Part shown: positions 1 through 64,000 of the stretch, one piece after another
How positions within the stretch are numbered: the first letter of the stretch is position 1
How the letters are laid out: each line of letters opens with the position of its first letter
IMG/VR virus record: IMGVR_UViG_3300027857_000001
Span: 1 to 64,000 of that record
Source: a virus
Direction: 5' to 3' (one strand)
DNA: 64,000 nucleotides
Notes under the pieces: generated by a model
What the model was told of the DNA's origin: nothing
The model's database searches: none
The model's input: only the letters and a program-made list of their open reading frames with translations
Made by a program: the position numbers and the translations under genes

Positions 1-14
1 GCACCATCACCAGC

Positions 15-1601
15 GTGCTCAACTCGCTCCTGTCGAAAGGCGGCATCTCGCAGGCCGCCATCAAGGCGATCGACGTGCAGGTCAAAGCGGACACGTCCCA
101 GGCGGCCGCGAAGATAAACGCGCTCAAGGCGAAACCGGTCACGGTCGACATCAAGGAGAGCGGCGCACGGAACGTCCAGGCCGCGATCGACGCGATCCGC
201 GGCCGGACCATCCTGGTGACCGTCAAGGAGAGCCTCCAGTACGCCGCCGCGACGCGAGGGCCGCTGGTGCCCGGAGCCCAGTCGGGCGGCCTGGTCCCCG
301 GGTCCGGGTCCGGGGACATCGTCCCGGCGATGCTCGAACCCGGCGAGGCCGTCGTCCCCCGTCACCTCGTCCCGCTGCTCTCCCCGTTCCTCGCCGCCCA
401 CAAGGTGCCCGGGTTCGGTGCCTCCTACATGGGCATCACCGGCCATTTCGCCGCCGGCGGCGTCGTCGGGCCCCCCGCTGGCGGCGCGGCCATCCCCGGC
501 GCGGTCATCGCCGCGACGGCTGCCGAGTTCATGCGGGCGATCGAGGATGCGCTCCGGAACGCCCGGATCACCCAGGCGGCCGGCGAGCTGGCCGGCAAGC
601 TGGCGGCCGCAGCGGGGAAGCCGTCCCATGCACAGCAGTTCACTGTCTCGCTGGTCAGCGGGATCACCGGCAGCCTCAAGAACCTCCCCGGCGGCATCCA
701 GGGGGTCGCCGAGGGCCTGCTGAAGAAGCTCCAGCAGGAGATCGCGTTCGCGAAGCAGGTCCAGTCCGCGGCGATGCCGCAGCTCGCAGGGATGCCCCTC
801 ACTGCCAGCTCAGGGTCGGTGGGGGACCAGATGAAGTCCTACCTCGGTGACGTGAGGCAGTTCACCGCCGACCTGAAGACCCTGTCCGCGCAGGGCCTGA
901 ACAAGCAGATCCTGCAGCAGCTCATCTCGGCCGGGCCGCAGATCGGCGGGCAGCTCGCCGAGTCGATCCTGCACGGCGCCAAGGCGCAGATCGCCTCGGG
1001 CCTGACCGGCGGCCTGAACATCGCCGGCATGAACGTGGACCCGGCGACCGGGCAGGGCAGCGTCGGCGACCAGATGCAGTCCTACGCCGCCAGCATGAAA
1101 GCCTTCCAGGGAGACCTCACCAGGCTGCAGAAAGGCGGCCTGAACAAGGACATCCTGCAGCAGATCCTCGGCGCCGGCCCCACTCAGGGAGACGCCCTCG
1201 CCCAGTCCATCCTCGGCTCATCAGGCGGCGTGGGGCAGGCCAACTCGCTGTGGAAGCAGATCCAGCAGACCGCGAACCAGATCGGCGCCCAGTTCGGCGG
1301 CAGCGCCGGCACCGCGATGATCAACAAGGTGTGGCAGCAGCTCACCGGGGCAACCCAGGGGCTGGGCCTGGCCGCCGCGAGCGGCATGTACGGCGGGAAC
1401 CTCACCACCCAGTCCGGGACGATCACCAACAACAACGTGTCCGTCAACATCTTCGCCCCGCCCGGGACGAACCTGACCGACCTGTCCGCAGCCGACCTGA
1501 AGAAGCTCCTCGGCGAGATCGAGGCAGCCCTGAACAAGAAGGCGAAGAAGAACCCCAAGACCCCGGTGAAAACCACCAGCCGCGGGAGAGGAAACAGCTG
1601 A
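15..1601 (+). CDS. Tail tape measure protein, C-terminal part (gene probably starts before the window)
   Basis: Ala/Gly/Gln-rich helical protein with an internal ~78-aa repeat (GSVGDQM...GLNK.ILQQ...AGP); contains the D.VPAML.PGEAVV motif common in actinophage TMPs; lies directly upstream of a tail gene. Confidence 0.8.
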   Translation: MLNSLLSKGGISQAAIKAIDVQVKADTSQAAAKINALKAKPVTVDIKESGARNVQAAIDAIRGRTILVTVKESLQYAAATRGPLVPGAQSGGLVPGSGSGDIVPAMLEPGEAVVPRHLVPLLSPFLAAHKVPGFGASYMGITGHFAAGGVVGPPAGGAAIPGAVIAATAAEFMRAIEDALRNARITQAAGELAGKLAAAAGKPSHAQQFTVSLVSGITGSLKNLPGGIQGVAEGLLKKLQQEIAFAKQVQSAAMPQLAGMPLTASSGSVGDQMKSYLGDVRQFTADLKTLSAQGLNKQILQQLISAGPQIGGQLAESILHGAKAQIASGLTGGLNIAGMNVDPATGQGSVGDQMQSYAASMKAFQGDLTRLQKGGLNKDILQQILGAGPTQGDALAQSILGSSGGVGQANSLWKQIQQTANQIGAQFGGSAGTAMINKVWQQLTGATQGLGLAAASGMYGGNLTTQSGTITNNNVSVNIFAPPGTNLTDLSAADLKKLLGEIEAALNKKAKKNPKTPVKTTSRGRGNS

Positions 1602-1625
1602 ACCACGACCGGGGGGTGAGCGGTC

Positions 1626-4600
1626 ATGACGGTGACGGTCCCCAACCAGTGGTCCGGCACGTTCGCCCAGCCGGTCGCATTCGGCCCGGTCCCTCCCGCG
1701 CTGCAGTCGGCCGTGATCGCGCTGACCCCGGCGACGTCGGTCGGCGGCGGCAGCGGCACCCCCACCGCCGGGAACTGGCTGTTCTGCATCGCAGGATGGA
1801 ACCAGGCAGCGCTCCCGGCCGCGACGATCGCGGCCGCTGATGACATCCACTCGTTCTGGCGGCCAGGCCAGGTCGTCACCGCGTCGTGGCCGGGGAACAC
1901 CGCCTCAGGCTCCGCCGCGGTGTCGGCGGCGTCGGGGAGCACCCGGACGAGCGTGTGGTACACGCCGAACCTGGTGCGGGTCCCCGGGGACGTCTACGCC
2001 GCGCCGGCCAGCGCCGTGGCGGGGATGGCCGTCCTGGTCATCGAGGTGGCCGGGCTCGGGCCGTGGGACACCGTCACAGGCGTCTACACGAACTACGCGG
2101 CAGCGGCGACCAGCCTGAACCTGGCACTCGGGGCACCCTCAGCGCAGGCGTTCCTCCTCGGTGCCGTCACAGGCGACTCCACCGCGGCCGGGCAGGCTTT
2201 CGCCCCCGGCGGGTGGATGGCCCTCTCGGCGGTGTCAGCCAGCAACGGCAGCGACCACACCGACGACGCCGTCCTCACCTCCGCGTGGATCACCACCGGC
2301 GGCAGCGTCTCGGTGAACGGGACCGCCAGCAGCGCCACCGACCTGTCCGGCGTCCTCGTCGGGGTCCTCACCGCCGCCGCCAGCCCCGTCCCGGCAGCGC
2401 ATAACCCGAACTGGCCGCTGGTGCGGTTCGAGGCGGCGTTCGGCGGCGGCTACCAGACCCCCCCGGACCAGCTCGCCTGGACAGACCTGTCGTCACGCCT
2501 GTGGTCGTGGGATGAGACGACGGGAATCCAGTACGAGTTCGGCGAGGTGCAGTCCACCGACCTGAACGTCGAGCTTGACAATTTCGACCAGAACCTGTCA
2601 TCGGACTGGCCGGGCGCCCTCTACTACTCGAACGCCCTGAACAGGAACATGTCGTTCCAGTCCGGCGCTGCGCCGTGGGCAGCGTGGGGCGGCTCGTCCC
2701 TGGCGCTGTCCTCCGCGCACGCCTACGCGTCCTCAGCAGGCGCGGCAGCCACGTTCAGCCTCGCGGTCACCCCGAACGGCACCACCGCAAACCCCGGCGC
2801 CACCTCCGAGTACGTCCCGGTCACCGGCAGTACCGCGTACACGGTGTCCGGGTGGGTCACGGCACCCGCCGGGTGGGCGACCGGATGGCAGTGCTCGGCG
2901 ATCTGGTACGACTCGTCGAAGACGTTCATCAGCTTCGGGGCCGGCAGTACCCCGCTCGCCGTCACATCGGCCTGGCAGCAGGTCAGCAACACCCTCACCT
3001 CCCCCTCGAACGCCGCGTTCATGATCCTGCTGTTCCAGGCGGCAGGCACCCCGCCCGGGTCCACCGTTTTCTACCTGGCCGAATGCGCCGCGGTCGCCGG
3101 ATCCGTCGTTGTGGCTACCGGGCTGATCACCAGCGGGACCCCGGTCCGGATCAGGGCAGCCGTGGGCACCGCCGGCGGCCACGCAGTGAACCGCTGGTAC
3201 GTGATCTCCCGGAACGCCGCCGAGTGGCCGCAGCAGATCATGGACATCCGCCGCCAGTACGTGCCCGCGACCGGGTCCGACATCTGGGCCGTCACGTCGT
3301 CGTCGTGCCGGTCGCCGTACCGGGGGGAAGTCTTCCAGGACGCCCCGTACGCGTGGTGGCCGTGCGATGACCAGCCGCTGGCCGGCGGCGTCCAGCCCGT
3401 GAGCCTGCGGAACATAGCGCCCGGGAACAGCAGCGCCCTGTCCATCACCGCCAGCCCCGGCGGCATCACCGCCCAGGACGCCTACGGCACGAACAACACC
3501 GACCTGTCCGCGTTCATCGGCGCGTTCCCGAACCCCCCGCCGCCCGGCATCGCCATCTACAGCGCCGGGCAGAACCAGGGCTGGATGTACGGGGACCCCG
3601 CGTCGTCGCTCGCGTCAGCCGCCGCCTCCGGCGGCCCGGTCACCGCGTCCCCCGGTGCCGCCAGCTGGCAGCATTCCGGGATCCTCGGGAACACCGGCCA
3701 GCACGGATGGTTCCTGGACGTCAACGACGCCGCATTCCCCGGCCTGTCCGGTGGCGTCACCGTCGAAGGGTGGTTCCTGTACCCGTTCTGGGCCGGCGAC
3801 AAGGGGTTCACCGGACCCGTCGGCGGAATCGGCGGCGGCAACCAGTACAACGTCTACCAGCAGCCCGACGCCCCCATGAGCCTCCTGGAACTCGCGACGG
3901 CGTCAGCCCCGGTCGCCATCCTCCAGATGGACACCAGCGGGCACCTGTCGCTGATCACCTACAACGGCGGCACCGGCACCAGCCAGAGCGTCTACACCAC
4001 CTCGGACCTGCGGTGCAATTCATGGTTCCACGTCGCCGTCACCCTCACCGCCACCACATGGGCCGTCTATGTCAACGGGGGCCTCACCGCCACCGCGTCC
4101 GGCAGCGCGACGATCAGCCCCGCCGCGTGGACATGGCTCATCGTCAACGGCGACCTCGGGACAGGCGGCGGCAGCACCCTGTCCGGCATCACTCACAGCG
4201 CCAGCGTGGCGGTCAGCCACATCGCCGTCTACCCGAAAGTGCTCACCATCTGGCGGATCCTGGCGCACTACAGCGCCGCCATCAGCGCGTTCGGAGCCCT
4301 CCCGGCCCCCGCCTCAGTGCAGCTGTCCCAGGTCAGCAACGCGAAACCGACCGGGTTCACACCTGACGGCTCCAGCTATAAGGGGACGTACGGCTGGGTG
4401 AACGCCACGACCCTGTCGAACTACACGTTCTCCGCGGAGGCCGCCGCCGTCGCCGGCGCCTACACGTCGGGGCCGTCGAGCCGCGCCACGATCGCCGGGC
4501 AGGGCGTCAACGCCGCCCAGACGCAGGGTCAGGCGGTCTGGGTTACCTGGCAGTCGATCGCACCCCTCGTGCAGGTATTCACGGCGGCCACTCCGGCTTC

Positions 4601-5489
4601 CGAGACCGAGGCGGCCGCATGCCTCGGGTCCGGTGACAGCTTCACGTCCGGCTACGGGTCCGGTGCCTCCGGCCACGGGGTATCCCAGGTGTCCGCCGGC
4701 ACCGGGGCGAGCCCTCCCGCGGCGGCGTCCGCCCTCGGCGACACCGTCCAGCAGCGGCTCGAGCGCATCCTCGCCTACGGCCAGTGCACCTACCCTGGCC
4801 GGTGCATCGACCCGGCATCCCAGCTGGTCCAGGCGGCCACCGACGTCGGCGGCCAGTCAGCCGGGGCGAACCTGCAGAACATCGCCCAGTCCGACGGCGG
4901 GATGCTGTTCATCGACAACTGCGGGAACATCACCTACTGGTCCCGCACGCACCTGGCCTCCCAGTACGCCTCCCCGGTGTGGACGCTCGGCCCGGGCGCA
5001 ACCCCCTACATGCGGGAGATCGACTGGAAAGCCGACCCGCACCGGGTGTGGAACACCATCAGCATCACCCCGTTCAGCCCGTCCGGCGCATCACTGCCCG
5101 TCATCACCCCGCGCTCGGCGGCCGCGGTGACCGCAAGCCAGGCCCAGTACGGCGCCCAGCCGTTCCAGCAGGTCAACTACCTGCAGTCCGCCACCGAGCA
5201 GCAGAACCTCGCCGACTGGATCCTGGCCACCTTCGGCGGCCTGCGGATCAGGGCCGACAGCATCGATGTCGATGCAGCCACCTACCCCGCAGCGTGGCCG
5301 CTGGTCCTCGGCGGCAACGTAGGCGACATCGCCACGGTCCAGAACTGGCAGGTGGGCGCAGGCGGGATCACCGGCACGTTCCGCGTAACCCAGATCCACA
5401 GGCGCCTCGTCTTCGGCGGCATGTCCGGCGACGTCCGCGCGGAGATCACCCTCACGACGGATTTCGAGCCCACGTCGTACTGGACCTGA
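1626..5489 (+). CDS. Large minor tail / receptor-binding protein with carbohydrate-binding and LamG-like domains
   Basis: 1287 aa, Ser/Thr/Gly/Trp-rich; YAWWPCDD and WFHVAVTLTATTWAVYVNG LamG-like motifs; position after TMP. Confidence 0.75.
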   Translation: MTVTVPNQWSGTFAQPVAFGPVPPALQSAVIALTPATSVGGGSGTPTAGNWLFCIAGWNQAALPAATIAAADDIHSFWRPGQVVTASWPGNTASGSAAVSAASGSTRTSVWYTPNLVRVPGDVYAAPASAVAGMAVLVIEVAGLGPWDTVTGVYTNYAAAATSLNLALGAPSAQAFLLGAVTGDSTAAGQAFAPGGWMALSAVSASNGSDHTDDAVLTSAWITTGGSVSVNGTASSATDLSGVLVGVLTAAASPVPAAHNPNWPLVRFEAAFGGGYQTPPDQLAWTDLSSRLWSWDETTGIQYEFGEVQSTDLNVELDNFDQNLSSDWPGALYYSNALNRNMSFQSGAAPWAAWGGSSLALSSAHAYASSAGAAATFSLAVTPNGTTANPGATSEYVPVTGSTAYTVSGWVTAPAGWATGWQCSAIWYDSSKTFISFGAGSTPLAVTSAWQQVSNTLTSPSNAAFMILLFQAAGTPPGSTVFYLAECAAVAGSVVVATGLITSGTPVRIRAAVGTAGGHAVNRWYVISRNAAEWPQQIMDIRRQYVPATGSDIWAVTSSSCRSPYRGEVFQDAPYAWWPCDDQPLAGGVQPVSLRNIAPGNSSALSITASPGGITAQDAYGTNNTDLSAFIGAFPNPPPPGIAIYSAGQNQGWMYGDPASSLASAAASGGPVTASPGAASWQHSGILGNTGQHGWFLDVNDAAFPGLSGGVTVEGWFLYPFWAGDKGFTGPVGGIGGGNQYNVYQQPDAPMSLLELATASAPVAILQMDTSGHLSLITYNGGTGTSQSVYTTSDLRCNSWFHVAVTLTATTWAVYVNGGLTATASGSATISPAAWTWLIVNGDLGTGGGSTLSGITHSASVAVSHIAVYPKVLTIWRILAHYSAAISAFGALPAPASVQLSQVSNAKPTGFTPDGSSYKGTYGWVNATTLSNYTFSAEAAAVAGAYTSGPSSRATIAGQGVNAAQTQGQAVWVTWQSIAPLVQVFTAATPASETEAAACLGSGDSFTSGYGSGASGHGVSQVSAGTGASPPAAASALGDTVQQRLERILAYGQCTYPGRCIDPASQLVQAATDVGGQSAGANLQNIAQSDGGMLFIDNCGNITYWSRTHLASQYASPVWTLGPGATPYMREIDWKADPHRVWNTISITPFSPSGASLPVITPRSAAAVTASQAQYGAQPFQQVNYLQSATEQQNLADWILATFGGLRIRADSIDVDAATYPAAWPLVLGGNVGDIATVQNWQVGAGGITGTFRVTQIHRRLVFGGMSGDVRAEITLTTDFEPTSYWT

Positions 5490-5575
5490 CTGGCCGTATT
5501 CGCAGGCTCGCCCTCACCTGAGAGACGGGGCCGCCCGCACCGCACCCCAGTTTCCTTGCAGGGACGGGGGGGCTG

Positions 5576-5932
5576 TTGGACACCGCGCTGCTCACTGCCG
5601 TGACCAACCTCGGCTTCGGCGGCATCGTCCTGATCCTCATCATGCTCGGCTGGCTCGTCCCCCGCCCGGCGCACACGCGGGCACTGGATGAGAACGCCCG
5701 GAAGGACGAGGCGATCGAGAAACTCCAGGAAGCACTCGCCCTGGAACGCCAGCGGTCCAACGACGCCACGCAGGCAGCCGCCGTCACCAACCAGCTCATC
5801 GGCGCTCTCACCACCCTCGCCACCGAGCACCGCGCAGCGGAGAAGCACGAGCACAAGCAGGCAGCCGACGCCGCCTACGCCAGGGGCGCCCCCGCGACGC
5901 CGCAGATCGCCGGCAAGGACACCGGCCAGTGA
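5576..5932 (+). CDS. Membrane protein of lysis cassette (holin-like, 1 TM plus coiled coil)
   Basis: N-terminal hydrophobic segment LGFGGIVLILIMLGWLV followed by a coiled coil; upstream of endolysin. Confidence 0.55.
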   Translation: MDTALLTAVTNLGFGGIVLILIMLGWLVPRPAHTRALDENARKDEAIEKLQEALALERQRSNDATQAAAVTNQLIGALTTLATEHRAAEKHEHKQAADAAYARGAPATPQIAGKDTGQ

Positions 5933-6141
5933 GGTGGCGCAGGATGAGGCGGCCGGTCCTGCCACACGGTGCCGGCCAGGTCGCGGCGGCTGAGAAGGAA
6001 GTCGAGCTGTCCCGCCGGCGCCTGCGCGAGACGCACGAGAAGGTCATCGTGCCGCTGCGCGCTGCGGCAGACCGCAACAACTTCGCCGAGCTGATCGCCG
6101 CCTCGCTCGCGCATGGCCGCGGGAACCAGTCAGGCGGGTGA
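5929..6141 (+). CDS. Small lysis-cassette protein
   Basis: GTGA overlap with the previous gene; C-terminal NNFAELIAASL motif seen in actinophage lysis regions. Confidence 0.5.
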   Translation: MRWRRMRRPVLPHGAGQVAAAEKEVELSRRRLRETHEKVIVPLRAAADRNNFAELIAASLAHGRGNQSGG

Positions 6142-6145
6142 GCGC

Positions 6146-6565
6146 ATGCTGAAGCGGGTCACATGGCGGAGCTGGGCCGTGCTCGCGGTCCTCGCCGGCG
6201 CCTACGCTGCCCTCGGGTTCCTGCTGGGCCGCAACGGAGTCATCGAGGAGGAGATCTACAAGTGGGGGCTGCTCGGAGCATCCGCCGCCCCGTTCGCGCT
6301 CGTCGCCGCATACACCGCTTCGGGGAACCGCTGGTGGGCGAACGACGTCGGCAGCGCGATCGTCCAGATCAAGCTGTGCGTCGCGCTCCTCGTCGTCCCG
6401 CTGACGTGGGTGTTCTGGGTGGACGGCGGCATCCTCAGGCCCGGCTGGCTGGCGTGGGCCGAGGTGTCCGCCCCGGCCCTGGTCGCGCTCGCGCTGCTGC
6501 GGCTCTGCTGGGTGTTCTGGCGCATCCACCGGGCCGGTGGCGGCAGGAAAGGACCGGAGAGTTGA
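6146..6565 (+). CDS. Multi-pass membrane protein (putative holin)
   Basis: About 4 hydrophobic segments; lysis-cassette context. Confidence 0.55.
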   Translation: MLKRVTWRSWAVLAVLAGAYAALGFLLGRNGVIEEEIYKWGLLGASAAPFALVAAYTASGNRWWANDVGSAIVQIKLCVALLVVPLTWVFWVDGGILRPGWLAWAEVSAPALVALALLRLCWVFWRIHRAGGGRKGPES

Positions 6566-7071
6566 CGGAGCCCGCGAACGGCCACGCAGCCGCGCACACT
6601 GAACGGCGTACGCTCCGGGAGACCGTCGCGTACCCGCCGCACGGCCCGCGCGAATCTGACCCGCATTACGGGATTTTCGAGCATGCGAAACACCATCTCG
6701 TGCACGTGCTCGGCGCGGGGTGCTGGATCGGCGGCGCGACGCTCGCCCAGGTGAAGGCCGGGCTGCCCGGAGGGCACCGCTGCGCAGGCGCAGCCCAGCT
6801 CGAGGCGCACCACGCTGTAGCCGAGTTCGCGGGGCTGAATGAGATCGACTGGCAGAAGGTTGCCGCGGACTTCCCGCAGGCTGGCCTCCATTCGGACGAG
6901 GAATTCAAAGCCTTCGCCAATAGCGAAGGCGGCCTGCTTATCCTCTGCGATGTCCACCATCGCCATCCGGGTAAAGGAATCCACAGCGTCACATATCCGG
7001 CATGGCTGCTTGATAAGTACGCGAAGGACGAGTGGGAATTCCTCCCGGATCAGGACCGGAGCGGGACGTGA
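6562..7071 (+). CDS. His-rich HNH-like protein
   Basis: TTG start overlapping the previous stop; LEAHH and LCDVHHR...GIH motifs resemble an HNH metal-binding core. Confidence 0.5.
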   Translation: MTEPANGHAAAHTERRTLRETVAYPPHGPRESDPHYGIFEHAKHHLVHVLGAGCWIGGATLAQVKAGLPGGHRCAGAAQLEAHHAVAEFAGLNEIDWQKVAADFPQAGLHSDEEFKAFANSEGGLLILCDVHHRHPGKGIHSVTYPAWLLDKYAKDEWEFLPDQDRSGT

Positions 7072-7412
7072 CGGCTCCTGGCGGCAGCGGGGCACCCCAT
7101 ACACGGCTCGACAGGGTGCTCGGCTGCGTTCCCCGGTTCCTGTCCAGCCACGTCCACGTGATCTGGCTCATCGGTCTCGGCGTGTACCTGATCGTCCTGC
7201 CACTAGCCGGCGTGAAGGTGAGTGCCAGCGCAGAACTGATCGGCGGCAACTACACCAACGTAACCTCGGACATCGGGGCGTGCATCGCCGCCGGCGGCAC
7301 CCTGACCGCGCTGAAGCATGCCCGCAAGTCGCACCGGATCATGGCAGACCTGTACAGGCGGCACACAGGCCAGGATCACCCGGATGCCCCGCCCGGAGGC
7401 AGCCCGCCGTGA
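7068..7412 (+). CDS. Membrane protein (2 TM)
   Basis: GTGA overlap; IWLIGLGVYLIVLPLAGV hydrophobic stretch. Confidence 0.5.
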   Translation: MTAPGGSGAPHTRLDRVLGCVPRFLSSHVHVIWLIGLGVYLIVLPLAGVKVSASAELIGGNYTNVTSDIGACIAAGGTLTALKHARKSHRIMADLYRRHTGQDHPDAPPGGSPP

Positions 7413-8365
7413 TCTCCGGCCTGGACATCTCCAACGTCAACGGGGCACTCGACCTGGCGTCCCTCGCACGCCAGTACCGGCTGAGCTTCGCGATCCTGAA
7501 GGCCACCGAAGGCACCGGATTCCGCGACCCGCTGTTTCCCGCCGCGTGGGAGGCACTGAAGCAACTCGGGCTCGCACGAGGCACGTACCACTTCGCCCAC
7601 CCGTCAGGCGAGCCTGACGCGGAGGCGGCCTTCTTCCTGGCGTACGTGCGCGAGAACGGCCTGCTCGACGCCGATGTTCTCGCCCTCGACCTGGAGGTAA
7701 CGGACGGTCTCCCGCCTGAGCAGGTCGCCGGGTGGGCGCGCCGGTTCTGCTCCCGCGTGAGCTCCGCGTCCGGGCGCCGGCCGCTCGTCTACACCTTCAT
7801 CAGCTTCGCCGTGGCGGGGAACTGCGCAGGGCTCGGGCGGTATCCGCTGTGGATCGCCGACCCGTCAAGCACGCCGGGATCGCCCCGGGTCCCCGGTCCG
7901 TGGACGACGTGGGCGGTGCACCAGTACGGCCAGCAGGGCATCGACCTGGACGTCGCGAACTACCCGGACGCCGCGGCGATGACCCGCGCGCTCGGCAGGC
8001 CCCGGCCTTCCCCGCCCGCACCGCCGAAGCCCGTGGAGGACGACATGGTCAGCATCTCCCCGCTCCAGCTCCCCGCGTACCAGTCCGGACCGGCCGGCGC
8101 CACGGCGGCCGTCACGGTCGACCTGTCGTCCGCGGGCACCTTCAGGGCCATCGGGTTCTCCTCGCACTGGTCGCTGGCCGGGCAGCCGCAGCCGGCCATC
8201 CGGGTGGAGGTCCACTCGTACAGCAAGGGGTTCACGCAGACCGTGCCTGAGCTGATGATCCCGCAGTCCGGCAAGGCCGTCGTTGTGTTCACCGAGCATG
8301 ACGTCGATTACCTGTCCGTCAGCAGGGCGAACGGCAGCCCTGCGCTGGTGTCAGCGGGGACGTGA
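7409..8365 (+). CDS. GH25 muramidase endolysin
   Basis: GLDISNVNG, FAILKATEG, GTYHFAHP, LALDLEV, PLVYT, LWIA and HQY motifs of GH25; GTG start overlapping the previous stop. Confidence 0.9.
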   Translation: MISGLDISNVNGALDLASLARQYRLSFAILKATEGTGFRDPLFPAAWEALKQLGLARGTYHFAHPSGEPDAEAAFFLAYVRENGLLDADVLALDLEVTDGLPPEQVAGWARRFCSRVSSASGRRPLVYTFISFAVAGNCAGLGRYPLWIADPSSTPGSPRVPGPWTTWAVHQYGQQGIDLDVANYPDAAAMTRALGRPRPSPPAPPKPVEDDMVSISPLQLPAYQSGPAGATAAVTVDLSSAGTFRAIGFSSHWSLAGQPQPAIRVEVHSYSKGFTQTVPELMIPQSGKAVVVFTEHDVDYLSVSRANGSPALVSAGT

Positions 8366-8538
8366 CGGTGAGGGACTGGGTCTCGTTCCTGATCGCCGCG
8401 TTCGGCCTGCTGCTCCTCCTCGCGGACACGGCCGTCGCGGGCGGCCAGGTCCGGATCGACAATCCGCAGTGGCTTCTCCCCGGCGGCCTCGCCTGCTGGC
8501 TCCTCGCCTGGATAATCGCGATGCTGCCGAGGAATTAG
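8362..8538 (+). CDS. Small 2-TM protein (58 aa, not in ORF track)
   Basis: Manual translation VTVRDWVSFLIAAFGLLLLLADTAVAGGQVRIDNPQWLLPGGLACWLLAWIIAMLPRN; GTGA overlap with endolysin stop. Confidence 0.55.
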   Translation: MTVRDWVSFLIAAFGLLLLLADTAVAGGQVRIDNPQWLLPGGLACWLLAWIIAMLPRN

Positions 8539-8598
8539 GCCCCCATCGTCCCCTGGACGCGCGGCATCGTCCGCCCTGACCTGACGCAACGGAGGCAC

Positions 8599-9525
8599 GT
8601 GACTATGCCTGCCCGCAGGCCGCTCGGCCGGCTCCCCGAGGACCGCTCGAAGCCGCGGCTGCTGCTCACCCCCCACCTGCGCGCCACGCCGCCCCCGCCC
8701 GCGTCAGCGGACTGGTACAGCCACGTCCCGGCATGGGGGACGCTCGGGAACACGGACTGGGGCGACTGCGTGTTCGCAGGCACCGGCCATATCGCCGAGC
8801 AGCAGACCGCAGCCGGTGAAGGTACCGAGGTGATCGTCACCGACGCCGAGATACTCGCTGCTTACACCCGGGTCACGGGCTTCGACCCGGCCGCCGGGCC
8901 GCCAGGCCAGAACCCGACCGACAACGGCGCGCTGCTCCAGGACGGCCTCGCCGACCTGCGCAGGAACGGGCTCGCCGGGCAGAAGATCGCCGCGTTCGCC
9001 CGGCTCGCGGACGGCGATGAGGACGAGCTGAGGACCGCTGTCGCCCAGCTGGGCTGCGCGGCCATCGGCGTGCGGCTCCCGCAGTCCGCCCTCGCTCAGT
9101 TCGACGCCGGCGAGCCGTGGACACTGGTGCCGGACGACGGAGGCATAGCCGGCGGCCATGCAGTGACCGCCTTCGGGTACGACCAGACGTACATCTACCT
9201 GGTCTCCTGGGGAAAGGTCGTTCCCGCTGCGTGGGACTGGCTGCGCGCCTACTGCGGCGAGGCGTGGGCGGTCGTGTCGCAGGACTGGGCGGGACGCGAC
9301 GGCAGGGACCCGGAAGGCGTAGACCTGCACCAGCTCGGGAACGAGTTCGCGATGCTCACCGGCTCGCCGAACCCGTTCCCGGCCCCGCCCGCGCCGCCGC
9401 CGCACCCTGCACCGGGACCCGCCGCGCAGCTCGCCGAGCTGGCCGCTTTCATCCGCGAGGTCGCCGCGGACACTGCCCGCGACGTCACCGACATCACCCG
9501 CTGGCTCAGCCAGCACGGCATCTAG
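8599..9525 (+). CDS. Papain-like (C1-type) cysteine peptidase domain protein
   Basis: GN..WGDCVFAG (catalytic Cys), GGHAV...GYD (His), SWG..(W) motifs. Confidence 0.65.
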   Translation: MTMPARRPLGRLPEDRSKPRLLLTPHLRATPPPPASADWYSHVPAWGTLGNTDWGDCVFAGTGHIAEQQTAAGEGTEVIVTDAEILAAYTRVTGFDPAAGPPGQNPTDNGALLQDGLADLRRNGLAGQKIAAFARLADGDEDELRTAVAQLGCAAIGVRLPQSALAQFDAGEPWTLVPDDGGIAGGHAVTAFGYDQTYIYLVSWGKVVPAAWDWLRAYCGEAWAVVSQDWAGRDGRDPEGVDLHQLGNEFAMLTGSPNPFPAPPAPPPHPAPGPAAQLAELAAFIREVAADTARDVTDITRWLSQHGI

Positions 9526-9537
9526 AGGAGAACCGCC

Positions 9538-9831
9538 TTGACAGAGACGGGCACCGGGCAGGTACCTGAGCCGTCGCACCCGGGATTCCTGGCACACCTC
9601 CGCGACCACCTGCTGCCGGAAGTCGCGGCCCTCCGCGCCGACGCGGAGCACGCCAGGACGGCAATCCCGGCCGCGCTCGCCGGCATCGGCACCCTCGCCG
9701 GCATCATCGGGTCGCTCGCCAGGATGGCGGACCCTTCAGCCGGGCCGGAGGTCACCGCGATGATCGCCGAGGCGGATAAGGCGGCTGCTGAGGCGGCCGC
9801 GGCAGCGGAGAAGCTCCTCGGGAAGATGTAG
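9538..9831 (+). CDS. Hypothetical protein
   Basis: ORF with GAGGAG RBS; last gene before the terminator. Confidence 0.5.
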   Translation: MTETGTGQVPEPSHPGFLAHLRDHLLPEVAALRADAEHARTAIPAALAGIGTLAGIIGSLARMADPSAGPEVTAMIAEADKAAAEAAAAAEKLLGKM

Positions 9832-9856
9832 GCCCTCAGCCCCGGCTAAGAACGCA

Positions 9857-9894
9857 CCGCCCCGCTCCTGGTCACGCGGCCCGGAGCGGGGCGG
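9857..9894. terminator. Hairpin between convergent operons
   Basis: CCGCCCCGCTCC / GGAGCGGGGCGG 12-bp stem. Confidence 0.7.
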
Positions 9895-9927
9895 CTTCCG
9901 CATGCCCGGTGGTGGGCGGCGGCCATC

Positions 9928-10734
9928 TCAGGCGGCATCGTTCCCGCCTCGGGAGACCGCGTACCTCACTGGCTCGCGGTGCGCCATGAATGACCCGGCC
10001 TGCGAGAACGCAAACGAAGCCTCCGTCGAGGCCCAGCCGTCAAGCAGCCCGATGGTCTGCGACCTGGACGCGTCCGGGACGACGGTGACGTACCCGGCCT
10101 GCGTGACACGGCTGAGCTGCCAGTCGTATCCGGAGTCGAAGCCGCGCGTCCCCGAGTCGCATTCCCAGTCCCACACCGGGCGGATGGCCCGCTCCCACCG
10201 GCTGCGCCACGTGCCCCAGCACCACGCGTTGAAGTACGGCAGGAGCCTGACCGCCGACTGGTCCGCGTCCGTATCCTGTGCCGGCTCGTGCGGGTCCCAT
10301 CCCTGGCCGCCCCGGCTGTGCGCGCACACCGCGAGAACCTGTTCGTCCTGCGCGAACAGGCCGGCCGCCCAGCAGAAGTACTCCAGGACGTCGGAAGACA
10401 CCACCACGTCTTCCTCGCCGAAGATGACGAACTCCGCCGCCGGGTCAGCGAGCACATGGTCCGCGGCCTCCGCGATGGCCCTTCCCATGCCCCTTGACGC
10501 CGCCGCCGCGGCGGAGTCCGGCTTGATCCGCACCCGGGCGCCCAGCCCGGAGGATGCGCGGAAATCGCTGATGACCTCAACCTGCTCAGCGAACTGGGCC
10601 TCGTCGTAGCCGAGCGCGATGGTGAACGAGTGCACGCCGCCGAGGCCGCGCGCCCCGCGCCAGGACTCCAGGGTCTGGCGGAGATAGTAGGGGCGTTTCA
10701 GCGCCGTCACGATGACCGCAGGCTCACAGCTCAT
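9928..10734 (-). CDS. Glycosyltransferase, GT-A fold
   Basis: IVTALKRPYYLRQTLESW N-terminus, FGEEDVVVSSD (DxD-like), YFNAWCWGTWRSRW. Confidence 0.65.
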   Translation of the reverse strand: MSCEPAVIVTALKRPYYLRQTLESWRGARGLGGVHSFTIALGYDEAQFAEQVEVISDFRASSGLGARVRIKPDSAAAAASRGMGRAIAEAADHVLADPAAEFVIFGEEDVVVSSDVLEYFCWAAGLFAQDEQVLAVCAHSRGGQGWDPHEPAQDTDADQSAVRLLPYFNAWCWGTWRSRWERAIRPVWDWECDSGTRGFDSGYDWQLSRVTQAGYVTVVPDASRSQTIGLLDGWASTEASFAFSQAGSFMAHREPVRYAVSRGGNDAA

Positions 10735-11285
10735 GCCCATACGACCCCCAGTCCGTAGCTGCCGTGCCGGTTCACCCAGGTCCGCCCTGTCTCCGCGCAG
10801 TAGATGCCCAGCGCCTCGGTGACTGGTCCGCCTGGCTCGCCGAGCATCCTGTCCCCGTCCGGCATCCACTCGGTATCATGCAGCAGCGCGAGGCCGCCCG
10901 CGCGGATTCGCGGGACGTACAGGCGCAGCTCGGCCAGGGTGTGACTGGTGGCGTGGGACGTGTCGACGAACAGGATGTCGCACGTGGCAGGCAGCCACTC
11001 CTGCGCCTGCACGCTGAGGTCATCGGCCTGGAGGAAATGCCACCTGGGCAGCCCGTTCCAGTCCGCCGGCACATCAGGCGGCTCGATGTCGGCCGACCAG
11101 ACGTGGCCGTCGTTGCCGGCGGTCCCGGAGAGGAACGCCGCCGTGCTGTTCCCGGAACGCACCCCGAGCTCGATGATGACCGGTCTCGTGAATGCTGCCG
11201 CAGTGTCGCGCAGGAATCTCATATGGCCTTGCATGTCGGACTTCGCGGCGGCCCTGGCCTCGTAGTCGCCTGCTATCGCCGTCAC
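10731..11285 (-). CDS. Class I SAM methyltransferase (Methyltransf_24-like)
   Basis: IIELGVRSGNST, ILFVDTSH...LAEL...GGLALLHDT. Confidence 0.85.
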   Translation of the reverse strand: MTAIAGDYEARAAAKSDMQGHMRFLRDTAAAFTRPVIIELGVRSGNSTAAFLSGTAGNDGHVWSADIEPPDVPADWNGLPRWHFLQADDLSVQAQEWLPATCDILFVDTSHATSHTLAELRLYVPRIRAGGLALLHDTEWMPDGDRMLGEPGGPVTEALGIYCAETGRTWVNRHGSYGLGVVWA

Positions 11286-12151
11286 GCTGCGCCTTCAGTC
11301 ATGCGCGGCCGGAGCCAGTATGGCGGGCACCTGCCGTCGCGGATCCAGGCCGGCCACGTCTCGTCGACAGTCACTGGGACCACGCCGGAGTCGGGTGCGT
11401 GATGCTCGCCGCGATTCCAGGTGGCGCCGGTCCGGATGGCTTCCCATTCCGCGCGGGGCATCTCGGTGTGGCAGGTGGCGGCGAGCTTCCGCTCACGGTC
11501 AGCCTCCGTGCCCAGCCACGAGAAATGCCAGCCGCCGTCCTCGATGACAGGAAGGGCGTGACGCTGGTCGCGGACCTGGCTCAGCGATGGCCTCCTCGGC
11601 CCGCTGACGCATCCGGCGCGGACGACGACTGACGTGAGCTGAGGGACTGGGTACTCCCAGTCGCAGGCAGAATGGAAGACCCGCTGCCTCAGCGCCGCCG
11701 CCCCCTGCTCCGGGCAGCCCCCCAGCGCGGCATCAGATGGGATCTCATCGCAGTCAGCGACGAGGAGGATGTCATCCGGGCGCACGCCTGCCAGATGGTG
11801 CCATGCTGCGTCACGCTGGGCGTGCTCGCGTTGCCAGTGGTCAGACCCCTCAGGGAGCTCACTGACTTCCACAAAGGTGATCCAGTCAGCGAACGCGGCA
11901 AACCGTTCCCGGTTCTCTGTGTACCGCAGGGGCTTGGGGACGCCGCGGTGGGTCACGCTAGCTTCCGTTATGACCGTTCGATGCACCTTTCCGGCGAGAT
12001 GGTTCAGTCTCATCTCGAGCATGTCCAGTTCACCGTCGAACATGATCAGGTCCCAGACCCGGCCGGTAAGGATGCGACCACCCCGGCATCCTGGCCGCAC
12101 CAGGGCGGCATCGGCGCCCCTGGCGGAAGGACCGCTCCGCCTGCCATGCAC
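11282..12151 (-). CDS. GT17-like (beta-1,4-GlcNAc transferase family) glycosyltransferase; start uncertain
   Basis: FDGELDMLEMRL, TEASVTHRGVPKP, WQREHAQRD, ADCDEIP and GGWHFSWLG are hallmark GT17 motifs. Confidence 0.8.
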   Translation of the reverse strand: MHGRRSGPSARGADAALVRPGCRGGRILTGRVWDLIMFDGELDMLEMRLNHLAGKVHRTVITEASVTHRGVPKPLRYTENRERFAAFADWITFVEVSELPEGSDHWQREHAQRDAAWHHLAGVRPDDILLVADCDEIPSDAALGGCPEQGAAALRQRVFHSACDWEYPVPQLTSVVVRAGCVSGPRRPSLSQVRDQRHALPVIEDGGWHFSWLGTEADRERKLAATCHTEMPRAEWEAIRTGATWNRGEHHAPDSGVVPVTVDETWPAWIRDGRCPPYWLRPRMTEGAA

Positions 12152-12888
12152 CCGCCCGCATCGCGGCCGTCGTGTCCGTCAAGGCGGTCACAGTCCGGCA
12201 GGCAGTGCCGGACGAGCGCCCTTACCTTCGCGGTATCGGCTGCCATCCGGTCGTCCCGCCAGCGTGCGTAGGCGTCCCGGTCGTCCTGATGCAGCGCCTC
12301 CGCGTCGGCATAGGTGGCGTCCAGGGCCGACTTGGCTACGCCCCAGTGCATGTGCTCGATCACCACGTCCGGGACGTAGGAGAGGCAGCCGGAGAGCTCG
12401 CCGATGTCCCTCCAGCACAGGTCCACGCACATGTGGCGCATCGACGGCTCGCACATCCAGCCGAGTGCTTCCACGATGCCGGCCGAGATGACAGGAGCGG
12501 TGGGAAGCCGGCCGCCCATGATCATGTCATTCCCGTACGCGATGCCGGTTCCCCCCGTCCGCCCGAGCGCGGCGAGCAGCAGGCCGTCCCAGTTCCCGGT
12601 CCTGGGCAGGTGGTCATCACCGAGGGACGCGAAGGCCCGGTAGCGGCCGGAGTGCCGGCTCGCGAGCTTGTTTGTCCACCCCGTGAGGGTGTCGCGGGGC
12701 CCGGTGAACATCCGGACCCGACCCTGGCAGTTACCGGGGACGGTGCCCGCGTAGAGCAGCGCCTGGTCGTCGTCGACCGCGACCGCAACGTCCGTCGCCG
12801 CTCCTGACAGGCTCAGGCAGGCCGCGAGCATTTCCTGCAGCCGGCCGGGGCGCCCCCGGGACGGCGTGATGACCAGCAGGTCCCTCAC
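12046..12888 (-). CDS. GT2-like glycosyltransferase
   Basis: LLVITPSRGRP, LGDDHLPRT, AYGND, HMCVD..WRDIG, VIEHMH motifs typical of actinophage GTs. Confidence 0.75.
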   Translation of the reverse strand: MRDLLVITPSRGRPGRLQEMLAACLSLSGAATDVAVAVDDDQALLYAGTVPGNCQGRVRMFTGPRDTLTGWTNKLASRHSGRYRAFASLGDDHLPRTGNWDGLLLAALGRTGGTGIAYGNDMIMGGRLPTAPVISAGIVEALGWMCEPSMRHMCVDLCWRDIGELSGCLSYVPDVVIEHMHWGVAKSALDATYADAEALHQDDRDAYARWRDDRMAADTAKVRALVRHCLPDCDRLDGHDGRDAGGCMAGGAVLPPGAPMPPWCGQDAGVVASLPAGSGT

Positions 12889-14873
12889 TGAGCGCCGGCC
12901 CGGTCTCTGGTGACGGCGCGCAGGTCAGCCGCCGTGGCGGCTGCATGTGCTGCCGCGGTCCGCTCAGCGAGCTCGCGGGCGTCCAGTTCCCCGGCGTCCC
13001 ACGCTCCGGCGAGCCGCGCGATGACCTCATCCCTCGCCGCTGCCGGCACAGCGACAGGCAGCGCGACCAGGTAAGGGGCGCAGCCGTACATCCCGGCCGG
13101 CCGCACCTCGTACCCGTATCCGCCCAGGAGCCCCACCAGCTCGCTGCGGTCGTAACAGCCGTACACTGAATGGTCCTCGATCCACAGCACCGGCCGCAGC
13201 CGGCTGAGGGTTTCCCGCATGCCGCGCAGGGCGTGCAGGTCCGCGCCTTCCACGTCTAGCTTCACCAGGTCGATGCGCGGCTCATCCGCGAGCAGGTCAT
13301 CCAGCGGGCAGCCGGTCACGGTGCCGCCGTCATCGGGGATGACCCGGGTGGACCCGTCCCGCTCATGCCCGGCAGGTGAGTCGAGCCGCAGCAGGGCGTT
13401 CTCGTCCCATGCGGCGACCTCGAGGACCGTGACGTTCCCCGGCTCGTTGAGGGCGATGTTGTCGCGCAGTCTCGCTGCGGTAGCCGGGTTCGGCTCGACG
13501 GCGATCACCTTCGATGCGGCCTCTGCCGCACGGAGGGTGTAGTGCCCGACGTGGGCGCCGACGTCCAGGAACACCCCGCCGGGCGGGAGGAGCGACAGGA
13601 GCGAGTCTTCGACGGACTCCTCGTGGAACGGGCCGAGCCGGTCACCGTGATCTTCCGGGCCGTCTACCCGCCAGTCCAGGCCGGCGTGGCGGACGATCCG
13701 GCGGTCCTCCTGGCGCATCTGCTCGAGCCGCGCCAAGACCGGCTTCCAGTACTGCTCCAGCACCAGGTCGGCGTCGTACCCGAGCGCGAACTCGCGGGTA
13801 GCCTGCCGTTTCGCCTCGATGGCGCCCGACATGGTCAGCTCGTAGGCTTCCTCGTAGGCGGCCTCGATATCGTCGATGAACGGGACCTGCCAGCTTTCCC
13901 CGTGCCACTCGTTCCACCACGGCTGCCCGCGCACTTTCCAGCCGGAGCCGCACAGCTCGGTCATGGCTGTCGCGTCGTTCACCACTACGGGCGTGCCGCA
14001 CGACTGGGCTTCGAGGACGGGGATACCGAAGCCCTCCCCGTACGAGGCGGAGGACAGGACGTCGATCGCGGAATACCACTCGGCCAGCTCGGCGGCCGTA
14101 ACCGCGCCGATGGCCATCCTGTACTGATCGCTGAACGAGACAGCGCCGGCGACGCCTTTCCTCTGCGCCATCCTGACGAGGTTCAGCCCGGTCGGCACGC
14201 CGCCCTTGACCGAGTGCACCGACAGGATCGCCTCGGGATGCCGCGCGTGGAACCGGCTGAACGCTTCGAACTGTTCGCCGAAAGCTTTCCTTGAACTGTC
14301 TTTATTGGCAGCCGCAATGCCTACGATGAAGCGTCCGTCGTGCCCGAACCTGCGGCGCACCTCCTCCCGGTCCGGTGCCGGCCTGAACACGGAGGTCTCG
14401 CAGGCGTGCGGTACGTACGCCGCGTCGAAACCCCGCGCCGTGAGCTGGGCCTGCCCGTGCCTGCTCATCGCGACCGGGAACGCTCCGGTCTCCCGCAGCC
14501 AGTTCTCGTCGGGCTCGCCGAGGGCAAGCGTGTCGACCGGCATCCACGCCGCAACCGGGACGCCCTGCTCCTGGTGAATGGCCCTGATCTGGCCCTTATC
14601 GAGAACCCACGCATCCATCAGCGTGATGAGCGCGTCGGCACGCGACTGCCTGACGTGCTCGGCGATGATGTCCGATCCGTACGCGTCTATGCCTGGCGGG
14701 AGGACCAGGTGACCTTTCCAGTTCCCGGTGTCCCCCTGGATGCCGTAGAAGGCCGACGCGATGACCTCGTGTCCTAGGGCGGCAATACGGGTGATGAACA
14801 GGCCCGCTTCTATGCCGTACCCGGTGGGCAGTCCCGGGCGGTTCGAGTGGAAGAGGATTCGGATGGGAGCCAC
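12885..14873 (-). CDS. GT4 (GT-B) glycosyltransferase fused to FkbM-family methyltransferase and a C-terminal DUF1707-like tail
   Basis: TGYG, SYGEGFGIPVLEAQSCGTPVV (GT4); FLDVGAHVG, IAVEPNP, VKLDVEGAD (FkbM); RDEVIARLAGAWDAGELDARELAER...L (DUF1707-like). Confidence 0.85.
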   Translation of the reverse strand: MAPIRILFHSNRPGLPTGYGIEAGLFITRIAALGHEVIASAFYGIQGDTGNWKGHLVLPPGIDAYGSDIIAEHVRQSRADALITLMDAWVLDKGQIRAIHQEQGVPVAAWMPVDTLALGEPDENWLRETGAFPVAMSRHGQAQLTARGFDAAYVPHACETSVFRPAPDREEVRRRFGHDGRFIVGIAAANKDSSRKAFGEQFEAFSRFHARHPEAILSVHSVKGGVPTGLNLVRMAQRKGVAGAVSFSDQYRMAIGAVTAAELAEWYSAIDVLSSASYGEGFGIPVLEAQSCGTPVVVNDATAMTELCGSGWKVRGQPWWNEWHGESWQVPFIDDIEAAYEEAYELTMSGAIEAKRQATREFALGYDADLVLEQYWKPVLARLEQMRQEDRRIVRHAGLDWRVDGPEDHGDRLGPFHEESVEDSLLSLLPPGGVFLDVGAHVGHYTLRAAEAASKVIAVEPNPATAARLRDNIALNEPGNVTVLEVAAWDENALLRLDSPAGHERDGSTRVIPDDGGTVTGCPLDDLLADEPRIDLVKLDVEGADLHALRGMRETLSRLRPVLWIEDHSVYGCYDRSELVGLLGGYGYEVRPAGMYGCAPYLVALPVAVPAAARDEVIARLAGAWDAGELDARELAERTAAAHAAATAADLRAVTRDRAGAQ

Positions 14874-14989
14874 CAGGGGAATCGCGGGGGAACCTGACTT
14901 CCGAAGATTGTGCGGGGTAACGCCCCCGTAGCGGCAACATCAGCGAGGCCGGGAAAGGCGAAGGCCCTGCGGGGAGCCGTGGCTGGAAG

Positions 14990-15030
14990 CTCGGCGGCCC
15001 GCGAGCCCTGTCCTTCAGGGCCGGGTTAGC
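14990..15030 (+). mobile_element. IS200/IS605-type left-end hairpin, probably the displaced left end of the tnpB element at 21845
   Basis: GCCCGCGAGCCCTGTCCTTCAGGGCCGGG resembles the LE at 50555 (GCCCGTGAGACCCGTGGCTTCAGCCACGGG); removing element A places it just upstream of tnpB. Confidence 0.55.
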
Positions 15031-15415
15031 CCGTGCCCTAGGAGGGTTCGGCGAAACCCTTAGCTCCTGGTAGGCGGTGCGGGCAGGGGCTTGCCGGGTG
15101 GGGCTGACCCCAGATTCCGGTACTGGTTACCCCAGGAACGTGAAGAACGGGCGGCAGGTGATCTGCCGTCCGGTCTTGCTGTCTGCGGTGACTGCCTTGA
15201 CGTTCGACGTCACGCCACGCCTTGGCTGGCTTCCGGGTGTACGCCGCCTCCGGTTCTTACCCCGGGCGTGTCTGCCCGGTCTCCGGTGTCGCCGGGCACG
15301 GGGCGGGACTCCTGCTCGCGGATGACCTCGGTGAGCCGCTGCTGGAGCTGAAAATTTATGATCCTTACCCCAAAGGCGCGCGCCCAAGGCTGACAAGCTT
15401 GGTATACATGCGCCC

Positions 15416-15592
15416 ATGGACGACCTGCTGTATGGAACCTCCCAGGAGGACGGCAACTACTCGCATGCCGTTGACCCGTCTGACCGCACCGTCAGTATCT
15501 GCGGGAGGATTCAGAACCCCACGGTGAACGGGGAGTCATGGGCAGATGCCCCAGCGCCGCGCTGCCAGGAGTGTACGGCGCAAGCGCGCTGA
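15416..15592 (+). CDS. Small putative Zn-binding protein (58 aa, not in ORF track)
   Basis: MDDLLYGTSQEDGNYSHAVDPSDRTVSICGRIQNPTVNGESWADAPAPRCQECTAQAR: H...CG...CxxC pattern; ends just before a terminator. Confidence 0.45.
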   Translation: MDDLLYGTSQEDGNYSHAVDPSDRTVSICGRIQNPTVNGESWADAPAPRCQECTAQAR

Positions 15593-15606
15593 CGGCTGAT
15601 GTATCG

Positions 15607-15646
15607 AACGGGACGGCCGCCTGCATGGCCGTCCCGTTTCCGTTTT
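15607..15646. terminator. Terminator hairpin (shared with element B)
   Basis: AACGGGACGGCC / GGCCGTCCCGTT stem plus T-rich tail; near-identical inverted copy at 28369-28405. Confidence 0.75.
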
Positions 15647-15680
15647 GGCGCGGCGCTTGACGGCTACTGTTGCTGCTTGG

Positions 15681-15872
15681 CTAGCTGGGGGCAGTCTCCC
15701 GCTTGAACACGAACGGCGGCTGGAGGCTGATCAGTTCCCAGCCTTCGTGGCCGAGGGCGTTGAGGATTCCCTCGATCTCGTTGACGTGGTTCTTCTCTAC
15801 TGAATCGGCCAGGCTCTTGTGGGTGCCGCCGACCATGACGGTTCCCCTGCCGAGGACCTTGTACTCTGGCAT
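15681..15872 (-). CDS. DUF4177-like small protein
   Basis: EYK...IEGILNALGHEGWELIS...FKRE. Confidence 0.6.
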   Translation of the reverse strand: MPEYKVLGRGTVMVGGTHKSLADSVEKNHVNEIEGILNALGHEGWELISLQPPFVFKRETAPS

Positions 15873-15909
15873 GCTGGTCTTCCTTCCTCGTGGTGCTTGC
15901 CGGCCCGGC

Positions 15910-16404
15910 CTACTGGCCCGACTGGATGGGGAACTGGACGGGCGCCATGGGTGTCTGGATCGCCCTGATCGCGTAGGTAGCCATCTCCTTGCTATCGAGC
16001 CACAGTACGAGCGTGTACATGCCGGGCGCCGGGATCTCGACGTTGGTCACGGTGACGGCGAACGGCACCTGTGCCGGGTCGCCGAAGTGGGCCTCCAGCG
16101 ACGGTGCGGTGCGGAACCCCGCCTCGACGCGGACCGGCAGCTCCTGGCCGTTCTCGCCGCGCACGCCGACGCGGATCATCCGGTCGGTCATGGTGTCCTG
16201 GAACGGAAGTTCGAGCACTGCGGTGATGCCGAGCGTTGGCACGAGCGCCGGGAAGGCGTGGAAGCGCAGCAGCGTGATGAACCCGCCGTTCACGTACACC
16301 TTGCCGTCTGCCCCTGAGGCAGCGTGGTCGGATGCGAAGAACGCCACGACCCTGGTTGCTGTCAGCCGGGCTGGCGAGTCGGGGGCGGTGCTCTCCTGTG
16401 TCAT
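15910..16404 (-). CDS. DUF6941-like Ig-fold protein
   Basis: DHAASGADGKVYVNGG...PAPGMYTLVLWLD. Confidence 0.55.
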   Translation of the reverse strand: MTQESTAPDSPARLTATRVVAFFASDHAASGADGKVYVNGGFITLLRFHAFPALVPTLGITAVLELPFQDTMTDRMIRVGVRGENGQELPVRVEAGFRTAPSLEAHFGDPAQVPFAVTVTNVEIPAPGMYTLVLWLDSKEMATYAIRAIQTPMAPVQFPIQSGQ

Positions 16405-16454
16405 ACACGAATGATATCTTCTGTATTACCAAGGCTCAAGCAGAGGAGGGCAAG

Positions 16455-16802
16455 TTGCTCGACGTGGGGAAGTACGACCTGATCGACTGGGATGACCCGG
16501 AATCCGACCCGGACCCGGCCACGAACAACCTTCTCCACTGCCAGCAGGCGGACCACCTCGGAGCGCAGGCTGAGCTGGTCGTGTACGAACTGCTCGCCGG
16601 GGTATGGGCCGAGGTGAACTTCAAGACCATGACCGCGCAATGGGCCATCGTGGGGCTGGCACTGTCCCGGGTGTGGCTCGTACTGTTGAAGGAATCGGAG
16701 AAAAGAGGCGACTGGCTCCGCCCGGTCACCGGGTGGCCGGCCGAGACCGCTGAGATCCGGCAGTGGGAGAAGCTGACCGGGCAGAAATGGAGGGGACGAT
16801 GA
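16455..16802 (+). CDS. BrnT/RelE-like toxin candidate
   Basis: TTG start after GAGGAGG; DWDDPE..NNLLHC...WAIVG...WLVLL...RPVTGWPA pattern; ATGA-coupled to an RHH gene. Confidence 0.4.
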   Translation: MLDVGKYDLIDWDDPESDPDPATNNLLHCQQADHLGAQAELVVYELLAGVWAEVNFKTMTAQWAIVGLALSRVWLVLLKESEKRGDWLRPVTGWPAETAEIRQWEKLTGQKWRGR

Positions 16803-17092
16803 CCGCCGACCGCCCCCAGGGCCTGATAGAAGACGCCGGGCAGGCCGGGAAGCCGCGCCGCCTGGACCAGATGGTGTCCGCCCGGCTCGACCCGCCGCTC
16901 GTCGCGGCACTGCGACGCTTCGCCAAGAGGCGCGGCATCACCTTCAGCGACGTGATCCGGCTGGCCAGCCTGAACCTGCTGGCCCGCGAGGACGCCCAGA
17001 ACGTCATCGTCTTCTCAGTCCGGGTGACCAACGAGACACTGCCGAAGGCGGTCACCCGTTCGTACTGCGAGGAAATCCCGGCCGCCATCTGA
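16799..17092 (+). CDS. Ribbon-helix-helix (CopG-like) antitoxin candidate
   Basis: QMVSARLDPPLVAALRRFAKRRGITFSDVIR. Confidence 0.6.
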   Translation: MTADRPQGLIEDAGQAGKPRRLDQMVSARLDPPLVAALRRFAKRRGITFSDVIRLASLNLLAREDAQNVIVFSVRVTNETLPKAVTRSYCEEIPAAI

Positions 17093-17252
17093 TCATCCGG
17101 GCCCAGCCCGGCGTTGTGCGGGGCTGCCATCCGCTGCGGAAATCGAATGTGTGGCCGTGCCGGCTGGCGGGTGTTTCCGGGGTTTCCCTCATCCGCCCCG
17201 GCGCGGGAGCGTACCTGTCCGCATGCCCGGTGGTCCGGCCGGCACGGCCGGC

Positions 17253-17663
17253 TCAGTTACCCGGTGGCGGGGTGGGGATGAGTGCCCATGCGGTGCGCCC
17301 GGTGTCGTCCCCGGTGATACCCCAGTTGCCGGGTCCGGTGAGGATCTCGGTCACGTCGAGTCCGTGTGCCCGCCCGTCCGCGTGGCGGCCTCGCCGCCAT
17401 GGACCGCCGGCGTCCTCGACCTCGATCCGGATGTGACCGTGGCGGATCTCGGCGCGGAGGGTGAACTTACCGCCGTTCCCGGACGCGGAATGGAGTATGG
17501 CGTTGGTGGCGAGTTCGGATGCGACTAAGGTCGCGTCGTCGGCGGCGGGATGGCCGTGCAGCGCCTGTGTGAGCGCGCGGCGCGCGTGGCTGACTTGTGC
17601 GGGTTCTGCGGGGTAGGTTCCCTGGAACCGTCTGGTGCCGGGTGGTGCCGCCGTGTCGTCCAT
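17253..17663 (-). CDS. RsbW-like HATPase (ATP-binding protein), copy A
   Basis: LVASELATNAILHS, IRIEVEDAGG, GRAHGLDV, GRTAWA; divergent from XRE. Confidence 0.85.
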   Translation of the reverse strand: MDDTAAPPGTRRFQGTYPAEPAQVSHARRALTQALHGHPAADDATLVASELATNAILHSASGNGGKFTLRAEIRHGHIRIEVEDAGGPWRRGRHADGRAHGLDVTEILTGPGNWGITGDDTGRTAWALIPTPPPGN

Positions 17664-17780
17664 CGTGTCCCCTCCGTGCTGTGCTGGCCTATTGCCGATC
17701 ACACAGTGAAGGGGCACGCTTTAGCTACGTGACCGAACTGCCCGCCACGATCCGCCACGGTGATTCTGGAGGCATGCCAC

Positions 17781-18611
17781 ATGACACGGCGCGACCCTGA
17801 CACCGACCCGCGTGCGTTCCTGGGCGGCGAGCTTCGGCGCGGCCGGATGGCTGCTGGTTTCTCCAGCCAGGAGGCGCTGGCCGCCAAGCTCGGGTTCGAC
17901 AGGACCGTTGTCACGAAAGCGGAGACAGGGAAGCGCCCGCCCACGGCGGACGTGCTGGTGGCGTGGTGCGTGGCGTGCCGTATGGACGAGGAACTATTCA
18001 CGCGGCTGGCCAGGCTGGCGCGTGCCAGTGACGGGCCGGTACCGACGTGGTTCGAGGACTGGCTTGAGGCTGAGGGTGAAGCTCAGTCCCTCCGGATCTG
18101 GTCCCCGACCCTGATACCGGGACTGCTCCAGACAGCGGACTACGCCCGTGCGCTGTTCCTGGCCGCGCAGTCCGACACCAGCGATGACCTGATAGACGGG
18201 CTCGTCACGGCGCGGCTGGAACGGCGGGCGATCCTGGACCGCGCCGGCCCGCCTGATGTGGTGGTGGTCCTGGACGAGGTGGTCCTGCACCGGCTGATCG
18301 GCACGCACGAGATCATGCGGGACGCGCTGGTGCAGGTCGCGGAACTGTCCCGCCGGCCGAACGTCGTTGTGCAGGTGATCCCCGCATCTAACGGCGCTAA
18401 CGCGGGCCTCGGCGGCGCGTTCGACATCGCGGCGGCGGACGGCATGCCGGACACGCTGCGGATGGAAGGCGTGGAAGACCAGACGATAGAGAAGCGCTCC
18501 CTGGTGCGCAAGGCGGCGGTAGCGTTCGACCGGGTGCGCGGGGACGCGATGTCACGGGGACAATCGAGAGACCTGATTCTGAAGGTGGCAGAGGAAATAT
18601 GGAAGCCATAG
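17781..18611 (+). CDS. XRE HTH-DUF5753 regulator (WhiJ/Scr1-like), copy A
   Basis: N-terminal XRE HTH; IPGLLQTADYARA, ARLERRAIL and VLDEVVLHRLIG motifs. Confidence 0.9.
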   Translation: MTRRDPDTDPRAFLGGELRRGRMAAGFSSQEALAAKLGFDRTVVTKAETGKRPPTADVLVAWCVACRMDEELFTRLARLARASDGPVPTWFEDWLEAEGEAQSLRIWSPTLIPGLLQTADYARALFLAAQSDTSDDLIDGLVTARLERRAILDRAGPPDVVVVLDEVVLHRLIGTHEIMRDALVQVAELSRRPNVVVQVIPASNGANAGLGGAFDIAAADGMPDTLRMEGVEDQTIEKRSLVRKAAVAFDRVRGDAMSRGQSRDLILKVAEEIWKP

Positions 18612-18808
18612 ACCACGGCTGGCGCAAGGCCAGCTACTCAGGGAACGGCGGAGGCAACTGCGTCGAAGTGGGGCAGGACGCGGACGGGACGATCCTGGTC
18701 CGCGACACCAAGGACAGCGGCACCGGGCGAGTGCACCGCATCTCATCGGCTGACTGGCGCACGTTCCTGGCACGTGTGCGCTGCGGCGATCCCGGCACGC
18801 ATGGTTAG
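18599..18808 (+). CDS. DUF397 protein (BldB/Scr2-like), copy A
   Basis: WRKASYSGNGGGNCVEVG...VRDTKD...W..FL..V. Confidence 0.92.
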   Translation: MEAIDHGWRKASYSGNGGGNCVEVGQDADGTILVRDTKDSGTGRVHRISSADWRTFLARVRCGDPGTHG

Positions 18809-18968
18809 GGCTGTTATCGCATCGGATGAACCTCGTTATCCGCTCTCTCTGGTTTTAGCCCAGTGCGGGTGATTACTGTACCCTCATGGCACCAGGATCG
18901 TCACTTGGAATGCTGCGGCTGACGAGGCTTACGTTCTGTGCGCATCCAGTTGCTGGGCCGGGAGCATC

Positions 18969-19484
18969 GTGATGACACTCCCAGCTTGGACGGAAGTGGG
19001 TTTACTACCTGCTGGCGCGCACCGGTCAGACATGCCTGGCATTTATGACCGCTTCGTGCTTGATGCCCCGCATCGGGATCACCGGGAACTGCTGTTCAGC
19101 GCGTTGACAACACATCTCCGGCTAATGCAAAGGATCATTCCTGCTGGCGTAGCTTGGATAGATGGAAGCTTCGCCACGTGCAGAGAGGAACCACCGGAGG
19201 ATGTGGACGTGGTGGTCCTGCCGATGGACTGGGCTGCGGTCAGGTCGCTGCCTGATGTGGCGCGCATGAACCTTCATGCGCTCCTGACCCTCAAGGAGGT
19301 CTCCATCGCGCACCCGGAAGACCTCTGGTTCTCCAGGTTGCAGCCCATAGGCGGCCTGGTAGACGCCTACCTGTGCGCACCTGGCCAGGAGGCGACATGG
19401 CAGGAGACGTGGTCGCGGGTAGTCGATGCTAAGGGTGTGGTCATCGATGGCCAGGTCAAAGGCTTTGCGGAGGTGACGTGGTGA
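18969..19484 (+). CDS. DUF6932-like minimal nucleotidyltransferase
   Basis: GLLPAGAH N-terminus; WIDGSFAT...PEDVDVVV (GS-DxD). Confidence 0.7.
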   Translation: MMTLPAWTEVGLLPAGAHRSDMPGIYDRFVLDAPHRDHRELLFSALTTHLRLMQRIIPAGVAWIDGSFATCREEPPEDVDVVVLPMDWAAVRSLPDVARMNLHALLTLKEVSIAHPEDLWFSRLQPIGGLVDAYLCAPGQEATWQETWSRVVDAKGVVIDGQVKGFAEVTW

Positions 19485-20359
19485 CCAAGAGCTTCAGCGA
19501 GGCCCGGCAGGAGATCACGGGCGACTCGTGGCTGGACAAGCTGGCCCGCGCGTCGCTGCTGGCTGCGGAGGCGAAGTTTTCCGGCCGTGAGATTCCGCTA
19601 CTCCGGGTTGTCGTCTCCGGGGTGCGCACTATCGATGCTTACGACTCGTCGCAGGTCACAAAGGCTGTCCAGGACGCGACTGCGAAACTCGGCCACACAA
19701 TCAGCTTCCCTAACGCGGACAGGTCCAGCGCACTCGCCGCCGACCGCGAACGGGCACGATTGATCCAGCGAGGCCAGACCGGCAACGTGATCATCTTCGG
19801 GTTCCCTGAGCCCAGGACCCACGAGGACATCCTTGGTCTCACCGTTGAGACGCTTGCGGAACGGGCAGTCCGGGAACTTGTCAGTGTGCTCCCAGGATCG
19901 ACGGATGACGATGCCTCGCTCGACGCAGTGCTGGCTCAGCGCCTGACCGTCCGTAATGCAGTCAACGACATCGCGCGCGCGGTGCCGCAAAGTGCGGCCG
20001 GCCTCGGATTTCACATGGCCTCGGCTGACGGCGAAGAGATCGACTCGGTTCTCTCACAGGAGCAAGCGACGGTTCTCAAGAGCAGCCTCGGTGAATCGCG
20101 GGTTGACCGCCGCACGGTGACGGTTGCCGGCCGTCTGGACGGGGTTCGCACAAAGCGCCGCATCTTCTACCTCGAACCGGATTCAGGCCCAGAAATTCAT
20201 GGCGCTATAGAACTGGAGCTGATGGAGACGGTTAGGGCCAGTCTCGATCAGCGCATTATTGCCACGCTTGAGGAAGAGCGCACGCGGACCCTCGCTGGTC
20301 GGCAGAGTGGCCGCCTGTTCCGCCTTGTCAGGATCGAGTCGGCCCCAGGAATTTTCTAA
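19478..20359 (+). CDS. Hypothetical partner of the nucleotidyltransferase
   Basis: Translationally coupled; C-terminal beta-rich TVAGRLDG...IFYL region. Confidence 0.6.
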   Translation: MVTKSFSEARQEITGDSWLDKLARASLLAAEAKFSGREIPLLRVVVSGVRTIDAYDSSQVTKAVQDATAKLGHTISFPNADRSSALAADRERARLIQRGQTGNVIIFGFPEPRTHEDILGLTVETLAERAVRELVSVLPGSTDDDASLDAVLAQRLTVRNAVNDIARAVPQSAAGLGFHMASADGEEIDSVLSQEQATVLKSSLGESRVDRRTVTVAGRLDGVRTKRRIFYLEPDSGPEIHGAIELELMETVRASLDQRIIATLEEERTRTLAGRQSGRLFRLVRIESAPGIF

Positions 20360-20497
20360 GCAGTGGAAATTCCGGGGCGTCTGTGCATCCTTTTTGTCAG
20401 ACCCTGCCGCTATTATCGGAGTGAGAAGAAAAGGAAATAGCAAGCGGCCCCCGCGACGCGCCAACGTCCGAGGGCCTGGACCAAGGAGCGCAACTCC

Positions 20498-21595
20498 ATG
20501 GCCACTCCGACCATAGCACGCGACGCGTCGCACGTCGCCGCTCTGCTCGACAGCCCTGAGATCGCCGCGCTGATCGGTGAGCTTGAGGCGACCCGGTGGA
20601 CCGGCCGTCCCGGCTACCCGCTCCGCTCCCTGCTCGGCCTGGTCCTGGTCAAGAGCGTGTACTGTATCCCGACGTGGACCCGGGCCGTGTCCCTGGTCCG
20701 TGACCATGCCGCGCTGCGGGACGTGCTCGGCGCTGCCCCGTCCACGGACGCGTGCTACAGGTTCGCCCGCAAGCTCCGCAAGCACAGCGCAATGCTGGCG
20801 GAATGCACCACGCGGATTCTCGGGGAACTGCATTCCCTGCACCCGGATATGGGCAGCACCGTTGCTATTGACGGCTCGGATCTTCCCGCTTACGCGAACG
20901 GGCAGAAATACGTTTCCCGTGGCGGGAAACTTCGGGAGCGGTTCTCGGACCCGGATGCGTCATGGGGTCACCGCTCATCCATTTCCACCCGATCGGGCGG
21001 CGGGTACTATGGCTATAAAATTCACGCGGCCGTTGACGTCGCGACCGGGCTGCCGCTGGCGTGGGAGGTCCGGACTGCGAAGGACTCAGAGATACCACTC
21101 GTGCCGGACCTGCTGGACGCCGTGACCGCGCTCGGGTTCACGCCGGGTGTCGCCGTGCTCGATCGCGGGTACGACTCGCAGGCTGTCTATGAGGAGATCG
21201 AGTCGCGGGACATCCGCCCCGTCATCCCGCTGCGTGAAACCAAGGCCGTCAAGGACGGCCAGCACCTTCCCCCGTCCTGCGACCACGGCACATGGACATT
21301 CGCTGGGTCCGACACCAGGCGGGGAGCGTCGAAGTGGCGGTGCCCGACCGGCGAGTGTAAGCCGGCGTCGGTCTGGCTCAAGGCTGACCGGCTCCACACT
21401 CTCATCCCGCGCACCACCCCACGGTGGAAGGCGTACTACCACAAGCGGTGCGCCGTCGAGCGGGAGTTCGGCGTCCTCAAGCACCAGTGGGCACTGCTGC
21501 CGCTCCGCGTCCGGGGACTCGCGAAAGTCCGCCTCCACGTGAACCTGACCATCCTCGCCCAGCTCGCCGCCGCGCTCCTCAAAGCCCGGACCTAG
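20498..21595 (+). CDS. DDE transposase (IS4/IS5/IS1182-like), element A
   Basis: VAIDGS, GYYGYKIH, VLDRGYD, YHKRCAVEREFGVLK (Y-R-E-K motif). Confidence 0.9.
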   Translation: MATPTIARDASHVAALLDSPEIAALIGELEATRWTGRPGYPLRSLLGLVLVKSVYCIPTWTRAVSLVRDHAALRDVLGAAPSTDACYRFARKLRKHSAMLAECTTRILGELHSLHPDMGSTVAIDGSDLPAYANGQKYVSRGGKLRERFSDPDASWGHRSSISTRSGGGYYGYKIHAAVDVATGLPLAWEVRTAKDSEIPLVPDLLDAVTALGFTPGVAVLDRGYDSQAVYEEIESRDIRPVIPLRETKAVKDGQHLPPSCDHGTWTFAGSDTRRGASKWRCPTGECKPASVWLKADRLHTLIPRTTPRWKAYYHKRCAVEREFGVLKHQWALLPLRVRGLAKVRLHVNLTILAQLAAALLKART

Positions 21596-21844
21596 AACCT
21601 GCCCGTCCCGCACCCCGCCGCGAGCGGGACCACCGGCATGCCCGGACACGGGAAACCCGCCTCACACGCAATTGCGCGGCCGCACGGCACCCGCTAACTG
21701 GACACAGAGGACAAAAGTCCAGGTCAGTCCGCCATCCCGCTCGATGTCAGGTCGCTCAGCACCGGGTTTCGCCGGTCCTATCGCCGATCCCTCCTAGCGC
21801 GGCTCAGTAAAGGCAGTGAAATATGAGTGTGCTAGTATCTCAGC

Positions 21845-22993
21845 GTGAGCAGCCGGGTGGTGAAGCGGGCGTACAAGTACCGCTTCTACCCGACCCCGGA
21901 GCAGGCGGAGCTGCTGAACCGGACGTTCGGGTCGGTGCGGTACGTGTACAACCGGGCGCTCGCGGAACGGTCCCGGGCGTGGACACAGGACCAGAAGCGG
22001 GTCACGTTCGCGGAAACCTGCCGGATGCTCACCCAGTGGAAAGCGGACCCGGAGACATCCTGGCTGTACGAGGTATCCAACGTCGCGCTCCAGCAGGGGC
22101 TCCAGCATCTCCAGCAGGCATACCTGAACTTCTGGGGCAAACGCTCCGGGTACCCGACGTTCAAATCGAAACGGAAGTCGCGGGCATCAGCGACGTTCAC
22201 AACCTCGGGGTTCCGCTACCGGGACGGGCAGATCACGCTGGCGAAGATGGATGTCCCGCTGGATATCCGCTGGTCCCGCCCGCCGCCCGAATGCGCGGAG
22301 CCGTCCACGGTGACGGTCAGCCGGGACGCGGCCGGACGGTGGCATGTCTCGATCCTGGTCGAGGAGACGATCGAGCCGCTTCCCCCGGCGCCAGCATCGG
22401 CGGTTGGGGTCGATGCCGGGATAACGTCGCTGGTGACCCTGTCGACCGGGGAGAAGATCACCAACCCGAAGTGCGAGAAACGGGACCGCGCCCGGCTGGC
22501 GAAGGCGCAGCGGAACCTGGCCCGCAAGCAGAAAGGCTCCCGCAACCGGGCCAGAGCGCGCGTCAAGGTCGCCCGCGTGTATGCCCGGATCACCGACCGC
22601 AGGACCGATTTCCTGCACAAGTTGTCCACGAGGATCATCCGCGAGAACCAAACGGTGATCATCGAAGACCTGACCGTCCGCAACATGCTCAGGAACCATT
22701 CCCTGGCCCGCGCGATCTCCGATGCGTCCTGGTCGGAGTTCCGCAGGCAGCTGGAATACAAGGCGGACTGGTACGGCCGCACCGTCATCGCGGTCGACAG
22801 GTTCTACCCGTCGAGCAGGACATGCTCTGCGTGCGGCCGCCTGGCCGCGTCGATGCCGCTGAACGTCCGGGAATGGGCGTGCCCCGCGTGCGGCACAGTC
22901 CACGACCGGGATATCAACGCCGCGAGGAACATACGAGCTGCCGGGCTGGCAGTGCTTGCCTGCGGAGATGGCGTAAGACCTGCCCGCACGTAG
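21845..22993 (+). CDS. tnpB: TnpB RNA-guided nuclease (IS605/IS1341 type)
   Basis: AYKYRFYPT; RuvC D (GVDAG), E (IEDL), D (DRDINAA); CxxC..CxxC Zn finger. Confidence 0.95.
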   Translation: MSSRVVKRAYKYRFYPTPEQAELLNRTFGSVRYVYNRALAERSRAWTQDQKRVTFAETCRMLTQWKADPETSWLYEVSNVALQQGLQHLQQAYLNFWGKRSGYPTFKSKRKSRASATFTTSGFRYRDGQITLAKMDVPLDIRWSRPPPECAEPSTVTVSRDAAGRWHVSILVEETIEPLPPAPASAVGVDAGITSLVTLSTGEKITNPKCEKRDRARLAKAQRNLARKQKGSRNRARARVKVARVYARITDRRTDFLHKLSTRIIRENQTVIIEDLTVRNMLRNHSLARAISDASWSEFRRQLEYKADWYGRTVIAVDRFYPSSRTCSACGRLAASMPLNVREWACPACGTVHDRDINAARNIRAAGLAVLACGDGVRPART

Positions 22994-23097
22994 TGCTGGT
23001 AGGCGACCGTCCGTGAAACAGGAACCCCGGCCCGTGAGGGCCGAGAATCCCCTCCCTGAAGGAAGGGGAGAAGTCAAGCTAGGAGGGAACCCCGAAA
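22921..23097 (+). ncRNA. TnpB omega/reRNA: scaffold ending at TCAA (23074-23077), guide from 23078
   Basis: RE hairpin CCCCTCCCTGAAGGAAGGGG followed by AAGTCAA; scaffold overlaps the tnpB 3' end as usual for this family. Confidence 0.7.
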
Positions 23098-23279
23098 CGA
23101 GCCGCGAAACTCAGCGCGGCGCGGGTTCCGGGTTCCGGAGTTAGCGTCCGGCCTGCGGTTTTGTCCTGTCTGTCCGGTAGTGCGTGTCCGCGCGGGACCG
23201 GGCGCGATCTCATGGCCGCAATTCTCGTGTCCGGGCATGCCTGCGACCCCGCCAGCAGCGGGGTAATAGGCAGGGCTGC

Positions 23280-24383
23280 CTATGTCCGGGCGATGAGCAG
23301 CGCGGATGCGAGCTGGGCGAAGATGGTCAGGTCCACGTGGAGCCGGACGCGGTAGATGCGCCGGACCCGCAGCGGCAGCGCGCCCCACTCGTTCTTGAGC
23401 CGGCCGAATTCCCGCTCCACCGCGCCGCGCTGGTGATACAGGCTTTTCCATCGGGGCGTGCTGCGCGGGATCAGGGTGTGCAGCCGGTCCGCTTTCAGCC
23501 ACGTGGACGCGGGCGTGCACTCACCGGACGGGCAGCGCCACTTGGACGCTCCCCGCCTGGTGTCGGACCCGGCGAACGTCCACGTACCGTGCTCGCACGA
23601 CGGCGGCAGGTGCTTGCCGGCCTTGACGGCGGGTGTCTGCCGCACTGGGATCACCGGCCGGATGTCCCGCTCTTCCAGCAGCGTGTACAGCGCCTGAGTG
23701 TCATAGCCACGGTCAAGGACCGCGATCGACGGGGCGAACCCGCGCCCGTTCGCGGCGTCGAGCAGCACCGGCACCGTGGGTATCTCGCTGTCTTTCGCGG
23801 TCTGCACCTGCCACGCCACCGGCAGCCCGGTCACGATGTCCACGCACGCGTGAACCTTATAGCCGTAATACCCGCCGCCGCTGCGCGTGGAAATGGACGA
23901 GCGGTGACCCCATGTCGCGTCCGGGTCGGAGAACTTCTCGCGCAGTTTCCCGCCGCGTGACACGTATTTCTGCCCGTTCGCGTAGGCGGGAAGGTCGGAC
24001 CCGTCAATAGCGACCGCGCTGCCCATTTCCGGGTTGAGGGAATGCAGTTCCGCCAGCACCTTCTCAATGCACGACGTGAGCATGTCCCCATGGGTCCGCA
24101 GCTTGACCGTGAACCTGTAGCACGCGTCCGTGGACGGGGCCGCACCCAGCACGTCCCGCAGCCCGGCGTGGTCAGCGACCAGCGCGACCGTCCGCGTCCA
24201 CGTGGGCAGGCAGTACACGGACTTGACCAGCGTGATGCCGACCATGGCACGCACCGGGTAGCCGGGCCGGCCCGTCCACCGGGTCGCCTCAAGCTGGGCG
24301 ATGAGCCCGGTGATCTCCGGGCTGTCCAGCAGCGCGGCAACCTGTGCGGCATCGCGCGGGAGTGATACGGTCGAAGCGGCCAT
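23280..24383 (-). CDS. DDE transposase, element B
   Basis: Same motifs as copy A; roughly three-quarters identical by eye. Confidence 0.9.
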   Translation of the reverse strand: MAASTVSLPRDAAQVAALLDSPEITGLIAQLEATRWTGRPGYPVRAMVGITLVKSVYCLPTWTRTVALVADHAGLRDVLGAAPSTDACYRFTVKLRTHGDMLTSCIEKVLAELHSLNPEMGSAVAIDGSDLPAYANGQKYVSRGGKLREKFSDPDATWGHRSSISTRSGGGYYGYKVHACVDIVTGLPVAWQVQTAKDSEIPTVPVLLDAANGRGFAPSIAVLDRGYDTQALYTLLEERDIRPVIPVRQTPAVKAGKHLPPSCEHGTWTFAGSDTRRGASKWRCPSGECTPASTWLKADRLHTLIPRSTPRWKSLYHQRGAVEREFGRLKNEWGALPLRVRRIYRVRLHVDLTIFAQLASALLIART

Positions 24384-24670
24384 GGAGTTGCATCTCCTGG
24401 TCCAGGCCCCCGGAGTGTTACCAGCACTCGCGGGGGTCGCCCTTTATTTCCTTTTCCCTTCTCTTCGACTATATCGCTTGGGTCTGACATTTTCAGGGGT
24501 CCTGAAAGCCGCCATCGGCAGGAATTGTTGCTTTTCTAATATGGGCGAACTCGCGGGTTAATCCGGCCGCGCGCCTGCCGCGACGATGCTGAGAAGCCGG
24601 TGTGGCGTGGACGATTGGCCACGCCTGGCTATACTCTCAAGCAGCGCCTCAAGTAGCGCAGGCTGAATCG

Positions 24671-24744
24671 TGCCCCAGGCAGGGTTCCAACCTGCGACTG
24701 TCGGCTTAGCAGGCCGGCGCTCTATGCGACTGAGCTACTGGGGC
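24671..24744 (-). tRNA. Atypical tRNA-like gene: anticodon GCT on a class I, Arg(TCT)-like body
   Basis: GCCCCAG TA GCTC AGTCGCATA GAGC G CCGGC CTGCTAA GCCGA CAGTC GCAGG TTGGAAC CCTGC CTGGGGC A folds into a full cloverleaf (one C27:A43 mismatch); no encoded CCA. Confidence 0.75.
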
Positions 24745-24974
24745 TGGAGGCTGCGGAGCCACTGGTATGGCCCCGCAGCCAGAGTTAGCCCCGGGAGGGC
24801 TGGGTGTCTGAGCCCGTCGGTCCTCCCGGGGCGGCTTCTCTCATAGGCATTCGCTCCCAACTCAGGAAGTAAGCCGCGCTCCCACCGGAGCTTAGCGCAC
24901 TGAAGGCGTGCGTGGGGCGCGGTGATGGGCTTGCCGCCTCGCGTGTCCCTCCGGGCGGATCGGTGTAGGCGCGC

Positions 24975-25901
24975 ATGTCCCTCGGCGAGTTGCTGAATCG
25001 GTCCGGTGTTCCCGCTAAGATGCTCTTGGCGACACTTGGAGGAACGGCCATGCCGAGCGCAAGGGGACACGTGAAGGACGGGAAGAGCCCGACGGCCTTT
25101 CCGATCATCCCGCTCAAGGACGTAGTGGAAATGGCGTGCCTGATTGGCCGACGGGGCGGCAGGTGCCGATTTGATGAGCTTGCCAGCTCACTGGACCAGG
25201 TCAGGACCAGCGGCGCGTTCCGGGGGCGGACGGCCGCCGGCCGTATGTTCGGTGCAACAGAGACTGTCGGCAGTGAGCTGGTCCTTACCGACATCGGACG
25301 GCGCATGGCCGCGTCGCCCTCGGACGTGGACATGCTGGCGGAAGCCTTCCTGAGCGTGGAGCTATACGGGAAACTGTTCGACCGGTACGCCGCCGACGGC
25401 GGGAAGCTGCCTGCTGTAGACGTCATCGACGTGGACATCGAGCGTCTCGGAGTACCCGAGCACCGGGCGACCAGGGCGCGTCAGGTCTTCATCCGGAGCG
25501 CAGAGACCGCCGGATTCTTCCGCTCGGGTCGCGACCGGCTCATCCGCCCCAACGGAGGTAGCATCGCAGTCGGGCGTAGTGCCGTGCCCGAGCGCAAGGA
25601 GCCTGCGGAAGTGTTTCATCCAGAAGCAGAAGTGGTGCTTGCGATGCCAACGCCGGCACCGCCGTCGCACTCACTACCGCCGTCGCACTCACTACCGCCG
25701 TTGATGCAGGCGCTGGTGGACAGACTGCCGGCTGAGGGCGAGCGGTACACACCTCAGCAGCGCGAGCACTGGCTTGAGACAGCGAAGAACGTCCTCGACC
25801 TTGTCTACGTGGATGATGCACCCGCGCCGCCGTCTGCCAGCCCGAACGGGCACACAGGCTCGTACCCGGAACCGGTGATTCAACCCGAAACGCGGGCATG
25901 A
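24975..25901 (+). CDS. Winged-helix hypothetical protein (real start may be GTG 25071)
   Basis: wHTH-like N-terminus (DELASSL...SGAFRGRTAAGRMFG...LTDIG); ARQVFIRSAETAGFF. Confidence 0.55.
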   Translation: MSLGELLNRSGVPAKMLLATLGGTAMPSARGHVKDGKSPTAFPIIPLKDVVEMACLIGRRGGRCRFDELASSLDQVRTSGAFRGRTAAGRMFGATETVGSELVLTDIGRRMAASPSDVDMLAEAFLSVELYGKLFDRYAADGGKLPAVDVIDVDIERLGVPEHRATRARQVFIRSAETAGFFRSGRDRLIRPNGGSIAVGRSAVPERKEPAEVFHPEAEVVLAMPTPAPPSHSLPPSHSLPPLMQALVDRLPAEGERYTPQQREHWLETAKNVLDLVYVDDAPAPPSASPNGHTGSYPEPVIQPETRA

Positions 25902-26182
25902 CCAAGGGGCACCCCCGGCACGGGAATGCCCCCGTATGCGCGTCCCTGAGTTCGTCGGCCTAACGGCAGGCGTCCGGACTCGTCGAGGCCGAACCCGCCG
26001 CTGCGCACCCTGGCGATGAACGCCTGCCACTCGGCCTGGGCGCAGCGGTGGACCGGCCCACTGCCGTGCTGCTTGGTGTCGCGGACCAGGATCGTCCCGT
26101 CGGCGTCCTGCCCGATTTCGACGCAGTTGCCGCCGCCGTTCCCTGAGTAGCTGGACTTCCTCCAGCCGTTCACGTTTTCCAT
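25880..26182 (-). CDS. DUF397 protein, copy B
   Basis: WRKSSYSGNGGGNCVEIG...VRDTK. Confidence 0.9.
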   Translation of the reverse strand: MENVNGWRKSSYSGNGGGNCVEIGQDADGTILVRDTKQHGSGPVHRCAQAEWQAFIARVRSGGFGLDESGRLPLGRRTQGRAYGGIPVPGVPLGHARVSG

Positions 26183-27000
26183 TTCTCTTCCGCCACCTTC
26201 ATGATCAAGTCCCGTGACTGGCCCCGTGACAGCGCATCTCCCCGCACCCGGTCAAACGCTACAGCCGCCTTGCGTACCAGTGAGCGCTTCTCGACCGTCT
26301 GGTCCTCCACGCCTTCCATCCGCAGCGTGTCCGGCATGCCGTCCGCGCTGGCGATGTCGAACGCACCGCCGAGTCCGGCGTTGGCCCCGTTGACGGCAGG
26401 GATCACCTGCACCACCAGGAACGGGCGGCGTGACCACTCGGCCACCTGCACCAGCGCGTCGTGCATCACCTGCGGCGAGCCGATCAGGCGGTGCAGCACC
26501 GCCTCGTCCAGCACCACCACGGTATCGGGCGGGTCGCCCCGCTCGAACACGGCCTGACGCTCCAGCCGCGCCGACACCAGCCCGTCGATCATGTCCTCGC
26601 TGGTATCGGACTGTGCCGCAAGGAACAGCGCCCGCGCGTACTCCGCCGTCTGGAGCAGGCCCGGTATCAGCACCGGGGACCATATCCGCAGCGACTGCGC
26701 CTCATGCTCAGCCTCAAGCCAGTCCTCGAACCACGTCGGGACCGGCCCGTCACTGGCGCGCGCCAGCCTCGCCAGCCGGGTGAACAGATCCTCATCCAGC
26801 CCGCACGCGGAGCACCACGCCGACAGCACGTCCGGTGTCGGCGGGCGCTCCCCGGTCTCCGCCTTCGTGACGACTGTCCGGTCGAACCCGAGCCGGGCGG
26901 CCAGTGCCTCCTGGCTGCTGAACCCGGCCGTCATCCGGGCCCGGCGAAGTTCCCCGCCGAGGAACGCGCGGGGGTCGGTGTCCGGGTCGCGTCTGGTCAT
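26170..27000 (-). CDS. XRE HTH-DUF5753 regulator, copy B
   Basis: About 39 differences in 276 aa versus copy A by manual comparison (~86% identity). Confidence 0.9.
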   Translation of the reverse strand: MTRRDPDTDPRAFLGGELRRARMTAGFSSQEALAARLGFDRTVVTKAETGERPPTPDVLSAWCSACGLDEDLFTRLARLARASDGPVPTWFEDWLEAEHEAQSLRIWSPVLIPGLLQTAEYARALFLAAQSDTSEDMIDGLVSARLERQAVFERGDPPDTVVVLDEAVLHRLIGSPQVMHDALVQVAEWSRRPFLVVQVIPAVNGANAGLGGAFDIASADGMPDTLRMEGVEDQTVEKRSLVRKAAVAFDRVRGDALSRGQSRDLIMKVAEEKWKT

Positions 27001-27118
27001 CGTGGCAAGCCTCCAGCAGCACAGTGGCGGATCGTGGCAGGCGCATTCGTCACGTAAACCAAGCGTGCCCTTTCACGCTGTGATCGGCAATAGCCGGCAC
27101 AGTACGGAGGGGACAGCG

Positions 27119-27526
27119 ATGGAACACACGGCAGTCGAGACCTCAATGCGGCTGCTCCATGCCGTCTACCCCGCCGAGCCCGCGCAGGTCAGGCACGCCC
27201 GGAAAGCACTCGCCGGCCTGCTCGGCGACACCCCCGTCACCGACACCGCGCTGCTGATCGCGTCGGAGTTCGCCACCAACGCCGTCCTGCACAGCGCATC
27301 CCGCAACGGCGGGACGTTCACCCTCCGCGCCGGGATCACCGGCAGCACCCTGCGGATAGAAGTGGAAGACAGCGGCGGCGCATGGAACAGCCAGCCGCAC
27401 GACGACGGCAGGCCGCACGGGCTTGACGTGATAGAGGCATTCACCGGACCCGGCAACTGGGGCATCATCGGGGACGCCGGCGGGCGCACCGCCTGGGTCT
27501 ACCTCACCATCCCCGCAGCAGGGTAG
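27119..27526 (+). CDS. RsbW-like HATPase, copy B
   Basis: LIASEFATNAVLHS, RIEVEDSGG, GRPHGLDV, GGRTAWV. Confidence 0.85.
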   Translation: MEHTAVETSMRLLHAVYPAEPAQVRHARKALAGLLGDTPVTDTALLIASEFATNAVLHSASRNGGTFTLRAGITGSTLRIEVEDSGGAWNSQPHDDGRPHGLDVIEAFTGPGNWGIIGDAGGRTAWVYLTIPAAG

Positions 27527-27739
27527 CCCGCCGACAGCACGACGCCGGGCAAGATCCAGGATGACCCCGGACCCGCCCGGCGTGGCTTGCACGTTCCTGG
27601 CCTCGTTCCGTGGAACGATTGCCGGTTGGGAACTCACGGAACGTAGCGGCCGTTCGCAGCGGCTCTGGCTACGTTAGCGCTTTCATGCTGCCGCCGGCAG
27701 CAGGCGCGCCGTTCTGTTCCCTAACCGAAAGGGAACTCA

Positions 27740-28015
27740 ATGAGCGAATTCCTGATCACGTGCGTCCGGATGAGCGGGCGCACCGCTGCGGGCCATCACC
27801 ACATCGTCAGCGTGGGCGTCGGCGGCGAGCAGTTCACCGTAGAGGAGATCTACCAGGCAATCGATGCGGGACACAGGTTCCGCACTGCGAGCCCGTCATC
27901 GGGGACGGAAGCGCCCGTAGCCAAGTACCACTGCGCCTGCGGTCTTGACACGCTCCGCTCGCACTCGGACAAGTACTGGGACAACAACCTGGACAACCTG
28001 CCTGCGTGCCCGTAA
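27740..28015 (+). CDS. DUF3892 protein
   Basis: ITCVR...HHHIVSVG...LRSHSDKYWDNNLDNLPAC. Confidence 0.8.
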   Translation: MSEFLITCVRMSGRTAAGHHHIVSVGVGGEQFTVEEIYQAIDAGHRFRTASPSSGTEAPVAKYHCACGLDTLRSHSDKYWDNNLDNLPACP

Positions 28016-28312
28016 ATCCGCATCCGTCCTGATCCAGTCAATAGCATGATCAGCCGGGAAGGGACTGGCGCGAACCGGTTCCTTCCCGGCACGCGGATGG
28101 CAGGTATAGCCCATCGCGATCGCGATCGCGTCGGCGATCCACGGGATGAACGCGTCCGCGTCGGCCACGGAAATGTCAAGGGCATACCGGCCATCCAGCA
28201 GGAGCCCGATCTTCCCGCCATTGACTGGCATCGCGTCCAGGAACGGGACCCGGTGGCCATCTACGACCACACGGTGACTCTCAAAAGGGCCAACGATCTG
28301 ATAATCGCTCAT
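27896..28312 (-). CDS. Hypothetical protein
   Basis: ORF convergent on DUF3892; globular composition in the first ~100 aa. Confidence 0.45.
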   Translation of the reverse strand: MSDYQIVGPFESHRVVVDGHRVPFLDAMPVNGGKIGLLLDGRYALDISVADADAFIPWIADAIAIAMGYTCHPRAGKEPVRASPFPADHAIDWIRTDADLRARRQVVQVVVPVLVRVRAERVKTAGAVVLGYGRFRPR

Positions 28313-28368
28313 GTCGTCAGCTTCCCCTGGCTAGCGCACGCAACGCCAGTCCCGATCAGGGGCTCTTG

Positions 28369-28405
28369 AAACGGAACGGGACGGCCATGCAGGTGACCGT
28401 CCCGT
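28369..28405. terminator. Terminator hairpin, element B copy
   Basis: Reverse complement ACGGGACGGTCACCTGCATGGCCGTCCCGTTCCGTTT versus 15608 ACGGGACGGCCGCCTGCATGGCCGTCCCGTTTCCGTTT. Confidence 0.7.
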
Positions 28406-28711
28406 CCAAGCCATGCCCTGCCGCGAATCCACAGCATCACCACGGCGAGCCGTGACGCCCCGCTTCTTCCAGGAGCACCTGCATGCCCGCGACGGAACCG
28501 GGCGGAGTGTGGTTATCCCGCATGGGTTTTCCGGAGAGGCTGCAAGGTCAGGCTGGGTACCAACGTGACCACCCCCTCACGGTCCGGGAGATGAACTCCC
28601 GGCCACCAGGGTACCCGGAACATGGGGTAGACAGCGGCCGGATCTGGGGTCCGCGCTGACCAGCCACGACACCTAACCGCAGGCCAGCACCGTTTCGCAG
28701 AACCCTCCTAG

Positions 28712-28910
28712 ATGGCAGCTCCGAAGGAAAGGCTGCTGCGTTGTGAGCGCAGCCGAGCTGCGCAAGCAGGTCCGCCGAGCACTTGAACCCGGCGCACATC
28801 AGGACCGCGTCGAACTGCCTGGCCGCTGATGCGCCGTTGCCCGCAGGCCCGGCAGGCAGCGGAACCCGGAACGTCTTGCGGATGACAAGCTTCTCCAGCT
28901 CGGTGCTCAT
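28712..28910 (-). pseudogene. N-terminal shard of a host-type protein (resembles SCO0854/MXAN_6230-type RING-domain family)
   Basis: MSTELEKLVIRKTFRVPLP...ARQFDAVLMCAGFKCSADLL; the frame runs into the element B end. Confidence 0.4.
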
Positions 28911-28969
28911 GATGGCGGATTATCCTCCCTCAGCCGGCAGCGGCATACCCGGTTTCCCTTGACGCCCCC

Positions 28970-29446
28970 GGCCAGGTTCTGTTCTTCTCGGCGTCAGGCG
29001 CCGGGTCCCTCCCGGAGACCATCGCCCTGTTCGCAGTATCGGGCGGGACGCTCGTGCACAGCGAGTCAGCGACGTGGGCCGGCGCGGCCGGGAGCGGCTG
29101 GGTGCGGGCGTCGTTCAGCAGCCCGCCGTCCCTCACCGTGAGCACGAACTATGTCGCCGCTGTATTCGATTCTGGTGGCTTCAACTGGTACAGCGGCACG
29201 CACAACTACTGGGACACAGGCGCCGGCTCGGGCGGCATCACTAACGGGCCGCTGTCCGCGCCGAACAACGCCGGTGCAGCGCACGGCCAGGACGCATTCG
29301 ACAACTCCGGGCCGCTGGCGTTCCCCACCACCAGCTTCCAGGCCACCAACTACTGGATGGACCCCGAGGTCACCGTCACGGCCGCGACGGCAGGGAGGCC
29401 TCCCCTGATCGCCGGCCAGGCCGTACAGCGCGCAGCCGCCTGGTAA
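28970..29446 (+). pseudogene. 5'-truncated DUF4082-like gene
   Basis: SGWVRASFSSP..LTVSTNYVAAV...NGPLSAP...AFPTTSFQATNYWMDPEV; no credible start. Confidence 0.55.
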
Positions 29447-29473
29447 CACCCTCTCAGACCGGAAGGACCCGGC

Positions 29474-29660
29474 ATGCTCTACACCGCCTGGACCAACGCC
29501 GACGTGGCCCTCACTGCGGCGACCGCCAAGACCGCACTGTACATCATCCCCCCGGCCGGGTTCGGCTACCAGCTGTGCGTGGTGGAAATCGGCGTCGAGT
29601 TCGAGGGTGCGGTCCAGGGTACCGACTGCCTGACCGAGCTCGTCGAGTCCACCGCCGCTT
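29474..29660 (+). pseudogene. 3'-truncated phage structural-type gene
   Basis: MLYTAWTNADVALTAATAKTAL...IGVEFEG; cut where the cas1 shard begins. Confidence 0.35.
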
Positions 29661-29865
29661 CGAGGTCCGCCTGAAAGGCGCGGAACTGTCGTCGGTCCGG
29701 GTCCTGGACGTGTCGCAGATCTGCATACGCGGCAACGCCATGGTGACCGCGCAGGCGCTGCGGAAGGCGCTGGCCGCGCAGATCCCGGTGTGCTGGTTCT
29801 CCTACGGCGGGTGGCTCAGCGGGATCACCACCTGCCGGGGAAGAACATCGAGCTGCGCCGCCGCC
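29657..29865 (+). pseudogene. cas1: cas1 fragment (Cas4-Cas1 fusion type), frameshifted
   Basis: RFEVRLKGAELSSVRVLDVSQICIRGNAMVTAQALRKALAAQIPVCWFSYGGWLSGITT, then in another frame LPGKNIELRRR. Confidence 0.75.
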
Positions 29866-30257
29866 GCAGCTGCGGCTTCCCTCGCCAGGGCAAGGGCTGC
29901 TTTCGCCGCCCGCACCGCATCCTCCGCGGCGATGATGGCCGCCGGGTTCCCTTGCCGCTTCGCGTACCCGAGGCGGGACTTCGCCCTCGAGAGGGCTTGC
30001 CCGGCGGACTCGGCGGCCCCCTCCGCCTCGCGGAGGGCCGCGAGGATCGGGGTAACCTGCGGGTCAGCTTCCCAGGCGGCGTCCTTCTCCTCCTGGTACT
30101 TCCGCTCGGCCGCGACGTCCTCGTTGGCCAGCTCGTGCACGCGGCGGACCTCTGCCATGACCGGGTCCTGTACCGGGCCCCGGACCCGGTACCGGTACGC
30201 GATCGGCACGGTCCCAGGCGCGGCGCCCTCTCCGGTTCCGTCCATCGTGATCACCAT
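29802..30257 (-). pseudogene. N-terminal ~130 aa of a Cas12m (V-U1/V-M)-like effector, truncated against the cas1 shard
   Basis: AYRYRVRGPVQDPVMAEVRRVHELANEDVAAERKYQEEKDAAWEADPQV plus a long helical hairpin; aligns with my recollection of the MmuCas12m N-terminus; no RuvC. Confidence 0.55.
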
Positions 30258-30413
30258 CCGGGGTTGTCTGTTAACGGTCAGAAAGGATACTCCCGGAGTC
30301 CGGGATAATGTGCCGGTATGACGGGCTCTGCAGTACTTCGCCCGGCATGCGCGCCGCCCAGGGACCCGAACCCTGGTGTATGCCATCACGGCCGCCTTCC
30401 GTACTTCGCCGCG

Positions 30414-31256
30414 TCAGCGCTGGACGGTCCCCGTCAGCGCGTCCCACAGCTGGCTGCTGCTCACGTCCATCGTCGCCGTCGTGTTGTCCGGGAAGATGCC
30501 GCGGAAGAAGCCTGTCAGGTTCGTCACCTGGAGGACCGGGCGCGGCTGGTCGGTCGGGTAGCCATCCGGGTAGGTGAGGACGAACGGGTGAGAGAAGTTC
30601 GTGTTCGCCCCGTTGATCAGGGGAACGCCGTCCTCAGTGCCCGTCGACTCGCCGAAACTGTTGCTGTCCCCGAACTGCTCCGGGCCGCCGCTGCCATCGA
30701 AGGCGTCGACGATCCACACTGTCCTGCCGGAGACGCCGCACGGCTGCAGCGTCACCTTCTCGCCCGCAACAGGGGTGGCGGCGAGTCCGGCGCACTCGCC
30801 GGTCGCGGCACCGAACGGGGTGTACTCGATCTCGTACGCATCCAGGTTCGCGTTCCCGTCGCTTTCGTCGGTCCCGAACACGCATGTCGGGAACGCGACA
30901 GTGCCCGCGATGCAGCCGTAGTGCAGAGAGGTCATCGGGCTGACAAGGCCGGCCTGGGCGAAGTCCGATACCGTGCCCTGATTCTCGAAGACGAAGTCCT
31001 CGGCCGGGTCATGGTTCGACTCGCGGAACAGGATGATCGACGTACCAGTCGCGACACCCTGCTTCGCGGAGTCCATCAGGAAGCCCGGGTGGCCGGTAAC
31101 GCCGTCGCCGAACTGGTCGCTGAAAACGTCCACGCAGGACGGCCCGCAGGACGGGGTTGCGGCGTAGGCGGTGGCGGCGAGGGTCCCGCCGCCGAGGATG
31201 CCTGCCGTGAGCGCGGTCAGCCCGAAGAAGTACTTGCTCCTGTGCATGAGCTTCAC
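30414..31256 (-). CDS. Secreted Cys-containing protein (ricin-B/lectin-like)
   Basis: Signal peptide ending ATAYA; paired Cys; TLQPCG...TVW motif. Confidence 0.55.
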   Translation of the reverse strand: MKLMHRSKYFFGLTALTAGILGGGTLAATAYAATPSCGPSCVDVFSDQFGDGVTGHPGFLMDSAKQGVATGTSIILFRESNHDPAEDFVFENQGTVSDFAQAGLVSPMTSLHYGCIAGTVAFPTCVFGTDESDGNANLDAYEIEYTPFGAATGECAGLAATPVAGEKVTLQPCGVSGRTVWIVDAFDGSGGPEQFGDSNSFGESTGTEDGVPLINGANTNFSHPFVLTYPDGYPTDQPRPVLQVTNLTGFFRGIFPDNTTATMDVSSSQLWDALTGTVQR

Positions 31257-31395
31257 AGCTCGTTTCCTTCCGTTTGTGCAGCGCAGCCCCTGCGGCGGCG
31301 CTCCGGTAACCGTCCCCGGGTTGCGGCGGGGAGGGAGTCCTGAGGTCCGGCTGCCCGGATGGTCCGGGCCGGTGCCGCAAGCTCACCCCGGGCAG

Positions 31396-31695
31396 TCACG
31401 CCGACCCCTTCGTGAGCTTGCGGCGCGGAGTCCTGGCCTGGAGTGTCCCGTCGCCGGGATCGTCGGCCTGGCGGCGCTGAGGCGCCCGTGACGGCAGAGA
31501 GGCACCCGGCGCCGGCGCCCTGGCGCCGGCGCGGGCGATCTCGGCGAGCTGCTGAGGGGTGAACAGCGTCGTCCGCCCGAGCTTCGTTGACGGGATCGCT
31601 CCGGTCCGCGCGTGGACTTTCAGCCAGTTGGCGGACTTGTGCACGATGGGTGACGCCTCCTCGGCGCTGAACAGAACGGGTGCCCCGGAGGTCAT
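31396..31695 (-). CDS. HTH_17 excisionase-like protein
   Basis: FSAEEAS..VHKSANWLK.HARTGAIPSTKLGRTTLFT. Confidence 0.7.
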   Translation of the reverse strand: MTSGAPVLFSAEEASPIVHKSANWLKVHARTGAIPSTKLGRTTLFTPQQLAEIARAGARAPAPGASLPSRAPQRRQADDPGDGTLQARTPRRKLTKGSA

Positions 31696-31874
31696 GACGC
31701 CTTCTTTCCTGCGCGCTCGCACGCTTTCAGCCACGCCTCGACCGCCGCCGGCCTGTAGCGCACGCCGTGCCCGACCTTGATCCAGTCCGGCCCGGTGCCT
31801 CTCGATCGCCATGCGGCCAGCGCGCTGACCGTGATCTCCCCGCCCAGGTACGCGGCCAGCTCGGCTGACGACAT
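31692..31874 (-). CDS. AlpA/Xis-like HTH protein
   Basis: SSAELAAYLGG..TVSALAAWRSRGTGPDWIKVGHGVRY. Confidence 0.75.
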   Translation of the reverse strand: MSSAELAAYLGGEITVSALAAWRSRGTGPDWIKVGHGVRYRPAAVEAWLKACERAGKKAS

Positions 31875-32021
31875 GAGCGGCTCCCTCTGCGGGGCCACGT
31901 CGCGGTCCTGCACCGGCACCTCCAGTCATCCGTTCCGGGTTTCCCCGTCCATGCTGAAATCATCTTGTCACGACTATGGCGGGATTGGCAACGAAACCAT
32001 GATCATGTAATGTCTTGTCAC

Positions 32022-32522
32022 ATGTCGCCAGGTGATGAGGAGCCGCAGCGGGAGCATCCGCGGGAGGTCGGCGATAACGTGCGCCGGTACCGGGAGTTCC
32101 GGGGCATGAGCCAGGAAGCCCTCGCCCGCGAGATGGTGAAGCGGGGTTTCCCCTGGTTCCAGTCCACGGTCTACAAGGTGGAGCACTCGGGGCGGCGCAT
32201 GGAGATGTACGAGGGCCGCGCCGTATGCGACATCCTCGGCATCTCCGTCGACAGGCTGTTCTGGGCCGGCGATGAAGCTGCCGAGATGGCGCTGGTCGAA
32301 GGTGCCATCTCATCGCTGAGGCAGGCGCACGACGAGACCGCCCGGGCGGTCGCGCGGCTTGACGCGGCCGCGCGCGCCGCCGCGCGCACCCTGAGGGACC
32401 GCGGCGGCAGCAGGTACGAGCGGGTCCGGGAGACCTGCGGCGACCTGGAGGCCGAGCTGGGATCGTCCACGCTCGACCTGGCCGTCGCGAGAGCGGGGGA
32501 GATCCTGGATGGTGACAGCTGA
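32022..32522 (+). CDS. XRE-family repressor
   Basis: VRRYREFRGMSQEALAREM...QSTVYKVEHSGRR; divergent from the xis genes, coupled to int. Confidence 0.8.
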   Translation: MSPGDEEPQREHPREVGDNVRRYREFRGMSQEALAREMVKRGFPWFQSTVYKVEHSGRRMEMYEGRAVCDILGISVDRLFWAGDEAAEMALVEGAISSLRQAHDETARAVARLDAAARAAARTLRDRGGSRYERVRETCGDLEAELGSSTLDLAVARAGEILDGDS

Positions 32523-34168
32523 TGGCGTACGCGGAGCGGGTGAGATCCCCGAAGGGCGACTACTGGCGCGGCCGGTACCAGGACCCTGACGGCCGGTACC
32601 TCACCGTGCGGGACGCAGGCGGCCGGGTCATAAGGTACCCGGCGAAGCTGGACGCCGAGCATGGTGCCGACGACGCCGAGTCAGCGGTCCGCGGCGGCGA
32701 CTGGATCGACCCGCGTGCGGGGCTGGTCACGTTCGGGGAGTGGGCCAGCGCGTGGTACAGGAAGCAGGACCTGGCCGAGTCCACGATGGAGAACTACCGG
32801 CAGCACCTCGTGTACCACCTGCTGCCGTATTTCCAGCACAAAGCCCTCGCCGACATCAGCGAGGAGATGATCGGCAAATGGGCCCGGTCAGAGAGGGCCA
32901 GGGGCTACGAGCCGGACAGCATCAGGACCTGGCGGGCCACCCTGCACACCTGCCTGGAGGACGCGACAGGCACGCACATCAGCGTGAACCCGGCCACCCG
33001 GAAAAGGGGCAGGGGGAAGAGATCGGGCCGCGCCGCCGGGGACAGCGCCGAGGAGAAGATGATCACCGACCCGCTCGGCGTCCTGCTCATCGCCGAGCGG
33101 ATGGCGATACTCTCCGGCCGCGACGACGAGCTCGTCATGGTCGTCACGGGATTCTGGGATGCGCTGCGGCTCGGCGAGACTGTCGGCCTGGAGAGCAGGT
33201 ACGTGCGTCCCCGGACACTGCGGGTGGACTGGCAGCTTCACGAGATCGGCGGGAAAGACCCCGGGACCGGCGCCCCTGGCGGCCGGCTGGTGCGCTGCCC
33301 GCCGAAAGACGGATCGAGGGGGACGCTGGACCAGCCGCAGTTCCTCGCCCGCCTGCTGGCCGAGCACATCATGCGGACCCGGCCGGAGCCATGCCCCTGT
33401 CACGGGAAGACCTACGTGTTCCGCGGCATGGGCATCCCGCGAGGCCCGCGCGGCTCCATGTCGATGCGTGAACTGGCCGCCCTCGCCGGGGTGTCGGAGA
33501 CCGTGGTCGCGACGGTGCTCGGCAAGCCGGGCCGCGTCAGCGAGCAGACACGCCGTCACGTCGAGGCTGTCATCGCCGCGTGCGGCTACCGGCGGGAGGC
33601 GGGGACGGACCGTCCCGCGTGGCACTGGCGCAGGTCCGCGTTCGAGGAACTGTTCACGGCTGCGGCATCGGGATGGCTCCCGGCCCGCGCGCCCCTGCCG
33701 CGCCGCCCCGTCCCGGTGGCCGGGGACTGGCCGGGCATGCGGGTGCGGGGCCGCAACGCGCAGGGCCGGGCGCAGTTCTGCTGGCTTCCTGTCGCCGAGG
33801 GGCTCACTCCTCACGGGCTGCGCCACTCGGCGAAGACGTGGATGGAGGAGGAGGGGATACCGGAGGTGCTGAGCGAGCAGCGGCTGCGCCACGAGATCGC
33901 CGGGATCTCCGGCCGGTACCGTCACGTGACGCAGAGGATGCGCGACGAGCTCGTGGCTGCGATGACGGCGGCGTGGGAGGGCGCGCTGGACGCGCGGCTG
34001 GCGATGTCGGAGCGCTCGCCGGCAGCGGTGCTCGACACGCTGCTGCGGGAGCGGCTCGAGGCGCGCAGGCCCAGGGCCGTCCCCAGGAATTCCCCAGAAA
34101 CAAGTGAAGCGGTGCTCCCGTTTCCTCGGGGCACCGCCTCTGACCTGGGTCGGGGTGGCCGGATTTGA
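32522..34168 (+). CDS. int: Tyrosine integrase with an inserted LacI-type HTH
   Basis: DALRLGE (R), PKDGS (K), HGLRHS (HxxR), LRHE...RYRH (H, Y); insert MRELAALAGVSETVVATVLGKPGRVSEQTRRHV. Confidence 0.88.
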   Translation: MAYAERVRSPKGDYWRGRYQDPDGRYLTVRDAGGRVIRYPAKLDAEHGADDAESAVRGGDWIDPRAGLVTFGEWASAWYRKQDLAESTMENYRQHLVYHLLPYFQHKALADISEEMIGKWARSERARGYEPDSIRTWRATLHTCLEDATGTHISVNPATRKRGRGKRSGRAAGDSAEEKMITDPLGVLLIAERMAILSGRDDELVMVVTGFWDALRLGETVGLESRYVRPRTLRVDWQLHEIGGKDPGTGAPGGRLVRCPPKDGSRGTLDQPQFLARLLAEHIMRTRPEPCPCHGKTYVFRGMGIPRGPRGSMSMRELAALAGVSETVVATVLGKPGRVSEQTRRHVEAVIAACGYRREAGTDRPAWHWRRSAFEELFTAAASGWLPARAPLPRRPVPVAGDWPGMRVRGRNAQGRAQFCWLPVAEGLTPHGLRHSAKTWMEEEGIPEVLSEQRLRHEIAGISGRYRHVTQRMRDELVAAMTAAWEGALDARLAMSERSPAAVLDTLLRERLEARRPRAVPRNSPETSEAVLPFPRGTASDLGRGGRI

Positions 34169-34364
34169 ACCGGCGGCCTCTTCGTCCCGAAGAAAGTAGC
34201 CGTAAGTTCACGGGTTACGTTAAACCAGGATGTTCTCACTGTTCCGACCAGGACGTTTTCGGTTCGCCAGGTCAGAGGCCCAACGGCAAAGTCGCGTTCA
34301 GCGGCGTTCAGCGATATCCGCTCACGTTCACGGCTAGTCTCGTCCCCAGGAATTCCCCAGAAAC
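34078..34364. repeat. 24-bp direct repeat flanking the att core (integrase arm sites)
   Basis: CGTCCCCAGGAATTCCCCAGAAAC at 34078-34101 and 34341-34364. Confidence 0.75.
34146..34191 (-). other. attP core = 3' half of tRNA-Pro(CGG), starting at the anticodon loop
   Basis: Reverse complement TTCGGGACGAAGAGGCCGCCGGTTCAAATCCGGCCACCCCGACCCA; no tRNA 5' half upstream. Confidence 0.85.
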
Positions 34365-34484
34365 GCCGTCCGCCGGGTTGCCGAGTCGGCTTGCCGCCGT
34401 CAGGCAGAACCCCATCCACGAATGCCCGGAGACTGACTCGCACCGTCTCGTGGTCGCAGCGATCGGCGCGATCTCAAGATGGAT

Positions 34485-35618
34485 GTCTCAGCAGATACGG
34501 CGCTGAGCGGACGTTGCGGCCGCAGAGGCCCCAGGGTCGAGGCGCTATTGAGGTGGATGTCTCAGCAGGTACGCACCCGAGCATGCGTTACCACCGCAGC
34601 CCGGCGGAGACTCGTGTTGCGTCGGCATCACGTCTCAGCGTTTACGCAGCTGAGCATGCGTTGCGACTTGACCGGGGTAGCGGTCAGGCCGACCAGGTAG
34701 GCGTCGTCTCAGCGTTTACGCAGCTGAGCATGCGTTACGACAACGCGCACGAACACAAGCGCACCTGGGACAGCCGGGTCTCAGCGTTTACGCAGCTGAG
34801 CATGCGTTGCGACCAGGACGAGGGCTCCACCCGCGGCCAGTCTCAGCTCAGTCTCAGCAGGTACGCAGCTGAGCATGCGTTGCGACGCCGCATGCACTCA
34901 TGGCACGGGTAGGTGGTGGTGGTCTCAGCAGGTACGCAGCTGAGCATGCGTTGCGACTCTTACAGGGTATGCTTCACCGTTCCTGGGATAACGGAGGTCT
35001 CAGCAGGTACGCAGCTGAGCATGCGTTGCGACCGCGCACACGCCACTGGCTTCGCTGCCTCGGCGTGGGTCTCAGCAGGTACGCAGCTGAGCATGCGTTA
35101 CGACGTCCAGGGTGCCTTCAGCCGCACGCTCCACCCACAGCGTCTCAGCAGGTACGCAGCTGAGCATGCGTTGCGACGCCGCATGCACTCATGGCACGGG
35201 TAGGTGGTGGTGGTCTCAGCAGGTACGCAGCTGAGCATGCGTTGCGACCGCGGAGTGGACATCCCGCCCGACGCATGGGATCTGAGGTCTCAGCAGGTAC
35301 GCAGCTGAGCATGCGTTGCGACTAGCGCTAAATTAGTGCTAACTTACCGTTGCGTGTGGTCTCAGCAGGTACGCAGCTGAGCATGCGTTGCGACCATGAG
35401 CGCGCCAGGATTGCCGAAGCGGTGCTTGAGTTCGTCTCAGCAGGTACGCAGCTGAGCATGCGTTGCGACCTTAACGTTGCCCTAGATCGAGTGCAACCAT
35501 TAATCCCGGTCTCAGCAGGTACGCAGCTGAGCATGCGTTACGACCGTAGGACAAACGTGAGGAGGCGACGACCATGGACATGGTCTCAGCAGGTACGCAG
35601 CTGAGCATGCGTTACGAC
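34485..35618 (-). CRISPR. CRISPR array: 16 repeats of 36 bp, 15 spacers of 35-39 bp
   Basis: Repeat (- strand) GTCGCAACGCATGCTCAGCTGCGTACCTGCTGAGAC; starts on + at 34485, 34559, 34632, 34706, 34778, 34851, 34922, 34997, 35069, 35142, 35213, 35287, 35359, 35434, 35509, 35583; first two degenerate (trailer). Confidence 0.97.
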
Positions 35619-35800
35619 CGCTCCCGGTTTTCACCGGGTATGGCCTGCGGGAATGCGGTGGCTTGCGAGCGGTCCTGAATGCTGGCCTCTAGCGGCTTAA
35701 CCGCCGCTCAATCCAGCCAGGGTTCGTGCCGTGTGACCTGCACGCGAGCGGCCCCCGGGGGTTCCGGGCACCACCGGGCCGCTCGCACGGACAGCCCGGG
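35619..35800 (-). promoter_or_regulatory. CRISPR leader
   Basis: Non-coding, adjacent to the non-degenerate end; inverted repeat GCGAGCGGCCC...GGGCCGCTCGC typical of actinobacterial leaders. Confidence 0.6.
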
Positions 35801-36012
35801 GGACGTTCAGTACAGCGGACAGCAGCAGAGCTGTCCCGGGCAGGCTCCCGCATCTGCGCCGGCCAGGGATGCCTGGCTGCGCGCGGTGAACCTGCCGCCC
35901 CGTCAGTGGCGGACGGGCACGCCATGGGTTATGGACTTGTCAAGAAACAGCCTGCACCGGAGTCTACCGGCGCAGGCTTAGCCTGTCGTCAGGCGTGGCC
36001 GCCGTGAGCCGG

Positions 36013-36672
36013 TTATGCCGTTGCCGGGACCGGCTGGATACCGCCGCCTCGCGCCTCAGCGTACGCACCGGCCCAGTCCCGGGTGAAGTACAGCCGGTCA
36101 CCATCCGGGGCGACGCAGCCATGCTCGGTGAGCACGTCGATCTCCTCCGGGAGCAGCACCGACGGGTCGTAGCCGGCGCGGTCGAGCGCGGTAGAGGCGT
36201 CGTACAGCATCTCGGCCACGGCCTCCAGCCCTGCCAGCCGCTCAGCGGCGGCGTCGCGGCGTATCTCCAGCTCGCGCAGCTGCCTCTCGGCGATGCGCAG
36301 GTCGCTTTCCGCGTGCCTGAGCTCCCGCGTGGCGGCTGCCTTGCGCTGGTCGAGCCGTCGTTTCCGTGCGTTGAGCCACCTGCGGTGCTGCTCCATCCGG
36401 AGCTTCGCCGGGACCTGCGGCCGTTCCCTGGCCTGCTCCAGGCCCTTCTCCGAGATCCGGTAGAAGATCGGCGGCCGGCCGGGCTTCCCTGTCGGCATGG
36501 GCTGCCGGTCGATGATGCCCTCGGCCACGCCGGCTTCCAGCCAGCGCCGCACTGTGCTGAGAGACGGGTTCCTCGTCAGGGCCAGGCCCTTGTTCCAGGG
36601 CCTGCGCGGCTGCTGTTTCGCGACGGCCGCGGTGATGGCCAGTGCGGTCTTCAGCTTGCGGCGGTTGCTCAT
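36013..36672 (-). CDS. wHTH plus coiled-coil protein
   Basis: STVRRWLEAGVAEGII...GKPGRPPIFYRISEKG. Confidence 0.55.
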   Translation of the reverse strand: MSNRRKLKTALAITAAVAKQQPRRPWNKGLALTRNPSLSTVRRWLEAGVAEGIIDRQPMPTGKPGRPPIFYRISEKGLEQARERPQVPAKLRMEQHRRWLNARKRRLDQRKAAATRELRHAESDLRIAERQLRELEIRRDAAAERLAGLEAVAEMLYDASTALDRAGYDPSVLLPEEIDVLTEHGCVAPDGDRLYFTRDWAGAYAEARGGGIQPVPATA

Positions 36673-36857
36673 GCCGCCAGCTTCCGCTGCCGTTCGCGCA
36701 GAGCCCGCTGGGCCATGACCCTCGCGCAGCCCTTCGAGCAGTACACGGCGTCAGCCCGGCGGTTCCTGAACGCGCTCCCGCAGTCCGGCCGGGCGCAGGT
36801 CCGTCTCTCCGGCATCGGCTGCTCGCAGTGGGGGCACAGCTCGGTGGTGCGCTTCAC
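36669..36857 (-). CDS. Small Zn-finger protein
   Basis: CPHC...CARPDC...AVYCSKGC. Confidence 0.55.
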   Translation of the reverse strand: MKRTTELCPHCEQPMPERRTCARPDCGSAFRNRRADAVYCSKGCARVMAQRALRERQRKLAA

Positions 36858-37196
36858 GTCGGCAAGGTATCACGGTGATACGTTCCGTGCGGGCTGAAAT
36901 ATCACGCCACGGTGAGGGAATAAGCGGTTACCACCTGAGGTCCGGTGCCGTATGCCTGTACTTCCCGTCCGGCCAGGACGCACGTTCCTCGATCTCGGCG
37001 GCACGGGCCCGCCATTCCCCGGACAGTGCCAGTTCTTCGGGTGACGAGTCCTCTGGCCATGGCGGGTACAGGCCGGCGCTCCTCTGCTCATCGGTCCGCC
37101 GGTCGTAGAGCAGCGCCAGCGGCAGCGAGTACGGCCTGGCATTCGCCGACCGTCTGCGCGGCCGGGATCGCGGTTGTGTAGTTCAGCGGCCTGCCG

Positions 37197-37697
37197 CTAG
37201 CCATCGCTCCCCTCCATCTGCTTCCGTACTGCCTTCTCTACGTCATCAGGTAGCCGCCACAGGCCGAGAGCACCCCGGCACGGGACCGGCTCAGCGAGCG
37301 GGCGGACGTTCTCCAGGAGCCAGTGGTACTGATCGCGGACCGCCCACGGCGAGCACAGCGGCCGGGTCGCGCCGCACGTCCCGCCGAAGTCAGGGCTCAG
37401 GTGGCAGCCGGACAGGCCGGCTACCGCGACTATGACGCCCTGGCCGGATGCGGCCTCATCGATCTCGAACCCGCACGCCTCGACGGCATCGAGGATGAGG
37501 TAGTTCTCCACGTCGCTGCGGTCCGGTCTGGTCTTGCTCGCGTGGATGGCAATAAGGCCCCGGTAGGCCGTTCCCCACGTGCGGTTCTCGACCGGCTTCG
37601 CCCCGATGGCGATCGCCCAGGCGTACGGCTGCCTGATCGAGAGCGCCCGCATGGCGTCCGGCTTGCCAGCTGGCATGTCAGTGAGCATGCGGGCCAT
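37197..37697 (-). CDS. ASCH domain protein
   Basis: ALSIRQPYAWAI..GAKPVENRTW...RGLIAIHAS...PCRGALGLW. Confidence 0.88.
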   Translation of the reverse strand: MARMLTDMPAGKPDAMRALSIRQPYAWAIAIGAKPVENRTWGTAYRGLIAIHASKTRPDRSDVENYLILDAVEACGFEIDEAASGQGVIVAVAGLSGCHLSPDFGGTCGATRPLCSPWAVRDQYHWLLENVRPLAEPVPCRGALGLWRLPDDVEKAVRKQMEGSDG

Positions 37698-39718
37698 CGC
37701 CAGCTACCTCCGGGTGTCTCCCGTTCACGTAGAGCCGCATCTCTTCGACAGCGTTGCCCACCGCTTCGCCGACGCTGGCCACGCCCGCATCGAACCCGGC
37801 CGCGTAGGCGTCCCGGTCGCCTGGCACCAGGAGCGTCATCGTGCGGCCTTCCGCTCGCCGGAGCACGTCGTACCAGTCCGGGTGCTGGCTATCCCAGGGG
37901 GTGTCGGTGGTGTACCAGTTGCCGATGTTCGCCTTGTTCGACACCCACACCTCCTGACGCGGCTCGCCCCAGTCGATGGCGACCACGGAGCCGGTCGGGG
38001 GTTCCGGCTTCAGATACTGGTCAGGTGCCATCGCTGTCCTCCTCGTCGTCGTAGCAGGTGCACGAGCAGTCGCACTCACCGCAGTCAGGGCACGCCTCGC
38101 GGGTGTAGACGCACAGGGAGCACGTCATCAGTGGTCCTCCTTCAGCCTGTCGAGCATGGCCAGCCGCAGCACGCATTCGGCCTCGGTCATCCGGTGGCCC
38201 GCGTCCCACGTGCAGCGGGAGCAGATCAGGGTGCCGTCCTGCGCTGTCTCGGGGGTCGCCGACAGCGGATGGGTCGTGAGAGCTTCCCGCAGCGCGGCCA
38301 GGGTGCGGCGGAGATCGAAGTAGGCGGTGCGCCGGAGAGTGGAACCAGACAGGCTCAGCTTCGCAATGTTCTCTTCGTTGCGCTGCTCGATCGCGTCGAG
38401 TGCGGCGGCCAGGTCGTCAGCCACTTGCGCCCTCCTCCCCGAGCAGCTCACGGGTGATCGCCTCGCGCAGGTCACGGGCACACGCGGCGCGGACCCAGCC
38501 GCGATCCTCGGTCAGCGCCGACACCGGGCCGTCATCGATCTCGTCCCACTTCCCCGGCATCCCCAGTACCGCGTCCAGCGCGGCCAGGAGCCGGGGGACA
38601 TCAGCGGCGGATGCACCCGCTGCCGCCGGGCTGGCGTATGCGAGCGCGGCCCGGTTCCTGATCCTGGCCAGCTCGGCACGGACGGGACCGGGGTCTGGTG
38701 CGTGCCCTGCCGGGTCAGTCATCGAACCCGTCCGCGTACGAGCACAGCAGCCATGCCGGCTTCTCCGCGACCGGCGTCAGGCCGAGCGTCCCGAGCGCGG
38801 CGGCGAGCTGCTCGTCCCAGCCGCGCCGGGTCGCCTCGTCCGCGCCGAGCAGTCCGCCGGCGTCCTGCGGGTTGCCCCGGCTCGCCTCCAGCGCCTTCGC
38901 GGCCAGGATGAACATCGGCGCGGTATCCGAGCAGTGGATGACGATCGTGACGCCGAGCAGCTCCAGCGCCTCCTCGCGGTGCTGGTAATAGTCCGCCGAG
39001 CCGTCTTCCGCAGTGAAGCCGGCAGCGGCCAGAAGCTCGTCCTCGGCTTCAGCGGCGAACGCGCTCAGGTCATCCCAGTGGCTGCACCGCTCGTCGTGCC
39101 AGGGGACAGCCAGCTCCCCGTACTCACCGACCTCGCGGACCTTCCACTCGTCGTCGGCGCTGCCCAGGTCGTAACCGTAGGCGAGGATCGCGTCTGTTGA
39201 CCGGCCCATTCGTTACTCCTTTCCCGCCGTTACGGCGGCTGTCTCATCCCACTGCCCGTATTCGGCTAGCGGGATCACGCCGAGCTTCACGCCTTCAGCG
39301 AGCACAGTCGCCGCGGTGAGCGCCAGCAGCGCGTGCACCTGGGCGAGCTGCCCGGCCTGGACGTGATGGTTACGAAGCTCGCCCTCGTAGTCCGCGGCGG
39401 CCATGGCGAACCGCTCAGCTATGCGAAAGTGCTCCGGTCCTGTCATCGGCTGTCCACTCCTGTCGTTGCGGCGGTCATCTCAAGCAGCTCCAGCCCGTAC
39501 ACCCAGAGCCGCACGTGCGTCGTGAACCCGGCTGAGGCCCGCACCGAATACCCGGCGCACTCCTCGCACTCCATCCGGGTCCGCCTCTGCGGCGACAGCC
39601 CGGTCAGCCAGTCGGCGACGACCAGCCGGGTGGCGGTGGCGTGCCGGCACGTCTCGCAAGTCAGCGGCTGCTCAGGGCCGGCTGCCGCAGGCACGGCCGC
39701 CGGATCGGCACTCATCAG
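37678..39718 (-). other. Run of short, overlapping hypothetical phage genes (e.g. 37678-38031, 38021-38128, 38128-38481, 38715-39209, 39213-39446)
   Basis: Tightly packed - strand ORFs with ATGA/GTGA couplings. Confidence 0.5.
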
Positions 39719-40056
39719 GGCCTCACCCCGGCCTCGTCGACGCTCCCGCGCACCCCCATGCGCCCGAGCAGGCCCATGGTCCGCAGCACCCGCAGCACCG
39801 GCTCGGCGGTGCACGCGATGGCGAACTGGCTGCCACGGGCCTCCTGACGTTTCATCGCGCCCACCAGGACGCCGACGCCCACGTTGTCGAGGAACGTGAC
39901 GCCGTCCAGGTCGATGACGAGCGGGGCAATGTTCTCCTCGGTGATGCTCCTGGCCAGTTCGCGAAGCTGCGGGGCGGTGCGGAAGTCCACGGACCCGGCG
40001 ACGGTGATGACCACCAGGTCGTCAGACGTCTCGTGGCTGAGCCTGATCGCGGTCAC
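39715..40056 (-). CDS. STAS anti-sigma-factor antagonist (BldG-like)
   Basis: VAGSVDFRTAPQLRE...LVIDLDGVTFLDNVGVGVLVGAMKR...VLRVLRTMGL. Confidence 0.85.
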   Translation of the reverse strand: MTAIRLSHETSDDLVVITVAGSVDFRTAPQLRELARSITEENIAPLVIDLDGVTFLDNVGVGVLVGAMKRQEARGSQFAIACTAEPVLRVLRTMGLLGRMGVRGSVDEAGVRP

Positions 40057-42634
40057 TGCCCGGCCTCCAGTTCGCTCATCTTCGCCAGCGCTGACATCGC
40101 GGCTCCGGTGTGGGTGCCCCACGCGATCGCGTCAGCGACCTCCCCGGAAGCCTCTGCCGCATGAAGCGCGGCCTCGGTCTGCTCTGCGCTGAGGGTCAGG
40201 TAGCCCTTCAGCGCCTCCCAGCGGGCCTCTGCGGCACCAGGGAACACCGCGCCGAGCGAGACGGCGAACTCTTCCAGCCATTCCTCGGCGGCCAGCTTGA
40301 GCACCTCTGGGTCCTCGTCCCGCCGGTACCTCTCGCAGAGGACGGGGAACGCCGAGCTGAGCGTCCAGCACCTGGCGTCTCCCCAGATCATGAACATCCG
40401 GTCCAGGGTGCCGGCGTGGCCGCTCCATCCGCCGTACCGGGCCTGCTCCCAGCGGATGCGGGCGGTCCCGGTCACGAGAACTCACCCGGCACGAACCGGT
40501 TTCCCTCCGCGTCAAGATGCTCGCCCCGGTTCAGGTCGTTCCGGCCGCCGCGCCGGTCCTCGATCAGCTTGAGCAGGTCCGCCTCCGGTACCTGGCGGCC
40601 GTGCTCGTCGTAGATACCGCCGAGGTCCAGCAGCTTCCGCCAGGACGCGAAGTCGTTCACCGGCTCGGTAACCACATCCGGGCCGTCCCATTCGGGGTTC
40701 GGGTAGGCGCGGAACGTGAAAGCCCAACCGGTGCTGGACTTTCCGAGGTGAACCCAGCGCGAGCACTGCTTCTCGCACGCACCCTCGGGGCGGACGTAAT
40801 AGTTGGTCCCCATCAGTCAGTCCTTCCGTGCGGTGACGATCAGGCGGCTGAAGTACCCGCCCGCCTCCCCGCTGCGCTCAACCGCGTACCCGGCCGCCTC
40901 GATGACCTGCGCGTAACGCTCCTCCATCTCGGCGGAGCGCTGGCGGTCGGCGTCAGCGGAGTGGAACCGACCGTCCTCGTGCCCGACGTGCACACGACCG
41001 CTCTCGTAGCCGCGGACGACGTAGCCCTCACTGTGGTTGCGCCAGCCCTTGACGCCGGTCGCGCTCGACTCGGACCGCTCAAAACCGGCACGCTTCAGCA
41101 GGGCGCTGATGCCCTGCGGGGTGGGGGGCTTGTGGGTCATGACCTTCTCCCGAAGAGGACAGACATGATTGTCAGGCCGATGCCGTAGATCAGCAGGAAG
41201 TAGCCCAGGGTCGGGACCAGGGCGCTCAGGTGGTGCTGGTGGGTGAGCACCGCTGTGCCCCAGAAGGTGCACAGGAAGGCGATGCTGAGCTTGAAAGCCG
41301 CAGTCTTGTCCATCATCAGTCCTCGTAGTCGGTGCGCTCTTGCGCATAAAGATCTTTGGTCTCGCGGTCCGGCACGGCCGGGGAATCAGCGGTCCACCCG
41401 GAAGCGATCAGGTCAGCACGGAGGGCGGCGAGCTCCGGCGGCAGCGGTCGCTCAGCGGATGCCAGCGCGGAACCGTCTGCTGTTGCTCGCCGCGCCTTGG
41501 GCAGCGAGGAGAACAGGCCGCAGTCGGTGCCGGTCGGCAGGTGCTCAACCGTCCACGGGGTTCCGGTGTCCTCGACTCGCGTGAAGGCGTACTCGCCGTC
41601 CTTCGAGACTGCCGCCCAAGCCTCGGTCCGGCCGGTGCGGAACGACGGGTGCTGCTCGGTTATCTCGACCGGGGTGAGGCGGGTCCGGGTACTGGTCACC
41701 GGCCAGTCCCCTCCCTGTTCGGCATCGCCACGCCGAGGACCGCGGTTACGATCTGGTCCAGCGCACGCGGGATCGTGCCGGAGAAGCCGTTCCCGGCCCC
41801 CGGGAACGCGATGCTGCGGCGGACGTCATCCTCGCCCCACCGCTGGACTGCGGCGTAGGTGATCCCGGCGCGGTCAACCGCGTAGATCGAGCGGATCTCC
41901 CTCGCGTCAGGGCGCTGCTCGATGCGGTGCGCCATGGAGTCGGCCAGAGCCTCGCTCCGCCGCGCCGTACCGGGCTTGCCGCCGTCGATCTCCCACGCCT
42001 CGCAGCGGAACGCGGCACCGTGGAGCCCTTCCGGCGCAACACTGGACAGCAGCGAGGACTGACTCGTGCTGATCGCGGCGAACCGCGCGAGCACGGCCGG
42101 CGGCCGGTCCGCCGACCACATCTCGTCGGGCAGCGGAAGGGCGGAGATCCGGGGCTTGCCGCCCTCCACGTACAGGAAGCACAGGGCGGGGGCCTCGTCC
42201 CACTCGCGCCGGGCGAGCAGCTCGGCTGCGAGGGTGTCCGCGATCAGGTGGTGCAGTCGTCCCATCAGTCAGTCCTCCCCGTCCGGGCCTTCAGCGATGT
42301 ACTCCTCAAGCGCGCAGGCGAAGGTCTCGACGCGCTCATCAGTCACAAGCACTGCGGCGCTGGCGTGCTTCACCAGGAACTCGCGGACTTCGGTCCGGTC
42401 CACTTTCGGGGCGATTGCCGCGAAGATGATGTCGGCGGGGGTCTTCTTGGCAGTCACCGATCAGCCCTCCTGTCCCTGGTACCACGCCTCGGCGGCGACC
42501 TCGCGGTCTGCTTCCGCGCAGCAGGCGTCGTCTTCCGCGTCCGTGAGGACATCACCGTCCGTCTTGCCGAACAGGCGCTCAGCGGCGTTCTGGTGGGCGG
42601 ACGTCCAGCGGTCGTCCTCGGCTGCACTAGTCAT
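40053..42634 (-). other. Run of hypothetical phage genes (40053-40475, 40472-40813, 40817-41140, 41696-42265, 42269-42457, 42461-42634)
   Basis: Coupled - strand ORFs with no recognisable family. Confidence 0.45.
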
Positions 42635-42691
42635 GTGACTAGTATTGCGCGGACATTGCCCTCTAGTCAAGTGCCTAGTAGCATCGAGACT

Positions 42692-42901
42692 ATGGTTCTT
42701 GCCGTGCACCATCTCGTCGGCTCCCAGGAGATTGGGGCAATGCTCGGTGTCGGCCGCCAGCGGGTACAGCAGCTCATCAAGCGCCACGACTTTCCTGTAC
42801 CCGAGGTAACGCTCGCGATGGGGAAGGTCTGGAAGCGCGCCGACGTGGAAGAGTGGGCACGGGGGCGCGGTCGCCTCATTGCTGACGAAGCTCCCGCGTA
42901 G
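42692..42901 (+). CDS. AlpA-like HTH regulator
   Basis: LVGSQEIGAMLGVGRQRVQQL...DFPVP...GKVWKRADVEEW. Confidence 0.75.
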   Translation: MVLAVHHLVGSQEIGAMLGVGRQRVQQLIKRHDFPVPEVTLAMGKVWKRADVEEWARGRGRLIADEAPA

Positions 42902-42906
42902 CCCGC

Positions 42907-43458
42907 TCACGCCGCCCCATCCCAGAGCGTCAGCGGCATCTCCCGGCAGGCAGCCTGCGCCGGCCGGGAAACCGACGTCCACGGCCTGGCCGACGGGTTC
43001 AGCACCCGCTCCCACAGGTACCGGGTAACTCCGCCGGTCCCGTGGTCCTCGCGGTACCGCCGCGACGACTCGAAGTGGTCAGTCCGCGGCCTGCGCTCGG
43101 CGATGAGCACGAAGCCGGCGGCCCGCAGGCTGGCCCTCGACTCGCCTTCCTGCGTGTACGTGATGATCCGGCCCCACCCGAGCGCCTTCGCGGCCCGGGC
43201 GGCGGCACCGTAGAGCATGGAGCAGGCATTATCGGTGCCGTCCGTCGTGCAGCGGGTCACCTCCAGCGTCACGCCGTCCTGGTTGCCCGGGCCGCTCGGC
43301 CTGCCGCTGATCGCCACGCCTAGCAGGACATCCGCGTCGTCCGCCACGCCGACACTGAACTTGTGGCTGGCCGGGAGGACGTGGCCGTGGTGCCGGTGCC
43401 ACATCGCGGTGAACGCTTTCGCGTCGTCGCGGGAGACGGTGACGATGCGGAGGGTCAC
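42907..43458 (-). CDS. XF1762-family (GNAT-like) protein
   Basis: WHRHH...HKFSVGV...GVAISGRP...LEVTRCTTDGTDNACSMLYGAAARAAKALG..RIITYT. Confidence 0.7.
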   Translation of the reverse strand: MTLRIVTVSRDDAKAFTAMWHRHHGHVLPASHKFSVGVADDADVLLGVAISGRPSGPGNQDGVTLEVTRCTTDGTDNACSMLYGAAARAAKALGWGRIITYTQEGESRASLRAAGFVLIAERRPRTDHFESSRRYREDHGTGGVTRYLWERVLNPSARPWTSVSRPAQAACREMPLTLWDGAA

Positions 43459-44297
43459 GCCGTCTCCAGCCCGTCGAACAGGCTGCCCTGCGCGAACGGG
43501 CGGTTCGACCACAGAACCTCGGTTCGCCGCGCGGTCCCGTCGTGCGAGTTGCCGGTGAACGCCGGGAACTCGACCCGGTGCCAGCCATCGTAGGCCGATG
43601 AGTACAGCGGCGAGTCGTAGCCCGACAGGACGACTGCCGCCCGGGCCGCCAGCAGCGCCTCGGCAAGCTCTGCGTGCTCAGCCTCGGTGCGCATCTCGTG
43701 CTGGTACGACGGGCCGCGGCCGGCCGACGAGCGGGTCTCCTCCAGATACGGAGGATCGGCGTAAATCAGGACGTTCTCGTGGCGGCCGTAGCGGCTGATG
43801 ACCTCCAGCGCGGGCAGGCATTCCAGCGAGACACCCGCGAGCCTTGCCGCAGCGGGAGCGATCCGCCCGGCGTAGGCCGCGAGATAGTCCGGCATCGTGG
43901 TCCGCGAGCCGCGCGCATCCTGGTAGTGCCTCCAGCCGGTGAGGTGGTGCAGCTGCCCGCTCCGGCCCTGGGTGAGCCGTATCCACACGCGGCGGGCCCG
44001 CTCCAGCTCGTCCGTGCCTTCCGCGATCCGGATGGCGTCAGCGTGCTCTGCCCGCGAGTGCGGAGTCAGGAAGCATGCGCGCTCAAGGTCGTCCGGGCGT
44101 TCCCGCAGCGTACGCCAGAACGCCACGAGATCGCCGTCGAGGTCACTGACCGTCTCCATCATCGACTGCGGCTTGGCCAGCAGGACCGCCAGGCTTCCCG
44201 CGAACGGCTCGACGTAATGCTCGTGCTGCGGCAGCAGCGAGGCGATCTCGGCGGCAATCCGCGTCTTGCCGCCGAAATACGTAAAGGGGGGCTTCAC
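43455..44297 (-). CDS. DNA adenine methyltransferase (Dam/D12 class)
   Basis: YFGGK, YVEPFAGS, IYADPPY, VVLSGY. Confidence 0.9.
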   Translation of the reverse strand: MKPPFTYFGGKTRIAAEIASLLPQHEHYVEPFAGSLAVLLAKPQSMMETVSDLDGDLVAFWRTLRERPDDLERACFLTPHSRAEHADAIRIAEGTDELERARRVWIRLTQGRSGQLHHLTGWRHYQDARGSRTTMPDYLAAYAGRIAPAAARLAGVSLECLPALEVISRYGRHENVLIYADPPYLEETRSSAGRGPSYQHEMRTEAEHAELAEALLAARAAVVLSGYDSPLYSSAYDGWHRVEFPAFTGNSHDGTARRTEVLWSNRPFAQGSLFDGLETA

Positions 44298-45074
44298 GGC
44301 TAGAACAGCTCCTCAAGCGCCTTGGCAGCGCCGCACTCCTGGCAGCAGTAGCCGCCTTCGCCGTCGGCGCGGATCTTGTCCCCGAGAGCGATCCGGCCGC
44401 CGCAGCCGGAGCAGGAACCCGGATAGCCGGCCCGGAACCACGGCGAGCCGGGCATGACCGGGTGGTGCTCCCCGGCGCGTGCCCGTTCCTCGGCACCAGT
44501 GCAGTGGCCGCACATCTCCGGGGGAAGATCCGACATCTCGCAGCGGATCATCAGAACGGTGCTCCCTTGTCAATGAGGGCCGGGACGCTGGGCACTCTGG
44601 CCAGCCGCCTGGCGGCCGATGTGAGCGAGCACCGCACGTCCCCGCGGATCCGCTCGCGCTCCTCATCGGCGAGCGGGGTCCAGCCGCGCAGGTCGTACAT
44701 CAGCTTCTGCATCAGCCGGACGGGAGGGCGCCACACGACGCGGCCGTTCACGACGATGGCGCACGAGTGCACCCACTCGTCGCGGACTGCCTCCAGGAAC
44801 GTGCACTCCGCGACAGGGGCGTCGGTGCTCCAGGATGCATCCGGCCGGTGCTCCTCTGCGGTCCAGAAGAACGCCGCGAACCCCTCATAGGTGCTCCAGC
44901 ACGACGGGTGGTTGATCCTGCCGTTCGTCAGCCGGCTGTAAGTCATCAGGCGCAATCCGCCGGCCGGGCCGAGCGCCTCAGCCGCTCCCGGCACGACGGC
45001 CAGGAGGTCAGCGTCGAAGGTGTCGCACCACATGCCGGAAGGCTGCCCCGGCGCCGTCTCGGGCTGCCCGGCGA

Positions 45075-45431
45075 TCACGACGGCTCCACGATGTCGAGCA
45101 GCCGCTTCAGCGCATCATTCTCGCCGTCGCTGAGCGGCCGGAACCCGGCCAGGACGGTCTCCAGCTCCGCACGGGGCACCGTGACCATGCCCTCCGCAGC
45201 CCGGCAGCGAGAAGCGGCCGGCACACCGTGGCCTGCGAGGAGCGCATCCGCTGTCGTCAGGTACAGCGCGGCGAACGCGGCCAGCTCCTCGGCGGACACC
45301 CGCCTGTTGCCGCGCTCTATCTCGCTGACCGCTGACCGGCGTATCCCGAGGCGGGCCGCTGCCTGCTCCTGCGAGATGCCGAGGCCGACCCGGAGGTCAC
45401 GGAGGGTTGCGGCAAGATCAGCGGCGGTCAT
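45075..45431 (-). CDS. XRE HTH protein
   Basis: LRDLRVGLGISQEQAAARLGIRRSAVSEIERGNRR. Confidence 0.8.
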   Translation of the reverse strand: MTAADLAATLRDLRVGLGISQEQAAARLGIRRSAVSEIERGNRRVSAEELAAFAALYLTTADALLAGHGVPAASRCRAAEGMVTVPRAELETVLAGFRPLSDGENDALKRLLDIVEPS

Positions 45432-45642
45432 GAGACGCTCCCGTCCTGCGCGCTGGCCAGCCTGCGGTGGAACGTGACGGCCGGGCACGCGCCGGAGCGG
45501 TACTTCAGTGTCATCCTGGACGTCCCGTCCTTCTTGTACACCGCTGGCACCCACGTGCATGTACAGGCGTGGTGGATCTCGGGTACCGAGAGGAGGACCG
45601 CCGGGCCGGAGAAGGGTCCGTTCTGCTCGCGGCGCTGGAAGG

Positions 45643-47565
45643 TCATGACACCCTCCTGGCATCCATCAGCGCGCGGACCAGGAGCAGGTACCCGAGCAGT
45701 CCCTGGTGCACCGACCACACGACGTGGCGCTGGCTCTCGTCGCCGCCCTCGTGCTCAGCGAGCCAGGCAGAGCAGGACACGGACGCCGCGAGCAGCTCGC
45801 CATGGATACCATCAACGGAGGCTCTGGTGCTGTTGTCCCGCCGCCCTGCCACCTCGTCTTTCAGCCGGGTGATCTCCGCGACCCACTCCTCAAGCCGGTG
45901 GGTGCCGAAGTGGTCCGACAGCTCCCGCTCGATCTTCTCTGCGTGCCCCTGCGCCGATACGAGGGTCATCATGCCCACGCCGAACACGTCCGCCAGCGCC
46001 GAAGCCCGCACAGTCGGCGCATCGGCGGCAAGGGTCCACGGGCAGGCGGCGATCGGGCATTCGATGATGGTCGTCATGCCGCCGCACTTTCCGCCAGCAG
46101 GCCGTCGATCCACTCCATGAACGCCGTCCAGCGCTCCTCGGGGGTCTTGAGCTCATAGGTCTCGTCGTTGCGGTAGGCCAGCTGCCAGGCCAGCGTGTAC
46201 GCGATGCCTGCTTCCTTCTCGGCAAGGCCGGCGGTTTCCGCGAGCGGGTCGCCGCCGTCCTCGCCGTCGATCAGGATGGGCAGCGAGGCGAACGCCTCGT
46301 CGGGGTCCATGCCGTCGCGGACCTTCCGGTACCAGAGCAGGGCACCGTTGACGCACACCCCGCAGCCCTGCTCGGCTTGCTTCCCGGCCAGCGCCTCCCG
46401 CTCGGCCTGCCGCTCGTAGCGGAGATTCCGCGCGCGTTCCTCCAGGTAGCCGTCCAGATCGCGGGGTGTCCAGCCGGAGGACCGGATGTACTCGCGGCTC
46501 TCATCCGCGTCCCGCTCGACGTCGGCGTCGGTGATCTCCGGCAGGCGAACGTCGACCGTGCCGACGGTGCACATCGCCCCAGAGATCAGGCGGCGCTCAG
46601 GCAGCGCCAGGAGCGCCTCGCGGATCTCGGCGAGGGCCTTGCGGCCTCGCTTGCTCCTGAGCACCTGCCGGGCGTTGTGCGCCCACCTGCCGTAGGCGAG
46701 GACCGCCTCCGGGTCGTCGTCGTAGTCGCCGTCCCGGTAGCGGCTCATCGCTTCGGTCCTCCCGTCTCGCGGTCACGGCGGATCGCCGCGAGAAGCTCCG
46801 CGCGGTGCTCCGGGCTGTACGCCCGCTTCTCCATCGCCGCTGTCAGCTCCTCCGCGGTGAAGATCTCAGCTGTCACCTCGGCTTCCCCGGCCTGGCGCAG
46901 CGTCCGCGCTGCGTCGTTCAGCCGCTCGATCTCGTCCTGGTCGATGCCGAGGTCCGCCAGGTGCCCGGCGAGCAGCTCTCCCGCTAGCCCGTCCGCCGTC
47001 AGTGCTTCCCCGATCTCGCGGGCGGCCAGCGCGGCGACGTACGGGACCGCCGCCATCCTCGCCAGGAGCGTGACGATCGTGAACCCGGACCGGAACTGGT
47101 CCAGGGCGGCCAGGTTCGCGGGGAAGTCCTCGTACATCCATGCCTGCCACGCGGACTCGGCCTGTACCGCGAAGTGCCGTGCGAGGGAACGGGCAGGGTG
47201 CGGGTCGTCAGCAGCAGGCCACGGGGCGATCCCGTCCATGCGGGCGCGGATCTGGGCCGCTGTCATCGGGACGGCGTCGGGGGTTGCAGTCATGGCGTGG
47301 TCTCCTTGCTCAGCAGGGCCATAGCGGCATCGACGTCAAGCGCGCCGGCCTTCCACGCTTCGTCAGCGGGCAGGCCGAGACGCTCCAGAAACACCCGGAG
47401 CTTCGTCTCGCCGCTGTAGAGGTCACGGAGCTTTTCGTCGGCGAGCGTCTGCAACTCGCCTACCAGCCGCTGCTGGACGGCGAGGTCGGCGATCAGCTGG
47501 CGTGCTGCCAGCCTTGTCGCGCGAGCCAGCGGGTCCGGGGTCGTGGTCTCTCCGGTGGGGGTCAT
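45643..47565 (-). other. Run of hypothetical phage genes (45643-46077, 46074-46748, 46745-47293, 47290-47565)
   Basis: Coupled - strand ORFs. Confidence 0.45.
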
Positions 47566-48491
47566 GGCCTCGCAACCTCTCCTGGTGTGGCGTCAGCCGC
47601 TTCCGGCTCTGGCTGCGGAACTACATCGGCGTTCAGGTCGCTGCCGTCGCCGTTCGTGAGGATCCCGGCCGCGACGGAGGTCAGCCGGCTCGCGACCGCG
47701 TTCCCGAACTCCCGCTGCGCCACGCCGAGCACCGCCGCCAGGGTGTACGCGTAGTTCCCGGCCATGAGGCCGGTGAGGTAGGCATCACGCTGGACCTGCG
47801 GCGCATTCTCGTCGTAACGGGCGATGCGGTGCGTGTCCTTGATCAGGCGCCACTGCTGCACCACCTCGACCAGTTCGCGGCGCAGGTCGTCCACCGTCTC
47901 GTAGTACTCCGAGACGCGTTGCGCCGTGACCTCCGGGGCGCCTGGCGTGTTTTCTCCGGTGGCGGCGGTCACTGGCCGGGCCGTCGCGACTGCGGCGGCG
48001 ATCCCGCCTACGCCGCCAGCCTCAGCGAGCCGGGCGGTCATGTCCGCCAGCCGCTCGTACTTGACCTCGGTCGTATGGCCGTCCCACGTCGGCTCTGCGG
48101 TGGCCGGGACATGCGCGAACAGGCCGAGGTCGGCCCTGGCGACGTGCCATGAGAGCTGGCCGGCCGGCGTATCGACGAACACGATGGGCCAGTCCGGTTC
48201 CGCGTCGTCGGTGAGCATGACTGATGGATAGCAGGCGGCGAGGAACGCGACGAGGCGGGCACGCTCGGTGTAGACCGCGCGGAGCTGCTCGCGGATTCCG
48301 GCCAGCTCGGGCACTACAGCCTCAGTGATGACGCTGGCGGCGTCCACCGGGTCACGGCCGTTCGCCTTGATGTAGGACGAAATGGCGGCCCTGGCGGCGT
48401 CTTCCCAGAGGGACCATCGTATTGATCCCTGGTTGGCCCAGATCTCGCCGTACGCCTCGCAGGCGGCACGGCCTGGTGAAGTCCCGGTCAT
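47562..48491 (-). CDS. WDGH-motif protein
   Basis: PAGQLSWHV..ADLGLFAHV...WDGHTTEVKYERL. Confidence 0.6.
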   Translation of the reverse strand: MTGTSPGRAACEAYGEIWANQGSIRWSLWEDAARAAISSYIKANGRDPVDAASVITEAVVPELAGIREQLRAVYTERARLVAFLAACYPSVMLTDDAEPDWPIVFVDTPAGQLSWHVARADLGLFAHVPATAEPTWDGHTTEVKYERLADMTARLAEAGGVGGIAAAVATARPVTAATGENTPGAPEVTAQRVSEYYETVDDLRRELVEVVQQWRLIKDTHRIARYDENAPQVQRDAYLTGLMAGNYAYTLAAVLGVAQREFGNAVASRLTSVAAGILTNGDGSDLNADVVPQPEPEAADATPGEVARP

Positions 48492-48847
48492 GACTGGTCG
48501 TCCCATTCCTGCACCAGGCCCTTGAGCGTGTCGGCCAGCTTCCGGCCGTCGCTGGACCGCAGCCGCAGCGCGAAGACGGGGCACACCTGCGCGCTCGTGT
48601 CCTTGCCGGCGAATACGAGCGCAGTCAGCAGCGTCCCGGTCGGCATTCCGGGGTCGCGGCCGGCAGCGACGGCAGATGCGGCTCGCTGGTCGTCCACCCG
48701 CCCGGCCTCGGCTATGCGCTGGTCGATATCGGCCTGAGTCAGCGCCGGGGGCGAGAAGCAGTTGCGGTCCCACGGGCAGGTCGCGCACAGCATCGCCGGG
48801 TCGGTGCCCGCCTTAAGCGCGTCCTGCACGGTCCTGTAGTCGGTCAT
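48488..48847 (-). CDS. Hypothetical protein
   Basis: CATCPWDRNC...CPVF conserved-looking Cys pattern. Confidence 0.5.
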   Translation of the reverse strand: MTDYRTVQDALKAGTDPAMLCATCPWDRNCFSPPALTQADIDQRIAEAGRVDDQRAASAVAAGRDPGMPTGTLLTALVFAGKDTSAQVCPVFALRLRSSDGRKLADTLKGLVQEWDDQS

Positions 48848-49254
48848 CGGTCAGGCTCCGTTCTCGGGTTCGGTGGTCGGTGCCGGGTCCTGGTCGCGCC
48901 CGCCGCTGATGATCGCCAGGACATCCCCGGCGCTGATCTTCATGTCATCCGGGCGGACCCGCATCGGCATTGAGGCGCTGAGGTCGTCGGCCTTCGCCTG
49001 GCAGTACGCCACGATCGCCGCCAGCTTCGCGTCGGCCGCCTTGGCACGGCCCCGGTCTGAGGCGGCAGCGGAACGCGCACCGGCCAGCTCGGCGGCCAGG
49101 CGGACGATCTCGGCATCGCAGGCCGCGTGGCCGCCCTCCTCCCAGCACACTGCGCTTCCGGCCGTGATGCCGGGGAGTCCCGGCCCGGTGACGACCGCTC
49201 CGGACAGTCCGGCGACGTCGCCGTCATGCGAGGCGTACTCCTGCTCGCCGCTGC

Positions 49255-49572
49255 TCATGTCAGCTCCACCTCCCGCACGGTGCCGTCGTGCTCGATGACC
49301 GCGAGCCTGTTCCCCGCCGCGGTCTCCTCTTCGCAGAACGCCCACACGGCGATAGCACGGCGTACTCCCTCGGTCGCGGTGACGCCCTTAGCGGCGATGA
49401 GAGAGCGGAACGTGGCCGCCGTCCCGGCGCTGATGTTGACCGACAGGCGCACTGCCTTCGGCGCGGCGGCTGCCTCGTCCTCACTGCTCACGACTACCTC
49501 CACTTCGCTGCCGGGTGGATCACGCGCCACCAGAGCGGCTGGTGACGCCGGTAGGACCGGGTCATCCCGCAC
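49255..49572 (-). CDS. Ribbon-helix-helix protein (start uncertain)
   Basis: VRLSVNIS...FRSLIAAKGVTATEGVRRAI. Confidence 0.55.
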   Translation of the reverse strand: MRDDPVLPASPAALVARDPPGSEVEVVVSSEDEAAAAPKAVRLSVNISAGTAATFRSLIAAKGVTATEGVRRAIAVWAFCEEETAAGNRLAVIEHDGTVREVELT

Positions 49573-49642
49573 GTGCAGAGCGGGGTCCGGCTGGTTGAGC
49601 GGGGATCCGGGTCGTAGCGGTGCGGCCTGCGGTACTTGTCCA

Positions 49643-50554
49643 TCAGTGGACTCCTGCTGCCGGGCCGGCCAGGGTCAGCCACGCGCCGAACCCGGCGAGC
49701 AGGAACGTCCCTGCCGCGAACACGGACAGGACACGCTCCACGGCCTTCCCGCGCGGCGCCTGGCCGCCACTGGAGGTCATCAGCCAGCGGACCCGCAGCC
49801 GGAAGCCAGGCGGCCCGATCAGCGGCAGCCGCCGGGCCACCGCACCGGTTACGCCCGTGGATGCGCGGCGGGCAGCCTCCCGCTCGGCCAGGTACCACTG
49901 CACCTCGTCGGCCGGACCCAGCGAGGCATGCCGGGCGCACAGCCACGAGCCGAGGATGCCCAGCAGGATGATCTCCCAGTGCCCGGCCGCGATGAACCCG
50001 TTCGCCTCGTTCGCCAGCACGCCGCTCCCGGGGACCGCCCAGCCGTGCTGCCGCATCCACGTCACCCGCCAGATGATCACGCCGCCCACCGCGACGCCGG
50101 GGACCGCGTACAGCAGGGCGAGCAGCGGGGTCGCGGCCAGCCGGTGCCACGAGTACACCCGGCGCTCCGTCCGCGGCTTCGCGAACAGGAAGAACACCAC
50201 GACGCCCGTGATGATCCCGATGACCAGGTCGCGGGCGGCGTGCCGGTCGAATACCCACCACGCCGGCGCGGACTGCCCGGCGAACCAGTGCTCGTGCAGC
50301 ATGTTCCGGATGTGCACGGGGAGCCGGTCCCAGAGGTCTTTCGGCCCGTAGTCCCACACCCTGTGCCCAGCCGGGTAGTCGAAGCCGACCTGGAGCTGGA
50401 TGACCAGGAAGTACAGGGCATCGACGGCCCAGCGGACGACGTGGCCGATGATCACCACCCAGGCGATGTTCTCGGCGATTCCGGCCGCACCGAGCTTCAG
50501 GCGCGGAGCCATGGCCGTGGCTGCGGTCCGGGTGCCGGCCTGCGCGGCGGTCAT
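49643..50554 (-). CDS. Multi-pass membrane protein
   Basis: At least 5 hydrophobic segments. Confidence 0.6.
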   Translation of the reverse strand: MTAAQAGTRTAATAMAPRLKLGAAGIAENIAWVVIIGHVVRWAVDALYFLVIQLQVGFDYPAGHRVWDYGPKDLWDRLPVHIRNMLHEHWFAGQSAPAWWVFDRHAARDLVIGIITGVVVFFLFAKPRTERRVYSWHRLAATPLLALLYAVPGVAVGGVIIWRVTWMRQHGWAVPGSGVLANEANGFIAAGHWEIILLGILGSWLCARHASLGPADEVQWYLAEREAARRASTGVTGAVARRLPLIGPPGFRLRVRWLMTSSGGQAPRGKAVERVLSVFAAGTFLLAGFGAWLTLAGPAAGVH

Positions 50555-50611
50555 CTGGGACCGCCCGTGAGACCCGTGGCTTCAGCCACGGGGAGGTGAG
50601 GGCGAAGCTGG

Positions 50612-50758
50612 TTAAACGTTCCGCGGGTTCTCGGCATAGCGCTTGATGACCTCCAAGGTTGCGCCGCCCACCGTGGCGACGAAATAGCTGCTTGTTCACA
50701 GAGCCGGCAGGCGCCGGCGCAGCGACGGGAACTCCCGCCGCAACTGCGCCGTGCTGTA
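50612..50758 (-). pseudogene. tnpA: tnpA (Y1 transposase) C-terminal remnant
   Basis: YSTAQLRREFPSLRRRLPAL*TSSYFVATVGGATLEVIKRYAENPRNV*: conserved Trp replaced by TGA (50696-50698); N-terminus absent. Confidence 0.85.
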
Positions 50759-50760
50759 GC

Positions 50761-51948
50761 GTGGATGGTGTGTTCGAGACGGTGCGCTACACCTACCGCC
50801 TGCGCCCTGGTACGCAGGCGGAACGCGCGCTGCTTGACGAGTGGGGCCGGTGCCGCTGGCTGTGGAACGAGGCCGTCAACCAGCGCAGGACCGGGCGCAA
50901 GCCGACGTTCTGCAAGCTGTCCAAGTTGCTGACCGCGGCACGAGCGGCAAACGAGTGGCTCCGCGAAGGTTCGCAGGTCGCGCAGCAGCAGACGCTGCGG
51001 ACATACATGCTGGCCCTGGACCACTCGTTCAAGGTCAAGGGACGGCGCACGCCGGTGATCAAGCGGCGCAAGGACACCCTGCCGTCGCTTGAGTACACCG
51101 TGCGCGGGTTCTCTGTCCGCGATGGCCGCCTGTGCCTGCCCAAGGGCGTATCGGTACCCGTGGTGTGGTCCCGCGACCTGCCGTCTGCCCCGTCGAGCGT
51201 CCGCGTCTACCAGGATTCGCTGGGCCACTGGTACGCGTCGTTCGTCGTCACCCGCGAGGCTGAGCCTGCGCCGGAAGCCAGCGGGAAGATCGGCATCGAC
51301 TGGGGTATCAAGGTCACGGCCACGGCCACGGACCCGGCTTACGATCTGCCGTACGGTGGGCACAGGAAACGCTGCGCGGCTGAACTGGCGAGGGCGCAGC
51401 GGAAGATGAGCAGGCGCCGCAGGGAACGCGGCCAGCCCCAGTCGAACGGGTACCGCTGTGCCAGGCGGGAAGCAGCGGAGCTCCACAAGAAAGCCGCACG
51501 GCAGAACACCCACGCGGCCCGCGTGTGGGCACGGCGGATAGTGGACCATCACCAGGTAATAGCCGTTGAGGACTTCAGGCCGCTGTTCCTGGCTAAGTCC
51601 ACGATGGCGCGTAAGTCCGCTGATGCCGCGGTAGGTACCGCGAAGCGGGCGCTGATCGAGTATGGCAAGCGGGCGGCCCGGAAGGTGGTGCTGGTTCCGC
51701 CCGCCTACACGACGATGACGTGCGCTGAGTGCGGTACGAGAGCCAAGGAACGCCTCACGCTCGCCGAACGGGTCTTCGTGTGTACGGCCTGCGGATGTAT
51801 CGCGGGCCGTGACGCGAACGCCGCGAGAGTGATTCTCGCCCAGGGTGAACGCATCCTGGCTGGTGCTGACGACGTAAGACAACTCCCTTGCCTCCCTTCA
51901 GGGGTAGCGGGCGGAATGCGGTCTGAGCCAGGAATCCCCCGGCACTAG
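50761..51948 (+). CDS. tnpB: TnpB
   Basis: VRYTYRLRP; GIDWG (D), AVEDF (E), RDANAA (D); CAEC..CTAC Zn finger. Confidence 0.93.
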   Translation: MDGVFETVRYTYRLRPGTQAERALLDEWGRCRWLWNEAVNQRRTGRKPTFCKLSKLLTAARAANEWLREGSQVAQQQTLRTYMLALDHSFKVKGRRTPVIKRRKDTLPSLEYTVRGFSVRDGRLCLPKGVSVPVVWSRDLPSAPSSVRVYQDSLGHWYASFVVTREAEPAPEASGKIGIDWGIKVTATATDPAYDLPYGGHRKRCAAELARAQRKMSRRRRERGQPQSNGYRCARREAAELHKKAARQNTHAARVWARRIVDHHQVIAVEDFRPLFLAKSTMARKSADAAVGTAKRALIEYGKRAARKVVLVPPAYTTMTCAECGTRAKERLTLAERVFVCTACGCIAGRDANAARVILAQGERILAGADDVRQLPCLPSGVAGGMRSEPGIPRH

Positions 51949-51961
51949 CCGTGGGGAAGCG

Positions 51962-52342
51962 TTAACGCGCGTGCTCCGCGCACCCGGCGGCGTCCTGGGC
52001 CAGCTTCGCCTCGCCGGCCTTGCGGACAGCCTTCCCGGCGGCCAGGTTGACGTCGTGCTCTGCTGCCGTCATGACGCACGTCTCGGCTGCCTGCCGGTGC
52101 GCTGGCGGGATCCTCATGCATGCGGCGAACGCGGCCCGGCCGGACCTGGTCAGCAGCGCCGCCTGGTCAGACGGCATGCACGGCTTGATGAGGGCCTCGG
52201 CGGTCTTCTCGTCCGCCTTCACGGCGGTAGACGTAGCGGCGGCCGATGCACGTGCAGCGGCGCTGTGGGTGCCGTGGCCGCACGCTGCGAGCAGCAGCAT
52301 TCCGGCTGCCAGCATGGCCGCTGCGATGGGTCTGGGGGTCAT
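51962..52342 (-). CDS. Lipoprotein
   Basis: Lipobox LLAAC after a hydrophobic signal. Confidence 0.7.
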   Translation of the reverse strand: MTPRPIAAAMLAAGMLLLAACGHGTHSAAARASAAATSTAVKADEKTAEALIKPCMPSDQAALLTRSGRAAFAACMRIPPAHRQAAETCVMTAAEHDVNLAAGKAVRKAGEAKLAQDAAGCAEHAR

Positions 52343-52675
52343 CTCGGGGGTTCCTCTCGGGGGTTGTTGGTTACGCGGCGGCCGGGGTCATCCCGAGCGC
52401 CTCGGCGAGCACTGCGACCAGCGCTGCGACTTCGCAGGCGTAGCGGGCCTGCCACGCCGCCTCGCATTCGAGCCGCCACTCCGCGACCGCCGCCTGCCAT
52501 TCGGGTGCCTTGCGTGCCCGTTCCAGCCGTTCCCGCCGTGCCGGGACCACCAGCTCGGTCAGGCCGGCCAGGACCGCAGGGCGGGTGATGAGCCGCTCAG
52601 CGGCGGCCAGGTCGCGGCGGCTTAGGCAGTCCCGGAGCGCTGCGACGGCGGCGAGGGGATCGGCGGTGCGGGTGT

Positions 52676-52879
52676 TCACGCTGCACCGCTCTGGCCCTCG
52701 GCGGCCAGCCGCGCGGCACGGCGGGCCCTCCAGTCCCGTGTGTATTCCGCGCGGGCCTTACGGCACTCCTCGCACGGCTCCGTCCCGTACGTGATGTGCT
52801 GCTGGTAGCCGCTGCTCGTCCCGTGCTCCGCCTTCCGGCGGCCCACTCCGCTGAACGGTCCCGGCTTCGCGCGGCTCAC
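52676..52879 (-). CDS. Small actinophage HGT..GY..H..CxxC protein
   Basis: EHGTSSGYQQH..YGTEPCEECRKA. Confidence 0.6.
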   Translation of the reverse strand: MSRAKPGPFSGVGRRKAEHGTSSGYQQHITYGTEPCEECRKARAEYTRDWRARRAARLAAEGQSGAA

Positions 52880-54426
52880 GCGGCACCGCCGAACAGGTCA
52901 GGCTGGATCGGCTTCGACAGCCGGACCTTCGCCAGCTCGGCGTTGGCCGGGTCCTGCTCGATCAGGACGCAGCGGAACCCCTCGATGACGCACGCCTCGG
53001 CCGTGGTCCCGGTACCCGCGAACAGGTCAAGCACGGTGCCCCCCCCCGGCGTTACGAGCCGGACCAGCCAGCGCATCAGGTCCAGCGGCTTGACGGTGGG
53101 GTGGGCGGTGCCGTCCGGCAGCCGGGGGCGCTCGGACGCCGGGGCCTTGGCCTGGTAACGGAACACCGGGAAGAAGCGGGACGCCCCGCCGGTGTCGCCG
53201 TAGCCGACCATCTGCGATCCGGCTGGCCGCGATTCCGTGCCGTAGGCCGCGCTGGTGTTTCCTTCAGCGTCGGAGCCGCTGAGCCTGCGGACAGCAGGGA
53301 TTCCGGAGGTTAGAACGCCGCTCTGCCGGTCCAGCTCGGCTACCGGGCAATCGCCGACGCACGACCAGGCCTCGACGGTCTCCGCCCCGGATCTCCGCTC
53401 GGCGAGTCCCGCCTGGCCGCTCCAGCCGCCCATGTAGCCGCTCTCGCCGCGCTCCGCAGGGTGGTGACCGTCCGTCCGTACCGTCCGCATGCCCAAGGGT
53501 CGGCACGCTGCCGAGTGGGTCAGCAGGATGTTCGCCGGCCAACGGCCCGCCGGCACGGCACCCGTCCGTGAACGCTGGACGCCCTTGCCGTTGTTCTCGT
53601 ACGTCGCCCCGAACTTCGGCGCGGTGCGCCTGCTGTCGTCATAGTCGGCGGGGTTCAGGTCAGCGGCCGTGCCGACGCGGCACCCGTCGACGTTGATCGC
53701 ACCCGTCCCGTGTTCCACAACGCTGGCGGCCACGGTCCCTGTCAGTGGCTTTCGGGCGACGAGGACTGGCTCATGAGCGGGCTTGAGGCCGGTGCCCCAC
53801 CCCGCCCAGCGGGCAGCGCCGTCGGTCGCGGGGGCGCTGATCGACGGCCCTTCGCTGTGCTCGGGCTCATCACCATACGTTGCGCCAGTCCACGTGCCAT
53901 TCGGCTTACGCGATGCGAATGGCGACACCCCGATCACTTCGCGCTCGGCCCCGGCCGCCCGGTCGATCGCCTTGGACACATCCAGCGACTTCGGGAAGCC
54001 GGCACCGTAGATCCAGTGCAGGGAGTCCCTGACCTCGAAGCCTGCATCCTCGATGCCGCATGCGAGCCGGTGGTAGGTCCGGGTCCCGCCGAACGCGAGC
54101 AGGTGACCGCCGGGCCTGAGAACCCGCAGGCACTCGACGGCCCAGGTCCGGCACCAGGACTGGTACGGCTGCCCGGCGATGTAGGCCTCTGGCGTTGCCG
54201 TGACCGACTTGCCGTCAGCGGGGTTGGTCCGGCCGTCGGCCCGCGTCCGGATCCGGGCGGCGGACGGCTTGAACGTGTCCCACTCGCGGCCCATGAATTC
54301 GAGCCCGTACGGCGGATCCGTGACGATCGCGTCGACGCTGCAATCGAGGAGCGACGGCAGGACCGCGAGGCAGTCGCCGAGGTGCAGGACCACGTCGCCC
54401 TCGTCGCTCGACCAGTACGGCTTCAC
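52876..54426 (-). CDS. N6/N4 DNA methyltransferase (beta class, large insert)
   Basis: IVTDPPYGL, HPTVKP, VLDLFAGTGTT. Confidence 0.9.
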   Translation of the reverse strand: MKPYWSSDEGDVVLHLGDCLAVLPSLLDCSVDAIVTDPPYGLEFMGREWDTFKPSAARIRTRADGRTNPADGKSVTATPEAYIAGQPYQSWCRTWAVECLRVLRPGGHLLAFGGTRTYHRLACGIEDAGFEVRDSLHWIYGAGFPKSLDVSKAIDRAAGAEREVIGVSPFASRKPNGTWTGATYGDEPEHSEGPSISAPATDGAARWAGWGTGLKPAHEPVLVARKPLTGTVAASVVEHGTGAINVDGCRVGTAADLNPADYDDSRRTAPKFGATYENNGKGVQRSRTGAVPAGRWPANILLTHSAACRPLGMRTVRTDGHHPAERGESGYMGGWSGQAGLAERRSGAETVEAWSCVGDCPVAELDRQSGVLTSGIPAVRRLSGSDAEGNTSAAYGTESRPAGSQMVGYGDTGGASRFFPVFRYQAKAPASERPRLPDGTAHPTVKPLDLMRWLVRLVTPGGGTVLDLFAGTGTTAEACVIEGFRCVLIEQDPANAELAKVRLSKPIQPDLFGGAA

Positions 54427-55148
54427 GGGGCACCTCCGTGCTCGCTGCGGTGCTCAGGCAGCGGGGGCATCGCGGCGAGCTTCTCCCGCAGGGCGGCGAC
54501 CTCCGGGACCCTGCTCGGGTCAGTGCCCGTGCCGTGCTGCCGCCAGTCAGCAGCGGGCCGGGCCTCGGTCGGCCGCCATCCCTGCCCTTCCAGCACGGTC
54601 AGGCACTCAGCGGCGACCGCACGTGGGTACGAGTCGTTCTCCTGGCCCTCGCGTATGAGCCGCTCCAGCGTGTCGATGGCCCGTTCGCGGGTGTCCGTCA
54701 TGACGCCTCCAGGTCTTGCCGGGTGAGGCCGAGCGCCTCGCGGGCCTTCGCTGCGCCTCGCGGGCCTTCGCTGCGCCTCGCGGGCCTTCGCTGCGCCTCG
54801 TGCCGCAGTGTCCGGGCCCGGACCGGACTGGCCGGCCTGGTACGGGCCCGGACCGCGCGGGTGCCTGTGACCGCACGCTGAGTGCAGCGGCAGCCGCTTG
54901 CCGATCGACCCGTCCGGCCGTCGCTTCGGGGCACGGTTGTCGGTGATCGCCAGCCACTTCTGCGTGATCACGGCCGCGTCGGAGACGACGTACTGGGTGC
55001 ACGGGCCGCCGAGAGCAGCGAAGACGGCCAGGTCGTCAGCGCCGGCGGCGGAGCTGAACTTGTGGGCGTCCTCGGGCTGACCGCACCGGCCGCAGGCGGT
55101 GATGGCGAGACGCTTGGCGGGGTCCATCAGTAAGCCCCCTTGCGCCAT
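54423..55148 (-). CDS. Apparent in-frame fusion of two genes caused by a 20-bp tandem repeat
   Basis: Second gene starts at ATG 54701; an alternative frame ends LEAS* at 54698 with ATGA overlap. Confidence 0.55.
   Translation of the reverse strand: MAQGGLLMDPAKRLAITACGRCGQPEDAHKFSSAAGADDLAVFAALGGPCTQYVVSDAAVITQKWLAITDNRAPKRRPDGSIGKRLPLHSACGHRHPRGPGPYQAGQSGPGPDTAARGAAKAREAQRRPARRSEGPRGARPHPARPGGVMTDTRERAIDTLERLIREGQENDSYPRAVAAECLTVLEGQGWRPTEARPAADWRQHGTGTDPSRVPEVAALREKLAAMPPLPEHRSEHGGAP
54733..54800. repeat. 20-bp tandem repeat, 3.4 copies
   Basis: GCGCCTCGCGGGCCTTCGCT x3 plus GCGCCTCG. Confidence 0.95.
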
Positions 55149-55624
55149 TCCTCGGCCTCGGCGGGCAGGCAGCCAGGCCAGATCAAGGCGTCTGCGAGGC
55201 TAGGCGCCCGGAGTTCCCAGCCGTGGTCTGAGTATTTGCTGATGGTGCCCACGATCGTCGCCATGGGCTCGGCGTTCCCGTACTCCCAGAAGTCCAGCAC
55301 CAGGATCGCGCGCTGGTTGCTCCACCACGCCTGCGTCATGCGCCAGAGGATGTCTTCGACTGGCTTGAGGTCATCGGATTCCAGTGAATCCGCGAGGATC
55401 CTGGCCGGCTTCACCTCGACATACTCGACGTACGCGCCGCCGGTCTCGGGGAAGTTCCGCCTGAAGTCCGGCAGCCACTGTCCGCGCGGACCGGCGAAGC
55501 ACTCCGGCTCGTAATCCCAGTCGCCAGCACCCGTCCGGTCGAGGTATGCCGCGTAGTCAGCTTCGAGCCGGGACCGCATCTGGATGCCCTTGTAGAGCGT
55601 TGGCCGGGCCTTGATCACGGTCAT
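55127..55624 (-). CDS. PD-(D/E)XK nuclease-like protein
   Basis: YKGIQMRSRLEA...WDYEP...WLPDF...YVEVKP. Confidence 0.75.
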   Translation of the reverse strand: MTVIKARPTLYKGIQMRSRLEADYAAYLDRTGAGDWDYEPECFAGPRGQWLPDFRRNFPETGGAYVEYVEVKPARILADSLESDDLKPVEDILWRMTQAWWSNQRAILVLDFWEYGNAEPMATIVGTISKYSDHGWELRAPSLADALIWPGCLPAEAEEWRKGAY

Positions 55625-56227
55625 CGAGCAGCCTCGCGGTTGACGTTGAAGCCGGATTTCGCTCGCGTGCGCGTAACGAAGGTGCAAGATATTCCGCCGC
55701 CGTCACGATCCATCTTCGTAAGTCCGTACGTCCGTTCGTTCGTGCGAACGTGACGCGCACCGTGACAAGCTCCGTGACGTTGCGATGCCCTGTCACGATC
55801 CGCGTCACGATGCTTCGTCACGATGCTCGGCAGCCTTCTTTCCGGCGCGGTACTTCGCTGCCCGCTCGGCATCGGACATGGCCTCGTGGCCTTCCCAGCG
55901 TGCCGCAGCACCGGCCATCGCCCGTTTGCGGCGCATCTTGGTTTCCTCGGTCGTCGGCTGGAACTCGTCCCAGCCGTTGATGAGCCACCCGCCCGGCTGC
56001 GGTACCCAGAACCCGTACTGGACGAGCAACTCGGCGTCTCTGGCACGGCCATGGAGGAAAGGGAGCGACTCGCGGGAGAGGAAGCCGTCCGCGCCCTGAG
56101 CGCCGGAGCAGGCCAGGCCGCAGAGATAGACGAATGCCGCGCGGTGCCCGTCCTTCTCGGTGAGCATGGCGAGCAGCTTCTGGTTCTGCGGGAACCCCGT
56201 GTCAAGCCGCACCCACGGCAGTGGCAT
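55621..56227 (-). CDS. Phage replication-initiator-like protein, split by a frameshift near 55810
   Basis: WVRLDTGFPQNQK...WLINGWDEFQ N-terminus; VRTNERTYG tail in a second frame; GTCACGAT iteron-like repeats at 55702, 55792, 55804, 55817. Confidence 0.6.
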
Positions 56228-56361
56228 TCACGTACTCCGTTCACGTCTGCGATCTCACATCCTCAGGGGGCCGTGCAGTTGATGTGGCGACTCTAGTCGC
56301 AATCCTGATAGCGATGCAAGTCGCAATTCAGGTCGCCACGTGAGTCGCGACGTGCTAACGT

Positions 56362-56775
56362 ATGTCGGTCGCTACCTTGCATTGCAACTGGCAATGCGTT
56401 GACAATGAGGGCGTGGATGAGACGGTGAGACAGGAGCTGGCCGAGCTGGAAGCCATCGCGCAGCGCATCGTGCGCCGCAACGCCGCGAACAGGCAGGACG
56501 AGGAGGAGATCCGCAAGCGGCTTCCCGGTTTGCGCAAGGCAGGCGTCGGCCCGGCAGCTCTTGAGCGCACCATCCACCACGTCTTCGTCGCCGGGACGAT
56601 CAGCCGCTGGACCGTCGACGCTGCGGGTACGGGCAGGAAGAAGGGCGCTCAGGCGCAGGACCCCGCCGTGGCTCTCGCGGAGCAGCAGGTCCGGGAGACC
56701 ATCGAAGGCATGCGCGGGGAACTTGATGACCGCCTGACCGCTCCCCCGAAGTTCACTCAGCCGCCCGGGTCCTGA
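56362..56775 (+). CDS. Small divergent gene, possibly DNA-binding
   Basis: One of the few + strand ORFs in the right arm, preceded by a palindrome; real start may be GTG 56412. Confidence 0.5.
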   Translation: MSVATLHCNWQCVDNEGVDETVRQELAELEAIAQRIVRRNAANRQDEEEIRKRLPGLRKAGVGPAALERTIHHVFVAGTISRWTVDAAGTGRKKGAQAQDPAVALAEQQVRETIEGMRGELDDRLTAPPKFTQPPGS

Positions 56776-57356
56776 CCACCCCCGGACACGCCGGAGCCGC
56801 CCGGTGACGGAACATCCCCGGATACCCGCTGACCGATCACGCGCAGAACTCAACCCGCATCACCCGATCGTCCTTGAAGCTCGTCGATCCGGGCCAGCAT
56901 CTGGGCGATCTCCCCGGACTCAGCCTCGGCTGCGTCGAGTGCCCTCAGCCGCTCCCCGGTGTGCACCCTCAGGCACGACGACGCGGACCGGCCAGCGCAT
57001 TTCCCGCAGATCCCGTCATTCGCCGCCTCGGCACGCAGGCCGAACCTGGCATGGCACCAGCAGAGGCCGTCGCCGGGTGAGGTCTTGATGCCCTTCACGC
57101 TGCGCCTGCCGGCGCAGCTAGCTTCGGCCGGCTCACCCGGCATCACCTGCCGCCTCGCAGCACCAGCACCCGGCCGGGCCGGTCCACTCAACCTGCTCGT
57201 GCCCGTCTGCGCATGACCGGGGTCCGGCAACGGCACGGACGGGCGAGCCGGTCCACCTCACCGCGCCGGGGACGGGGCGCCATTTCCCGGTGAGGACCGG
57301 AGCGGGAAGCCGGGGCGGGGGAGGCGGGGAAGGGCGCAGCAGGCGGCCGAGGATGC

Positions 57357-57680
57357 TCACCGCGGACTCCTCCCGGCGCCTGCGACGGCGGCCAGCTCGC
57401 GCGCCACCCTGCCGCTCACGAGGTCGGCAGGACGCCACGTATCAGCGTCGGCGCCAGCAGCCCTGAGGGTCCGCTGCCATGCCTCCTGCGCGGCTGTGAG
57501 CCGTCCCGTGGCGCTCTTGAGCTCGCGGAACATGACTCCGCCGCCCCCGGCGAAAACCCAGTCGGGGAAGCCGCTGGGGCTCCGCCGCGAGTCGTGCGTG
57601 TGGTAGCCGAGGATCAGCCCGAGCGGGGCCAGGTCCTGGAGGATCTGGCGTACGTGCCGCTCAAGCTGAAGCTCGGACAT
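57357..57680 (-). CDS. VRR-NUC nuclease
   Basis: YHTHDSRRSPSGFPDWV...FRELKSATGRLTAAQEAW...WRPAD. Confidence 0.85.
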   Translation of the reverse strand: MSELQLERHVRQILQDLAPLGLILGYHTHDSRRSPSGFPDWVFAGGGGVMFRELKSATGRLTAAQEAWQRTLRAAGADADTWRPADLVSGRVARELAAVAGAGRSPR

Positions 57681-58700
57681 GGAACCGGCCGGGGGCACGC
57701 TCACCGCCGCTTCCCCGCAGCTCAGATGCGCACCCCCAGCCGGAGCAGCATCCCCGTGCTGGCCTCCGGTGACGGCAGGGATGCCACCAGAGGCCAGGCG
57801 CCGGGTCCCCGCGGCCAGAGGGCCTGGCTCCGGTCGCGGGGACTTCTGAGCGCGGCGGGTCGGGGGGGAACCGGACGATTCCGCCGCGCGGTCTGAGGTG
57901 GCCACGCCAGGTCCGCTGGGGGGCGACAGTCCTGGCGTGGCCGTGCCCGGGCCGCGGTCCCGGGCAGCACGGCGAGGGGAAACGGGGGCATCCCCTGCCG
58001 CGCGGTCTGTGGATGATGCGGTCATGTCGCTGACCTCGCCTGCTCGCTGGCCCTGCGGATGGCCATCTCGGCTGTGTCGGCGACGAGCTTCACCGCGCGC
58101 CTGATGTCGTCCGGCGCCCCCGGGTAAAGCCATTGCGGCAGGCTCCTGCCGTCCATGTCGCGGCCGGTGAAGATCAGCACCGGGCGGGTAACCCCGGCGA
58201 CGGGCACCATCGCGGCCTTGACGACGAGCTGGGCGACGAGAACCGTGTCCTCCCCGAACATGTCCGCATGGCTGACCGGCTCAGGGAACTCGATCGTCGG
58301 CATGTTGAAACGCTGGCCTTGTGCATGCAGGGCGTCGAGCACCCGCTTAGCCGGGGCACACAGCAGCAGGTCGCCGTGGTGCTGCTCGCAGTAGCGGCAC
58401 GAGATCATGGTCACGGCGCTCCGCCGGTCCTGCGCGCCAGGGCCGCGTCCCTCATCGCCTGGCCGTGCCTCGTGCAGTCCGGGCAGAAACGGTCAGCGCA
58501 CTGCACCCCCGGCCCGCATACCGATTCCTCGATGGCGCGGGCTATCTCCTCGGCGACAGCGGCACGGAGGGCGGCCGCCCCTGCGTGCTGCGGTTGCGTC
58601 GCCCGGCCTCCGCTCAGCACGCTGCCTTCACCGTCCACGGTCACCTGGGTCCCGTGGGGGAAGGTGAAGGTCACCTCCTGGTCAGCGCCCGTGCCCGTAC

Positions 58701-59096
58701 TCATGTCCGCCCCTCCCGCATCCCGGCGATGTGATCGCGCCGCGCCGCCACAGCCGCCCGGTAGCCCGCTGCGACCTCGAACGGCTGCCCCGGTGCGCAC
58801 GTCTCGCAGGTGACCTCCCAGGCCCGCCGGAGCGTCACGACATGCGGCGGCGAGAGCGGCATCCGCAGCCCTGGCAGGTCATCGGGCTGGACCAGGTCGG
58901 CCAGGTTCAGGTTCACCAGGGCTGCGATGACCGCGAGCCGCGAGATGCTCATGTCCTGGCGGCCGGCCTCAAGGTTGGCGATGGAGGACCGCTTGAGCCC
59001 GACCTGCTGTGCGAGCTGGTCCTGGGTCAGGTCCGCACTCCGGCGTGCAGCCCTGATCCGCTGCCCGATGCGCTGGTGCAGGAGCGTGTCATCCAT
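58701..59096 (-). CDS. XRE HTH protein
   Basis: IGQRIRAARRSADLTQDQLAQQVGLKRSSIANLEAGRQ. Confidence 0.85.
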   Translation of the reverse strand: MDDTLLHQRIGQRIRAARRSADLTQDQLAQQVGLKRSSIANLEAGRQDMSISRLAVIAALVNLNLADLVQPDDLPGLRMPLSPPHVVTLRRAWEVTCETCAPGQPFEVAAGYRAAVAARRDHIAGMREGRT

Positions 59097-60388
59097 CGCG
59101 CTGCTCCCGCTTCCACCCGGCGCGCAGGACAGCGCGGGCAATCTCCCCTGCGGCGGGCCCGGAAGCGGAATGCCAGTCCGGGGTGCCCTGGATGATCGCC
59201 CTCGTCAGCTCCTCGACCTCAGCCGGGTCCGGATCGGACTCGGCCTCGTCGGCGAGGGCCGCGAGATCAGCAGCGACACGGCGGAGCACGTCAGGCTCAT
59301 AGAGCGTCCCGGTCTGGATGCCGCCGTGAACCCGGGTGGCATCCACACCGGAACCGGGCCGGATCGTGAATGTCACGCCCTCGAACACGAGCGAGGCACG
59401 GGGATGCTCGGGCCGGTCCAGGATGACCGGTGCGGGCAGCCCCGCTGCCTGGTACAAGCAGGCTGCGATCACCGGGAAATCGGCCGGCGCGATGCATACT
59501 CCTGCTCCGGTGTGCCTGAGCAGGACAGAGCCATCTCCTTCGCTCAAGAACGTCAGCTCGTCCCCGTCGGCATCGGTGAACCTGGGACCGCTCACGGGAC
59601 ACGCTCCTCGCTGCTGTCCTTGACTGCGTCCTGCCCGGCCTCGCGGTCGTCCAGGACCTCTCTGAGCGGCGTATGGCCGTGCTTCACGATCGCCGCGATG
59701 ACCAGCAGCGTCGCCGCAGCAGCCAGGAACCCGGCCAGCAGGTGGCTGCGCATCCCGCCGGTCATCATGCCTGCGCCGAAAGCCAAGAACGTCCACAGCG
59801 CCCGGGTGCTGGCCCTGTGCGAGCGCGGGAGAGAGCGGTACTCCGGGGAGAGGACCACCGAGCCGACGACGACCAGCGCGGCCGCCGCGATTGCCAGGCA
59901 CGCGCCGTAGATCCCGGGCTGGAGAGCGTTCATCGGAGACCGCCCGTGGCGACCTGCGTAGCGGGAGCGTACTCCCTGAGGTAGGCGTCAGCGAGGTCCG
60001 CCGCGTACCTGATGCACGGCGGGTCGTCACACAAGCCGAGCCGGAGGATGCCGTTCTCGGTCCGGGCGCCCGCCGCATCTCTGGCCAGCGTGTCGAGCCA
60101 TCCGGCCAGGACCAGGTGCCACGTGGGCGCGCCGGGATCGCGCAGCAGGCTCGCGGCCCGGGCGACCGGCCCGGCTGGGGCCGGCACGGAGTCAGCCACC
60201 GGAAACCCCTGTCAGGTAGTGAGCGGCGGCGACCAGGAAGGCGATCATCGCCACGTCGATGAGGAGCCCAGTCGCCACGCCCGCCTTAGCTGGGGCATTG
60301 TCCGGCCACGCGGCACGGCAGCGGAGGATCGCGCCCGCCCCGTACCAGAGCGCAGCGAGGTAGACGATGATGCCGAGGGTGTGGGGGC

Positions 60389-61171
60389 TCATGACGGCAG
60401 CTCCGCAGGGGTGGCAGGGAACTCCCTGATTCGCAGGTCTTCGGGCCAGCGATGCCAGTCGCCGCCCTTCGGCCCGGCGCCGAGCTGGCGGCCGAGGACC
60501 GATCCGAGTTGCTTGCAGAAGAACGGGATCTCCCACTCGGCGCACACAGCGTGCAGCTCCCGGAGCCATCTGAGTTCGCAGCGGCGAGCCCCCCGTCCCG
60601 ACTCGCCTCCGGCGACTACCCAGCTGATGCCCGACAGGTCGACGTCGCCGAGCGGGCCGATCAGCGGTTCGCAGGAGAGCCAGCGCACCTCGGCAGGAAC
60701 GGTCTGGAGCTGGTGGACGCGGCCGAGTTCGGATCCGTCCTCGACCGATACGCCCATCCACAGGTTCGGCGGCCAGTCCAGTTTCTCAGCGATCCTCGGC
60801 AGCCGGGATGCTCGCTTCGTGAGCACCTGATAGGTGTGCTGCGGAGTCTCCCAGATCACCGCGAACACCTGCTGCACGAAGTCAAGCGGGACCCTCGCGT
60901 GGAACAGGTCGCTCATTGAGTTCACGAACACCAGCCGACGGCCGGACCACGTGAACGGTGTACCGAGCGTGTCCGGGTGAAGGGTCAAGCCGAAACCCGG
61001 ACCCGACGTGCGCGGATCACCGTCTTTCTGGTACTTCGGCGACCCCATGGCCTTCAGACGGCGGGCTAGTTCCAGCGCGTAGCAGTTATCGCAGCCTGCC
61101 GAAATCCGGTCGCAGCCAGTCGTCGGGTTCCATGTGACCTGCGTCCACTCGATCTTGCTGCCGTCGCTCAT
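60389..61171 (-). CDS. DUF5131 (Gp37/Gp68-like) protein
   Basis: IEWTQVTWNPTTGCDRISAGCDNCYA, FVNSMSDLFH, YQVLTKR, WLSCEPL, WVVAGGESG, FFCKQLG. Confidence 0.92.
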   Translation of the reverse strand: MSDGSKIEWTQVTWNPTTGCDRISAGCDNCYALELARRLKAMGSPKYQKDGDPRTSGPGFGLTLHPDTLGTPFTWSGRRLVFVNSMSDLFHARVPLDFVQQVFAVIWETPQHTYQVLTKRASRLPRIAEKLDWPPNLWMGVSVEDGSELGRVHQLQTVPAEVRWLSCEPLIGPLGDVDLSGISWVVAGGESGRGARRCELRWLRELHAVCAEWEIPFFCKQLGSVLGRQLGAGPKGGDWHRWPEDLRIREFPATPAELPS

Positions 61172-61739
61172 GCCGCACGACCGATCGGCGTTACGGCCTG
61201 CTCGCTGCCGCCCTGATCCGCAGCCGCGTCAGGTGCGCTGGCACCCGCCGTATTCTTTGCCCGGCCGGTACGCCGCGGGGCCGCCGGCGACGAGAGCTTC
61301 ACGCGCCCGAAGAACAGCAGCGACCAGGCAGCGGCGATGATGGCCAGGTCCACGATGCCGCGCACCAGGATGTCCAGCTCAGGGGGGCTCACCGCCGGCC
61401 CCCGTTTGCGAGCGCAAGTGCCGCATCTTCGTGCCGCCGCCACGCGCGGTAGTCCCGCTCGTCGCGGTAACGCCGCAGGCGGAACAGGGCAAAGGCGGCG
61501 GTGACCAGGAGGGCCGGGACGCCGGCCGTGATAAGGGTCGGGGTCACCGCTCGCCACCGCCTTCAAGCCGGGCGTAGGCTCTGACCGCAGCGACGAGGCG
61601 CGCCACGGTAACGACGGCCAGGATGATCACGCAGGCCGCCACGACGAGCCCGAGGAGCGCGAGGCCCCAGACCCACACCGGGTAGTCGGGGATCATGTCG
61701 CCCTCACGATCCTCGGCCCTGCCTCGTTCAGGCACGCGG

Positions 61740-62288
61740 TCATCCCGTACCACCCGTGACGGCGTCGAAAATATCTCTCACGAGCCTCGCGTCAGCGAGC
61801 GCGGTATGGGCCTCGTAGGCGGCCGGGTCGATGCCCATCACGCTTGCGGCATCAGCGAGCTTGAGCGGGAACGGCAGACGGCGTCCTTGCGCAGCGGCCC
61901 AGCCGCGCACGAGACTCCCGGCGTCCTGAAGGTGGTAGTCCCACGCCGGGCACTGCCCGTTCGCCCGCAGGAACATGTCCAGAAAACTTGTGTCGAACGC
62001 CGGGTTCGCGGCGGCGATCATCGCGCCGGCTGTCAGCGACGCGACGGTCCCGGCAACGCAGGCCGGTTCCGCCCACTCCAGCGGGGAAAGCTCGGCGAGG
62101 CGCTGATAGTACCGGTTGACCCTCAGCGCGCCAGGATCGGCGGCGGCGACGTCCGGCTCGATCAGCCAGGTGAACTCCGAATCCTCGCGACCCGTGCTGT
62201 CGTCCCGGATGATGACGGCGATCTCCCACAGGTCGTGGCGAGCCGGATCGGTCCCGGTGGTTTCACAGTCGGTGAAGGCGAGTCTCAC
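61740..62288 (-). CDS. DEDDh 3'-5' exonuclease
   Basis: DCETTG, NPAFD, HTALADA. Confidence 0.85.
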   Translation of the reverse strand: MRLAFTDCETTGTDPARHDLWEIAVIIRDDSTGREDSEFTWLIEPDVAAADPGALRVNRYYQRLAELSPLEWAEPACVAGTVASLTAGAMIAAANPAFDTSFLDMFLRANGQCPAWDYHLQDAGSLVRGWAAAQGRRLPFPLKLADAASVMGIDPAAYEAHTALADARLVRDIFDAVTGGTG

Positions 62289-62761
62289 GCCGGGGCCTCC
62301 TTGCGGAAACGGCCACTGATCTCGTCGCGGGACCGGCCGTCGCCCGGGTCGGCACCGACGCGGCTGGAGGGGATCGCGGCAGCGCCGCCGGTCCTGCGCG
62401 AGGCCAGGAACGCCCGCACCTCGCCGGCACGGAACTCCCACCGGCCGGACGCCGTCCTGGACGCGGCGAGCTTCCCGTCGCTCGCCCACCGCTGAGCAGT
62501 CGACACATCAACCCCCGCGAAGCGCGCCACCTGACGGCTCGTGAGCGTAACGTCACCGTCCGGGCAGACGGCGGCGGCACGCGGGACGGCCGTCCCGCCG
62601 AGGAGCGCGTTCACCTCACCGGCCCGGTACCGCCGGTGTCCTCCGGGGGTGCGGAAGCTGGCGATCTTGCCCCTGTCCGCCCACCGCGTCACGGTCTTCG
62701 GATCGACCCGGAACAGGCGGGCGACCTCGCCGGGCGTGTAGGCCTCATCGCTATCGTTCAT
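62285..62761 (-). CDS. Tandem BldC-like (MerR-type) DNA-binding protein
   Basis: YTPGEVARLFRVDPKTVTRWADRGKIASFRTPGGHRRYRAGEV, then a second copy LTSRQVARFAGVDVSTAQRWASDGKLAASRTASGRWEFRAGEV. Confidence 0.85.
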   Translation of the reverse strand: MNDSDEAYTPGEVARLFRVDPKTVTRWADRGKIASFRTPGGHRRYRAGEVNALLGGTAVPRAAAVCPDGDVTLTSRQVARFAGVDVSTAQRWASDGKLAASRTASGRWEFRAGEVRAFLASRRTGGAAAIPSSRVGADPGDGRSRDEISGRFRKEAPA

Positions 62762-63381
62762 GCAGCGCCTCCGGGTCTTCCCCTCCAGCGCCGAATCAGC
62801 GCGCAGTGGATGATGCAGTACCTGTCGGGCCGGATCAGCGTCCAGAACCTCAGCGACGGCGGGCACCGGTAGTCAGGCGGCTCCCACCCGCAAGTGCAGG
62901 CGTGAGTCGAGGTCTCCCGGATGCCGCAGGCAGTGACCAGCGTCATGGCTGCCTCCCGTCCAGCGGGCCGAACACGATCTCATCGCCGAAGTTCGTGTAC
63001 CAGCGCGGGCGGAGCCGGCGCTGCGGCCGGCGGCCAGCGGACGAGACCGGCCGGGTGTCAGGCTCGCCGTGATGTTCCCTTGCTGCGGATTCCCAGAGCA
63101 GGTCCGGCGGCGTGGCGTCGGGACGCGGGAGGCGAACGGGGCGCCTGATCAGGCTCATCGCCGGTCATCCTCGCCGGAGTCCCTGACCGTCGCGCACTCA
63201 TGGCCCCACGCCCACTGCACCAGGTCGCCGAGCAAGGCCGTCATGTCAGCGCCGCCGTCGCGGCGGAAGGTGAACGGGCCGCTGGCCTCCCCGCATGCAC
63301 AGGTGACCTTCACGGGCTGGGTGAACTCCTGGGACTCGTCGTCGAGCCCTGCGACGCGGAAGCCGGCCAGGGCGCTGAACC

Positions 63382-63888
63382 TCACGGCGCGCCTGCCTTC
63401 AGCGCCTGGATCGTCGCGGCTGCTGCTTCTGGATGCCGAGGAGGCTCCGTCGTGTAGCCGCCGTACCTGTCAAGCCGCAACGTCGCGCTGACGATGAGCA
63501 CGGAGACCTCTGCCGGTTTGTCGCTGCCGCGGACGAGCCAGCCGGCGTCGCGGGCATCCGCTGGATGGGCATGCACCCATCCGTGACACCCGGTAGTCCC
63601 GGTCCCGCAGAGTGTAAGGAGGTTCTGGAGCTCGTTCCGGCCGCTCTGGCTGCGCCGCTTGCGGTGATGGATGCTGTACGCCCTGTCCGTGATGTCGGCG
63701 CCGCAGCGGACGCACGCGTAACCGTCACGTTCCAGCACGGTCAGGCGCATCTTCGCGTCGGGCCCGGGGTCACGGCTGCGGCGGAGCGGGATTACCGGGA
63801 TGCCTGCATCTGGCGGAGCGGACTTCCGCCACGGTGAGCGCTTCAGCCCCGCACTGCGGTTCAGGGTGCTGTTCCAGATCCGGGCCAT
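63382..63888 (-). CDS. HNH endonuclease
   Basis: CVRC...IHHRKRRSQSGRNELQNLLTLCG...CHGWVH. Confidence 0.88.
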   Translation of the reverse strand: MARIWNSTLNRSAGLKRSPWRKSAPPDAGIPVIPLRRSRDPGPDAKMRLTVLERDGYACVRCGADITDRAYSIHHRKRRSQSGRNELQNLLTLCGTGTTGCHGWVHAHPADARDAGWLVRGSDKPAEVSVLIVSATLRLDRYGGYTTEPPRHPEAAAATIQALKAGAP

Positions 63889-64000
63889 CAGGTCGCCACC
63901 CCTAGCTCGATAGCAACCTCGTGCATGCACCAGATGACCCGTGACCCGGACGGGCACGTCCAGGCGTGCCAGGACGTGCAGTAGTGCCCGTCGTATGAAG

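Follow-up and report, generated by a model that had tools for sequence, protein, structure and literature searches.

Insertion sequence derivatives that carry passenger genes are known as transporter IS (tIS), as defined by the ISfinder authors (PMC9330008). The abaA/whiJ/bldB-type triad is likewise a known module (PMC10294661). In Streptomyces, abaA/whiJ/bldB paralogue clusters and XRE-DUF397 pairs are treated as chromosomal regulators or as putative toxin-antitoxin pairs, and the abstracts of three reports make no mention of transposon carriage of the clusters (PMC10294661, PMC10364602, PMC2701414). A sequence-only reading of the locus described here had presented its layout as without description, which was overstated, since tIS with passenger genes are an established category (PMC9330008) and the triad is known as well. 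In the locus, two elements, A and B, each enclose unrelated passenger genes within the terminal inverted repeats (TIRs) of a single-transposase element, and in both of them a HATPase_c_2 gene is divergent from an XRE-DUF5753 gene, which is followed by a DUF397 gene. We consider it very probable that a tIS-type transposon built on a DDE transposase of the IS5/IS1182 superfamily is present in two separate copies, A and B, which have diverged.

The window, i.e. the whole stretch of 64,000 nucleotides of DNA from a soil actinobacterial phage that was analysed, contains exact CTAGGAGGG at four sites, 15038 (+), 21797 (-), 23079 (+) and 28711 (-), compared with 0.31 expected by chance; none of 100 shuffles reached four. 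A search for CTAGGAGGGNNCNNCGA with at most one mismatch in the full 135,301-bp phage record returned the same four sites only, which bears out the four shared CTAG-GAGGG ends noted in the sequence-only reading. The supposed rarity of CTAG is also real (32 observed, 101 expected). As had been claimed, the transposase-distal (outer) ends match at 19 of 20 positions in an inverted-repeat comparison, and a second GCGAAAC is present at each transposase-proximal end; the two ends of A match each other at 17/20 positions and those of B at 16/20. The suggested pairing of the ends into A (6760 bp) and B (5633 bp), as inverted siblings, agrees with the homology between them, which stops at the CTAG ends. 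The parts of the locus are as follows.

15038-21797, plus strand: element A (6760 bp), from its left, distal end at 15038 to its right, transposase-proximal end at 21797, delimited by the TIRs and the homology limits with B
15038-15134, plus: left-end module of A, 20-nt TIR CTAGGAGGGTTCGGCGAAAC and subterminal pair ACCCCA-N14-TTACCCCA at 15107-15134 (family-wide left-end alignment)
15599-15650, plus: terminator-like GC-rich hairpin, then a T-rich run (-30.7 kcal/mol, z -4.57), inverted match to 28375-28414 in B
15681-15872, minus: passenger, 63-aa DUF4177 protein (Pfam 1.8e-5), independently called in the ENA contig
15910-16404, minus: passenger, 164-aa DUF6941 protein (Pfam 4.7e-14)
16332-17092, plus: two small hypothetical passenger ORFs, 16332-16802 and 16763-17092 (GC3 frame analysis), neither with a Pfam or NCBIfam family
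17253-17717, minus: passenger, HATPase_c_2 protein, AbaA-like, anti-sigma-kinase-type (Pfam 1.4e-9)
17760-18611, plus: passenger, XRE HTH_31 + DUF5753 regulator, WhiJ-like (Pfam DUF5753 4.9e-45)
18599-18808, plus: passenger, 69-aa DUF397 protein, BldB-like (Pfam; precomputed match)
18969-20359, plus: A-specific passengers, DUF6932 protein (18969-19484, Pfam 2.3e-18) and 293-aa hypothetical protein (19478-20359) with no family in Pfam or NCBIfam
20395-20497, plus: promoter/5'-UTR block of transposase A, comprising TTGTCAGACCC, a -10-like stretch rich in AT, a stem (GCCCCCGCG...CGGGGGC) and then the RBS
20498-21595, plus: transposase A, 365 aa, DUF772 + DDE_Tnp_1 (Pfam), DDE and Y-R-E-K motifs intact
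21596-21797, plus: right-end module of A, tail of about 200 bp with subterminal GGCGAAAC and TIR (reading inward, CTAGGAGGGATCGGCGATAG)
21798-23078, plus: spacer between A and B, outside both transposons, 1281 bp, an IS200/IS605-type TnpB-only element (tnpB 21845-22993)
23079-28711, minus: element B (5633 bp), in the opposite orientation to A, with its right (proximal) end at 23079 and its left (distal) end at 28711
23280-24383, minus: transposase B (367 aa), sharing 76% identity with transposase A (Pfam; sequence comparison)
24384-24489, minus: promoter/5'-UTR block of B, shared with A
24670-24744, minus: passenger, tRNA gene, 75 nt, anticodon GCU, without a long variable arm (ARAGORN; Rfam tRNA 61.8 bits)
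24975-25901, plus: passenger, 308-aa hypothetical protein; a homologue with 53% identity is part of the cargo in a related element (L007)
25880-27526, minus: triad of B (Pfam), DUF397 (25880-26182, minus), XRE-DUF5753 (26170-27000, minus) and HATPase_c_2 (about 27119-27526, plus)
27740-28312: passengers, DUF3892 protein (27740-28015, plus) and overlapping 138-aa ORF (27896-28312, minus)
28375-28414, minus: B copy of the shared hairpin, inverted match to A (folding)
28623-28711, minus: left-end module of B, ACCCCA pair (28623-28650) and TIR (reading inward, CTAGGAGGGTTCTGCGAAAC)

Element A has nine passenger ORFs, and element B at least six plus the tRNA gene. At the DNA level the two are about 75-78% identical, and their homology falls into four blocks, the outer limits of which lie exactly at the CTAG ends:

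15038-15134, corresponding to 28711-28623
15599-15694, corresponding to 28414-28321
17258-18788, corresponding to 27525-25996
20395-21798, corresponding to 24489-23078

These blocks, together with the Pfam domains, support the common backbone with differing cargo that had been proposed, although the proposed layout was incomplete, as B also contains a tRNA gene. HATPase_c_2, HTH_31 + DUF5753, DUF397 and DDE transposase domains were recovered with Pfam in both elements, as predicted. The shared hairpin is real, with folding z-scores from -3.2 to -4.6, and the conserved block ahead of the transposase holds up too: TGTCAGACCC occurs in the window only at 20395 (+) and 24489 (-). The ACCCCA-N14-TTACCCCA pair is found in the window only at 15107 and 28650. 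No other TIR-like site with up to five mismatches is present in the window, and hence there is no hidden left end beside either transposase. Against the family consensus, 4-5 mismatches are present at the inner ends of the two elements, which makes the activity of A and B uncertain. The TnpB of the spacer passes one curated NCBIfam model (NF040570, 381.3 bits, cut-off 100) and falls just under the cut-off of a narrower one (NF038281, 406.7 versus 425 bits). Its precomputed Pfam matches are OrfB_IS605 and Cas12f1-like_TNB, and the element has 60 relatives in viral contigs, with homology spanning 21829-23031.

The two transposases match Pfam PF01609 (DDE_Tnp_1) with E-values of 1.7e-26 and 5.1e-21, in addition to DUF772. 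Both contain the IS5-family signature Y-(2)-R-(3)-E-(6)-K together with a DDE_Tnp_1-type DDE triad, and D125, D222, E321, Y314, R317 and K328 are invariant in an alignment of 15 family proteins. Judged by full-length reading frames, domains and motifs, transposases A and B are intact. Every NCBIfam IS-family cut-off lies above their score. This applies to the curated IS5 models (NF033581, 70.8 versus 140; NF033579, 53.8 versus 140; NF033580, 49.6 versus 110; NF033578, 19.4 versus 275) and also to IS1182 (NF033551, 137.7 versus 270 bits), for which the proteins are in addition short (365-367 aa versus about 450-550 aa). A close transposase homologue was not found in 72,556 plasmids and 50,697 phages, and among annotated plasmid proteins the nearest, at 25-30% identity, are transposases of the IS1182 type. 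The transposase is IS5/IS1182-like, and its family is apparently uncurated.

Eighteen genome loci and 62 metagenome loci contain relatives. At about 35 distinct loci in soil metagenomes and MAGs of Actinomycetota, the same 20-nt TIR bounds related transposases of 56-75% identity, at variable distances, which supports A and B as single-transposase, TIR-bounded members of a real family. The 26 complete elements range from 2187 to 6760 bp in length, with a median of 4.0 kb, and lack the compactness of IS5 (about 1-1.5 kb, transposition genes only); the 5-7 kb proposed from the window was too narrow for a range of 2.2-6.8 kb. The unit consists of a left-end module of about 100 bp (20-nt TIR and two subterminal ACCCCA repeats), a slot, the promoter block, the transposase and the right end, a module of about 200 bp in which a second GGCGAAAC repeat precedes the TIR. 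The two variable cargo slots anticipated earlier do exist, one between left-end module and promoter block, and a rarer one between the transposase stop codon and the right-end module. The left TIR and the ACCCCA-N14-TTACCCCA pair are kept in nearly all of the 26 aligned elements, and by this alignment the distal ends of A and B qualify as genuine family left ends. The promoter/5'-UTR block is kept upstream of nearly all family transposases.

A fixed regulatory core, in contrast to the initial proposal, is not a property of the family. The XRE-DUF5753/DUF397 pair was found only in A, B and L023, and the HATPase alone in a few more elements. Cargo families across 25 elements include GntR, HTH_31/DUF5753, DUF397, N6_N4_Mtase, Mrr_cat, PIN and RHH; passengers other than the triad include regulators of the GntR type, DNA methylases and restriction enzymes, as well as PIN/RHH genes. 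Modules reappear among elements in a mosaic pattern. The DUF3892/138-aa ORF module of B is found again in L009 and L131, where it lies downstream of the transposase, and L010 and L100, siblings at different sites of one genome, share 85% identity in the transposase and 89% in part of the cargo. The functions of the cargo in A and B are putative.

Insertion of the whole unit can be followed in two relatives. Of 30 genomes of the same genus that were searched, many lack the 5797-bp element L010, and four junctions retrieved from its empty site align without gaps to the left flank, a single CTAG-like tetramer and the right flank. The 3288-bp element L021 is likewise missing from three genomes (G100, G101 and G104). 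Occupied sites have CTAG on both sides, and the empty sites of sister genomes have one CTGG, CTCG or CTAC-like tetramer between colinear flanks, i.e. a short target duplication at a YTAR/CTAG-type site, as for IS5-type elements. In L010 and L021, the inserted entity is the TIR-to-TIR unit, and their precise absence from sister genomes implies that cargo-bearing units of the family insert whole. CTAG is a palindrome, and in L160 and L166 one end has TTAG while CTAG is found at the opposite end; the duplication is possibly 4 bp, or TA alone. The triad-bearing L023 is missing from its closest relative, with an imprecise junction, and the flanks of L007 are not adjacent in family-level relatives. 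Empty CTAG-like sites, which had been suggested as a check, exist for L010 and L021, but for A and B a search of viral and metagenome contigs with flank patterns returned neither an empty site nor a further insertion site, and no excision product either. The only other contig with the A/B transposases, from a second assembly, has the same arrangement.

Judging from the enzyme family, the transposase would bind both end modules and excise or copy the entire TIR-to-TIR unit, which would then enter CTAG-like (YTAR) sites and leave CTAG on each side. A and B themselves probably arrived as whole units by transposition and may still be active. Both would have landed in a non-essential region of the 135-kb temperate actinophage, at most 50 bp from either side of the TnpB insertion sequence, bringing the regulatory triad, other small genes and, with B, the tRNA gene.

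The closely spaced inverted pair could alternatively reflect a composite or a rearrangement. If a single 13.7-kb composite (15038-28711) were mobile, the inner ends and the TnpB element would be internal cargo, and A and B would not have been inserted separately. The outer ends are indeed the best-matching pair (19/20), two related inverted elements 1.3 kb apart formally resemble a compound transposon, and the same block is present in the second assembly. We nevertheless regard this explanation as unlikely. A and B differ by 22-25% in DNA and so are no recent duplicates of each other; both have complete family-type left and right modules, joining the outer flanks restores no gene, and neither a copy of the 13.7-kb block elsewhere nor an empty outer site was seen with flank patterns in viral and metagenome contigs. 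A composite would in any case be compatible with A and B as tIS-type elements, and concerns only how they reached this site.

There are two other explanations. Simple IS of about 1.4 kb (20395-21797 and 23079-24489), with the distal TIRs as solo remnants of other copies and phage genes in between, would be in line with L008, in which the left TIR lies 208 bp upstream of the gene, a minimal-IS look at the left end (its right end was not recovered), and with the triad, a module that is common in actinobacteria and might be resident. However, there is no TIR-like sequence upstream of either promoter block, the sole left-end modules lie 5.4 and 4.3 kb away in the correct orientation, the A/B homology covers the whole unit and ends at the outer TIRs, and cargo-bearing relatives are precise whole-unit insertions. 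A second TIR directly upstream of the transposase gene, the rule for simple IS, is seen in only one of 35 left arms (L008): the arms span 208-5460 bp, a single one is below 400 bp, and 34 have at least 791 bp. This explanation is already disfavoured and very improbable. Least credible of all is that a phage region underwent inverted segmental duplication without transposition, in which case the CTAG ends would simply be the duplication boundaries. It would account for the large inverted-repeat geometry, but each copy has both end types, and related transposases are flanked by the same end modules and promoter block on unrelated chromosomes from several families of actinobacteria; this conservation of the ends across the transposon family already contradicts it.

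Separate insertion of two tIS-type units thus remains the preferred explanation. More tentatively, the family may represent an uncurated IS5/IS1182 clade of near-obligate cargo carriers, in which a dedicated slot, the one between left-end module and transposase promoter, is filled in almost every copy and its content exchanged between copies, and which would serve as a general vehicle for small regulatory, restriction-modification and toxin-antitoxin-like modules, including abaA/whiJ/bldB-type triads, among soil Actinomycetota and their phages. If so, transposon carriage would be a route to the many paralogous triad copies in actinomycete genomes. A WhiJ/BldB/AbaA-type triad between transposon ends on a phage is a plausible means of spread for developmental or stress regulators. 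A sequence recipe made up of 20-nt TIR, ACCCCA pair, promoter block and second GGCGAAAC serves to delimit a transposon family widespread in high-GC soil bacteria, members of which are now annotated merely as "transposase" beside unrelated genes. Routine cargo in IS-sized elements blurs the boundary between insertion sequence and unit transposon. For the specialist, a known concept is extended, not overturned.

Among known systems, tIS share with A and B one IS-type DDE transposase, TIRs that enclose passengers unrelated to transposition, and insertion of the unit with a short target duplication. To our knowledge, cargo-bearing forms are exceptional in described IS families; in the A/B family, by contrast, a single defined slot is filled with 0.6 kb or more of additional DNA in 34 of the 35 left arms sampled, and the cargo differs in mosaic fashion from member to member (regulators, methylases, restriction enzymes, PIN/RHH, a tRNA). 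The IS5 group (E. coli IS5) resembles A and B in DUF772 + DDE_Tnp_1, DDE/YREK and a CTAG-like (YTAR) target with CTAG on both sides, and the family ends, which start GGA.GG...GCGAA, are much like IS5 ends. In contrast to IS5, the A/B family is 2.2-6.8 kb rather than 1-1.5 kb in size, its subterminal repeats differ between left and right, and its best NCBIfam IS5 score is 70.8 bits versus a cut-off of 140. IS1182 is the best NCBIfam match (137.7 bits), with a C-terminal DDE_Tnp_1_6 match, but the score is far under the 270-bit cut-off, the match comprises the catalytic half only, and the protein has 365 aa rather than about 490. The Streptomyces clusters have divergent HATPase_c_2, XRE-DUF5753 and DUF397 in the same order, whereas the A/B triad sits between transposon ends inside a phage. 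Tn5/Tn10 compound transposons, like the A-B pair, consist of two inverted related elements around an intervening segment, here of 1.3 kb; unlike them, A and B are 22-25% diverged and each cargo-bearing, and they enclose an independent TnpB IS.

Two sibling elements and the spacer between them occupy this part of the phage genome:

15038-21797 (+), element A, 6760 bp, with one DDE transposase
21798-23078, A-B spacer, 1281 bp
23079-28711, element B, 5633 bp, inverted, with one DDE transposase

The exact sequence CTAGGAGGG occurs four times in the window, at 15038 (+), 21797 (-), 23079 (+) and 28711 (-), against an expectation of 0.31 from shuffled sequences, which never contained four copies. 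Allowing one mismatch abolishes the enrichment (8 matches versus 13.4 expected), and the signal therefore resides in the exact, extended matches only. CTAG itself is under-represented about three-fold. In the whole record of 135,301 bp, CTAGGAGGGNNCNNCGA (at most one mismatch) is found at the same four sites and at no others, and a search of the window for further sites resembling the terminal inverted repeats (TIRs), with up to five mismatches, found none beyond the four ends. The outer ends of A and B are identical in 19 of 20 positions, the two ends of A in 17 of 20, and those of B in 16 of 20. A sensitive blastn alignment of A with the reverse complement of B consists of four colinear blocks, which start at 15038/28711 and stop at 21798/23078; the flanks are unrelated. 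The four shared ends noticed in the sequence-only reading are thus borne out by the exact count, by the extended motif across the record, and by A/B homology that stops at the ends. The hairpin shared by A and B, the TGTCAGACCC block and the domain assignments were likewise recovered as described there.

The same organization extends to a family. Loci with related transposases were found in species genomes (18) and metagenomes (62), and exact-protein look-ups and whole-genome searches supplied additional ones. Family loci carry the 20-nt consensus CTAGGAGGGTTTGGCGAAAC on both sides of the transposase, and the 26 complete distinct elements measure 2187-6760 bp, with a median of 4.0 kb. The right TIR mostly lies 190-220 bp, at times 0.7-3.1 kb, beyond the transposase stop codon. 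The left TIR lies 208-5460 bp from the transposase start (35 distinct cases), the distance falling below 400 bp in the relative L008 alone. In nearly all left ends, the TIR is followed 70-100 nt inward by ACCCCA-N14-TTACCCCA; the ACCCCA pair in the window is present only at 15107 and 28650. Nearly all right ends have a second GGCGAAAC immediately after the TIR. About 105 bp upstream of the transposase start codon are conserved throughout the family, with TTGTCAGACCC, an AT-rich -10-like stretch, a GCCCCCGCG/CGGGGGC stem and a ribosome binding site (RBS), and this block looks like a promoter and leader belonging to the transposase itself. L008 has its left module directly next to the promoter block, which defines the minimal left-end layout, and in all other elements cargo is present between the two.

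In A and B the leader is located at 20395-20497 and 24384-24489, the same place as in about 40 related loci. It contains a -35-like TTGTCA, a -10-like TAGAAT/TATCAT and a GC-rich stem, GCCCCCGCG...CGGGGGC, adjoining the RBS, and may regulate transposase expression at the level of translation or transcription. Another relative, L022, contains a TIR-bounded remnant of about 1 kb (8425-9469) with only a partial transposase match (38% identity) and a second TIR-like sequence adjoining at 9466; the remnant may represent a copy that has decayed or is nested.

Insertion as whole units is best documented for L010 (5797 bp, L010:8458-14254, genome G002), which has cargo on both sides of its transposase. 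Its two flanks are adjacent in many of 30 same-genus genomes searched, and the four junctions that were fetched give gapless alignments with the left flank joined to the right flank by a single CTAG, with CTGG or CTCG at the site. The target lies within coding sequence, which is intact in these four junctions. Since the translated flank reads like an exodeoxyribonuclease VII large subunit, this gene is probably disrupted in the G002 metagenome-assembled genome. L021 (3288 bp) is missing from three sister genomes, and its site is intergenic and contains CTA. Genome G002 also harbours L100, a TIR-bounded sibling of L010 at a different site, which shares the transposase (85% identity) and one cargo block (89%) and otherwise differs. 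The check proposed with the sequence-only reading was whether homologous transposases generally have a matching TIR several kilobases away and whether empty CTAG sites exist; distant matching TIRs are indeed the rule, and L010 and L021 provide empty CTAG-like sites. Two other candidates were discarded: the flanks of L007 are on different contigs in family-level relatives, and the triad-bearing L023 has a closest relative without the element in which the intergenic region is about 145 bp shorter and the junction imprecise. All contigs with the exact L007 transposase share a single context, and the same holds for P0016.

For A and B themselves, both a simple IS and a plain inverted duplication are at odds with what the end modules and the rest of the family show. 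That 15038-28711 is one compound structure of 13.7 kb, using the two outer ends, seems unlikely. The only other contig with the exact A and B transposases has the same A-TnpB-B order, and no phage lacking either element was found among viral and metagenome contigs. Exact flank patterns of an empty site for A or B were unmatched in the same collections, the left-flank gene had no relative in viral contigs, and no convincing ORF was restored when the flanks were fused computationally. Plasmid DNA queried with complete A or B yielded only short transposase, DUF397 and tRNA matches. The region is present in a single public run, stored as contigs and probably the source run. Joints in this run that skip sequence have a shorter side of only 21-38 letters in all cases; none is at the CTAG ends and none is trustworthy. 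Contig pieces of the run stop or start at 23078/23107 and 28711, the ends of B, and summed depth relative to the phage flanks is slightly lower for A and somewhat higher for B. This may reflect alternative junctions in the sample.

If it acts as other IS5-type DDE enzymes do, the transposase would bind both end modules, mobilize the segment from TIR to TIR, and integrate it at a staggered cut in CTAG/YTAR. As CTAG is palindromic, the data fit a 4-bp duplication and a TA duplication with GG...CC termini alike. In the relatives L160 and L166, TTAG at one end is paired with CTAG at the other, which slightly favours TA duplication or later mutation.

The transposases of A and B (365 and 367 aa, 76% identity) contain DUF772 and DDE_Tnp_1 domains. 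Alignment of 15 family proteins shows D125, D222 and E321, as well as the signature Y314-R317-E321-K328, to be invariant, A and B included, and both enzymes therefore look catalytically intact. IS1182, the best NCBIfam match, scores 137.7 bits against a cut-off of 270, and the IS5 models reach at most 70.8 bits against a cut-off of 140, which on sequence similarity places the transposase in the IS5/IS1182 superfamily, below every curated family threshold. Close homologues were absent from 72,556 plasmids and 50,697 phage records. A large protein collection contains many relatives, of which the best 118 matches besides A and B have 64-76% identity.

Cargo was classified in 25 elements with 102 ORFs.

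Pfam families among cargo ORFs of 25 elements
GntR: 7 ORFs
HTH_31/HTH_3: 4 ORFs
DUF5753: 3 ORFs
DUF397: 3 ORFs
N6_N4_Mtase: 3 ORFs
Mrr_cat/NA-iREase1: 3 ORFs
DUF1508: 3 ORFs
DUF3892: 3 ORFs
P63C: 2 ORFs
PIN: 2 ORFs
RHH: 2 ORFs
HATPase_c_2: 2 ORFs
EcoRI: 1 ORF

In the PADLOC tally, methyltransferases are the sole flag among the listed top families. Two further distinct elements, the L007 lineage and L142, contain homologues of the A-type HATPase. Others are present in L172, an unbounded fragment, and, for the contexts P0016 and P0013, a short way beyond the right TIR. Cargo modules recur across elements, even on opposite sides of the transposase; the B module 27754-28329 is downstream of the transposase in L009. 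The XRE-DUF5753/DUF397 pair is limited to A, B and L023. The fixed regulatory core postulated earlier does not hold for the family: given this distribution and the recurrence of modules in different elements, the core is a trait of a small sub-lineage. The mosaic pattern suggests that cargo enters the slot by recombination between family members, or by deletion inside former compound structures.

In L085/L086 (about 6200-7250) and L186/L187, a HATPase_c_2 gene is located immediately beyond the right TIR, followed in L085/L086 by a phage-type integrase. Insertion of the element next to another mobile module may account for this, as may an outer end lying farther out that was missed. For two cargo proteins, of 293 and 308 aa, Atlas searches gave no function. 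Within the ORF for the latter, a passenger of B, an 18-bp stretch is perfectly duplicated in tandem at 25658-25693 (ACCGCCGTCGCACTCACT twice), which adds six in-frame codons. The cargo slot of B also holds a tRNA gene at 24670-24744 (-), with anticodon GCU (Ser); at only 75 nt it lacks the long variable arm that a bacterial tRNA-Ser should have. Short stretches similar to it occur in unrelated bacterial records.

The carrier of A and B, an IMG/VR virus record of which the window is the first 64 kb, with direct terminal repeats and a GC content of 68.8%, is a temperate, high-GC, tailed phage of an actinobacterium. The A-B spacer is a separate mobile element, a TnpB-only element of IS200/IS605 type (tnpB 21845-22993) that fills the gap almost wholly. 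Its ORF matches TnpB (NCBIfam NF040570, 381 bits), and its 60 relatives in IMG/VR viral contigs show no synteny with the window. Both inner CTAG insertion sites are no more than about 50 bp away from its ends. On the outer side of B, an ORF at 28712-28910 (-) starts at 28910 and runs for 66 codons into the end of B. It may be a phage gene cut by the insertion, and has no homologue in the sequences compared.

The literature searched contained no account of this transposon family, and a named relative may exist in ISfinder. Transporter IS are an already described category (PMC9330008), and elements of the A/B type are functionally transporter IS, or unit-transposon-like. The triad of HATPase_c_2, XRE-DUF5753 and DUF397 genes in A and B is a module of the abaA/whiJ/bldB type (PMC10294661, PMC10364602), for which a role as a mobile toxin-antitoxin-like pair had been proposed before (PMC2701414). 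What appears to be new is a clade below all curated IS cut-offs and without close homologue in the plasmid and phage collections searched, the asymmetry of its end modules together with a defined slot, and the near-universal presence of cargo.

Follow-up and report, generated by a model that had tools for sequence, protein, structure and literature searches.

Two WhiJ-type regulator triads are carried within cargo transposons on a phage genome, probably a minor route of spread for their clade

Few regulator sets of filamentous actinomycetes have expanded as much, or are as poorly understood, as the WhiJ/AbaA/BldB cassettes. In the whiJ/abaA/bldB loci of Streptomyces, a divergent HATPase_c gene is paired with a gene for an XRE-HTH protein bearing a DUF5753 domain, which is in turn overlapped by a DUF397 gene; the comparators used here are the whiJ SCO4543 locus, iosA-whiJ9-bldB9 of S. 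venezuelae (PMC10294661), and Scr1/Scr2 with the 14 further XRE/DUF397 pairs of S. coelicolor (PMC6262351, PMC10364602). The Xre/DUF397 pair has also been predicted to be a type II toxin-antitoxin (TA) system, a two-gene overlapping operon that occurs on mobile replicons and is unevenly expanded (Makarova, Wolf and Koonin, 2009, PMC2701414). In the literature searched, whiJ, transposase and paralog were not found together, and the multiplication or movement of the cassettes is left unexplained there.

All three of these gene types, arranged as in Streptomyces, occur twice in the window, a 64,000-nucleotide stretch of viral DNA, as two inverted modules (17253-18808 and 25880-27526; Table 1). 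The initial annotation described an intact triad in both copies, and this is confirmed by Pfam matches for all three domains in A and B. In both, the XRE protein joins an N-terminal HTH_31 to a full-length C-terminal DUF5753, the DUF397 gene lies directly downstream with a 13-nt overlap, and the AbaA-like HATPase_c gene is divergent across a spacer of 63-117 nt. The identity of about 86% that had been counted holds for the XRE proteins only, the DUF397 and HATPase proteins being 71% and 56% identical. The region assigned to the triad, 17253-27526, runs from HATPase stop to HATPase stop and also takes in both transposases and a TnpB gene. At the DNA level, the modules form an inverted repeat of 80% identity (17258-18739 against 27525-26045), and a second inverted-repeat block of 77% identity contains the transposases (20395-21654 against 24489-23222). 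The flanking cargo had been called unrelated, and indeed nothing aligns between the cargo stretches of the two elements.

The probable start of HATPase A is the ATG at 17663, giving 136 aa, and that of HATPase B is the ATG at 27119; HATPase A has a weak match to the RsbA anti-sigma factor, and its N-box and DxGG can be seen in the alignment. Over 120 clusters are 72-86% identical to XRE A, and almost all of them have a length of 276 aa. With 130.9 bits against a cut-off of 350, the regulator is, by its score, a relative and not a member of the NCBIfam Sco1979-family equivalog. An AlphaFold model of the XRE protein built on 22 close sequences reached a pLDDT of 60.6 overall and of about 40-55 in DUF5753, a low confidence for that domain, and PDB sequence searches matched the HTH only. 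DUF397 A carries the motifs WRKASYSG, CVEVG and VRDTKD, while DUF397 B extends some 40 aa past its domain. The divergent promoter region of triad A contains TAAGCTA, conserved across the clade, a palindrome GTGRC-N11-GCCAC and a tandem GCCACGATCCGCCAC at 17729-17758.

Table 1. Coordinates of the two transposons, their regulator triads and neighbouring features in the window.
Feature	Position	Strand	Basis and remarks
Tn-A, 6760-bp cargo transposon	15038-21797	+	TIR pattern; PWM scores 32.7 and 28.3 bits
Tn-A far-side cargo	15681-17092	.	Pfam; without homology to Tn-B cargo
DUF4177 (Tn-A far-side cargo)	15681-15872	-	Pfam
DUF6941 (Tn-A far-side cargo)	15910-16404	-	Pfam
RHH/CopG-like (Tn-A far-side cargo)	16763-17092	+	Pfam
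HATPase_c_2 A, AbaA-like	17253-17717	-	Pfam E 1.4e-9; coordinates of the longest ORF
Divergent promoter region, triad A	17664-17780	.	Alignment of 61 upstream regions and motif scan
XRE-DUF5753 regulator A, WhiJ-like, 276 aa	17781-18611	+	Pfam DUF5753 E 4.9e-45 and HTH_31
DUF397 protein A, BldB-like, 69 aa	18599-18808	+	Pfam E 5.7e-18
Tn-A inner cargo	18969-20359	+	DUF6932 (18969-19484, Pfam) and 293-aa ORF (19478-20359)
Transposase cassette A	20394-21595	+	Leader 20394-20497; DDE_Tnp_1 transposase 20498-21595, 365 aa, Pfam
TnpB gene (OrfB_IS605 and Cas12f-like TNB)	21845-22993	+	Pfam E 4.9e-33, 3.6e-28, 9.1e-22
Tn-B, 5633-bp cargo transposon	23079-28711	-	Inverted relative to Tn-A; CTAG at both ends
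Transposase B and leader	23280-24490	-	Transposase 23280-24383, 367 aa, Pfam; leader 24384-24490
Tn-B inner cargo	24670-25901	.	tRNA-Ser(GCT) 24670-24744 (-), ARAGORN; 308-aa ORF 24975-25901 (+)
DUF397 protein B, 100 aa	25880-26182	-	Pfam E 3.1e-19; 71% identical to A
XRE-DUF5753 regulator B, 276 aa	26170-27000	-	Pfam E 2e-45
HATPase_c_2 B	27062-27526	+	Pfam E 3.2e-8; 56% identical to A
Tn-B far-side cargo	27740-28414	.	DUF3892 27740-28015 (+), Pfam; 103-aa ORF 28019-28327 (-); hairpin 28375-28414

The transposons that carry the two triads are real. The pattern CTAGGAGGG-N5-CGAWA occurs four times in the window against none expected, at 15038(+), 21797(-), 23079(+) and 28711(-); these matches form two inverted pairs, and the 135-kb genome of this soil actinophage has no others. 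Tn-A has CTAG at 15038-15041 and 21794-21797 and terminal inverted repeats (TIRs) at about 15042-15057 and 21778-21793, the TIRs of both elements being about 20 nt long with the consensus GAGGGTTTGGCGAAAC. The TnpB gene lies in the 1281-bp spacer between Tn-A and Tn-B and is part of neither; it replaces a spacer ORF at 21823-23016, which was in the wrong frame. The block 20395-21654 was first read as a discrete 1.26-kb insertion sequence (IS), because it alone is conserved between the copies and among 80 loci; this was rejected, the true ends being the CTAGGAGGG TIRs further out, and the block is an internal cassette in which the transposase is preceded by about 100 nt and followed by about 55 nt. 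The right end of this cassette also gave a TIR-like match at 17216-17252 (score 32, compared with 20.8±3.6; 3 of 300 shuffles did as well), which was dropped, having no counterpart in copy B. Transposase B is 76% identical to transposase A and 80% identical to several metagenomic transposases. The inner cargo of Tn-A has a PADLOC match to PDC-M63A (E 1.7e-14), and its pair of DUF6932 and 293-aa ORF also adjoins the transposase in L015, an element that holds homologues of the far-side cargo of Tn-B as well. The 308-aa ORF of Tn-B has no Pfam or NCBIfam match and a homologue inside the L007 element, and the far-side hairpin of Tn-B recurs in Tn-A at 15599-15638.

Both ends are present in 56 of the best 80 transposase loci, in elements of 2.1-5.8 kb that contain cargo in every case; every element seen has at least 0.9 kb of extra DNA, which may lie on either side of the transposase. 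The ends are CTAG/CTAG in 55 of those family loci, which is uninformative because CTAG is palindromic; they are CTAC/CTAC in L058 and TTAG/TTAG in L175, direct repeats that point to target duplication. Evidence of movement comes from one MAG, where a 2796-bp element is present three times, identical in sequence but each time differently flanked; the triad-bearing elements were seen as single, diverged copies only. A DDE_Tnp_1 transposase between TIRs, target-site duplication and multiple copies in different contexts are thus all found in the carrier family. Transposase A scores 137.7 bits against the NCBIfam IS1182 cut-off of 270 and 70.8 against the IS5 cut-off of 140, and misses the cut-off of every NCBIfam IS family, which places it outside IS5 and IS1182 proper. 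Among 88 cargo ORFs are HTH_3/HTH_31 (10), GntR (3), methylase (3), PIN (2), Mrr (2) and SocA/Panacea (1) proteins. A search of 50,697 phage records gave no match to the transposase family. None of the Streptomyces plasmids in PLSDB has a Tn-A/Tn-B-type transposase, whereas 123 have DUF5753 regulators, and Tn-A has no megablast match to plasmids. Viral contigs searched with the transposase, the XRE, the spacer ORF and the left-flank gene gave no useful relative and no empty site. G005 (locus L021) contributes one alignment row and one paralogue count and bears on no conclusion.

The same narrow XRE/DUF397 clade is found in at least two further complete elements, L107/L108 (3160-8861) and L175 (G003:C1, 5467-11241, with a frameshifted transposase), and in two partial ones, L103 and L163/L164, in which a TIR lies 65-170 nt after the DUF397 gene. 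TIR matches in 518 kb centred on the XRE clade number 11 against 1 in shuffles, and the sole clade XRE of G003 is inside one of its three transposase loci. Relative to the transposase, the triad or pair is upstream and co-directional in A and B, upstream and divergent in L107, and downstream in L175. These three architectures in four complete elements argue for repeated capture or rearrangement, that is, the clade may have been taken up by the transposon family on several occasions or have been reshuffled there; repeated capture would account for them no better than a single ancient capture with later rearrangement and loss of ends. Since the transposon-borne modules other than A and B are without HATPase, the recurring unit is the XRE/DUF397 pair, not the triad. 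A quick IQ-TREE run grouped the XRE proteins as (A,(B,L098)) with 96% SH-aLRT and put transposon-borne copies in at least four places.

It had been suggested that such transposons could be the vehicle of the expansion of the regulator family. This stands insofar as the triads lie in TIR-bounded elements and their clade recurs in at least four others (at least two complete, two partial), but it is not supported as a general account. Exactly one clade copy is present in 13 of 151 genomes of the bacterial family of G003; only the G003 copy is transposon-borne, and in the other 12 genomes this type of transposase is missing and no TIR lies within 1.5 kb. DUF5753 matches number 37 in G002 and 22 in G003, against only 2-3 transposase loci and one match inside an element; neither DUF5753 nor DUF397 occurs within 10 kb of the best 80 transposase loci, and the close homologue L092 adjoins ABC-transporter and oxidoreductase genes. 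The finding that the initial annotation had named as telling against its suggestion, closest homologues that are chromosomal and unconnected with the transposase or TIRs, is therefore largely made for the bulk of these homologues, but not for all of them. The estimate that about 10% are transposon-borne is drawn from only 17-19 informative loci, most metagenome contigs being only 1-5 kb, so that a TIR 2-4 kb away is invisible in them. Because most close relatives are ordinary single-copy chromosomal genes, the transposon is probably an occasional, minor carrier and not the main cause of family expansion.

We consider the following account, as a whole, probable; the anatomy, the element boundaries, the recurrence and the frequencies in it were observed directly. 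The triads are genuine passengers of two distinct members of an IS5/IS1182-like cargo transposon family, the hallmarks of which are its TIR consensus and a 4-bp duplication of a CTAG target. Tn-A and Tn-B inserted in opposite orientations, with a TnpB element between them, into the accessory region of a temperate actinophage. The passenger may be regarded as a self-contained WhiJ-type switch: from the conserved motifs, we infer that XRE-DUF5753 binds the divergent promoter of 117 nt at its GTGRC-N11-GCCAC / GCCAC-N5-GCCAC sites, and in this way controls its own gene as well as that of the AbaA-like HATPase, and the translationally coupled DUF397 protein would modulate the XRE, as proposed for WhiJ/BldB loci. 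With the clade having entered the family repeatedly or been reshuffled within it, the transposon can move cassettes between chromosomes and phages; this route is a minor one, most clade members being single-copy chromosomal genes. Host or cargo genes are the most likely targets of the cassette, as of the other regulator, TA-like and restriction/defence-type cargo of the family. Transposition is probably not a target, because the transposase mRNA comes with a structured leader of its own throughout the family.

It can also be hypothesised that the module is repeatedly recruited, in different architectures, by this one transposon family because it benefits the element, either by stabilising it or by plugging into the host WhiJ/BldB network, in which BldB paralogues hetero-oligomerise (PMC10294661); the transposon or phage might then sense or alter the developmental state of the host. 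We hold this to be unlikely, although, if true, it would offer a first mechanistic handle on why the cassettes spread. That a single ancestral triad transposon was duplicated in inverted orientation within the phage, its cargo then being replaced and the triad kept by common descent rather than by selection or capture, is unlikely. The triad and transposase blocks are indeed similarly diverged, XRE A and XRE B belong to one small clade, and the HATPase is common to A and B and missing from the other transposon-borne copies. However, XRE B is 91% identical to L098, which comes from a different metagenome, but only 86% to XRE A; at least five metagenomic transposases are nearer to transposase B than transposase A is, the cargo differs on both sides of the triad, and each element has its own TIR pair and CTAG sites; it is suggested that A and B are not sisters for transposase or XRE.

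The XRE/DUF397 pair might instead be a putative TA-like addiction module that stabilises the transposon or its carrier phage, in keeping with the predicted mobile type II TA systems present on plasmids (PMC2701414), the overlap of the two genes as in TA operons, the other TA-type cargo of the family (PIN, SocA/Panacea) and the patchy, single-copy distribution of the clade within one bacterial family. This is distinctly improbable, given that over-expression of the DUF397 proteins of S. coelicolor XRE/DUF397 pairs, from 14 pairs and earlier from Scr1/Scr2, was not toxic (PMC10364602, PMC6262351), that in the survey of Makarova et al. chromosomes and not plasmids were enriched in the pair (PMC2701414), and that PADLOC matched nothing beyond the HTH of the pair.

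The initial annotation also proposed that the triad may regulate transposition, and named the block before the transposase as one place to look for XRE binding. Regulation of this kind found no support: the block is a family-wide RNA leader, in which a hairpin and a stem over the RBS and start codon show compensatory changes, and the clade-wide operator-like motif of the XRE upstream region is found neither there nor at the TIRs, a single extra palindrome at 24602 being at chance level. A reading in which the XRE represses or activates the transposase, with DUF397 and HATPase relaying a host signal that makes transposition conditional, could draw on the short-gapped, co-directional order of XRE, DUF397, cargo and transposase in Tn-A, on XRE-type HTH proteins in about a quarter of the family, on the 73-aa ORF and 88-aa HTH_3 ORF that stand as a conserved pair directly after the transposase, and on the GntR regulators of L007 (beside a HATPase) and L015, but is highly doubtful in view of the missing motif, a leader kept equally in elements without triad or regulator, the variable position and orientation of the module, and the presence of DUF5753 in 0 of the best 80 family loci.

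Intact transposons with TIRs and duplicated targets thus enclose the cassette at two sites of a single phage, in a chromosome and in soil contigs. These sequences are direct evidence of one physical route by which it spreads from chromosome to phage or the reverse. In the sampled genomes, this route concerns about one in ten clade copies and almost none of the paralogue load, and the transposon-borne cassettes are a useful test case, not an explanation of the expansion; as compact, autoregulated-looking copies with a clear candidate operator, they are convenient for EMSA and genetics.

An IS with passenger genes is a 'transporter IS' in ISfinder terminology, and the present elements resemble this class in having passenger genes between their ends. 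With IS5 and IS1182 elements they share a DDE_Tnp_1 transposase with a DUF772 N-terminus and short TIRs, and with IS5 a 4-bp duplication at a YTAR-type (CTAG) target; they differ from both in their scores below the cut-offs, their cargo of at least 0.9 kb and their conserved structured leader. The triads differ from the predicted Xre/DUF397 TA systems in the additional HATPase partner of A and B. XRE-DUF5753 regulators are also carried by temperate actinophages, including the Streptomyces phages Success, Samy, Darolandstone and Austintatious, where they are about 30% identical and have not been reported inside transposons. The DUF397 proteins share the KSSYSG / CVEV / VRD(S/T)K motifs with those of the whiJ/abaA/bldB loci, while the triad genes reach no more than about 30-35% identity with homologues from Streptomyces and from plasmids; unlike the Streptomyces loci, the triads lie inside a TIR-bounded transposon on a phage, and their clade is single-copy in each genome where it is found.

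The window covers the opening 64 kb of an IMG/VR record that comprises 135,301 bp, with direct terminal repeats and a G+C content of ~70%. Pfam searches of the window recovered the same three gene types twice, mutually inverted, as triads A and B of the cargo transposons Tn-A and Tn-B (Table). The DNA likeness between the two is limited to the triad block (17258-18739, 80% identity) and the transposase block (20395-21654, 77% identity), the remainder being unrelated. The initial annotation, which placed the triad in both transposons amid unrelated cargo, is borne out on this point, but its identity of ~86% holds for the XRE proteins and not for the DUF397 and HATPase proteins, which are less alike.

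Table. Features of the locus and its surroundings; A and B denote the triad copies of Tn-A and Tn-B
Feature	Position (strand)	Remarks
HATPase_c_2	A 17253-17717 (-); B 27062-27526 (+)	protein identity A versus B 56%
XRE HTH + DUF5753	A 17781-18611 (+); B 26170-27000 (-)	protein identity A versus B 86%
DUF397	A 18599-18808 (+); B 25880-26182 (-)	protein identity A versus B 71%
DDE_Tnp_1 transposase	20498-21595 (+); 23280-24383 (-)	each ~1.8 kb past the DUF397 gene
Transposase leader	20394-20497; 24384-24490	
DUF6932 protein and 293-aa partner	18969-20359	conserved pair immediately upstream of the Tn-A transposase
tRNA-Ser(GCT) gene	24670-24744 (-)	in Tn-B, between transposase leader and 308-aa cargo ORF; ARAGORN
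GC-rich hairpin AACGGGACGGCC ... GGCCGTCCCGTT	15599-15638; 28375-28414	transposase-distal part of both transposons
TnpB, 382 aa	21845-22993	HTH_OrfB_IS605, OrfB_IS605 and Cas12f-like TNB domains
CRISPR-like array	34484-35631	regular; 16 direct repeats, spacing 71-75 nt

The terminal inverted repeat (TIR), CTAGGAGGG followed by N5-CGAWA, has exactly four matches in the window, namely 15038(+), 21797(-), 23079(+) and 28711(-), where none is expected by chance, and a PWM built from the family ends yields these four sites only in the whole 135-kb genome. Tn-A therefore extends over 15038-21797 (6760 bp) and Tn-B over 23079-28711 (5633 bp). The conserved transposase block was also considered as a 1.26-kb IS and rejected, the true ends being the outer TIR sites. 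Among 80 genomic relatives of the transposase, on which the description of the family is based, exact CTAGGAGG is found at both sides in 47, and both ends are recognised by the PWM in 56, with element sizes of 2061-5797 bp and the 20-nt TIR consensus CTAGGAGGGTTTGGCGAAAC. CTAG stands at both ends of 55 elements; the two informative exceptions, the loci L058 (CTAC...CTAC) and L175 (TTAG...TTAG), end in direct repeats, from which it follows that these four bases are the duplicated target, a site resembling CTAG. IS5 likewise makes a target duplication of this kind, and the transposase is IS5/IS1182-like, with a score under every NCBIfam family cut-off. That members of the family moved recently is most clearly indicated by three identical 2796-bp copies with differing flanks on three contigs of one MAG (L068, L069, L076); no empty CTAG site of Tn-A or Tn-B was found in searches of viral contigs. 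The 1281-bp spacer between the transposons (21798-23078) codes for TnpB, so that the locus consists of three nested mobile elements; in theory, the outermost TIRs (15038 and 28711) might also move the whole 13.7 kb as a composite. A longer overlapping spacer ORF (21823-23016) was discarded as being in the wrong frame.

The two transposons do not represent a recent local duplication, as follows from the XRE tree and the transposase identities. In a quick IQ-TREE reconstruction of 88 rows, XREs A and B form one clade with that of the metagenome contig L098 (96% SH-aLRT), B being closest to L098 (91% identity), and transposase B shares 80% identity with several transposases from metagenomes versus 76% with transposase A. 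Transposon-borne XRE copies occupy at least four places on the tree, and their label requires five changes, as few being obtained in just 2 of 500 shuffles. This pattern may have arisen by repeated capture of XRE/DUF397 or by one old capture followed by rearrangement. L098 itself (9346 bp) has a weak ParB_N-like match (E 4e-4, under the Pfam cut-off) and a stretch with 68% DNA identity to phage positions 89094-89756; neither TIR nor transposase was found in its 8.4 kb downstream, and L098 is possibly a related mobile element.

Seen from the transposase side, the triad module is not a recurrent passenger, XRE-DUF5753 or DUF397 occurring within 10 kb at none of the 80 best transposase loci. The family carries cargo of the regulator, toxin-antitoxin-like and restriction/defence type: Pfam searches with 88 cargo ORFs, taken from 45 elements, returned HTH_3/HTH_31 (10), GntR (3), DNA methylase (3), PIN (2), Mrr (2), SocA/Panacea (1) and others. 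In the element L007 a GntR regulator is accompanied by a HATPase that shares 52% identity with A, and L015, a chromosomal element of MAG G003, combines GntR with the same DUF6932/293-aa pair as Tn-A (8443-9842, 53-58% protein identity), the DUF6932 protein of Tn-A being the PADLOC candidate PDC-M63A (E 1.7e-14). L007 also has sequence in common with Tn-B next to the hairpin (~28390-28533) and in the end region (28644-28711). A tRNA gene, as found in Tn-B, is unusual as cargo of a transposon. In five elements that were checked (L040, L044, L065, L066, L073; four belong to MAGs of Solirubrobacterales, the fifth to a MAG of Solirubrobacteraceae), a convergent two-gene operon lies just after the transposase on the opposite strand and encodes a 72-84-aa protein, with a weak HTH_20 match in two of the five, and an HTH_3 protein of 86-90 aa. 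This operon is a possible regulator pair of the family itself.

When the XRE is taken as the starting point, the results are mixed. The clade to which A and B belong is tight, with more than 120 90%-clusters that are 72-86% identical and nearly all 276 aa long, and DUF397 is always beside the XRE in 80 metagenome loci, bar a few contigs ending in or just past the XRE gene. On the loci of this clade the TIR PWM gave 11 matches in 518 kb, versus 1 in shuffles. A complete element whose transposase and XRE are divergent is present at L107/L108 (3160-8861), and another, decaying and with a frameshifted transposase, in the chromosome of G003 (L175, 5467-11241), where XRE/DUF397 lies past the transposase, at 180 nt from the TIR; in the partial cases L103 and L163/L164 the TIR lies 65-170 nt past DUF397. 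In the 7.2 Mb of G003 there are three transposase loci, one of which encloses the sole clade XRE of this genome. The transposon-borne modules other than A and B are without HATPase, so the recurring unit is the XRE/DUF397 pair, which takes three different positions or orientations relative to the transposase.

The transposon is an occasional vehicle of the clade. A TIR was detected in 2 of 19 metagenome loci that extend for 3 kb or more downstream of the module and in 1 of 17 that extend as far upstream, most metagenome contigs being short; L092 (XRE 82%) adjoins ABC-transporter, OYE-oxidoreductase and glutamate-synthase-like genes. In representative genomes (E ≤ 1e-70), the clade occurs in 1/401 of the class, 2/301 of the order and 13/151 of the family of G003, always as exactly one copy. 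In the 12 positive family genomes besides G003, neither this type of transposase (E ≤ 1e-15) nor a TIR within 1.5 kb of the clade XRE was found, whereas the transposase query does match in G003 and in the bacterial genome G002. The clade loci in this family are unrelated, L191 and L175 being alignable over the module only, and this patchy single-copy pattern points to horizontal movement along routes other than this transposon. Just one of the DUF5753 matches in G002 (37) and G003 (22) is inside an element, and none of the 123 Streptomyces plasmids with DUF5753 regulators in PLSDB carries the transposase. By these TIR, genome, DUF5753 and plasmid counts, the proposal that such transposons could be the vehicle of the expansion of the triads stands for occasional carriage (L107/L108, L175), but most close homologues are chromosomal, away from transposase and TIR, which is the outcome that the initial annotation had named as speaking against it.

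An alignment of 61 XRE upstream regions revealed four features conserved throughout the clade, namely a TAAGCTA box, the palindrome GTGRC-N11-GCCAC, the tandem GCCACGATCCGCCAC and, at the start codon, one more GCCAC; we infer that this motif is a plausible candidate autoregulatory operator. In Tn-A and Tn-B it is located at the two XRE promoters only, plus a chance-level palindrome at 24602. The transposase leader, which begins TTGTCAGACCC in the window and in L005, L007, L008, L015, L017, L021, L028, L107 and L175, is conserved in elements without a regulator (genome G005 provides only one row in some alignments). It folds into a GC-rich hairpin, in which compensatory changes (G-C to A-U, C-G to G-C) are seen, and then into a second stem covering the RBS and start codon; this pre-transposase block probably controls translation of the transposase and does not look like an XRE site. 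The restriction of the motif to XRE promoters and the regulator-independence of the leader favour a reading in which the triad would be an autonomous WhiJ-type switch riding as cargo. The rival that XRE/DUF397 is an addiction module agrees with the published prediction that Xre/DUF397 forms a mobile TA system (PMC2701414), but DUF397 proteins of S. coelicolor XRE/DUF397 pairs were found to be non-toxic (PMC10364602, PMC6262351). Regulation of transposition by the triad, the other rival, is unlikely in view of both the motif distribution and the equal presence of the RNA-hairpin leader in regulator-free elements.

The cassette displays all three structural characters of WhiJ/AbaA/BldB loci (comparison locus type: PMC10294661); the DUF5753 structure model was of poor quality. 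No WhiJ-type cassette inside a transposon was encountered in the literature searched, and 14 phage records, corresponding to ~ten distinct cultured actinophages, contain XRE-DUF5753 genes. The regulator described here is just ~30% identical to those of the cultured actinophages and the cassette just ~30-35% identical to Streptomyces and plasmid WhiJ-type copies; the kind of system is already known, and what is new is its carriage by a transposon, a new genomic vehicle for a known kind of regulator system.

Follow-up and report, generated by a model that had tools for sequence, protein, structure and literature searches.

What role is played by a lone tRNA gene that joins the anticodon of one amino acid to what appears to be the body of another, and that is carried by a transposon within a phage? 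The gene lies in the window analyzed here (a stretch of 64,000 nucleotides, positions 1 to 64,000 of the IMG/VR virus record IMGVR_UViG_3300027857_000001), and according to ARAGORN it is the sole tRNA of the complete 135,301-bp record. This virus genome has direct terminal repeats, is rated complete and has a G+C content of 69.6%; its gene content (WhiB, XRE-DUF5753) is actinomycete-like. The gene and its carrier are located as follows:

23079..28711, no strand: transposon B, carrying the cassette described below and an XRE-DUF5753 / HATPase / DUF397-type triad (ends shared with sibling transposon A)
23280..24383, minus strand: IS5/IS1182-like DDE transposase of element B (DDE_Tnp_1, 5e-21, Pfam; IS1182/IS5 models, NCBIfam)
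24671..24744, minus strand: class-I tRNA with an Arg(CCU)-type body, a GCU anticodon and a C19:G56 elbow (ARAGORN, Rfam, direct reading)

The tRNA itself is a well-formed one. ARAGORN calls a single tRNA in the window (24670-24744, minus strand, anticodon gct), and the Rfam model RF00005 covers 24671-24744 of the minus strand end to end (61.8 bits at a gathering score of 29, E 5.6e-11; model positions 1-71), which bears out the intact cloverleaf of the original prediction. The short variable loop that it described is likewise there (CAGUC, 5 nt, with C48 at its end), and the pairs U8:A14, G15:C48, G18:U55, U54:A58 and C19:G56 are all found when the minus strand is read. The acceptor stem (1-7/66-72) pairs perfectly over 7 bp and the T stem has 5 bp; U8, A14, G15, G18, C19, A20, U20a and A21 are present, with A20 carried by the D loop AGUCGCAUA. 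The anticodon loop has the canonical 7 nt (CU-GCU-AA, i. e., C32 U33 G34 C35 U36 A37 A38), the T loop holds U54 U55 G56 G57 A58, the discriminator is A73, and CCA is not encoded. The sole non-canonical pair noted is a C.A mismatch at 27:43, marked 'v' in the Rfam alignment.

Which amino acid such a tRNA would carry can be judged from its identity nucleotides. The E. coli ArgRS recognizes A20, C35, U36 or G36, and A73 or G73 and ignores position 34; for bacterial SerRS, the long variable arm of class II tRNAs is essential. Direct reading confirms the A20, C35 and U36 of the original prediction and adds A73, all on a class-I body with a short variable loop, while the one departure from a tRNA-Arg is the lack of an anticodon for an Arg codon (NCU/NCG), GCU reading AGC/AGU. 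The body is thus supported as Arg type at the level of sequence. Because the nucleotides read by ArgRS are all there and the long arm required by SerRS is absent, arginine would be the most likely charge, and AGC and AGU the codons at which it would then be used. A genuine short-arm tRNA-Ser(GCU), charged by SerRS, has solely the anticodon in its favor and seems extremely improbable in view of the 5-nt variable loop, the discriminator A73 and a body that is 78-80% identical to tRNA-Arg(CCU); a bacterial tRNA-Ser of the regular kind is excluded by the short variable loop.

The original prediction had further taken the elbow, in which G19:C56 is replaced by C19:G56, as a double change that points to selection on structure. 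When C19 on an Arg-type D arm together with an NCU anticodon was sought in genome contigs, at least 120 loci were obtained; among the matches listed are 119 complete sequences (30 distinct), which are distributed as follows:

CCU anticodon with G56: 114/119 complete sequences listed
UCU anticodon with G56: 1/119 complete sequences listed
UCU anticodon with C56: 2/119 complete sequences listed
T loop shifted by an insertion: 2/119 complete sequences listed

The matches listed are mostly chromosomal genes of Acidobacteriaceae and Blastocatellia/Pyrinomonadaceae, with a few from Pseudomonadota (Thioalkalicoccus, Cellvibrio, Hyphomonadaceae) and Eubacteriales, and a viral tRNA-Arg(UCU) (L001) has C19:G56, too. 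Because 115 of the 117 C19-bearing tRNA-Arg(NCU) genes among the matches listed (Acidobacteriota, Pseudomonadota, Eubacteriales, viral contigs) also have G56, the swap is an inherited trait: on this comparison C19:G56 is the elbow normally found in a widespread tRNA-Arg(CCU) lineage, to which the window gene, with both C19 and G56 on an Arg-type D arm, belongs. That both partners differ from the usual pair is therefore silent on selection acting on the window gene, and covariation at 19:56, a proposed measure of such selection, finds the two bases already paired as C19:G56 across the lineage. The proposed resemblance to tRNA-Arg(UCU) stands as far as the Arg type is concerned and fails for UCU. 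The closest relatives of the window tRNA among the matches listed are C19:G56 tRNA-Arg(CCU) genes (78-80% identity), tRNA-Arg genes also rank top among its phage matches, and the parent was likely of the CCU type, which is one substitution away from GCU. The real oddity of the gene is G34 alone (CCU to GCU).

With the chromosomal tRNA-Arg(CCU) genes of this lineage (L006-L125), the window gene shares the AGYYGCAUA D loop (C19, A20), G56 in the T loop, a 5-nt variable loop, A73 or G73 as discriminator and 78-80% overall identity. It differs in that those genes are single chromosomal copies with CCU, whereas it has GCU and resides in a transposon in a phage; moreover, its context is of actinomycete type, whereas the C19:G56 tRNA-Arg(CCU) matches listed come from other taxa. 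In Acidobacteriaceae members of the lineage, G.A is standard at 27:43. Neither the exact 43-nt word of the window tRNA nor the C19+GCU pattern occurs in the viral contigs searched (0 each), megablast of the tRNA region against plasmids and phages gave nothing useful, and the best phage or plasmid tRNA matches reach at most 85% identity, over partial length only.

Judged by sequence patterns, an Arg body with a GCU anticodon is not a one-off. A strict pattern (AUAGAGC D arm, CUGCUAA loop, 5-nt variable loop and T loop) matched 17 loci in viral contigs, five of which are distinct full short-arm tRNAs of 74-76 nt on unrelated viral contigs that ARAGORN labels Ser(gct); two of these five lie within phage tRNA clusters. 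The other 12 loci (L174, L176-L182, L185, L187-L189; IMG/VR contigs) hold one repeated tRNA-like element with an Arg-type D arm, the CUGCUAA loop and a good T arm, on which ARAGORN is silent and whose acceptor ends are unpaired (5' UUUCCUUG, 3' CUUGAUUAUU). It may serve as an att site derived from a tRNA or have a regulatory function.

Two tRNA arrays deserve mention as well. In a Bacteroidia MAG (JAUIBA010000005.1, L102:4186-4430), tandem 138-bp units each contain a near-identical C19-type Arg-like tRNA-like gene with a perfect 20-nt hairpin inserted after position 38, plus a terminator; the anticodons alternate GCU / UCU / GCU, and ARAGORN is again silent. The 11.85-Mb chromosome of Nonomuraea gerenzanensis (NZ_LT559118.1, listed as 'plasmid' in PLSDB; L134) carries four packed tRNAs at 6597627-6598299 (Gly-UCC, Leu-AAG, Glu-UUC and Arg-ACG, the latter 77 nt long with an unusual insertion), an arrangement that looks like an accessory array.

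Transposon B has a sibling, A, with which it has its ends in common (CTAGGAGGG...). The transposase of B lies downstream of the tRNA in the same orientation. The homologous blocks of both elements comprise the transposase (77% DNA identity) and XRE-DUF5753/HATPase (80%), and the stretch of B that contains the tRNA and the divergent gene P0001 is without counterpart in A. The hope that homologs in sibling transposons would inform on the tRNA was thus disappointed, as A carries neither tRNA nor leader RNA. As a separate observation, a cargo ORF of A (171 aa, 18969-19484, plus strand) matches in PADLOC the candidate defense family PDC-M63A (E 1.7e-14). Two metagenome contigs (L126, 132.6 kb; L127, 113 kb) of phage-like size and gene density, with many small ORFs, WhiB, GntR and Gp3-like genes, also contain transposases that share 77-80% identity with the one in element B, with no tRNA or P0001 homolog nearby; these contigs probably stem from related phages into which the same IS family has inserted. 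In the window, the IS5-like transposases are preceded by a motif, TGTCAGACCC, that is followed 6-8 nt on by a −10-like hexamer (TATAGT, TATTAT, CATAAT) (24468-24496, minus strand; 20393-20420, plus strand). The same motif stands before unrelated IS1-like transposases (L129, L136, L142-L144, L146, L148) and may be a shared promoter or operator.

The tRNA is part of a mobile cassette in which it is accompanied by a putative regulator of the winged-helix type and by a structured leader RNA, and we regard this cassette as a more interesting result than the tRNA itself. Its remaining parts in the window are:

24749..24780, minus strand: extra 14-bp hairpin between leader and tRNA (RNAfold; gap columns in the other 11 modules)
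24782..24863, minus strand: structured leader RNA of ~80 nt (conserved in 12 modules, compensatory changes)
24856-24863 with 24782-24787, minus strand: closing helix P1 of the leader
24788-24832, minus strand: long hairpin P2 of the leader
24833-24845, minus strand: single-stranded leader motif UAUGAGAGAAGCC
24975..25901, plus strand: P0001, a winged-helix protein of 308 aa, divergent from the tRNA, with a coding-type GC pattern

A tRNA on the opposite strand, 200-390 bp upstream of a P0001-family gene, is found in the window as well as in L129/L130, L136, L142-L150 and L156, and the tRNA-P0001 neighborhood therefore represents a conserved synteny across related loci. The order and spacing of protein, leader and tRNA are kept in 11 other loci from soil metagenomes, which together with the window make up the 12 modules compared here (window, L129, L136, L142-L148, L150 and L156). 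In two further loci (L131:5629-5731 and L140:2566-2668, both minus strand), the same slot is occupied by a 103-nt tRNA (45 bits in Rfam, missed by ARAGORN) whose variable arm is very long and whose anticodon loop has 8 nt (CCUGGAAA); the structured leader in front of it is a different one.

P0001 has no family match in Pfam, NCBIfam or PADLOC. Its predicted structure (mean pLDDT 77.8) matches in VIA-align only the generic winged helix of MarR/DtxR type, at residues 44-115 (Z about 10, rmsd 1.6-1.8 Å), and a Foldseek search of the model against the PDB gave 0 hits at E<=1e-3. The ESM Atlas returned unnamed clusters with weak leads to DUF5343 and AAA_assoc_C, no enzyme fold was recognized in the model, and no toxin or tRNA-enzyme family or fold was matched by Pfam, NCBIfam, PADLOC or VIA-align. 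From the model, P0001 is thus predicted to be a winged-helix protein of the DNA-binding type. Its family is large (3,621 cluster representatives at E<=1e-3, 508 at E<=1e-30), with 39 close homologs in soil metagenomes and none found by tblastn in plasmids, cultured phages or viral contigs.

The family is closely tied to insertion sequences. An IS1-like transposase gene (NCBIfam IS1, 6e-13, below the cut-off) follows the tRNA in six distinct elements (L129, L136, L142, L143, L144 and L148/L149), and in L146 only the start of such a gene is seen at the contig end; P0001-family genes adjoin the IS1-like transposase in all eight loci in which one was recognized. Terminal inverted repeats surround transposase, tRNA, leader and P0001 homolog in L148 (24 bp; 2.95 kb) and L136 (26 bp; 2.5 kb). 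At least two related cassettes hence reside inside IS1-family elements, much like the passenger genes known from that family, while the window cassette differs in riding an IS5/IS1182-like element. Among the more distant P0001 relatives sampled, two had enough upstream sequence to be judged: in L172/L173 the gene stands back-to-back with an IS1-like transposase with tRNA and leader absent, and L169 has no tRNA in the 395 nt upstream. Since the transposase partner is retained in a distant member that has neither tRNA nor leader, the winged-helix protein looks like an accessory or regulator gene of the IS1-like group. The leader-tRNA unit, for its part, seems to have been inserted, in one P0001 subclade, into the divergent control region.

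The leader consists of P1, a near-constant UAUGAGA(G/U)(A/G)AGCC (with a one-base departure in L145 and L147) and a 13-bp P2a topped by a 3-bp P2b. In 11 modules the 3' strand of P1 ends 1-4 nt before position 1 of the tRNA; the window leader has a different apical loop and an extra 32-nt hairpin before the tRNA that is seen in this copy only. Its helices vary in a paired manner: P2a reads GGGAGGG/CCCUCCC but GGGAAGG/CCUUCCC in L148, P2b reads GGG/CCC but GAG/CUC in three loci, and P1 is GGUGG/CCACC, with GGCG/CGCC in L146 and GAGUU/AACUC in the window. In the alignment of 12 sequences, 97.8% of cells pair and 12 pairs change on both sides, values reached by 0 of 500 shuffles and by 0 slid controls; covariation in the tRNA stems is largely trivial, because the alignment mixes different tRNA bodies. 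These compensatory changes support a structured leader RNA, for which Rfam holds no family. In all 12 modules, a Shine-Dalgarno-like GGAGGUG (part of P1) stands 5-9 nt before a conserved AUG-AGA, AGA being a rare Arg codon; the next codon is UGA in five copies, and in the others open frames of differing phase come after it. This may be either a two-codon mini-ORF or just a protein- or RNA-binding motif; a conserved leader ORF was rejected on account of the UGA in five copies and the different frames elsewhere. No RNA word of at least 11 nt complementary to the anticodon arm was found within 1.5 kb of the tRNA, and the RNAduplex optima for an anti-tRNA partner were scattered and inconsistent across the 12 modules. 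The literature search produced no description of a cassette of this kind, with winged-helix protein, leader RNA and exchangeable tRNA.

With lineage and surroundings in place, it may be asked whether the gene is simply a decaying passenger, namely a former tRNA-Arg(CCU), of use for AGG codons of the phage or element, that by C34G and the 27:43 mismatch has become a neutral or silenced relic. GCU and CCU differ by a single substitution, the phage uses AGG fairly often (11.8 per 1000), and one stem pair is mismatched; in addition, no near-identical relatives were found that could reveal constraint, and a consensus scan gave no promoter for either the tRNA or the leader. Yet the rest of the gene is intact (61.8 bits), the pairing of an Arg body with GCU recurs independently elsewhere, and a well-folded tRNA sits in the slot of all related cassettes. 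Since a non-Watson-Crick 27:43 is standard in the Acidobacteriaceae members of the parent lineage, C27.A43 is no sign of decay, and overall we consider a mere relic unlikely.

The tRNAs of the related cassettes are strikingly variable, albeit within limits. Ten cassettes share one Thr-like body (G1:C72, C2:G71); an Asn-type tRNA(GUU) is found in L156, and the Arg-type tRNA(GCU) in the window. Among the Thr-like relatives the acceptor, anticodon and T stems stay paired by way of compensatory changes, and G18, G19, T54-T55-C56 and A58 are constant. Their anticodon loops read GUGGUAU, GUGGAAU, AUCGCAC, CUCGCAC, CCGGUAC, CCCGUAC, UUCGUAC, CCCGAAC (two loci) and, with 6 nt, CCCGUA; G35 and A37 are invariant in these loops, and positions 32, 33, 34, 36 and 38 vary. 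One and the same body thereby displays anticodons for Thr (GGU, CGU), for 'Ser' on a short arm (GGA, CGA) and for Ala (CGC). The main anticodon base read by the synthetase is kept (G35 in Thr-like, C35 in Arg-like tRNAs), and the codon read moves one base from the cognate. Such a pattern would be expected of selected dual-identity tRNAs, but it also agrees with relaxed constraint on an element that is needed for its fold only.

According to this second interpretation, the tRNA is kept for its L shape, any body serves and the anticodon drifts; it could be a handle by which RNase P or RNase Z sets the 3' end of the leader, or a stabilizer or mark of the leader RNA. The immediate junction of P1 and tRNA in 11 modules (1-4 nt) is in line with such a role, as are the Thr-like, Asn-like, Arg-like and 103-nt long-arm bodies that share one slot, the C33 and the 6- and 8-nt anticodon loops among the siblings, and a leader with covariation-supported helices that is more strongly conserved than the tRNA loops. 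However, the acceptor and T arms suffice for RNase P, yet the cassettes also keep the D arm, G35, A37 and an anticodon stem with compensatory changes. In the window, moreover, the 32-nt extra hairpin parts leader from tRNA, and the Arg-type GCU tRNAs that occur in other viral contigs without a leader would be left unexplained. A purely structural role is therefore a possibility that we take seriously but consider rather doubtful.

Several known systems offer a frame for comparison. Defense-evading phage tRNAs are likewise borne by phages or mobile elements and have altered anticodon loops, by which they escape anticodon nucleases (PMC10264068, PMC11464382, PMC11555353). The window tRNA might correspondingly be a decoy or replacement, with a loop that escapes or soaks up an anticodon nuclease or a tRNA-modifying toxin; its residence in a phage and the fast evolution of the sibling anticodon loops would suit such a function. 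In the documented cases, however, the cognate anticodon is kept and normal decoding rescued, whereas here the anticodon itself, and with it the codon read, is changed. As Pfam and PADLOC searches recognized no nuclease or defense gene beside the cassette, and most of the cassettes are found in IS elements rather than phages, this explanation appears quite improbable. An explanation outside those considered here is given still less weight.

Closest in concept is the tRNAProX/ProRSx system of Streptomyces and Kitasatospora, a natural actinomycete tRNA type whose body and identity belong to one amino acid and whose anticodon belongs to another, and which mistranslates and tolerates a non-U33 (PMC10404621, PMC11415595). 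These tRNAs have a Pro body, A33, A34 anticodons (AGC, AUU, AGU) and an adjoining ProRSx synthetase gene (PMC10404621, PMC11415595); the window tRNA has an Arg body, U33 and G34, its neighbors are a transposase and the winged-helix protein instead of a synthetase, and it belongs to a transposon cassette with a leader RNA. In ecology, the nearest analogues are the allo-tRNAs and irregular tRNA polycistrons of soil bacteria (Mukai et al. 2017, PMC5389517). Their anticodons are very diverse and include GGU and GCU, they occur in soil metagenomes close to toxin-antitoxin loci and genes related to transposons, and some are charged yet apparently unused in translation. Allo-tRNAs have 8/4 or 9/3 acceptor/T-stem structures and a Ser-type long arm, whereas the window tRNA is a standard 7/5 class-I cloverleaf with a 7-bp acceptor stem, a 5-bp T stem and a 5-nt variable loop; the passages of that account considered here make no mention of a winged-helix protein or leader hairpin partner (PMC5389517).

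Against this background, the reading that we tentatively favor, while stopping short of calling it probable, is that of a regulated, ArgRS-charged tRNA that misreads Ser codons as Arg: from its fixed slot in a conserved cassette of regulator, RNA and tRNA, it may put arginine at serine codons. Charging, decoding and regulation by the cassette are predicted from sequence as follows. A tRNA of the tRNA-Arg(CCU) lineage, borne by the cassette, has ridden an IS5/IS1182-like transposon into a 135-kb actinomycete phage. It keeps the A20, C35, U36 and A73 read by ArgRS, and its decoding would be altered solely at position 34 (C to G). Once transcribed and processed, it would be charged with arginine and read AGC/AGU, so that serine positions would be mistranslated as arginine. 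Its transcription or maturation would probably be restrained by the divergently encoded winged-helix protein and by the leader hairpin to which its 5' end is fused.

Several lines of evidence argue for such a misreading tRNA: the intact cloverleaf (61.8 bits), in which every tertiary pair is present and the anticodon loop has its canonical 7 nt; the Arg lineage, with 78-80% identity to C19:G56 tRNA-Arg(CCU) and A20/C35/U36/A73 in place; the recurrence of Arg-type GCU tRNAs in five unrelated viral contigs and in the UCU/GCU array of the Bacteroidia MAG; the conservation of the cassette in 11 other loci, two of them within IS1-family elements; and the Thr-like siblings, whose stems are kept by compensation and whose G35 and A37 are invariant while other loop positions vary. 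A precedent is provided by Streptomyces tRNAProX, which decodes despite A33 (PMC10404621, PMC11415595). On the other hand, AGC is the commonest Ser codon of the phage (16.7 per 1000, as compared to 11.8 for AGG and 2.0 for AGA) and encodes the invariant S79 and S175 of P0001 as well as the conserved S168 and S199 of the transposase, so that decoding by this tRNA would harm the element itself. Sibling tRNAs with C33 (several), a 6-nt loop (one) or an 8-nt loop (one) also speak against decoding, and the three or four unrelated bodies in the slot also fit a role of shape alone. There is, furthermore, the C27.A43 mismatch, even though chromosomal Acidobacteriaceae tRNA-Arg(CCU) have G.A there, and no close relative of the exact window tRNA was found. 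That the genes of the element are themselves recoded from AGY to Arg was considered and rejected, since AGC sits at conserved serines. As an active Arg-tRNA(GCU) would damage these genes, either tight control or a role outside decoding is to be argued for.

Taken one step further, and as a more speculative proposal that we would not yet call likely, insertion sequences of soil actinomycetes and their phages may carry a self-regulated 'codon-misreading cassette', in which repressor and leader gate a chargeable, body-exchangeable tRNA whose anticodon is one base off its cognate, and by which the element imposes an amino acid substitution on demand. If this were true, serine could be replaced by arginine at AGC/AGU in host or phage when required; conceivable examples are a switch thrown under stress, an addiction module and a weapon that mobile elements use against one another. 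To our knowledge, very few systems of natural tRNAs that deliberately break the code have been recognized, namely tRNAProX, allo-tRNAs and the nematode nev-tRNAs. The cassette offers a defined and testable unit in this regard, with one protein, one RNA of roughly 80 nt and one tRNA. Independently of its function, the systematic inversion of the near-universal G19:C56 pair in a whole tRNA-Arg(CCU) lineage is relevant to enzymes and RNAs that read the tRNA elbow. And should the tRNA indeed be charged and take part in translation, ready-made devices for Ser-to-Arg misreading would be disseminated by mobile DNA.

Follow-up and report, generated by a model that had tools for sequence, protein, structure and literature searches.

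The viral record analysed here is 135,301 bp long, with 69.6% GC and a 127-nt terminal repeat, and its first 64 kb constitute the window, i.e., the whole stretch of DNA to which the coordinates below refer unless positions of the record are given. The record is a temperate actinophage of 135 kb, and its host is actinomycete-type and high-GC. In the window, a truncated cas12m gene and an internal piece of a cas4-cas1 gene meet head-on, and the xis/repressor/integrase module to which attP belongs lies between the cas12m stump and a CRISPR array. The features of this region are as follows.

28981-29658, plus strand: direct duplicate of 678 nt, 100% identical by blastn to record 124328-125005
29659-29865, plus strand: cas1 shard, residues ~240-311 of a type I-G-style Cas4/Cas1 fusion, truncated at both ends and without a start codon
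29805-30257, minus strand: open reading frame (ORF) of 151 aa (stop 29805-29802), or of 147 aa from the second ATG at 30245
29851-29871, no strand assigned: head-on junction, with a (CGC)4 run at 29853-29867 flanked by the 7-nt inverted repeat AGCTGCG/CGCAGCT
29866-30257, minus strand: 5' part of cas12m, codons 1 to ~131, recognised by profile and structure-sequence matches and free of stops
30258-30413, minus strand: intergenic stretch upstream of the cas12m fragment, locally AT-rich
31692-31919, minus strand: excisionase (xis)
31965-32522: XRE-type repressor
32522-34168: tyrosine integrase
34485-35618, minus strand: CRISPR array of 16 repeats of 36 nt, with decayed repeats at the 34485 end
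35619-35984, minus strand: array leader, ~93% identical to the leader of the relative L112 and containing a TTGACA motif

The original prediction that the minus-strand piece is the 5' ~390 bp of a type V-like (Cas12m-like) gene holds. The 151-aa ORF matches no family in Pfam or PHROGs, and its matches to coiled-coil surface proteins in NCBIfam are all far below the cut-offs. Word-indexed protein searches, in which Ala-rich words crowd out the true matches, found no longer relatives of the fragment, and an exhaustive HMMER search was needed to reach them. The latter yielded 17 relatives, most of which are 500-820 aa long and whose first ~130 residues align to query residues ~11-135. P0002, the best of them and the nearest full-length relative, is ~47% identical to the fragment over the N-terminus and matches the Cas12m2 structures with an E-value of 4e-42. 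From end to end, with the N-terminal domain included, the profile of the family aligns with 8pm4 (GoCas12m) and 8hhl/8hio (MmCas12m2) at E-values of 1e-109 to 1e-113, and it matches positions 30230-29841 of the window at 1.2e-41 over profile positions 5-134 without any stop. Similarity to the characterised Cas12m proteins is also significant for the fragment alone, which matches 8pm4_A (GoCas12m) residues 21-125 at 3.3e-4, its residues 26-132 corresponding to GoCas12m 21-125. In the rest of the 135-kb record, the only match to the family profile is the C-terminus of an ordinary TnpB at 22.5 kb. The phage carries three TnpB (IS605/IS607-type OrfB) genes, at 21845-22993 (plus strand), 50659-51948 (plus strand) and record 104954-106420 (minus strand).

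The fragment covers the first, N-terminal strand of WED together with the first helix of REC and the helical hairpin known as the "Roof" of REC, and ends there. In GoCas12m, the REC Roof helical insertion occupies residues 50-124 and the crRNA is anchored by WED and RuvC (PMC11013384). The full-length relatives of the fragment possess RuvC and zinc-finger/TNB domains; the window copy stops at about codon 131, short of the RuvC-like domain with its H/D/N-D/E-D triad and of the C-terminal zinc-finger/TNB, and RuvC or TNB sequence of this Cas12m family is absent from the whole 135-kb record. The window therefore holds a gene fragment and not a Cas12m protein. An AF2 model of the fragment consists of three long helices only (31-64, 69-102 and 105-138; pLDDT 85), for which a Foldseek search of the PDB ranks F-BAR and other helical proteins first (E-value ~0.1) and Cas12m2 8hhl_A 19th (E-value 0.37). 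Since three long helices carry no fold signal, the Foldseek result is not discriminating and was not counted against the sequence evidence. The alternative that non-Cas coiled-coil proteins match the fragment better is not borne out at the sequence level, where the signal lies.

The 151-aa product predicted for this strand is indeed open, and the last 19 codons of the frame before the stop are antisense cas1. As the record, with its 69.6% GC, contains 290 ORFs of at least 150 aa in six frames (65 of the 290 with coding-like GC3), the open 151-codon frame is no evidence of a gene; two other long ORFs overlap the same site. The upstream stretch had been described as AT-rich and promoter-like: it is locally AT-rich and holds a terminator-like hairpin at 30305-30291, but the promoter scan found no sigma-70-type consensus upstream of the fragment.

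The plus-strand piece proved to be what had been predicted, a frameshifted Cas4-Cas1-type cas1 shard of ~210 bp. The plus-strand frame through 29641-29850 matches Pfam Cas_Cas1 (E-value 2.1e-8), and the shard matches NCBIfam cas4g_cas1g (NF049935; E-value 1.8e-13) over positions 230-294 of the 546-position profile. When longer proteins were sought, three Cas4-Cas1 fusions of 550-552 aa were retrieved, and the shard shares 93% amino acid identity with residues 240-299 of the 550-aa fusions P0019 and P0020. At the nucleotide level, positions 29654-29865 are 90.7% identical to L015:1096-1311, and positions 29654-29789 are 97.8% identical to L112:3905-4040, where contig L112 ends. Compared with L015 and L013, the window is 4 nt shorter near 29833-29835, and the tblastn match accordingly spans two frames (residues 240-299, then 301-311). 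P0019 and P0021 pass the NCBIfam cas4g_cas1g cut-off of 560 bits, with 738 and 748 bits, respectively, and the shard is closely homologous to bona fide Cas4g/Cas1g members (93% amino acid identity with P0019; 97.8% nucleotide identity with L112). The shard itself reaches 49.8 bits vs. the 560 bits of the cut-off and does not match over both the Cas4 and Cas1 domains, being a 69-codon frameshifted internal piece that lacks the Cas4 domain and the C-terminal half of Cas1. The whole 135-kb record contains no further Cas4-Cas1 or Cas2 sequence. In the Logan assembly of the only public run that contains the stretch (DNA, soil), a 986-nt contig of low depth (4.6) runs into the shard and stops after its first 57 nt, which contain 2 mismatches; the upstream part of this contig is unlike the window, and an intact L112-like cas4-cas1 in the community would look so.

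The two pieces meet within the (CGC)4 run, where the cas1 homology stops at ~29865-29867 and the Cas12m-derived codons stop at about Ala131 (29865-29867), and the CGC/GCG microhomology originally proposed for this fusion is thus correct. The run is enclosed by a 21-nt palindrome (29851-29871), which the terminator scan flagged as a hairpin. On its other side, the shard adjoins the 678-nt duplicate, which combines the 3' 466 nt from a DUF4082 gene with the initial 61 codons of a gene for 168 aa. The window ORFs 29054-29446 and 29474-29674 are truncated pseudo-copies of these two genes. The source of the duplicate is about 95 kb away in the structural region of the phage, where both genes are intact (124206-124793 with the DUF4082 domain, and 124821-125327). 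The left junction between 28980 and 28981 shows GTTCT microhomology, and the duplicate/cas1 junction shows the near-match GCCG at 29654-29657. Read along the minus strand, the order is truncated cas12m, inverted 207-nt cas1 piece and 678-nt duplicate, so that the site is a patchwork scar of three pieces with a short GC-rich microhomology at each junction. Recombination between the two 678-nt copies would split the circle into ~95 and ~39 kb.

The fragment is associated with a V-M-type array of 16 repeats on the same strand, and the distance from the remnants, first given as about 4 kb, is 4.2 kb (30257 to 34485). Three older repeats of this array (34632-34813) represent the loop variant GTAAACGC, which is identical to the L112 repeat, as is the window repeat at 34741-34706; compared with the array that follows P0002 (L007), the closest full-length homolog, the repeat of the window array shows differences at 6-8 of its 36 positions. 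The leader aligns with that of L112 over 35980-35619, and the homology stops at ~35984. The 11 leader-proximal repeats (34851-35618) carry GTACCTGC, so the repeat type changed within one array, which may be hybrid or recombined. The array also contains an exact 107-nt duplication (34851-34957 and 35142-35248), and its spacers 6 and 10 are identical. Beyond chance 15-19-mers, no spacer targets were found in the record or in the collected related loci.

The donor had been predicted to be a Cas12m-like system with its own Cas4-Cas1 module. Systems of this type exist, and were found in L112, L013/L014 and L015. The metagenome contig L112 (JGI contig Ga0070730_10030963; 4,040 nt) carries a Cas12m C-terminus that is 57% identical to P0002, followed by the leader, the array and cas4-cas1, all on the same strand, with the cas12m N-terminus off the contig. 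L013/L014 encode a 596-aa member of the cas12m family, an array of ~1.3 kb, a cas4-cas1 that is 78% identical to the shard and a cas2. The cas locus of L013 lies beside genes for an endolysin, a tape-measure protein and major and minor tail proteins, which places it in a phage or prophage. For L015, the evidence consists of repeats of the same type, cas4-cas1 (93%) and cas2, after which follow genes similar to window 9365-9905. The order in these intact relatives (L112, L013 and L015) is cas12m, leader, array, cas4-cas1 and cas2, all codirectional, with cas2 seen where the contig reaches that far. The cas2 homolog of L013 (11673-11954, plus strand), which shares 75% identity with Cas2 of L015, overlaps the final ~80 codons of the minus-strand endolysin ORF; those codons have no lysin homology, and the lysin ORF call is probably over-extended. 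In L112, an N-terminal shard of TnpB (~1505-1575) lies directly upstream of the leader and is 85% identical over 62 nt to window 50775-50834.

The next cas4-cas1 relatives, which are 50-63% identical, occur without Cas12m, and one of this identity class, L039, is a classical type I-G locus with Cas7g, Csb2, Cas3g and a Cas3-extension protein; the Cas4-Cas1 module was therefore recruited from type I-G. P0002 (L007) and P0004 (L009), the closest full-length homologs of the cas12m fragment, are found in an integrase/lysis context with an array directly downstream and no cas1. Likewise, none of the 19 genomic family members, mostly from Mycobacterium and Gordonia and 27-35% identical, has such a cas1 or cas2 within 8 kb. 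Two relatives are themselves broken: the 147-kb metagenome contig L119 carries a degraded cas12m (5930-6820), in which an internal deletion fuses the Roof to the RuvC-I region before the gene is truncated, with no array within 6 kb, and L012 carries a truncated 506-aa cas12m (249-1546) that runs into a V-M-type array. The other short homologs of the fragment are contig ends or differently broken genes. As the genes of L119 and L012 are broken differently, the decay of cas12m is recurrent and there is no conserved N-terminal-only family. L012 also contains a type I-E-style cas1 and a cas2 (Cas2CT1978) ~7 kb upstream (8209-10342), as well as a large stretch without called genes at 3.1-6.4 kb.

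Scans of IMG/VR for the cas12m fragment and the alignment of its family, for Cas4-Cas1 and the 280-aa gene upstream, and for a 24-mer of the leader and a 20-mer of the repeat retrieved no related viral contig. The GenBank phage collection contains no DNA match for 26-38 kb and none for the 66-aa ORF, and a single weak match (24.7%) to the Cas12m family.

Type V-M effectors silence transcription and leave the DNA that they bind uncut (PMC11013384; PMC12669027), and MmCas12m and GoCas12m do so with a crRNA-only guide, i.e., without a tracrRNA (PMC11013384). V-M systems are enriched on plasmids, are also found in some prophages and are carried by mobile elements (PMC11656645), and they have been described with arrays but no other cas genes (PMC10691335). 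The premise of the original prediction that described V-M loci mostly lack adaptation genes is borne out (PMC10691335; PMC11013384). In the accessible parts of the literature naming both Cas12m and Cas4, no V-M locus with Cas4-Cas1 is described. Like the characterised V-M effectors (MmCas12m, 8hhl/8hio; GoCas12m, 8pm4), with which it aligns over the full length (E-value ~1e-110), the family of the fragment has the H-type RuvC-I position of GoCas12m and MmCas12m (VAVH..GW motif), 36-nt repeats ending in a 6-bp stem plus AC, and, in intact relatives, an array directly downstream of the effector. It differs in that identity between its phage clade and the genes of mycobacteria and Gordonia is only 27-35% and that many of its members, at 650-820 aa, are longer; moreover, cas4-cas1 and cas2 accompany some relatives, and the window copy is a 131-codon stump. 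Compared with the type I-G adaptation module, which consists of a Cas4g/Cas1g fusion and Cas2, the full-length relatives of the shard pass the cas4g_cas1g cut-off and have relatives at 50-63% identity in classical I-G loci such as L039; however, the fusions of L112, L013 and L015 lie beside cas12m and/or a V-M-type array without type I effector genes, and the window keeps residues ~240-311 only, in frameshifted form. Virus-borne orphan or mini-arrays use a Cas effector in trans (PMC11656645), and the phage described here similarly has a leader and a 16-repeat array without an effector or adaptation gene. Unlike those, the array is long, with more than one or two spacers, and is the residue of a complete phage-borne system rather than a copy of a host array. 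The Cas12m locus of myxophage MV-1, presented as the first phage Cas12m, lacks cas1, cas2 and cas4 (bioRxiv 10.64898/2026.09.14.751636). Both MV-1 and the present phage genome combine Cas12m with an array, which in MV-1 is adjacent; the MV-1 locus is intact and without adaptation genes, whereas here the host is of actinomycete type with high GC, the locus is destroyed and its relatives have an adaptation module.

The remnants are real, and most probably the leftovers of a phage-borne type V-M (Cas12m) locus that had its own Cas4-Cas1. Given that L112 shares the leader (~93%), an identical repeat variant and a cas4-cas1 that is 97.8% identical at the nucleotide level, we propose that a single L112-like locus gave rise to both the remnants and the array, and that the cas12m piece would also have belonged to it. 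Such a parent locus, of the kind found in L112, L013 and L015, would have comprised cas12m, the leader, an array of 36-nt repeats, a type I-G-derived Cas4/Cas1 fusion and cas2 on one strand. Three parts of it would have survived: ~131 codons of cas12m with the upstream region, an inverted and frameshifted 207-nt piece of cas4-cas1, and the leader with the array. The original prediction of a donor system that was captured and then deleted is, as a simple history, not sustained, because the cas1 piece has been turned round from its natural orientation, the left flank duplicates part of the phage's structural region, and the leader and array lie beyond the integrase module, upstream of the cas12m stump, with homology ending sharply at ~35984 and 34485. 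To reach the arrangement in the window (array, integrase module, cas12m 5' end and inverted cas1) from the L112 order takes more than any single deletion or inversion, and at least five breakpoints are involved. The pattern of the junctions is consistent with illegitimate repair, which may have proceeded via end-joining that took up filler DNA or via template switching during replication or repair. Since the 678-nt duplicate shows 100% identity to its source, the last rearrangement appears to have been recent, which would also account for the stump still being free of stops.

The pieces may also have separate origins, an explanation that we consider unlikely. According to it, the cas12m 5' end would be an old gene of the phage's own that decayed in situ, and cas1, perhaps with the leader and array, would have come later from another L112-like element by recombination or by aberrant excision next to attP. 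The shard, leader and repeat are indeed tied to L112 at 93-98%, and the best match of the cas12m piece is only 47%. Furthermore, the array block directly adjoins attP and the integrase, and does so on the flank from which aberrant excision would capture host DNA; its homology to L112 ends sharply on both sides, and the same sample seems to contain an L112-like cas4-cas1. The missing close match of the cas12m piece is, however, uninformative, as the N-terminal REC of Cas12 evolves fast and the N-terminus of L112 is off its contig, and one locus is the simplest explanation for finding three pieces of a single system within 6.3 kb. Whether the origin was single or separate cuts across the possible readings of function, be they inert debris, a functional stump, an antisense RNA or an artefact.

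With regard to function, the site is most probably a non-functional rearrangement scar, i.e., inert debris, and of the fates originally proposed for the retained N-terminal piece, the inert one is our preferred reading. The 151-aa frame would then be a by-product that encodes one WED strand, three long REC helices and 19 nonsense residues. The other proposed fates, a crRNA sponge or a dominant-negative protein, are unlikely because the piece stops at the end of the Roof and does not include the surfaces through which WED and RuvC hold the crRNA in GoCas12m; the zinc-finger parts, which together with WED and RuvC hold the crRNA and form the R-loop, are likewise missing. Cas12m works as a monomer.

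It is improbable, then, that a Cas12m N-terminal protein of 147-151 aa is made and acts on the full-length Cas12m of the host or of a co-resident element, be it as a decoy, as a dominant-negative, or because its Roof helices bind DNA non-specifically. Consistent with such a role, the native start and upstream region are kept, the 131 codons contain neither frameshift nor stop, the three-helix prediction is confident (pLDDT 85), a hairpin stands at the end of the Cas12m-derived part, and the nearby intact leader and array would give a Cas12m supplied in trans something to load. However, the absence of the crRNA-anchoring WED and RuvC makes a sponge implausible, a monomeric Cas12m would offer no dimer interface to poison, and the short relatives, being contig ends or broken genes, form no conserved N-terminal-only family. 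An open frame is moreover expected by chance in a GC-rich genome, and the scan found no consensus promoter.

Broader still, and very improbable in our judgement, is an active scar whose retained promoter would drive an RNA made up of the Roof-only stump and ~207 nt of antisense cas4-cas1, directed against Cas12m silencing or spacer acquisition by related V-M phages, with the phage's own array using their effector in trans. We give hardly any credence to its antisense component taken by itself, in which a transcript from the cas12m promoter would enter the inverted cas1 and yield ~207 nt that are 91-98% complementary to the cas4-cas1 mRNAs of related V-M systems, thereby damping spacer acquisition by competitors or the host. 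The geometry fits, as the cas1 shard is antisense and directly downstream of the cas12m 5' end; the identity of the shard to the cas4-cas1 of L112 and L015 is very high, and the low-depth contig of the same soil run that ends in the first 57 nt of the shard resembles an intact relative. The idea is nevertheless purely geometric, the junction hairpin might stop transcription before the cas1 part, the adjoining 678-nt filler marks the site as a random patchwork, and the arrangement does not recur in other phages.

That the head-on junction is an assembly chimera, formed at GC-rich repeats or at the 678-nt repeat of a metagenomic contig, can be dismissed as a slim chance: although the record is metagenome-derived, is found in only one public DNA run, possibly its source, and in no listed RNA run, and has an exact 678-nt repeat bordering the site that short reads cannot span, the contigs of a second assembler bridge both the cas1/cas12m and the duplicate/cas1 junctions. 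In the Logan contigs of that run, which served as the assembly check, a contig of 1331 nt covers 29681-31000 at an even depth of 26.3 across the former junction, and one of 82 nt covers 29629-29710 across the latter. To the left of 29658, over the duplicate, the depth is doubled (49.6 vs. 26.3), as expected from two copies in one genome. The assembled pairing keeps both source genes at 124.2-125.3 kb intact, and the alternative pairing of the repeat would remove neither cas junction. The read graph branches at 29658; a sibling genome without the shard was considered as the cause and rejected, as the diverging sequence is that of record 125006 onward after the exact repeat.

Inert debris being the preferred reading, the remnant itself is ordinary gene decay. 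Tracing it nevertheless led to temperate actinophage-type contigs with V-M systems that recruited a I-G-style Cas4/Cas1-Cas2 module, and V-M relatives with adaptation genes are new in comparison with the array-only V-M of previous surveys (PMC10691335). The window provides a base-resolved example of how a V-M locus is dismantled, leaving an effector-less array beside attP. If the intact loci are active, V-M silencing systems of phages can acquire spacers autonomously, which would make these loci candidates for studying the coupling of adaptation to an effector that binds DNA but does not cut it, and would help to explain the long V-M arrays on mobile elements.
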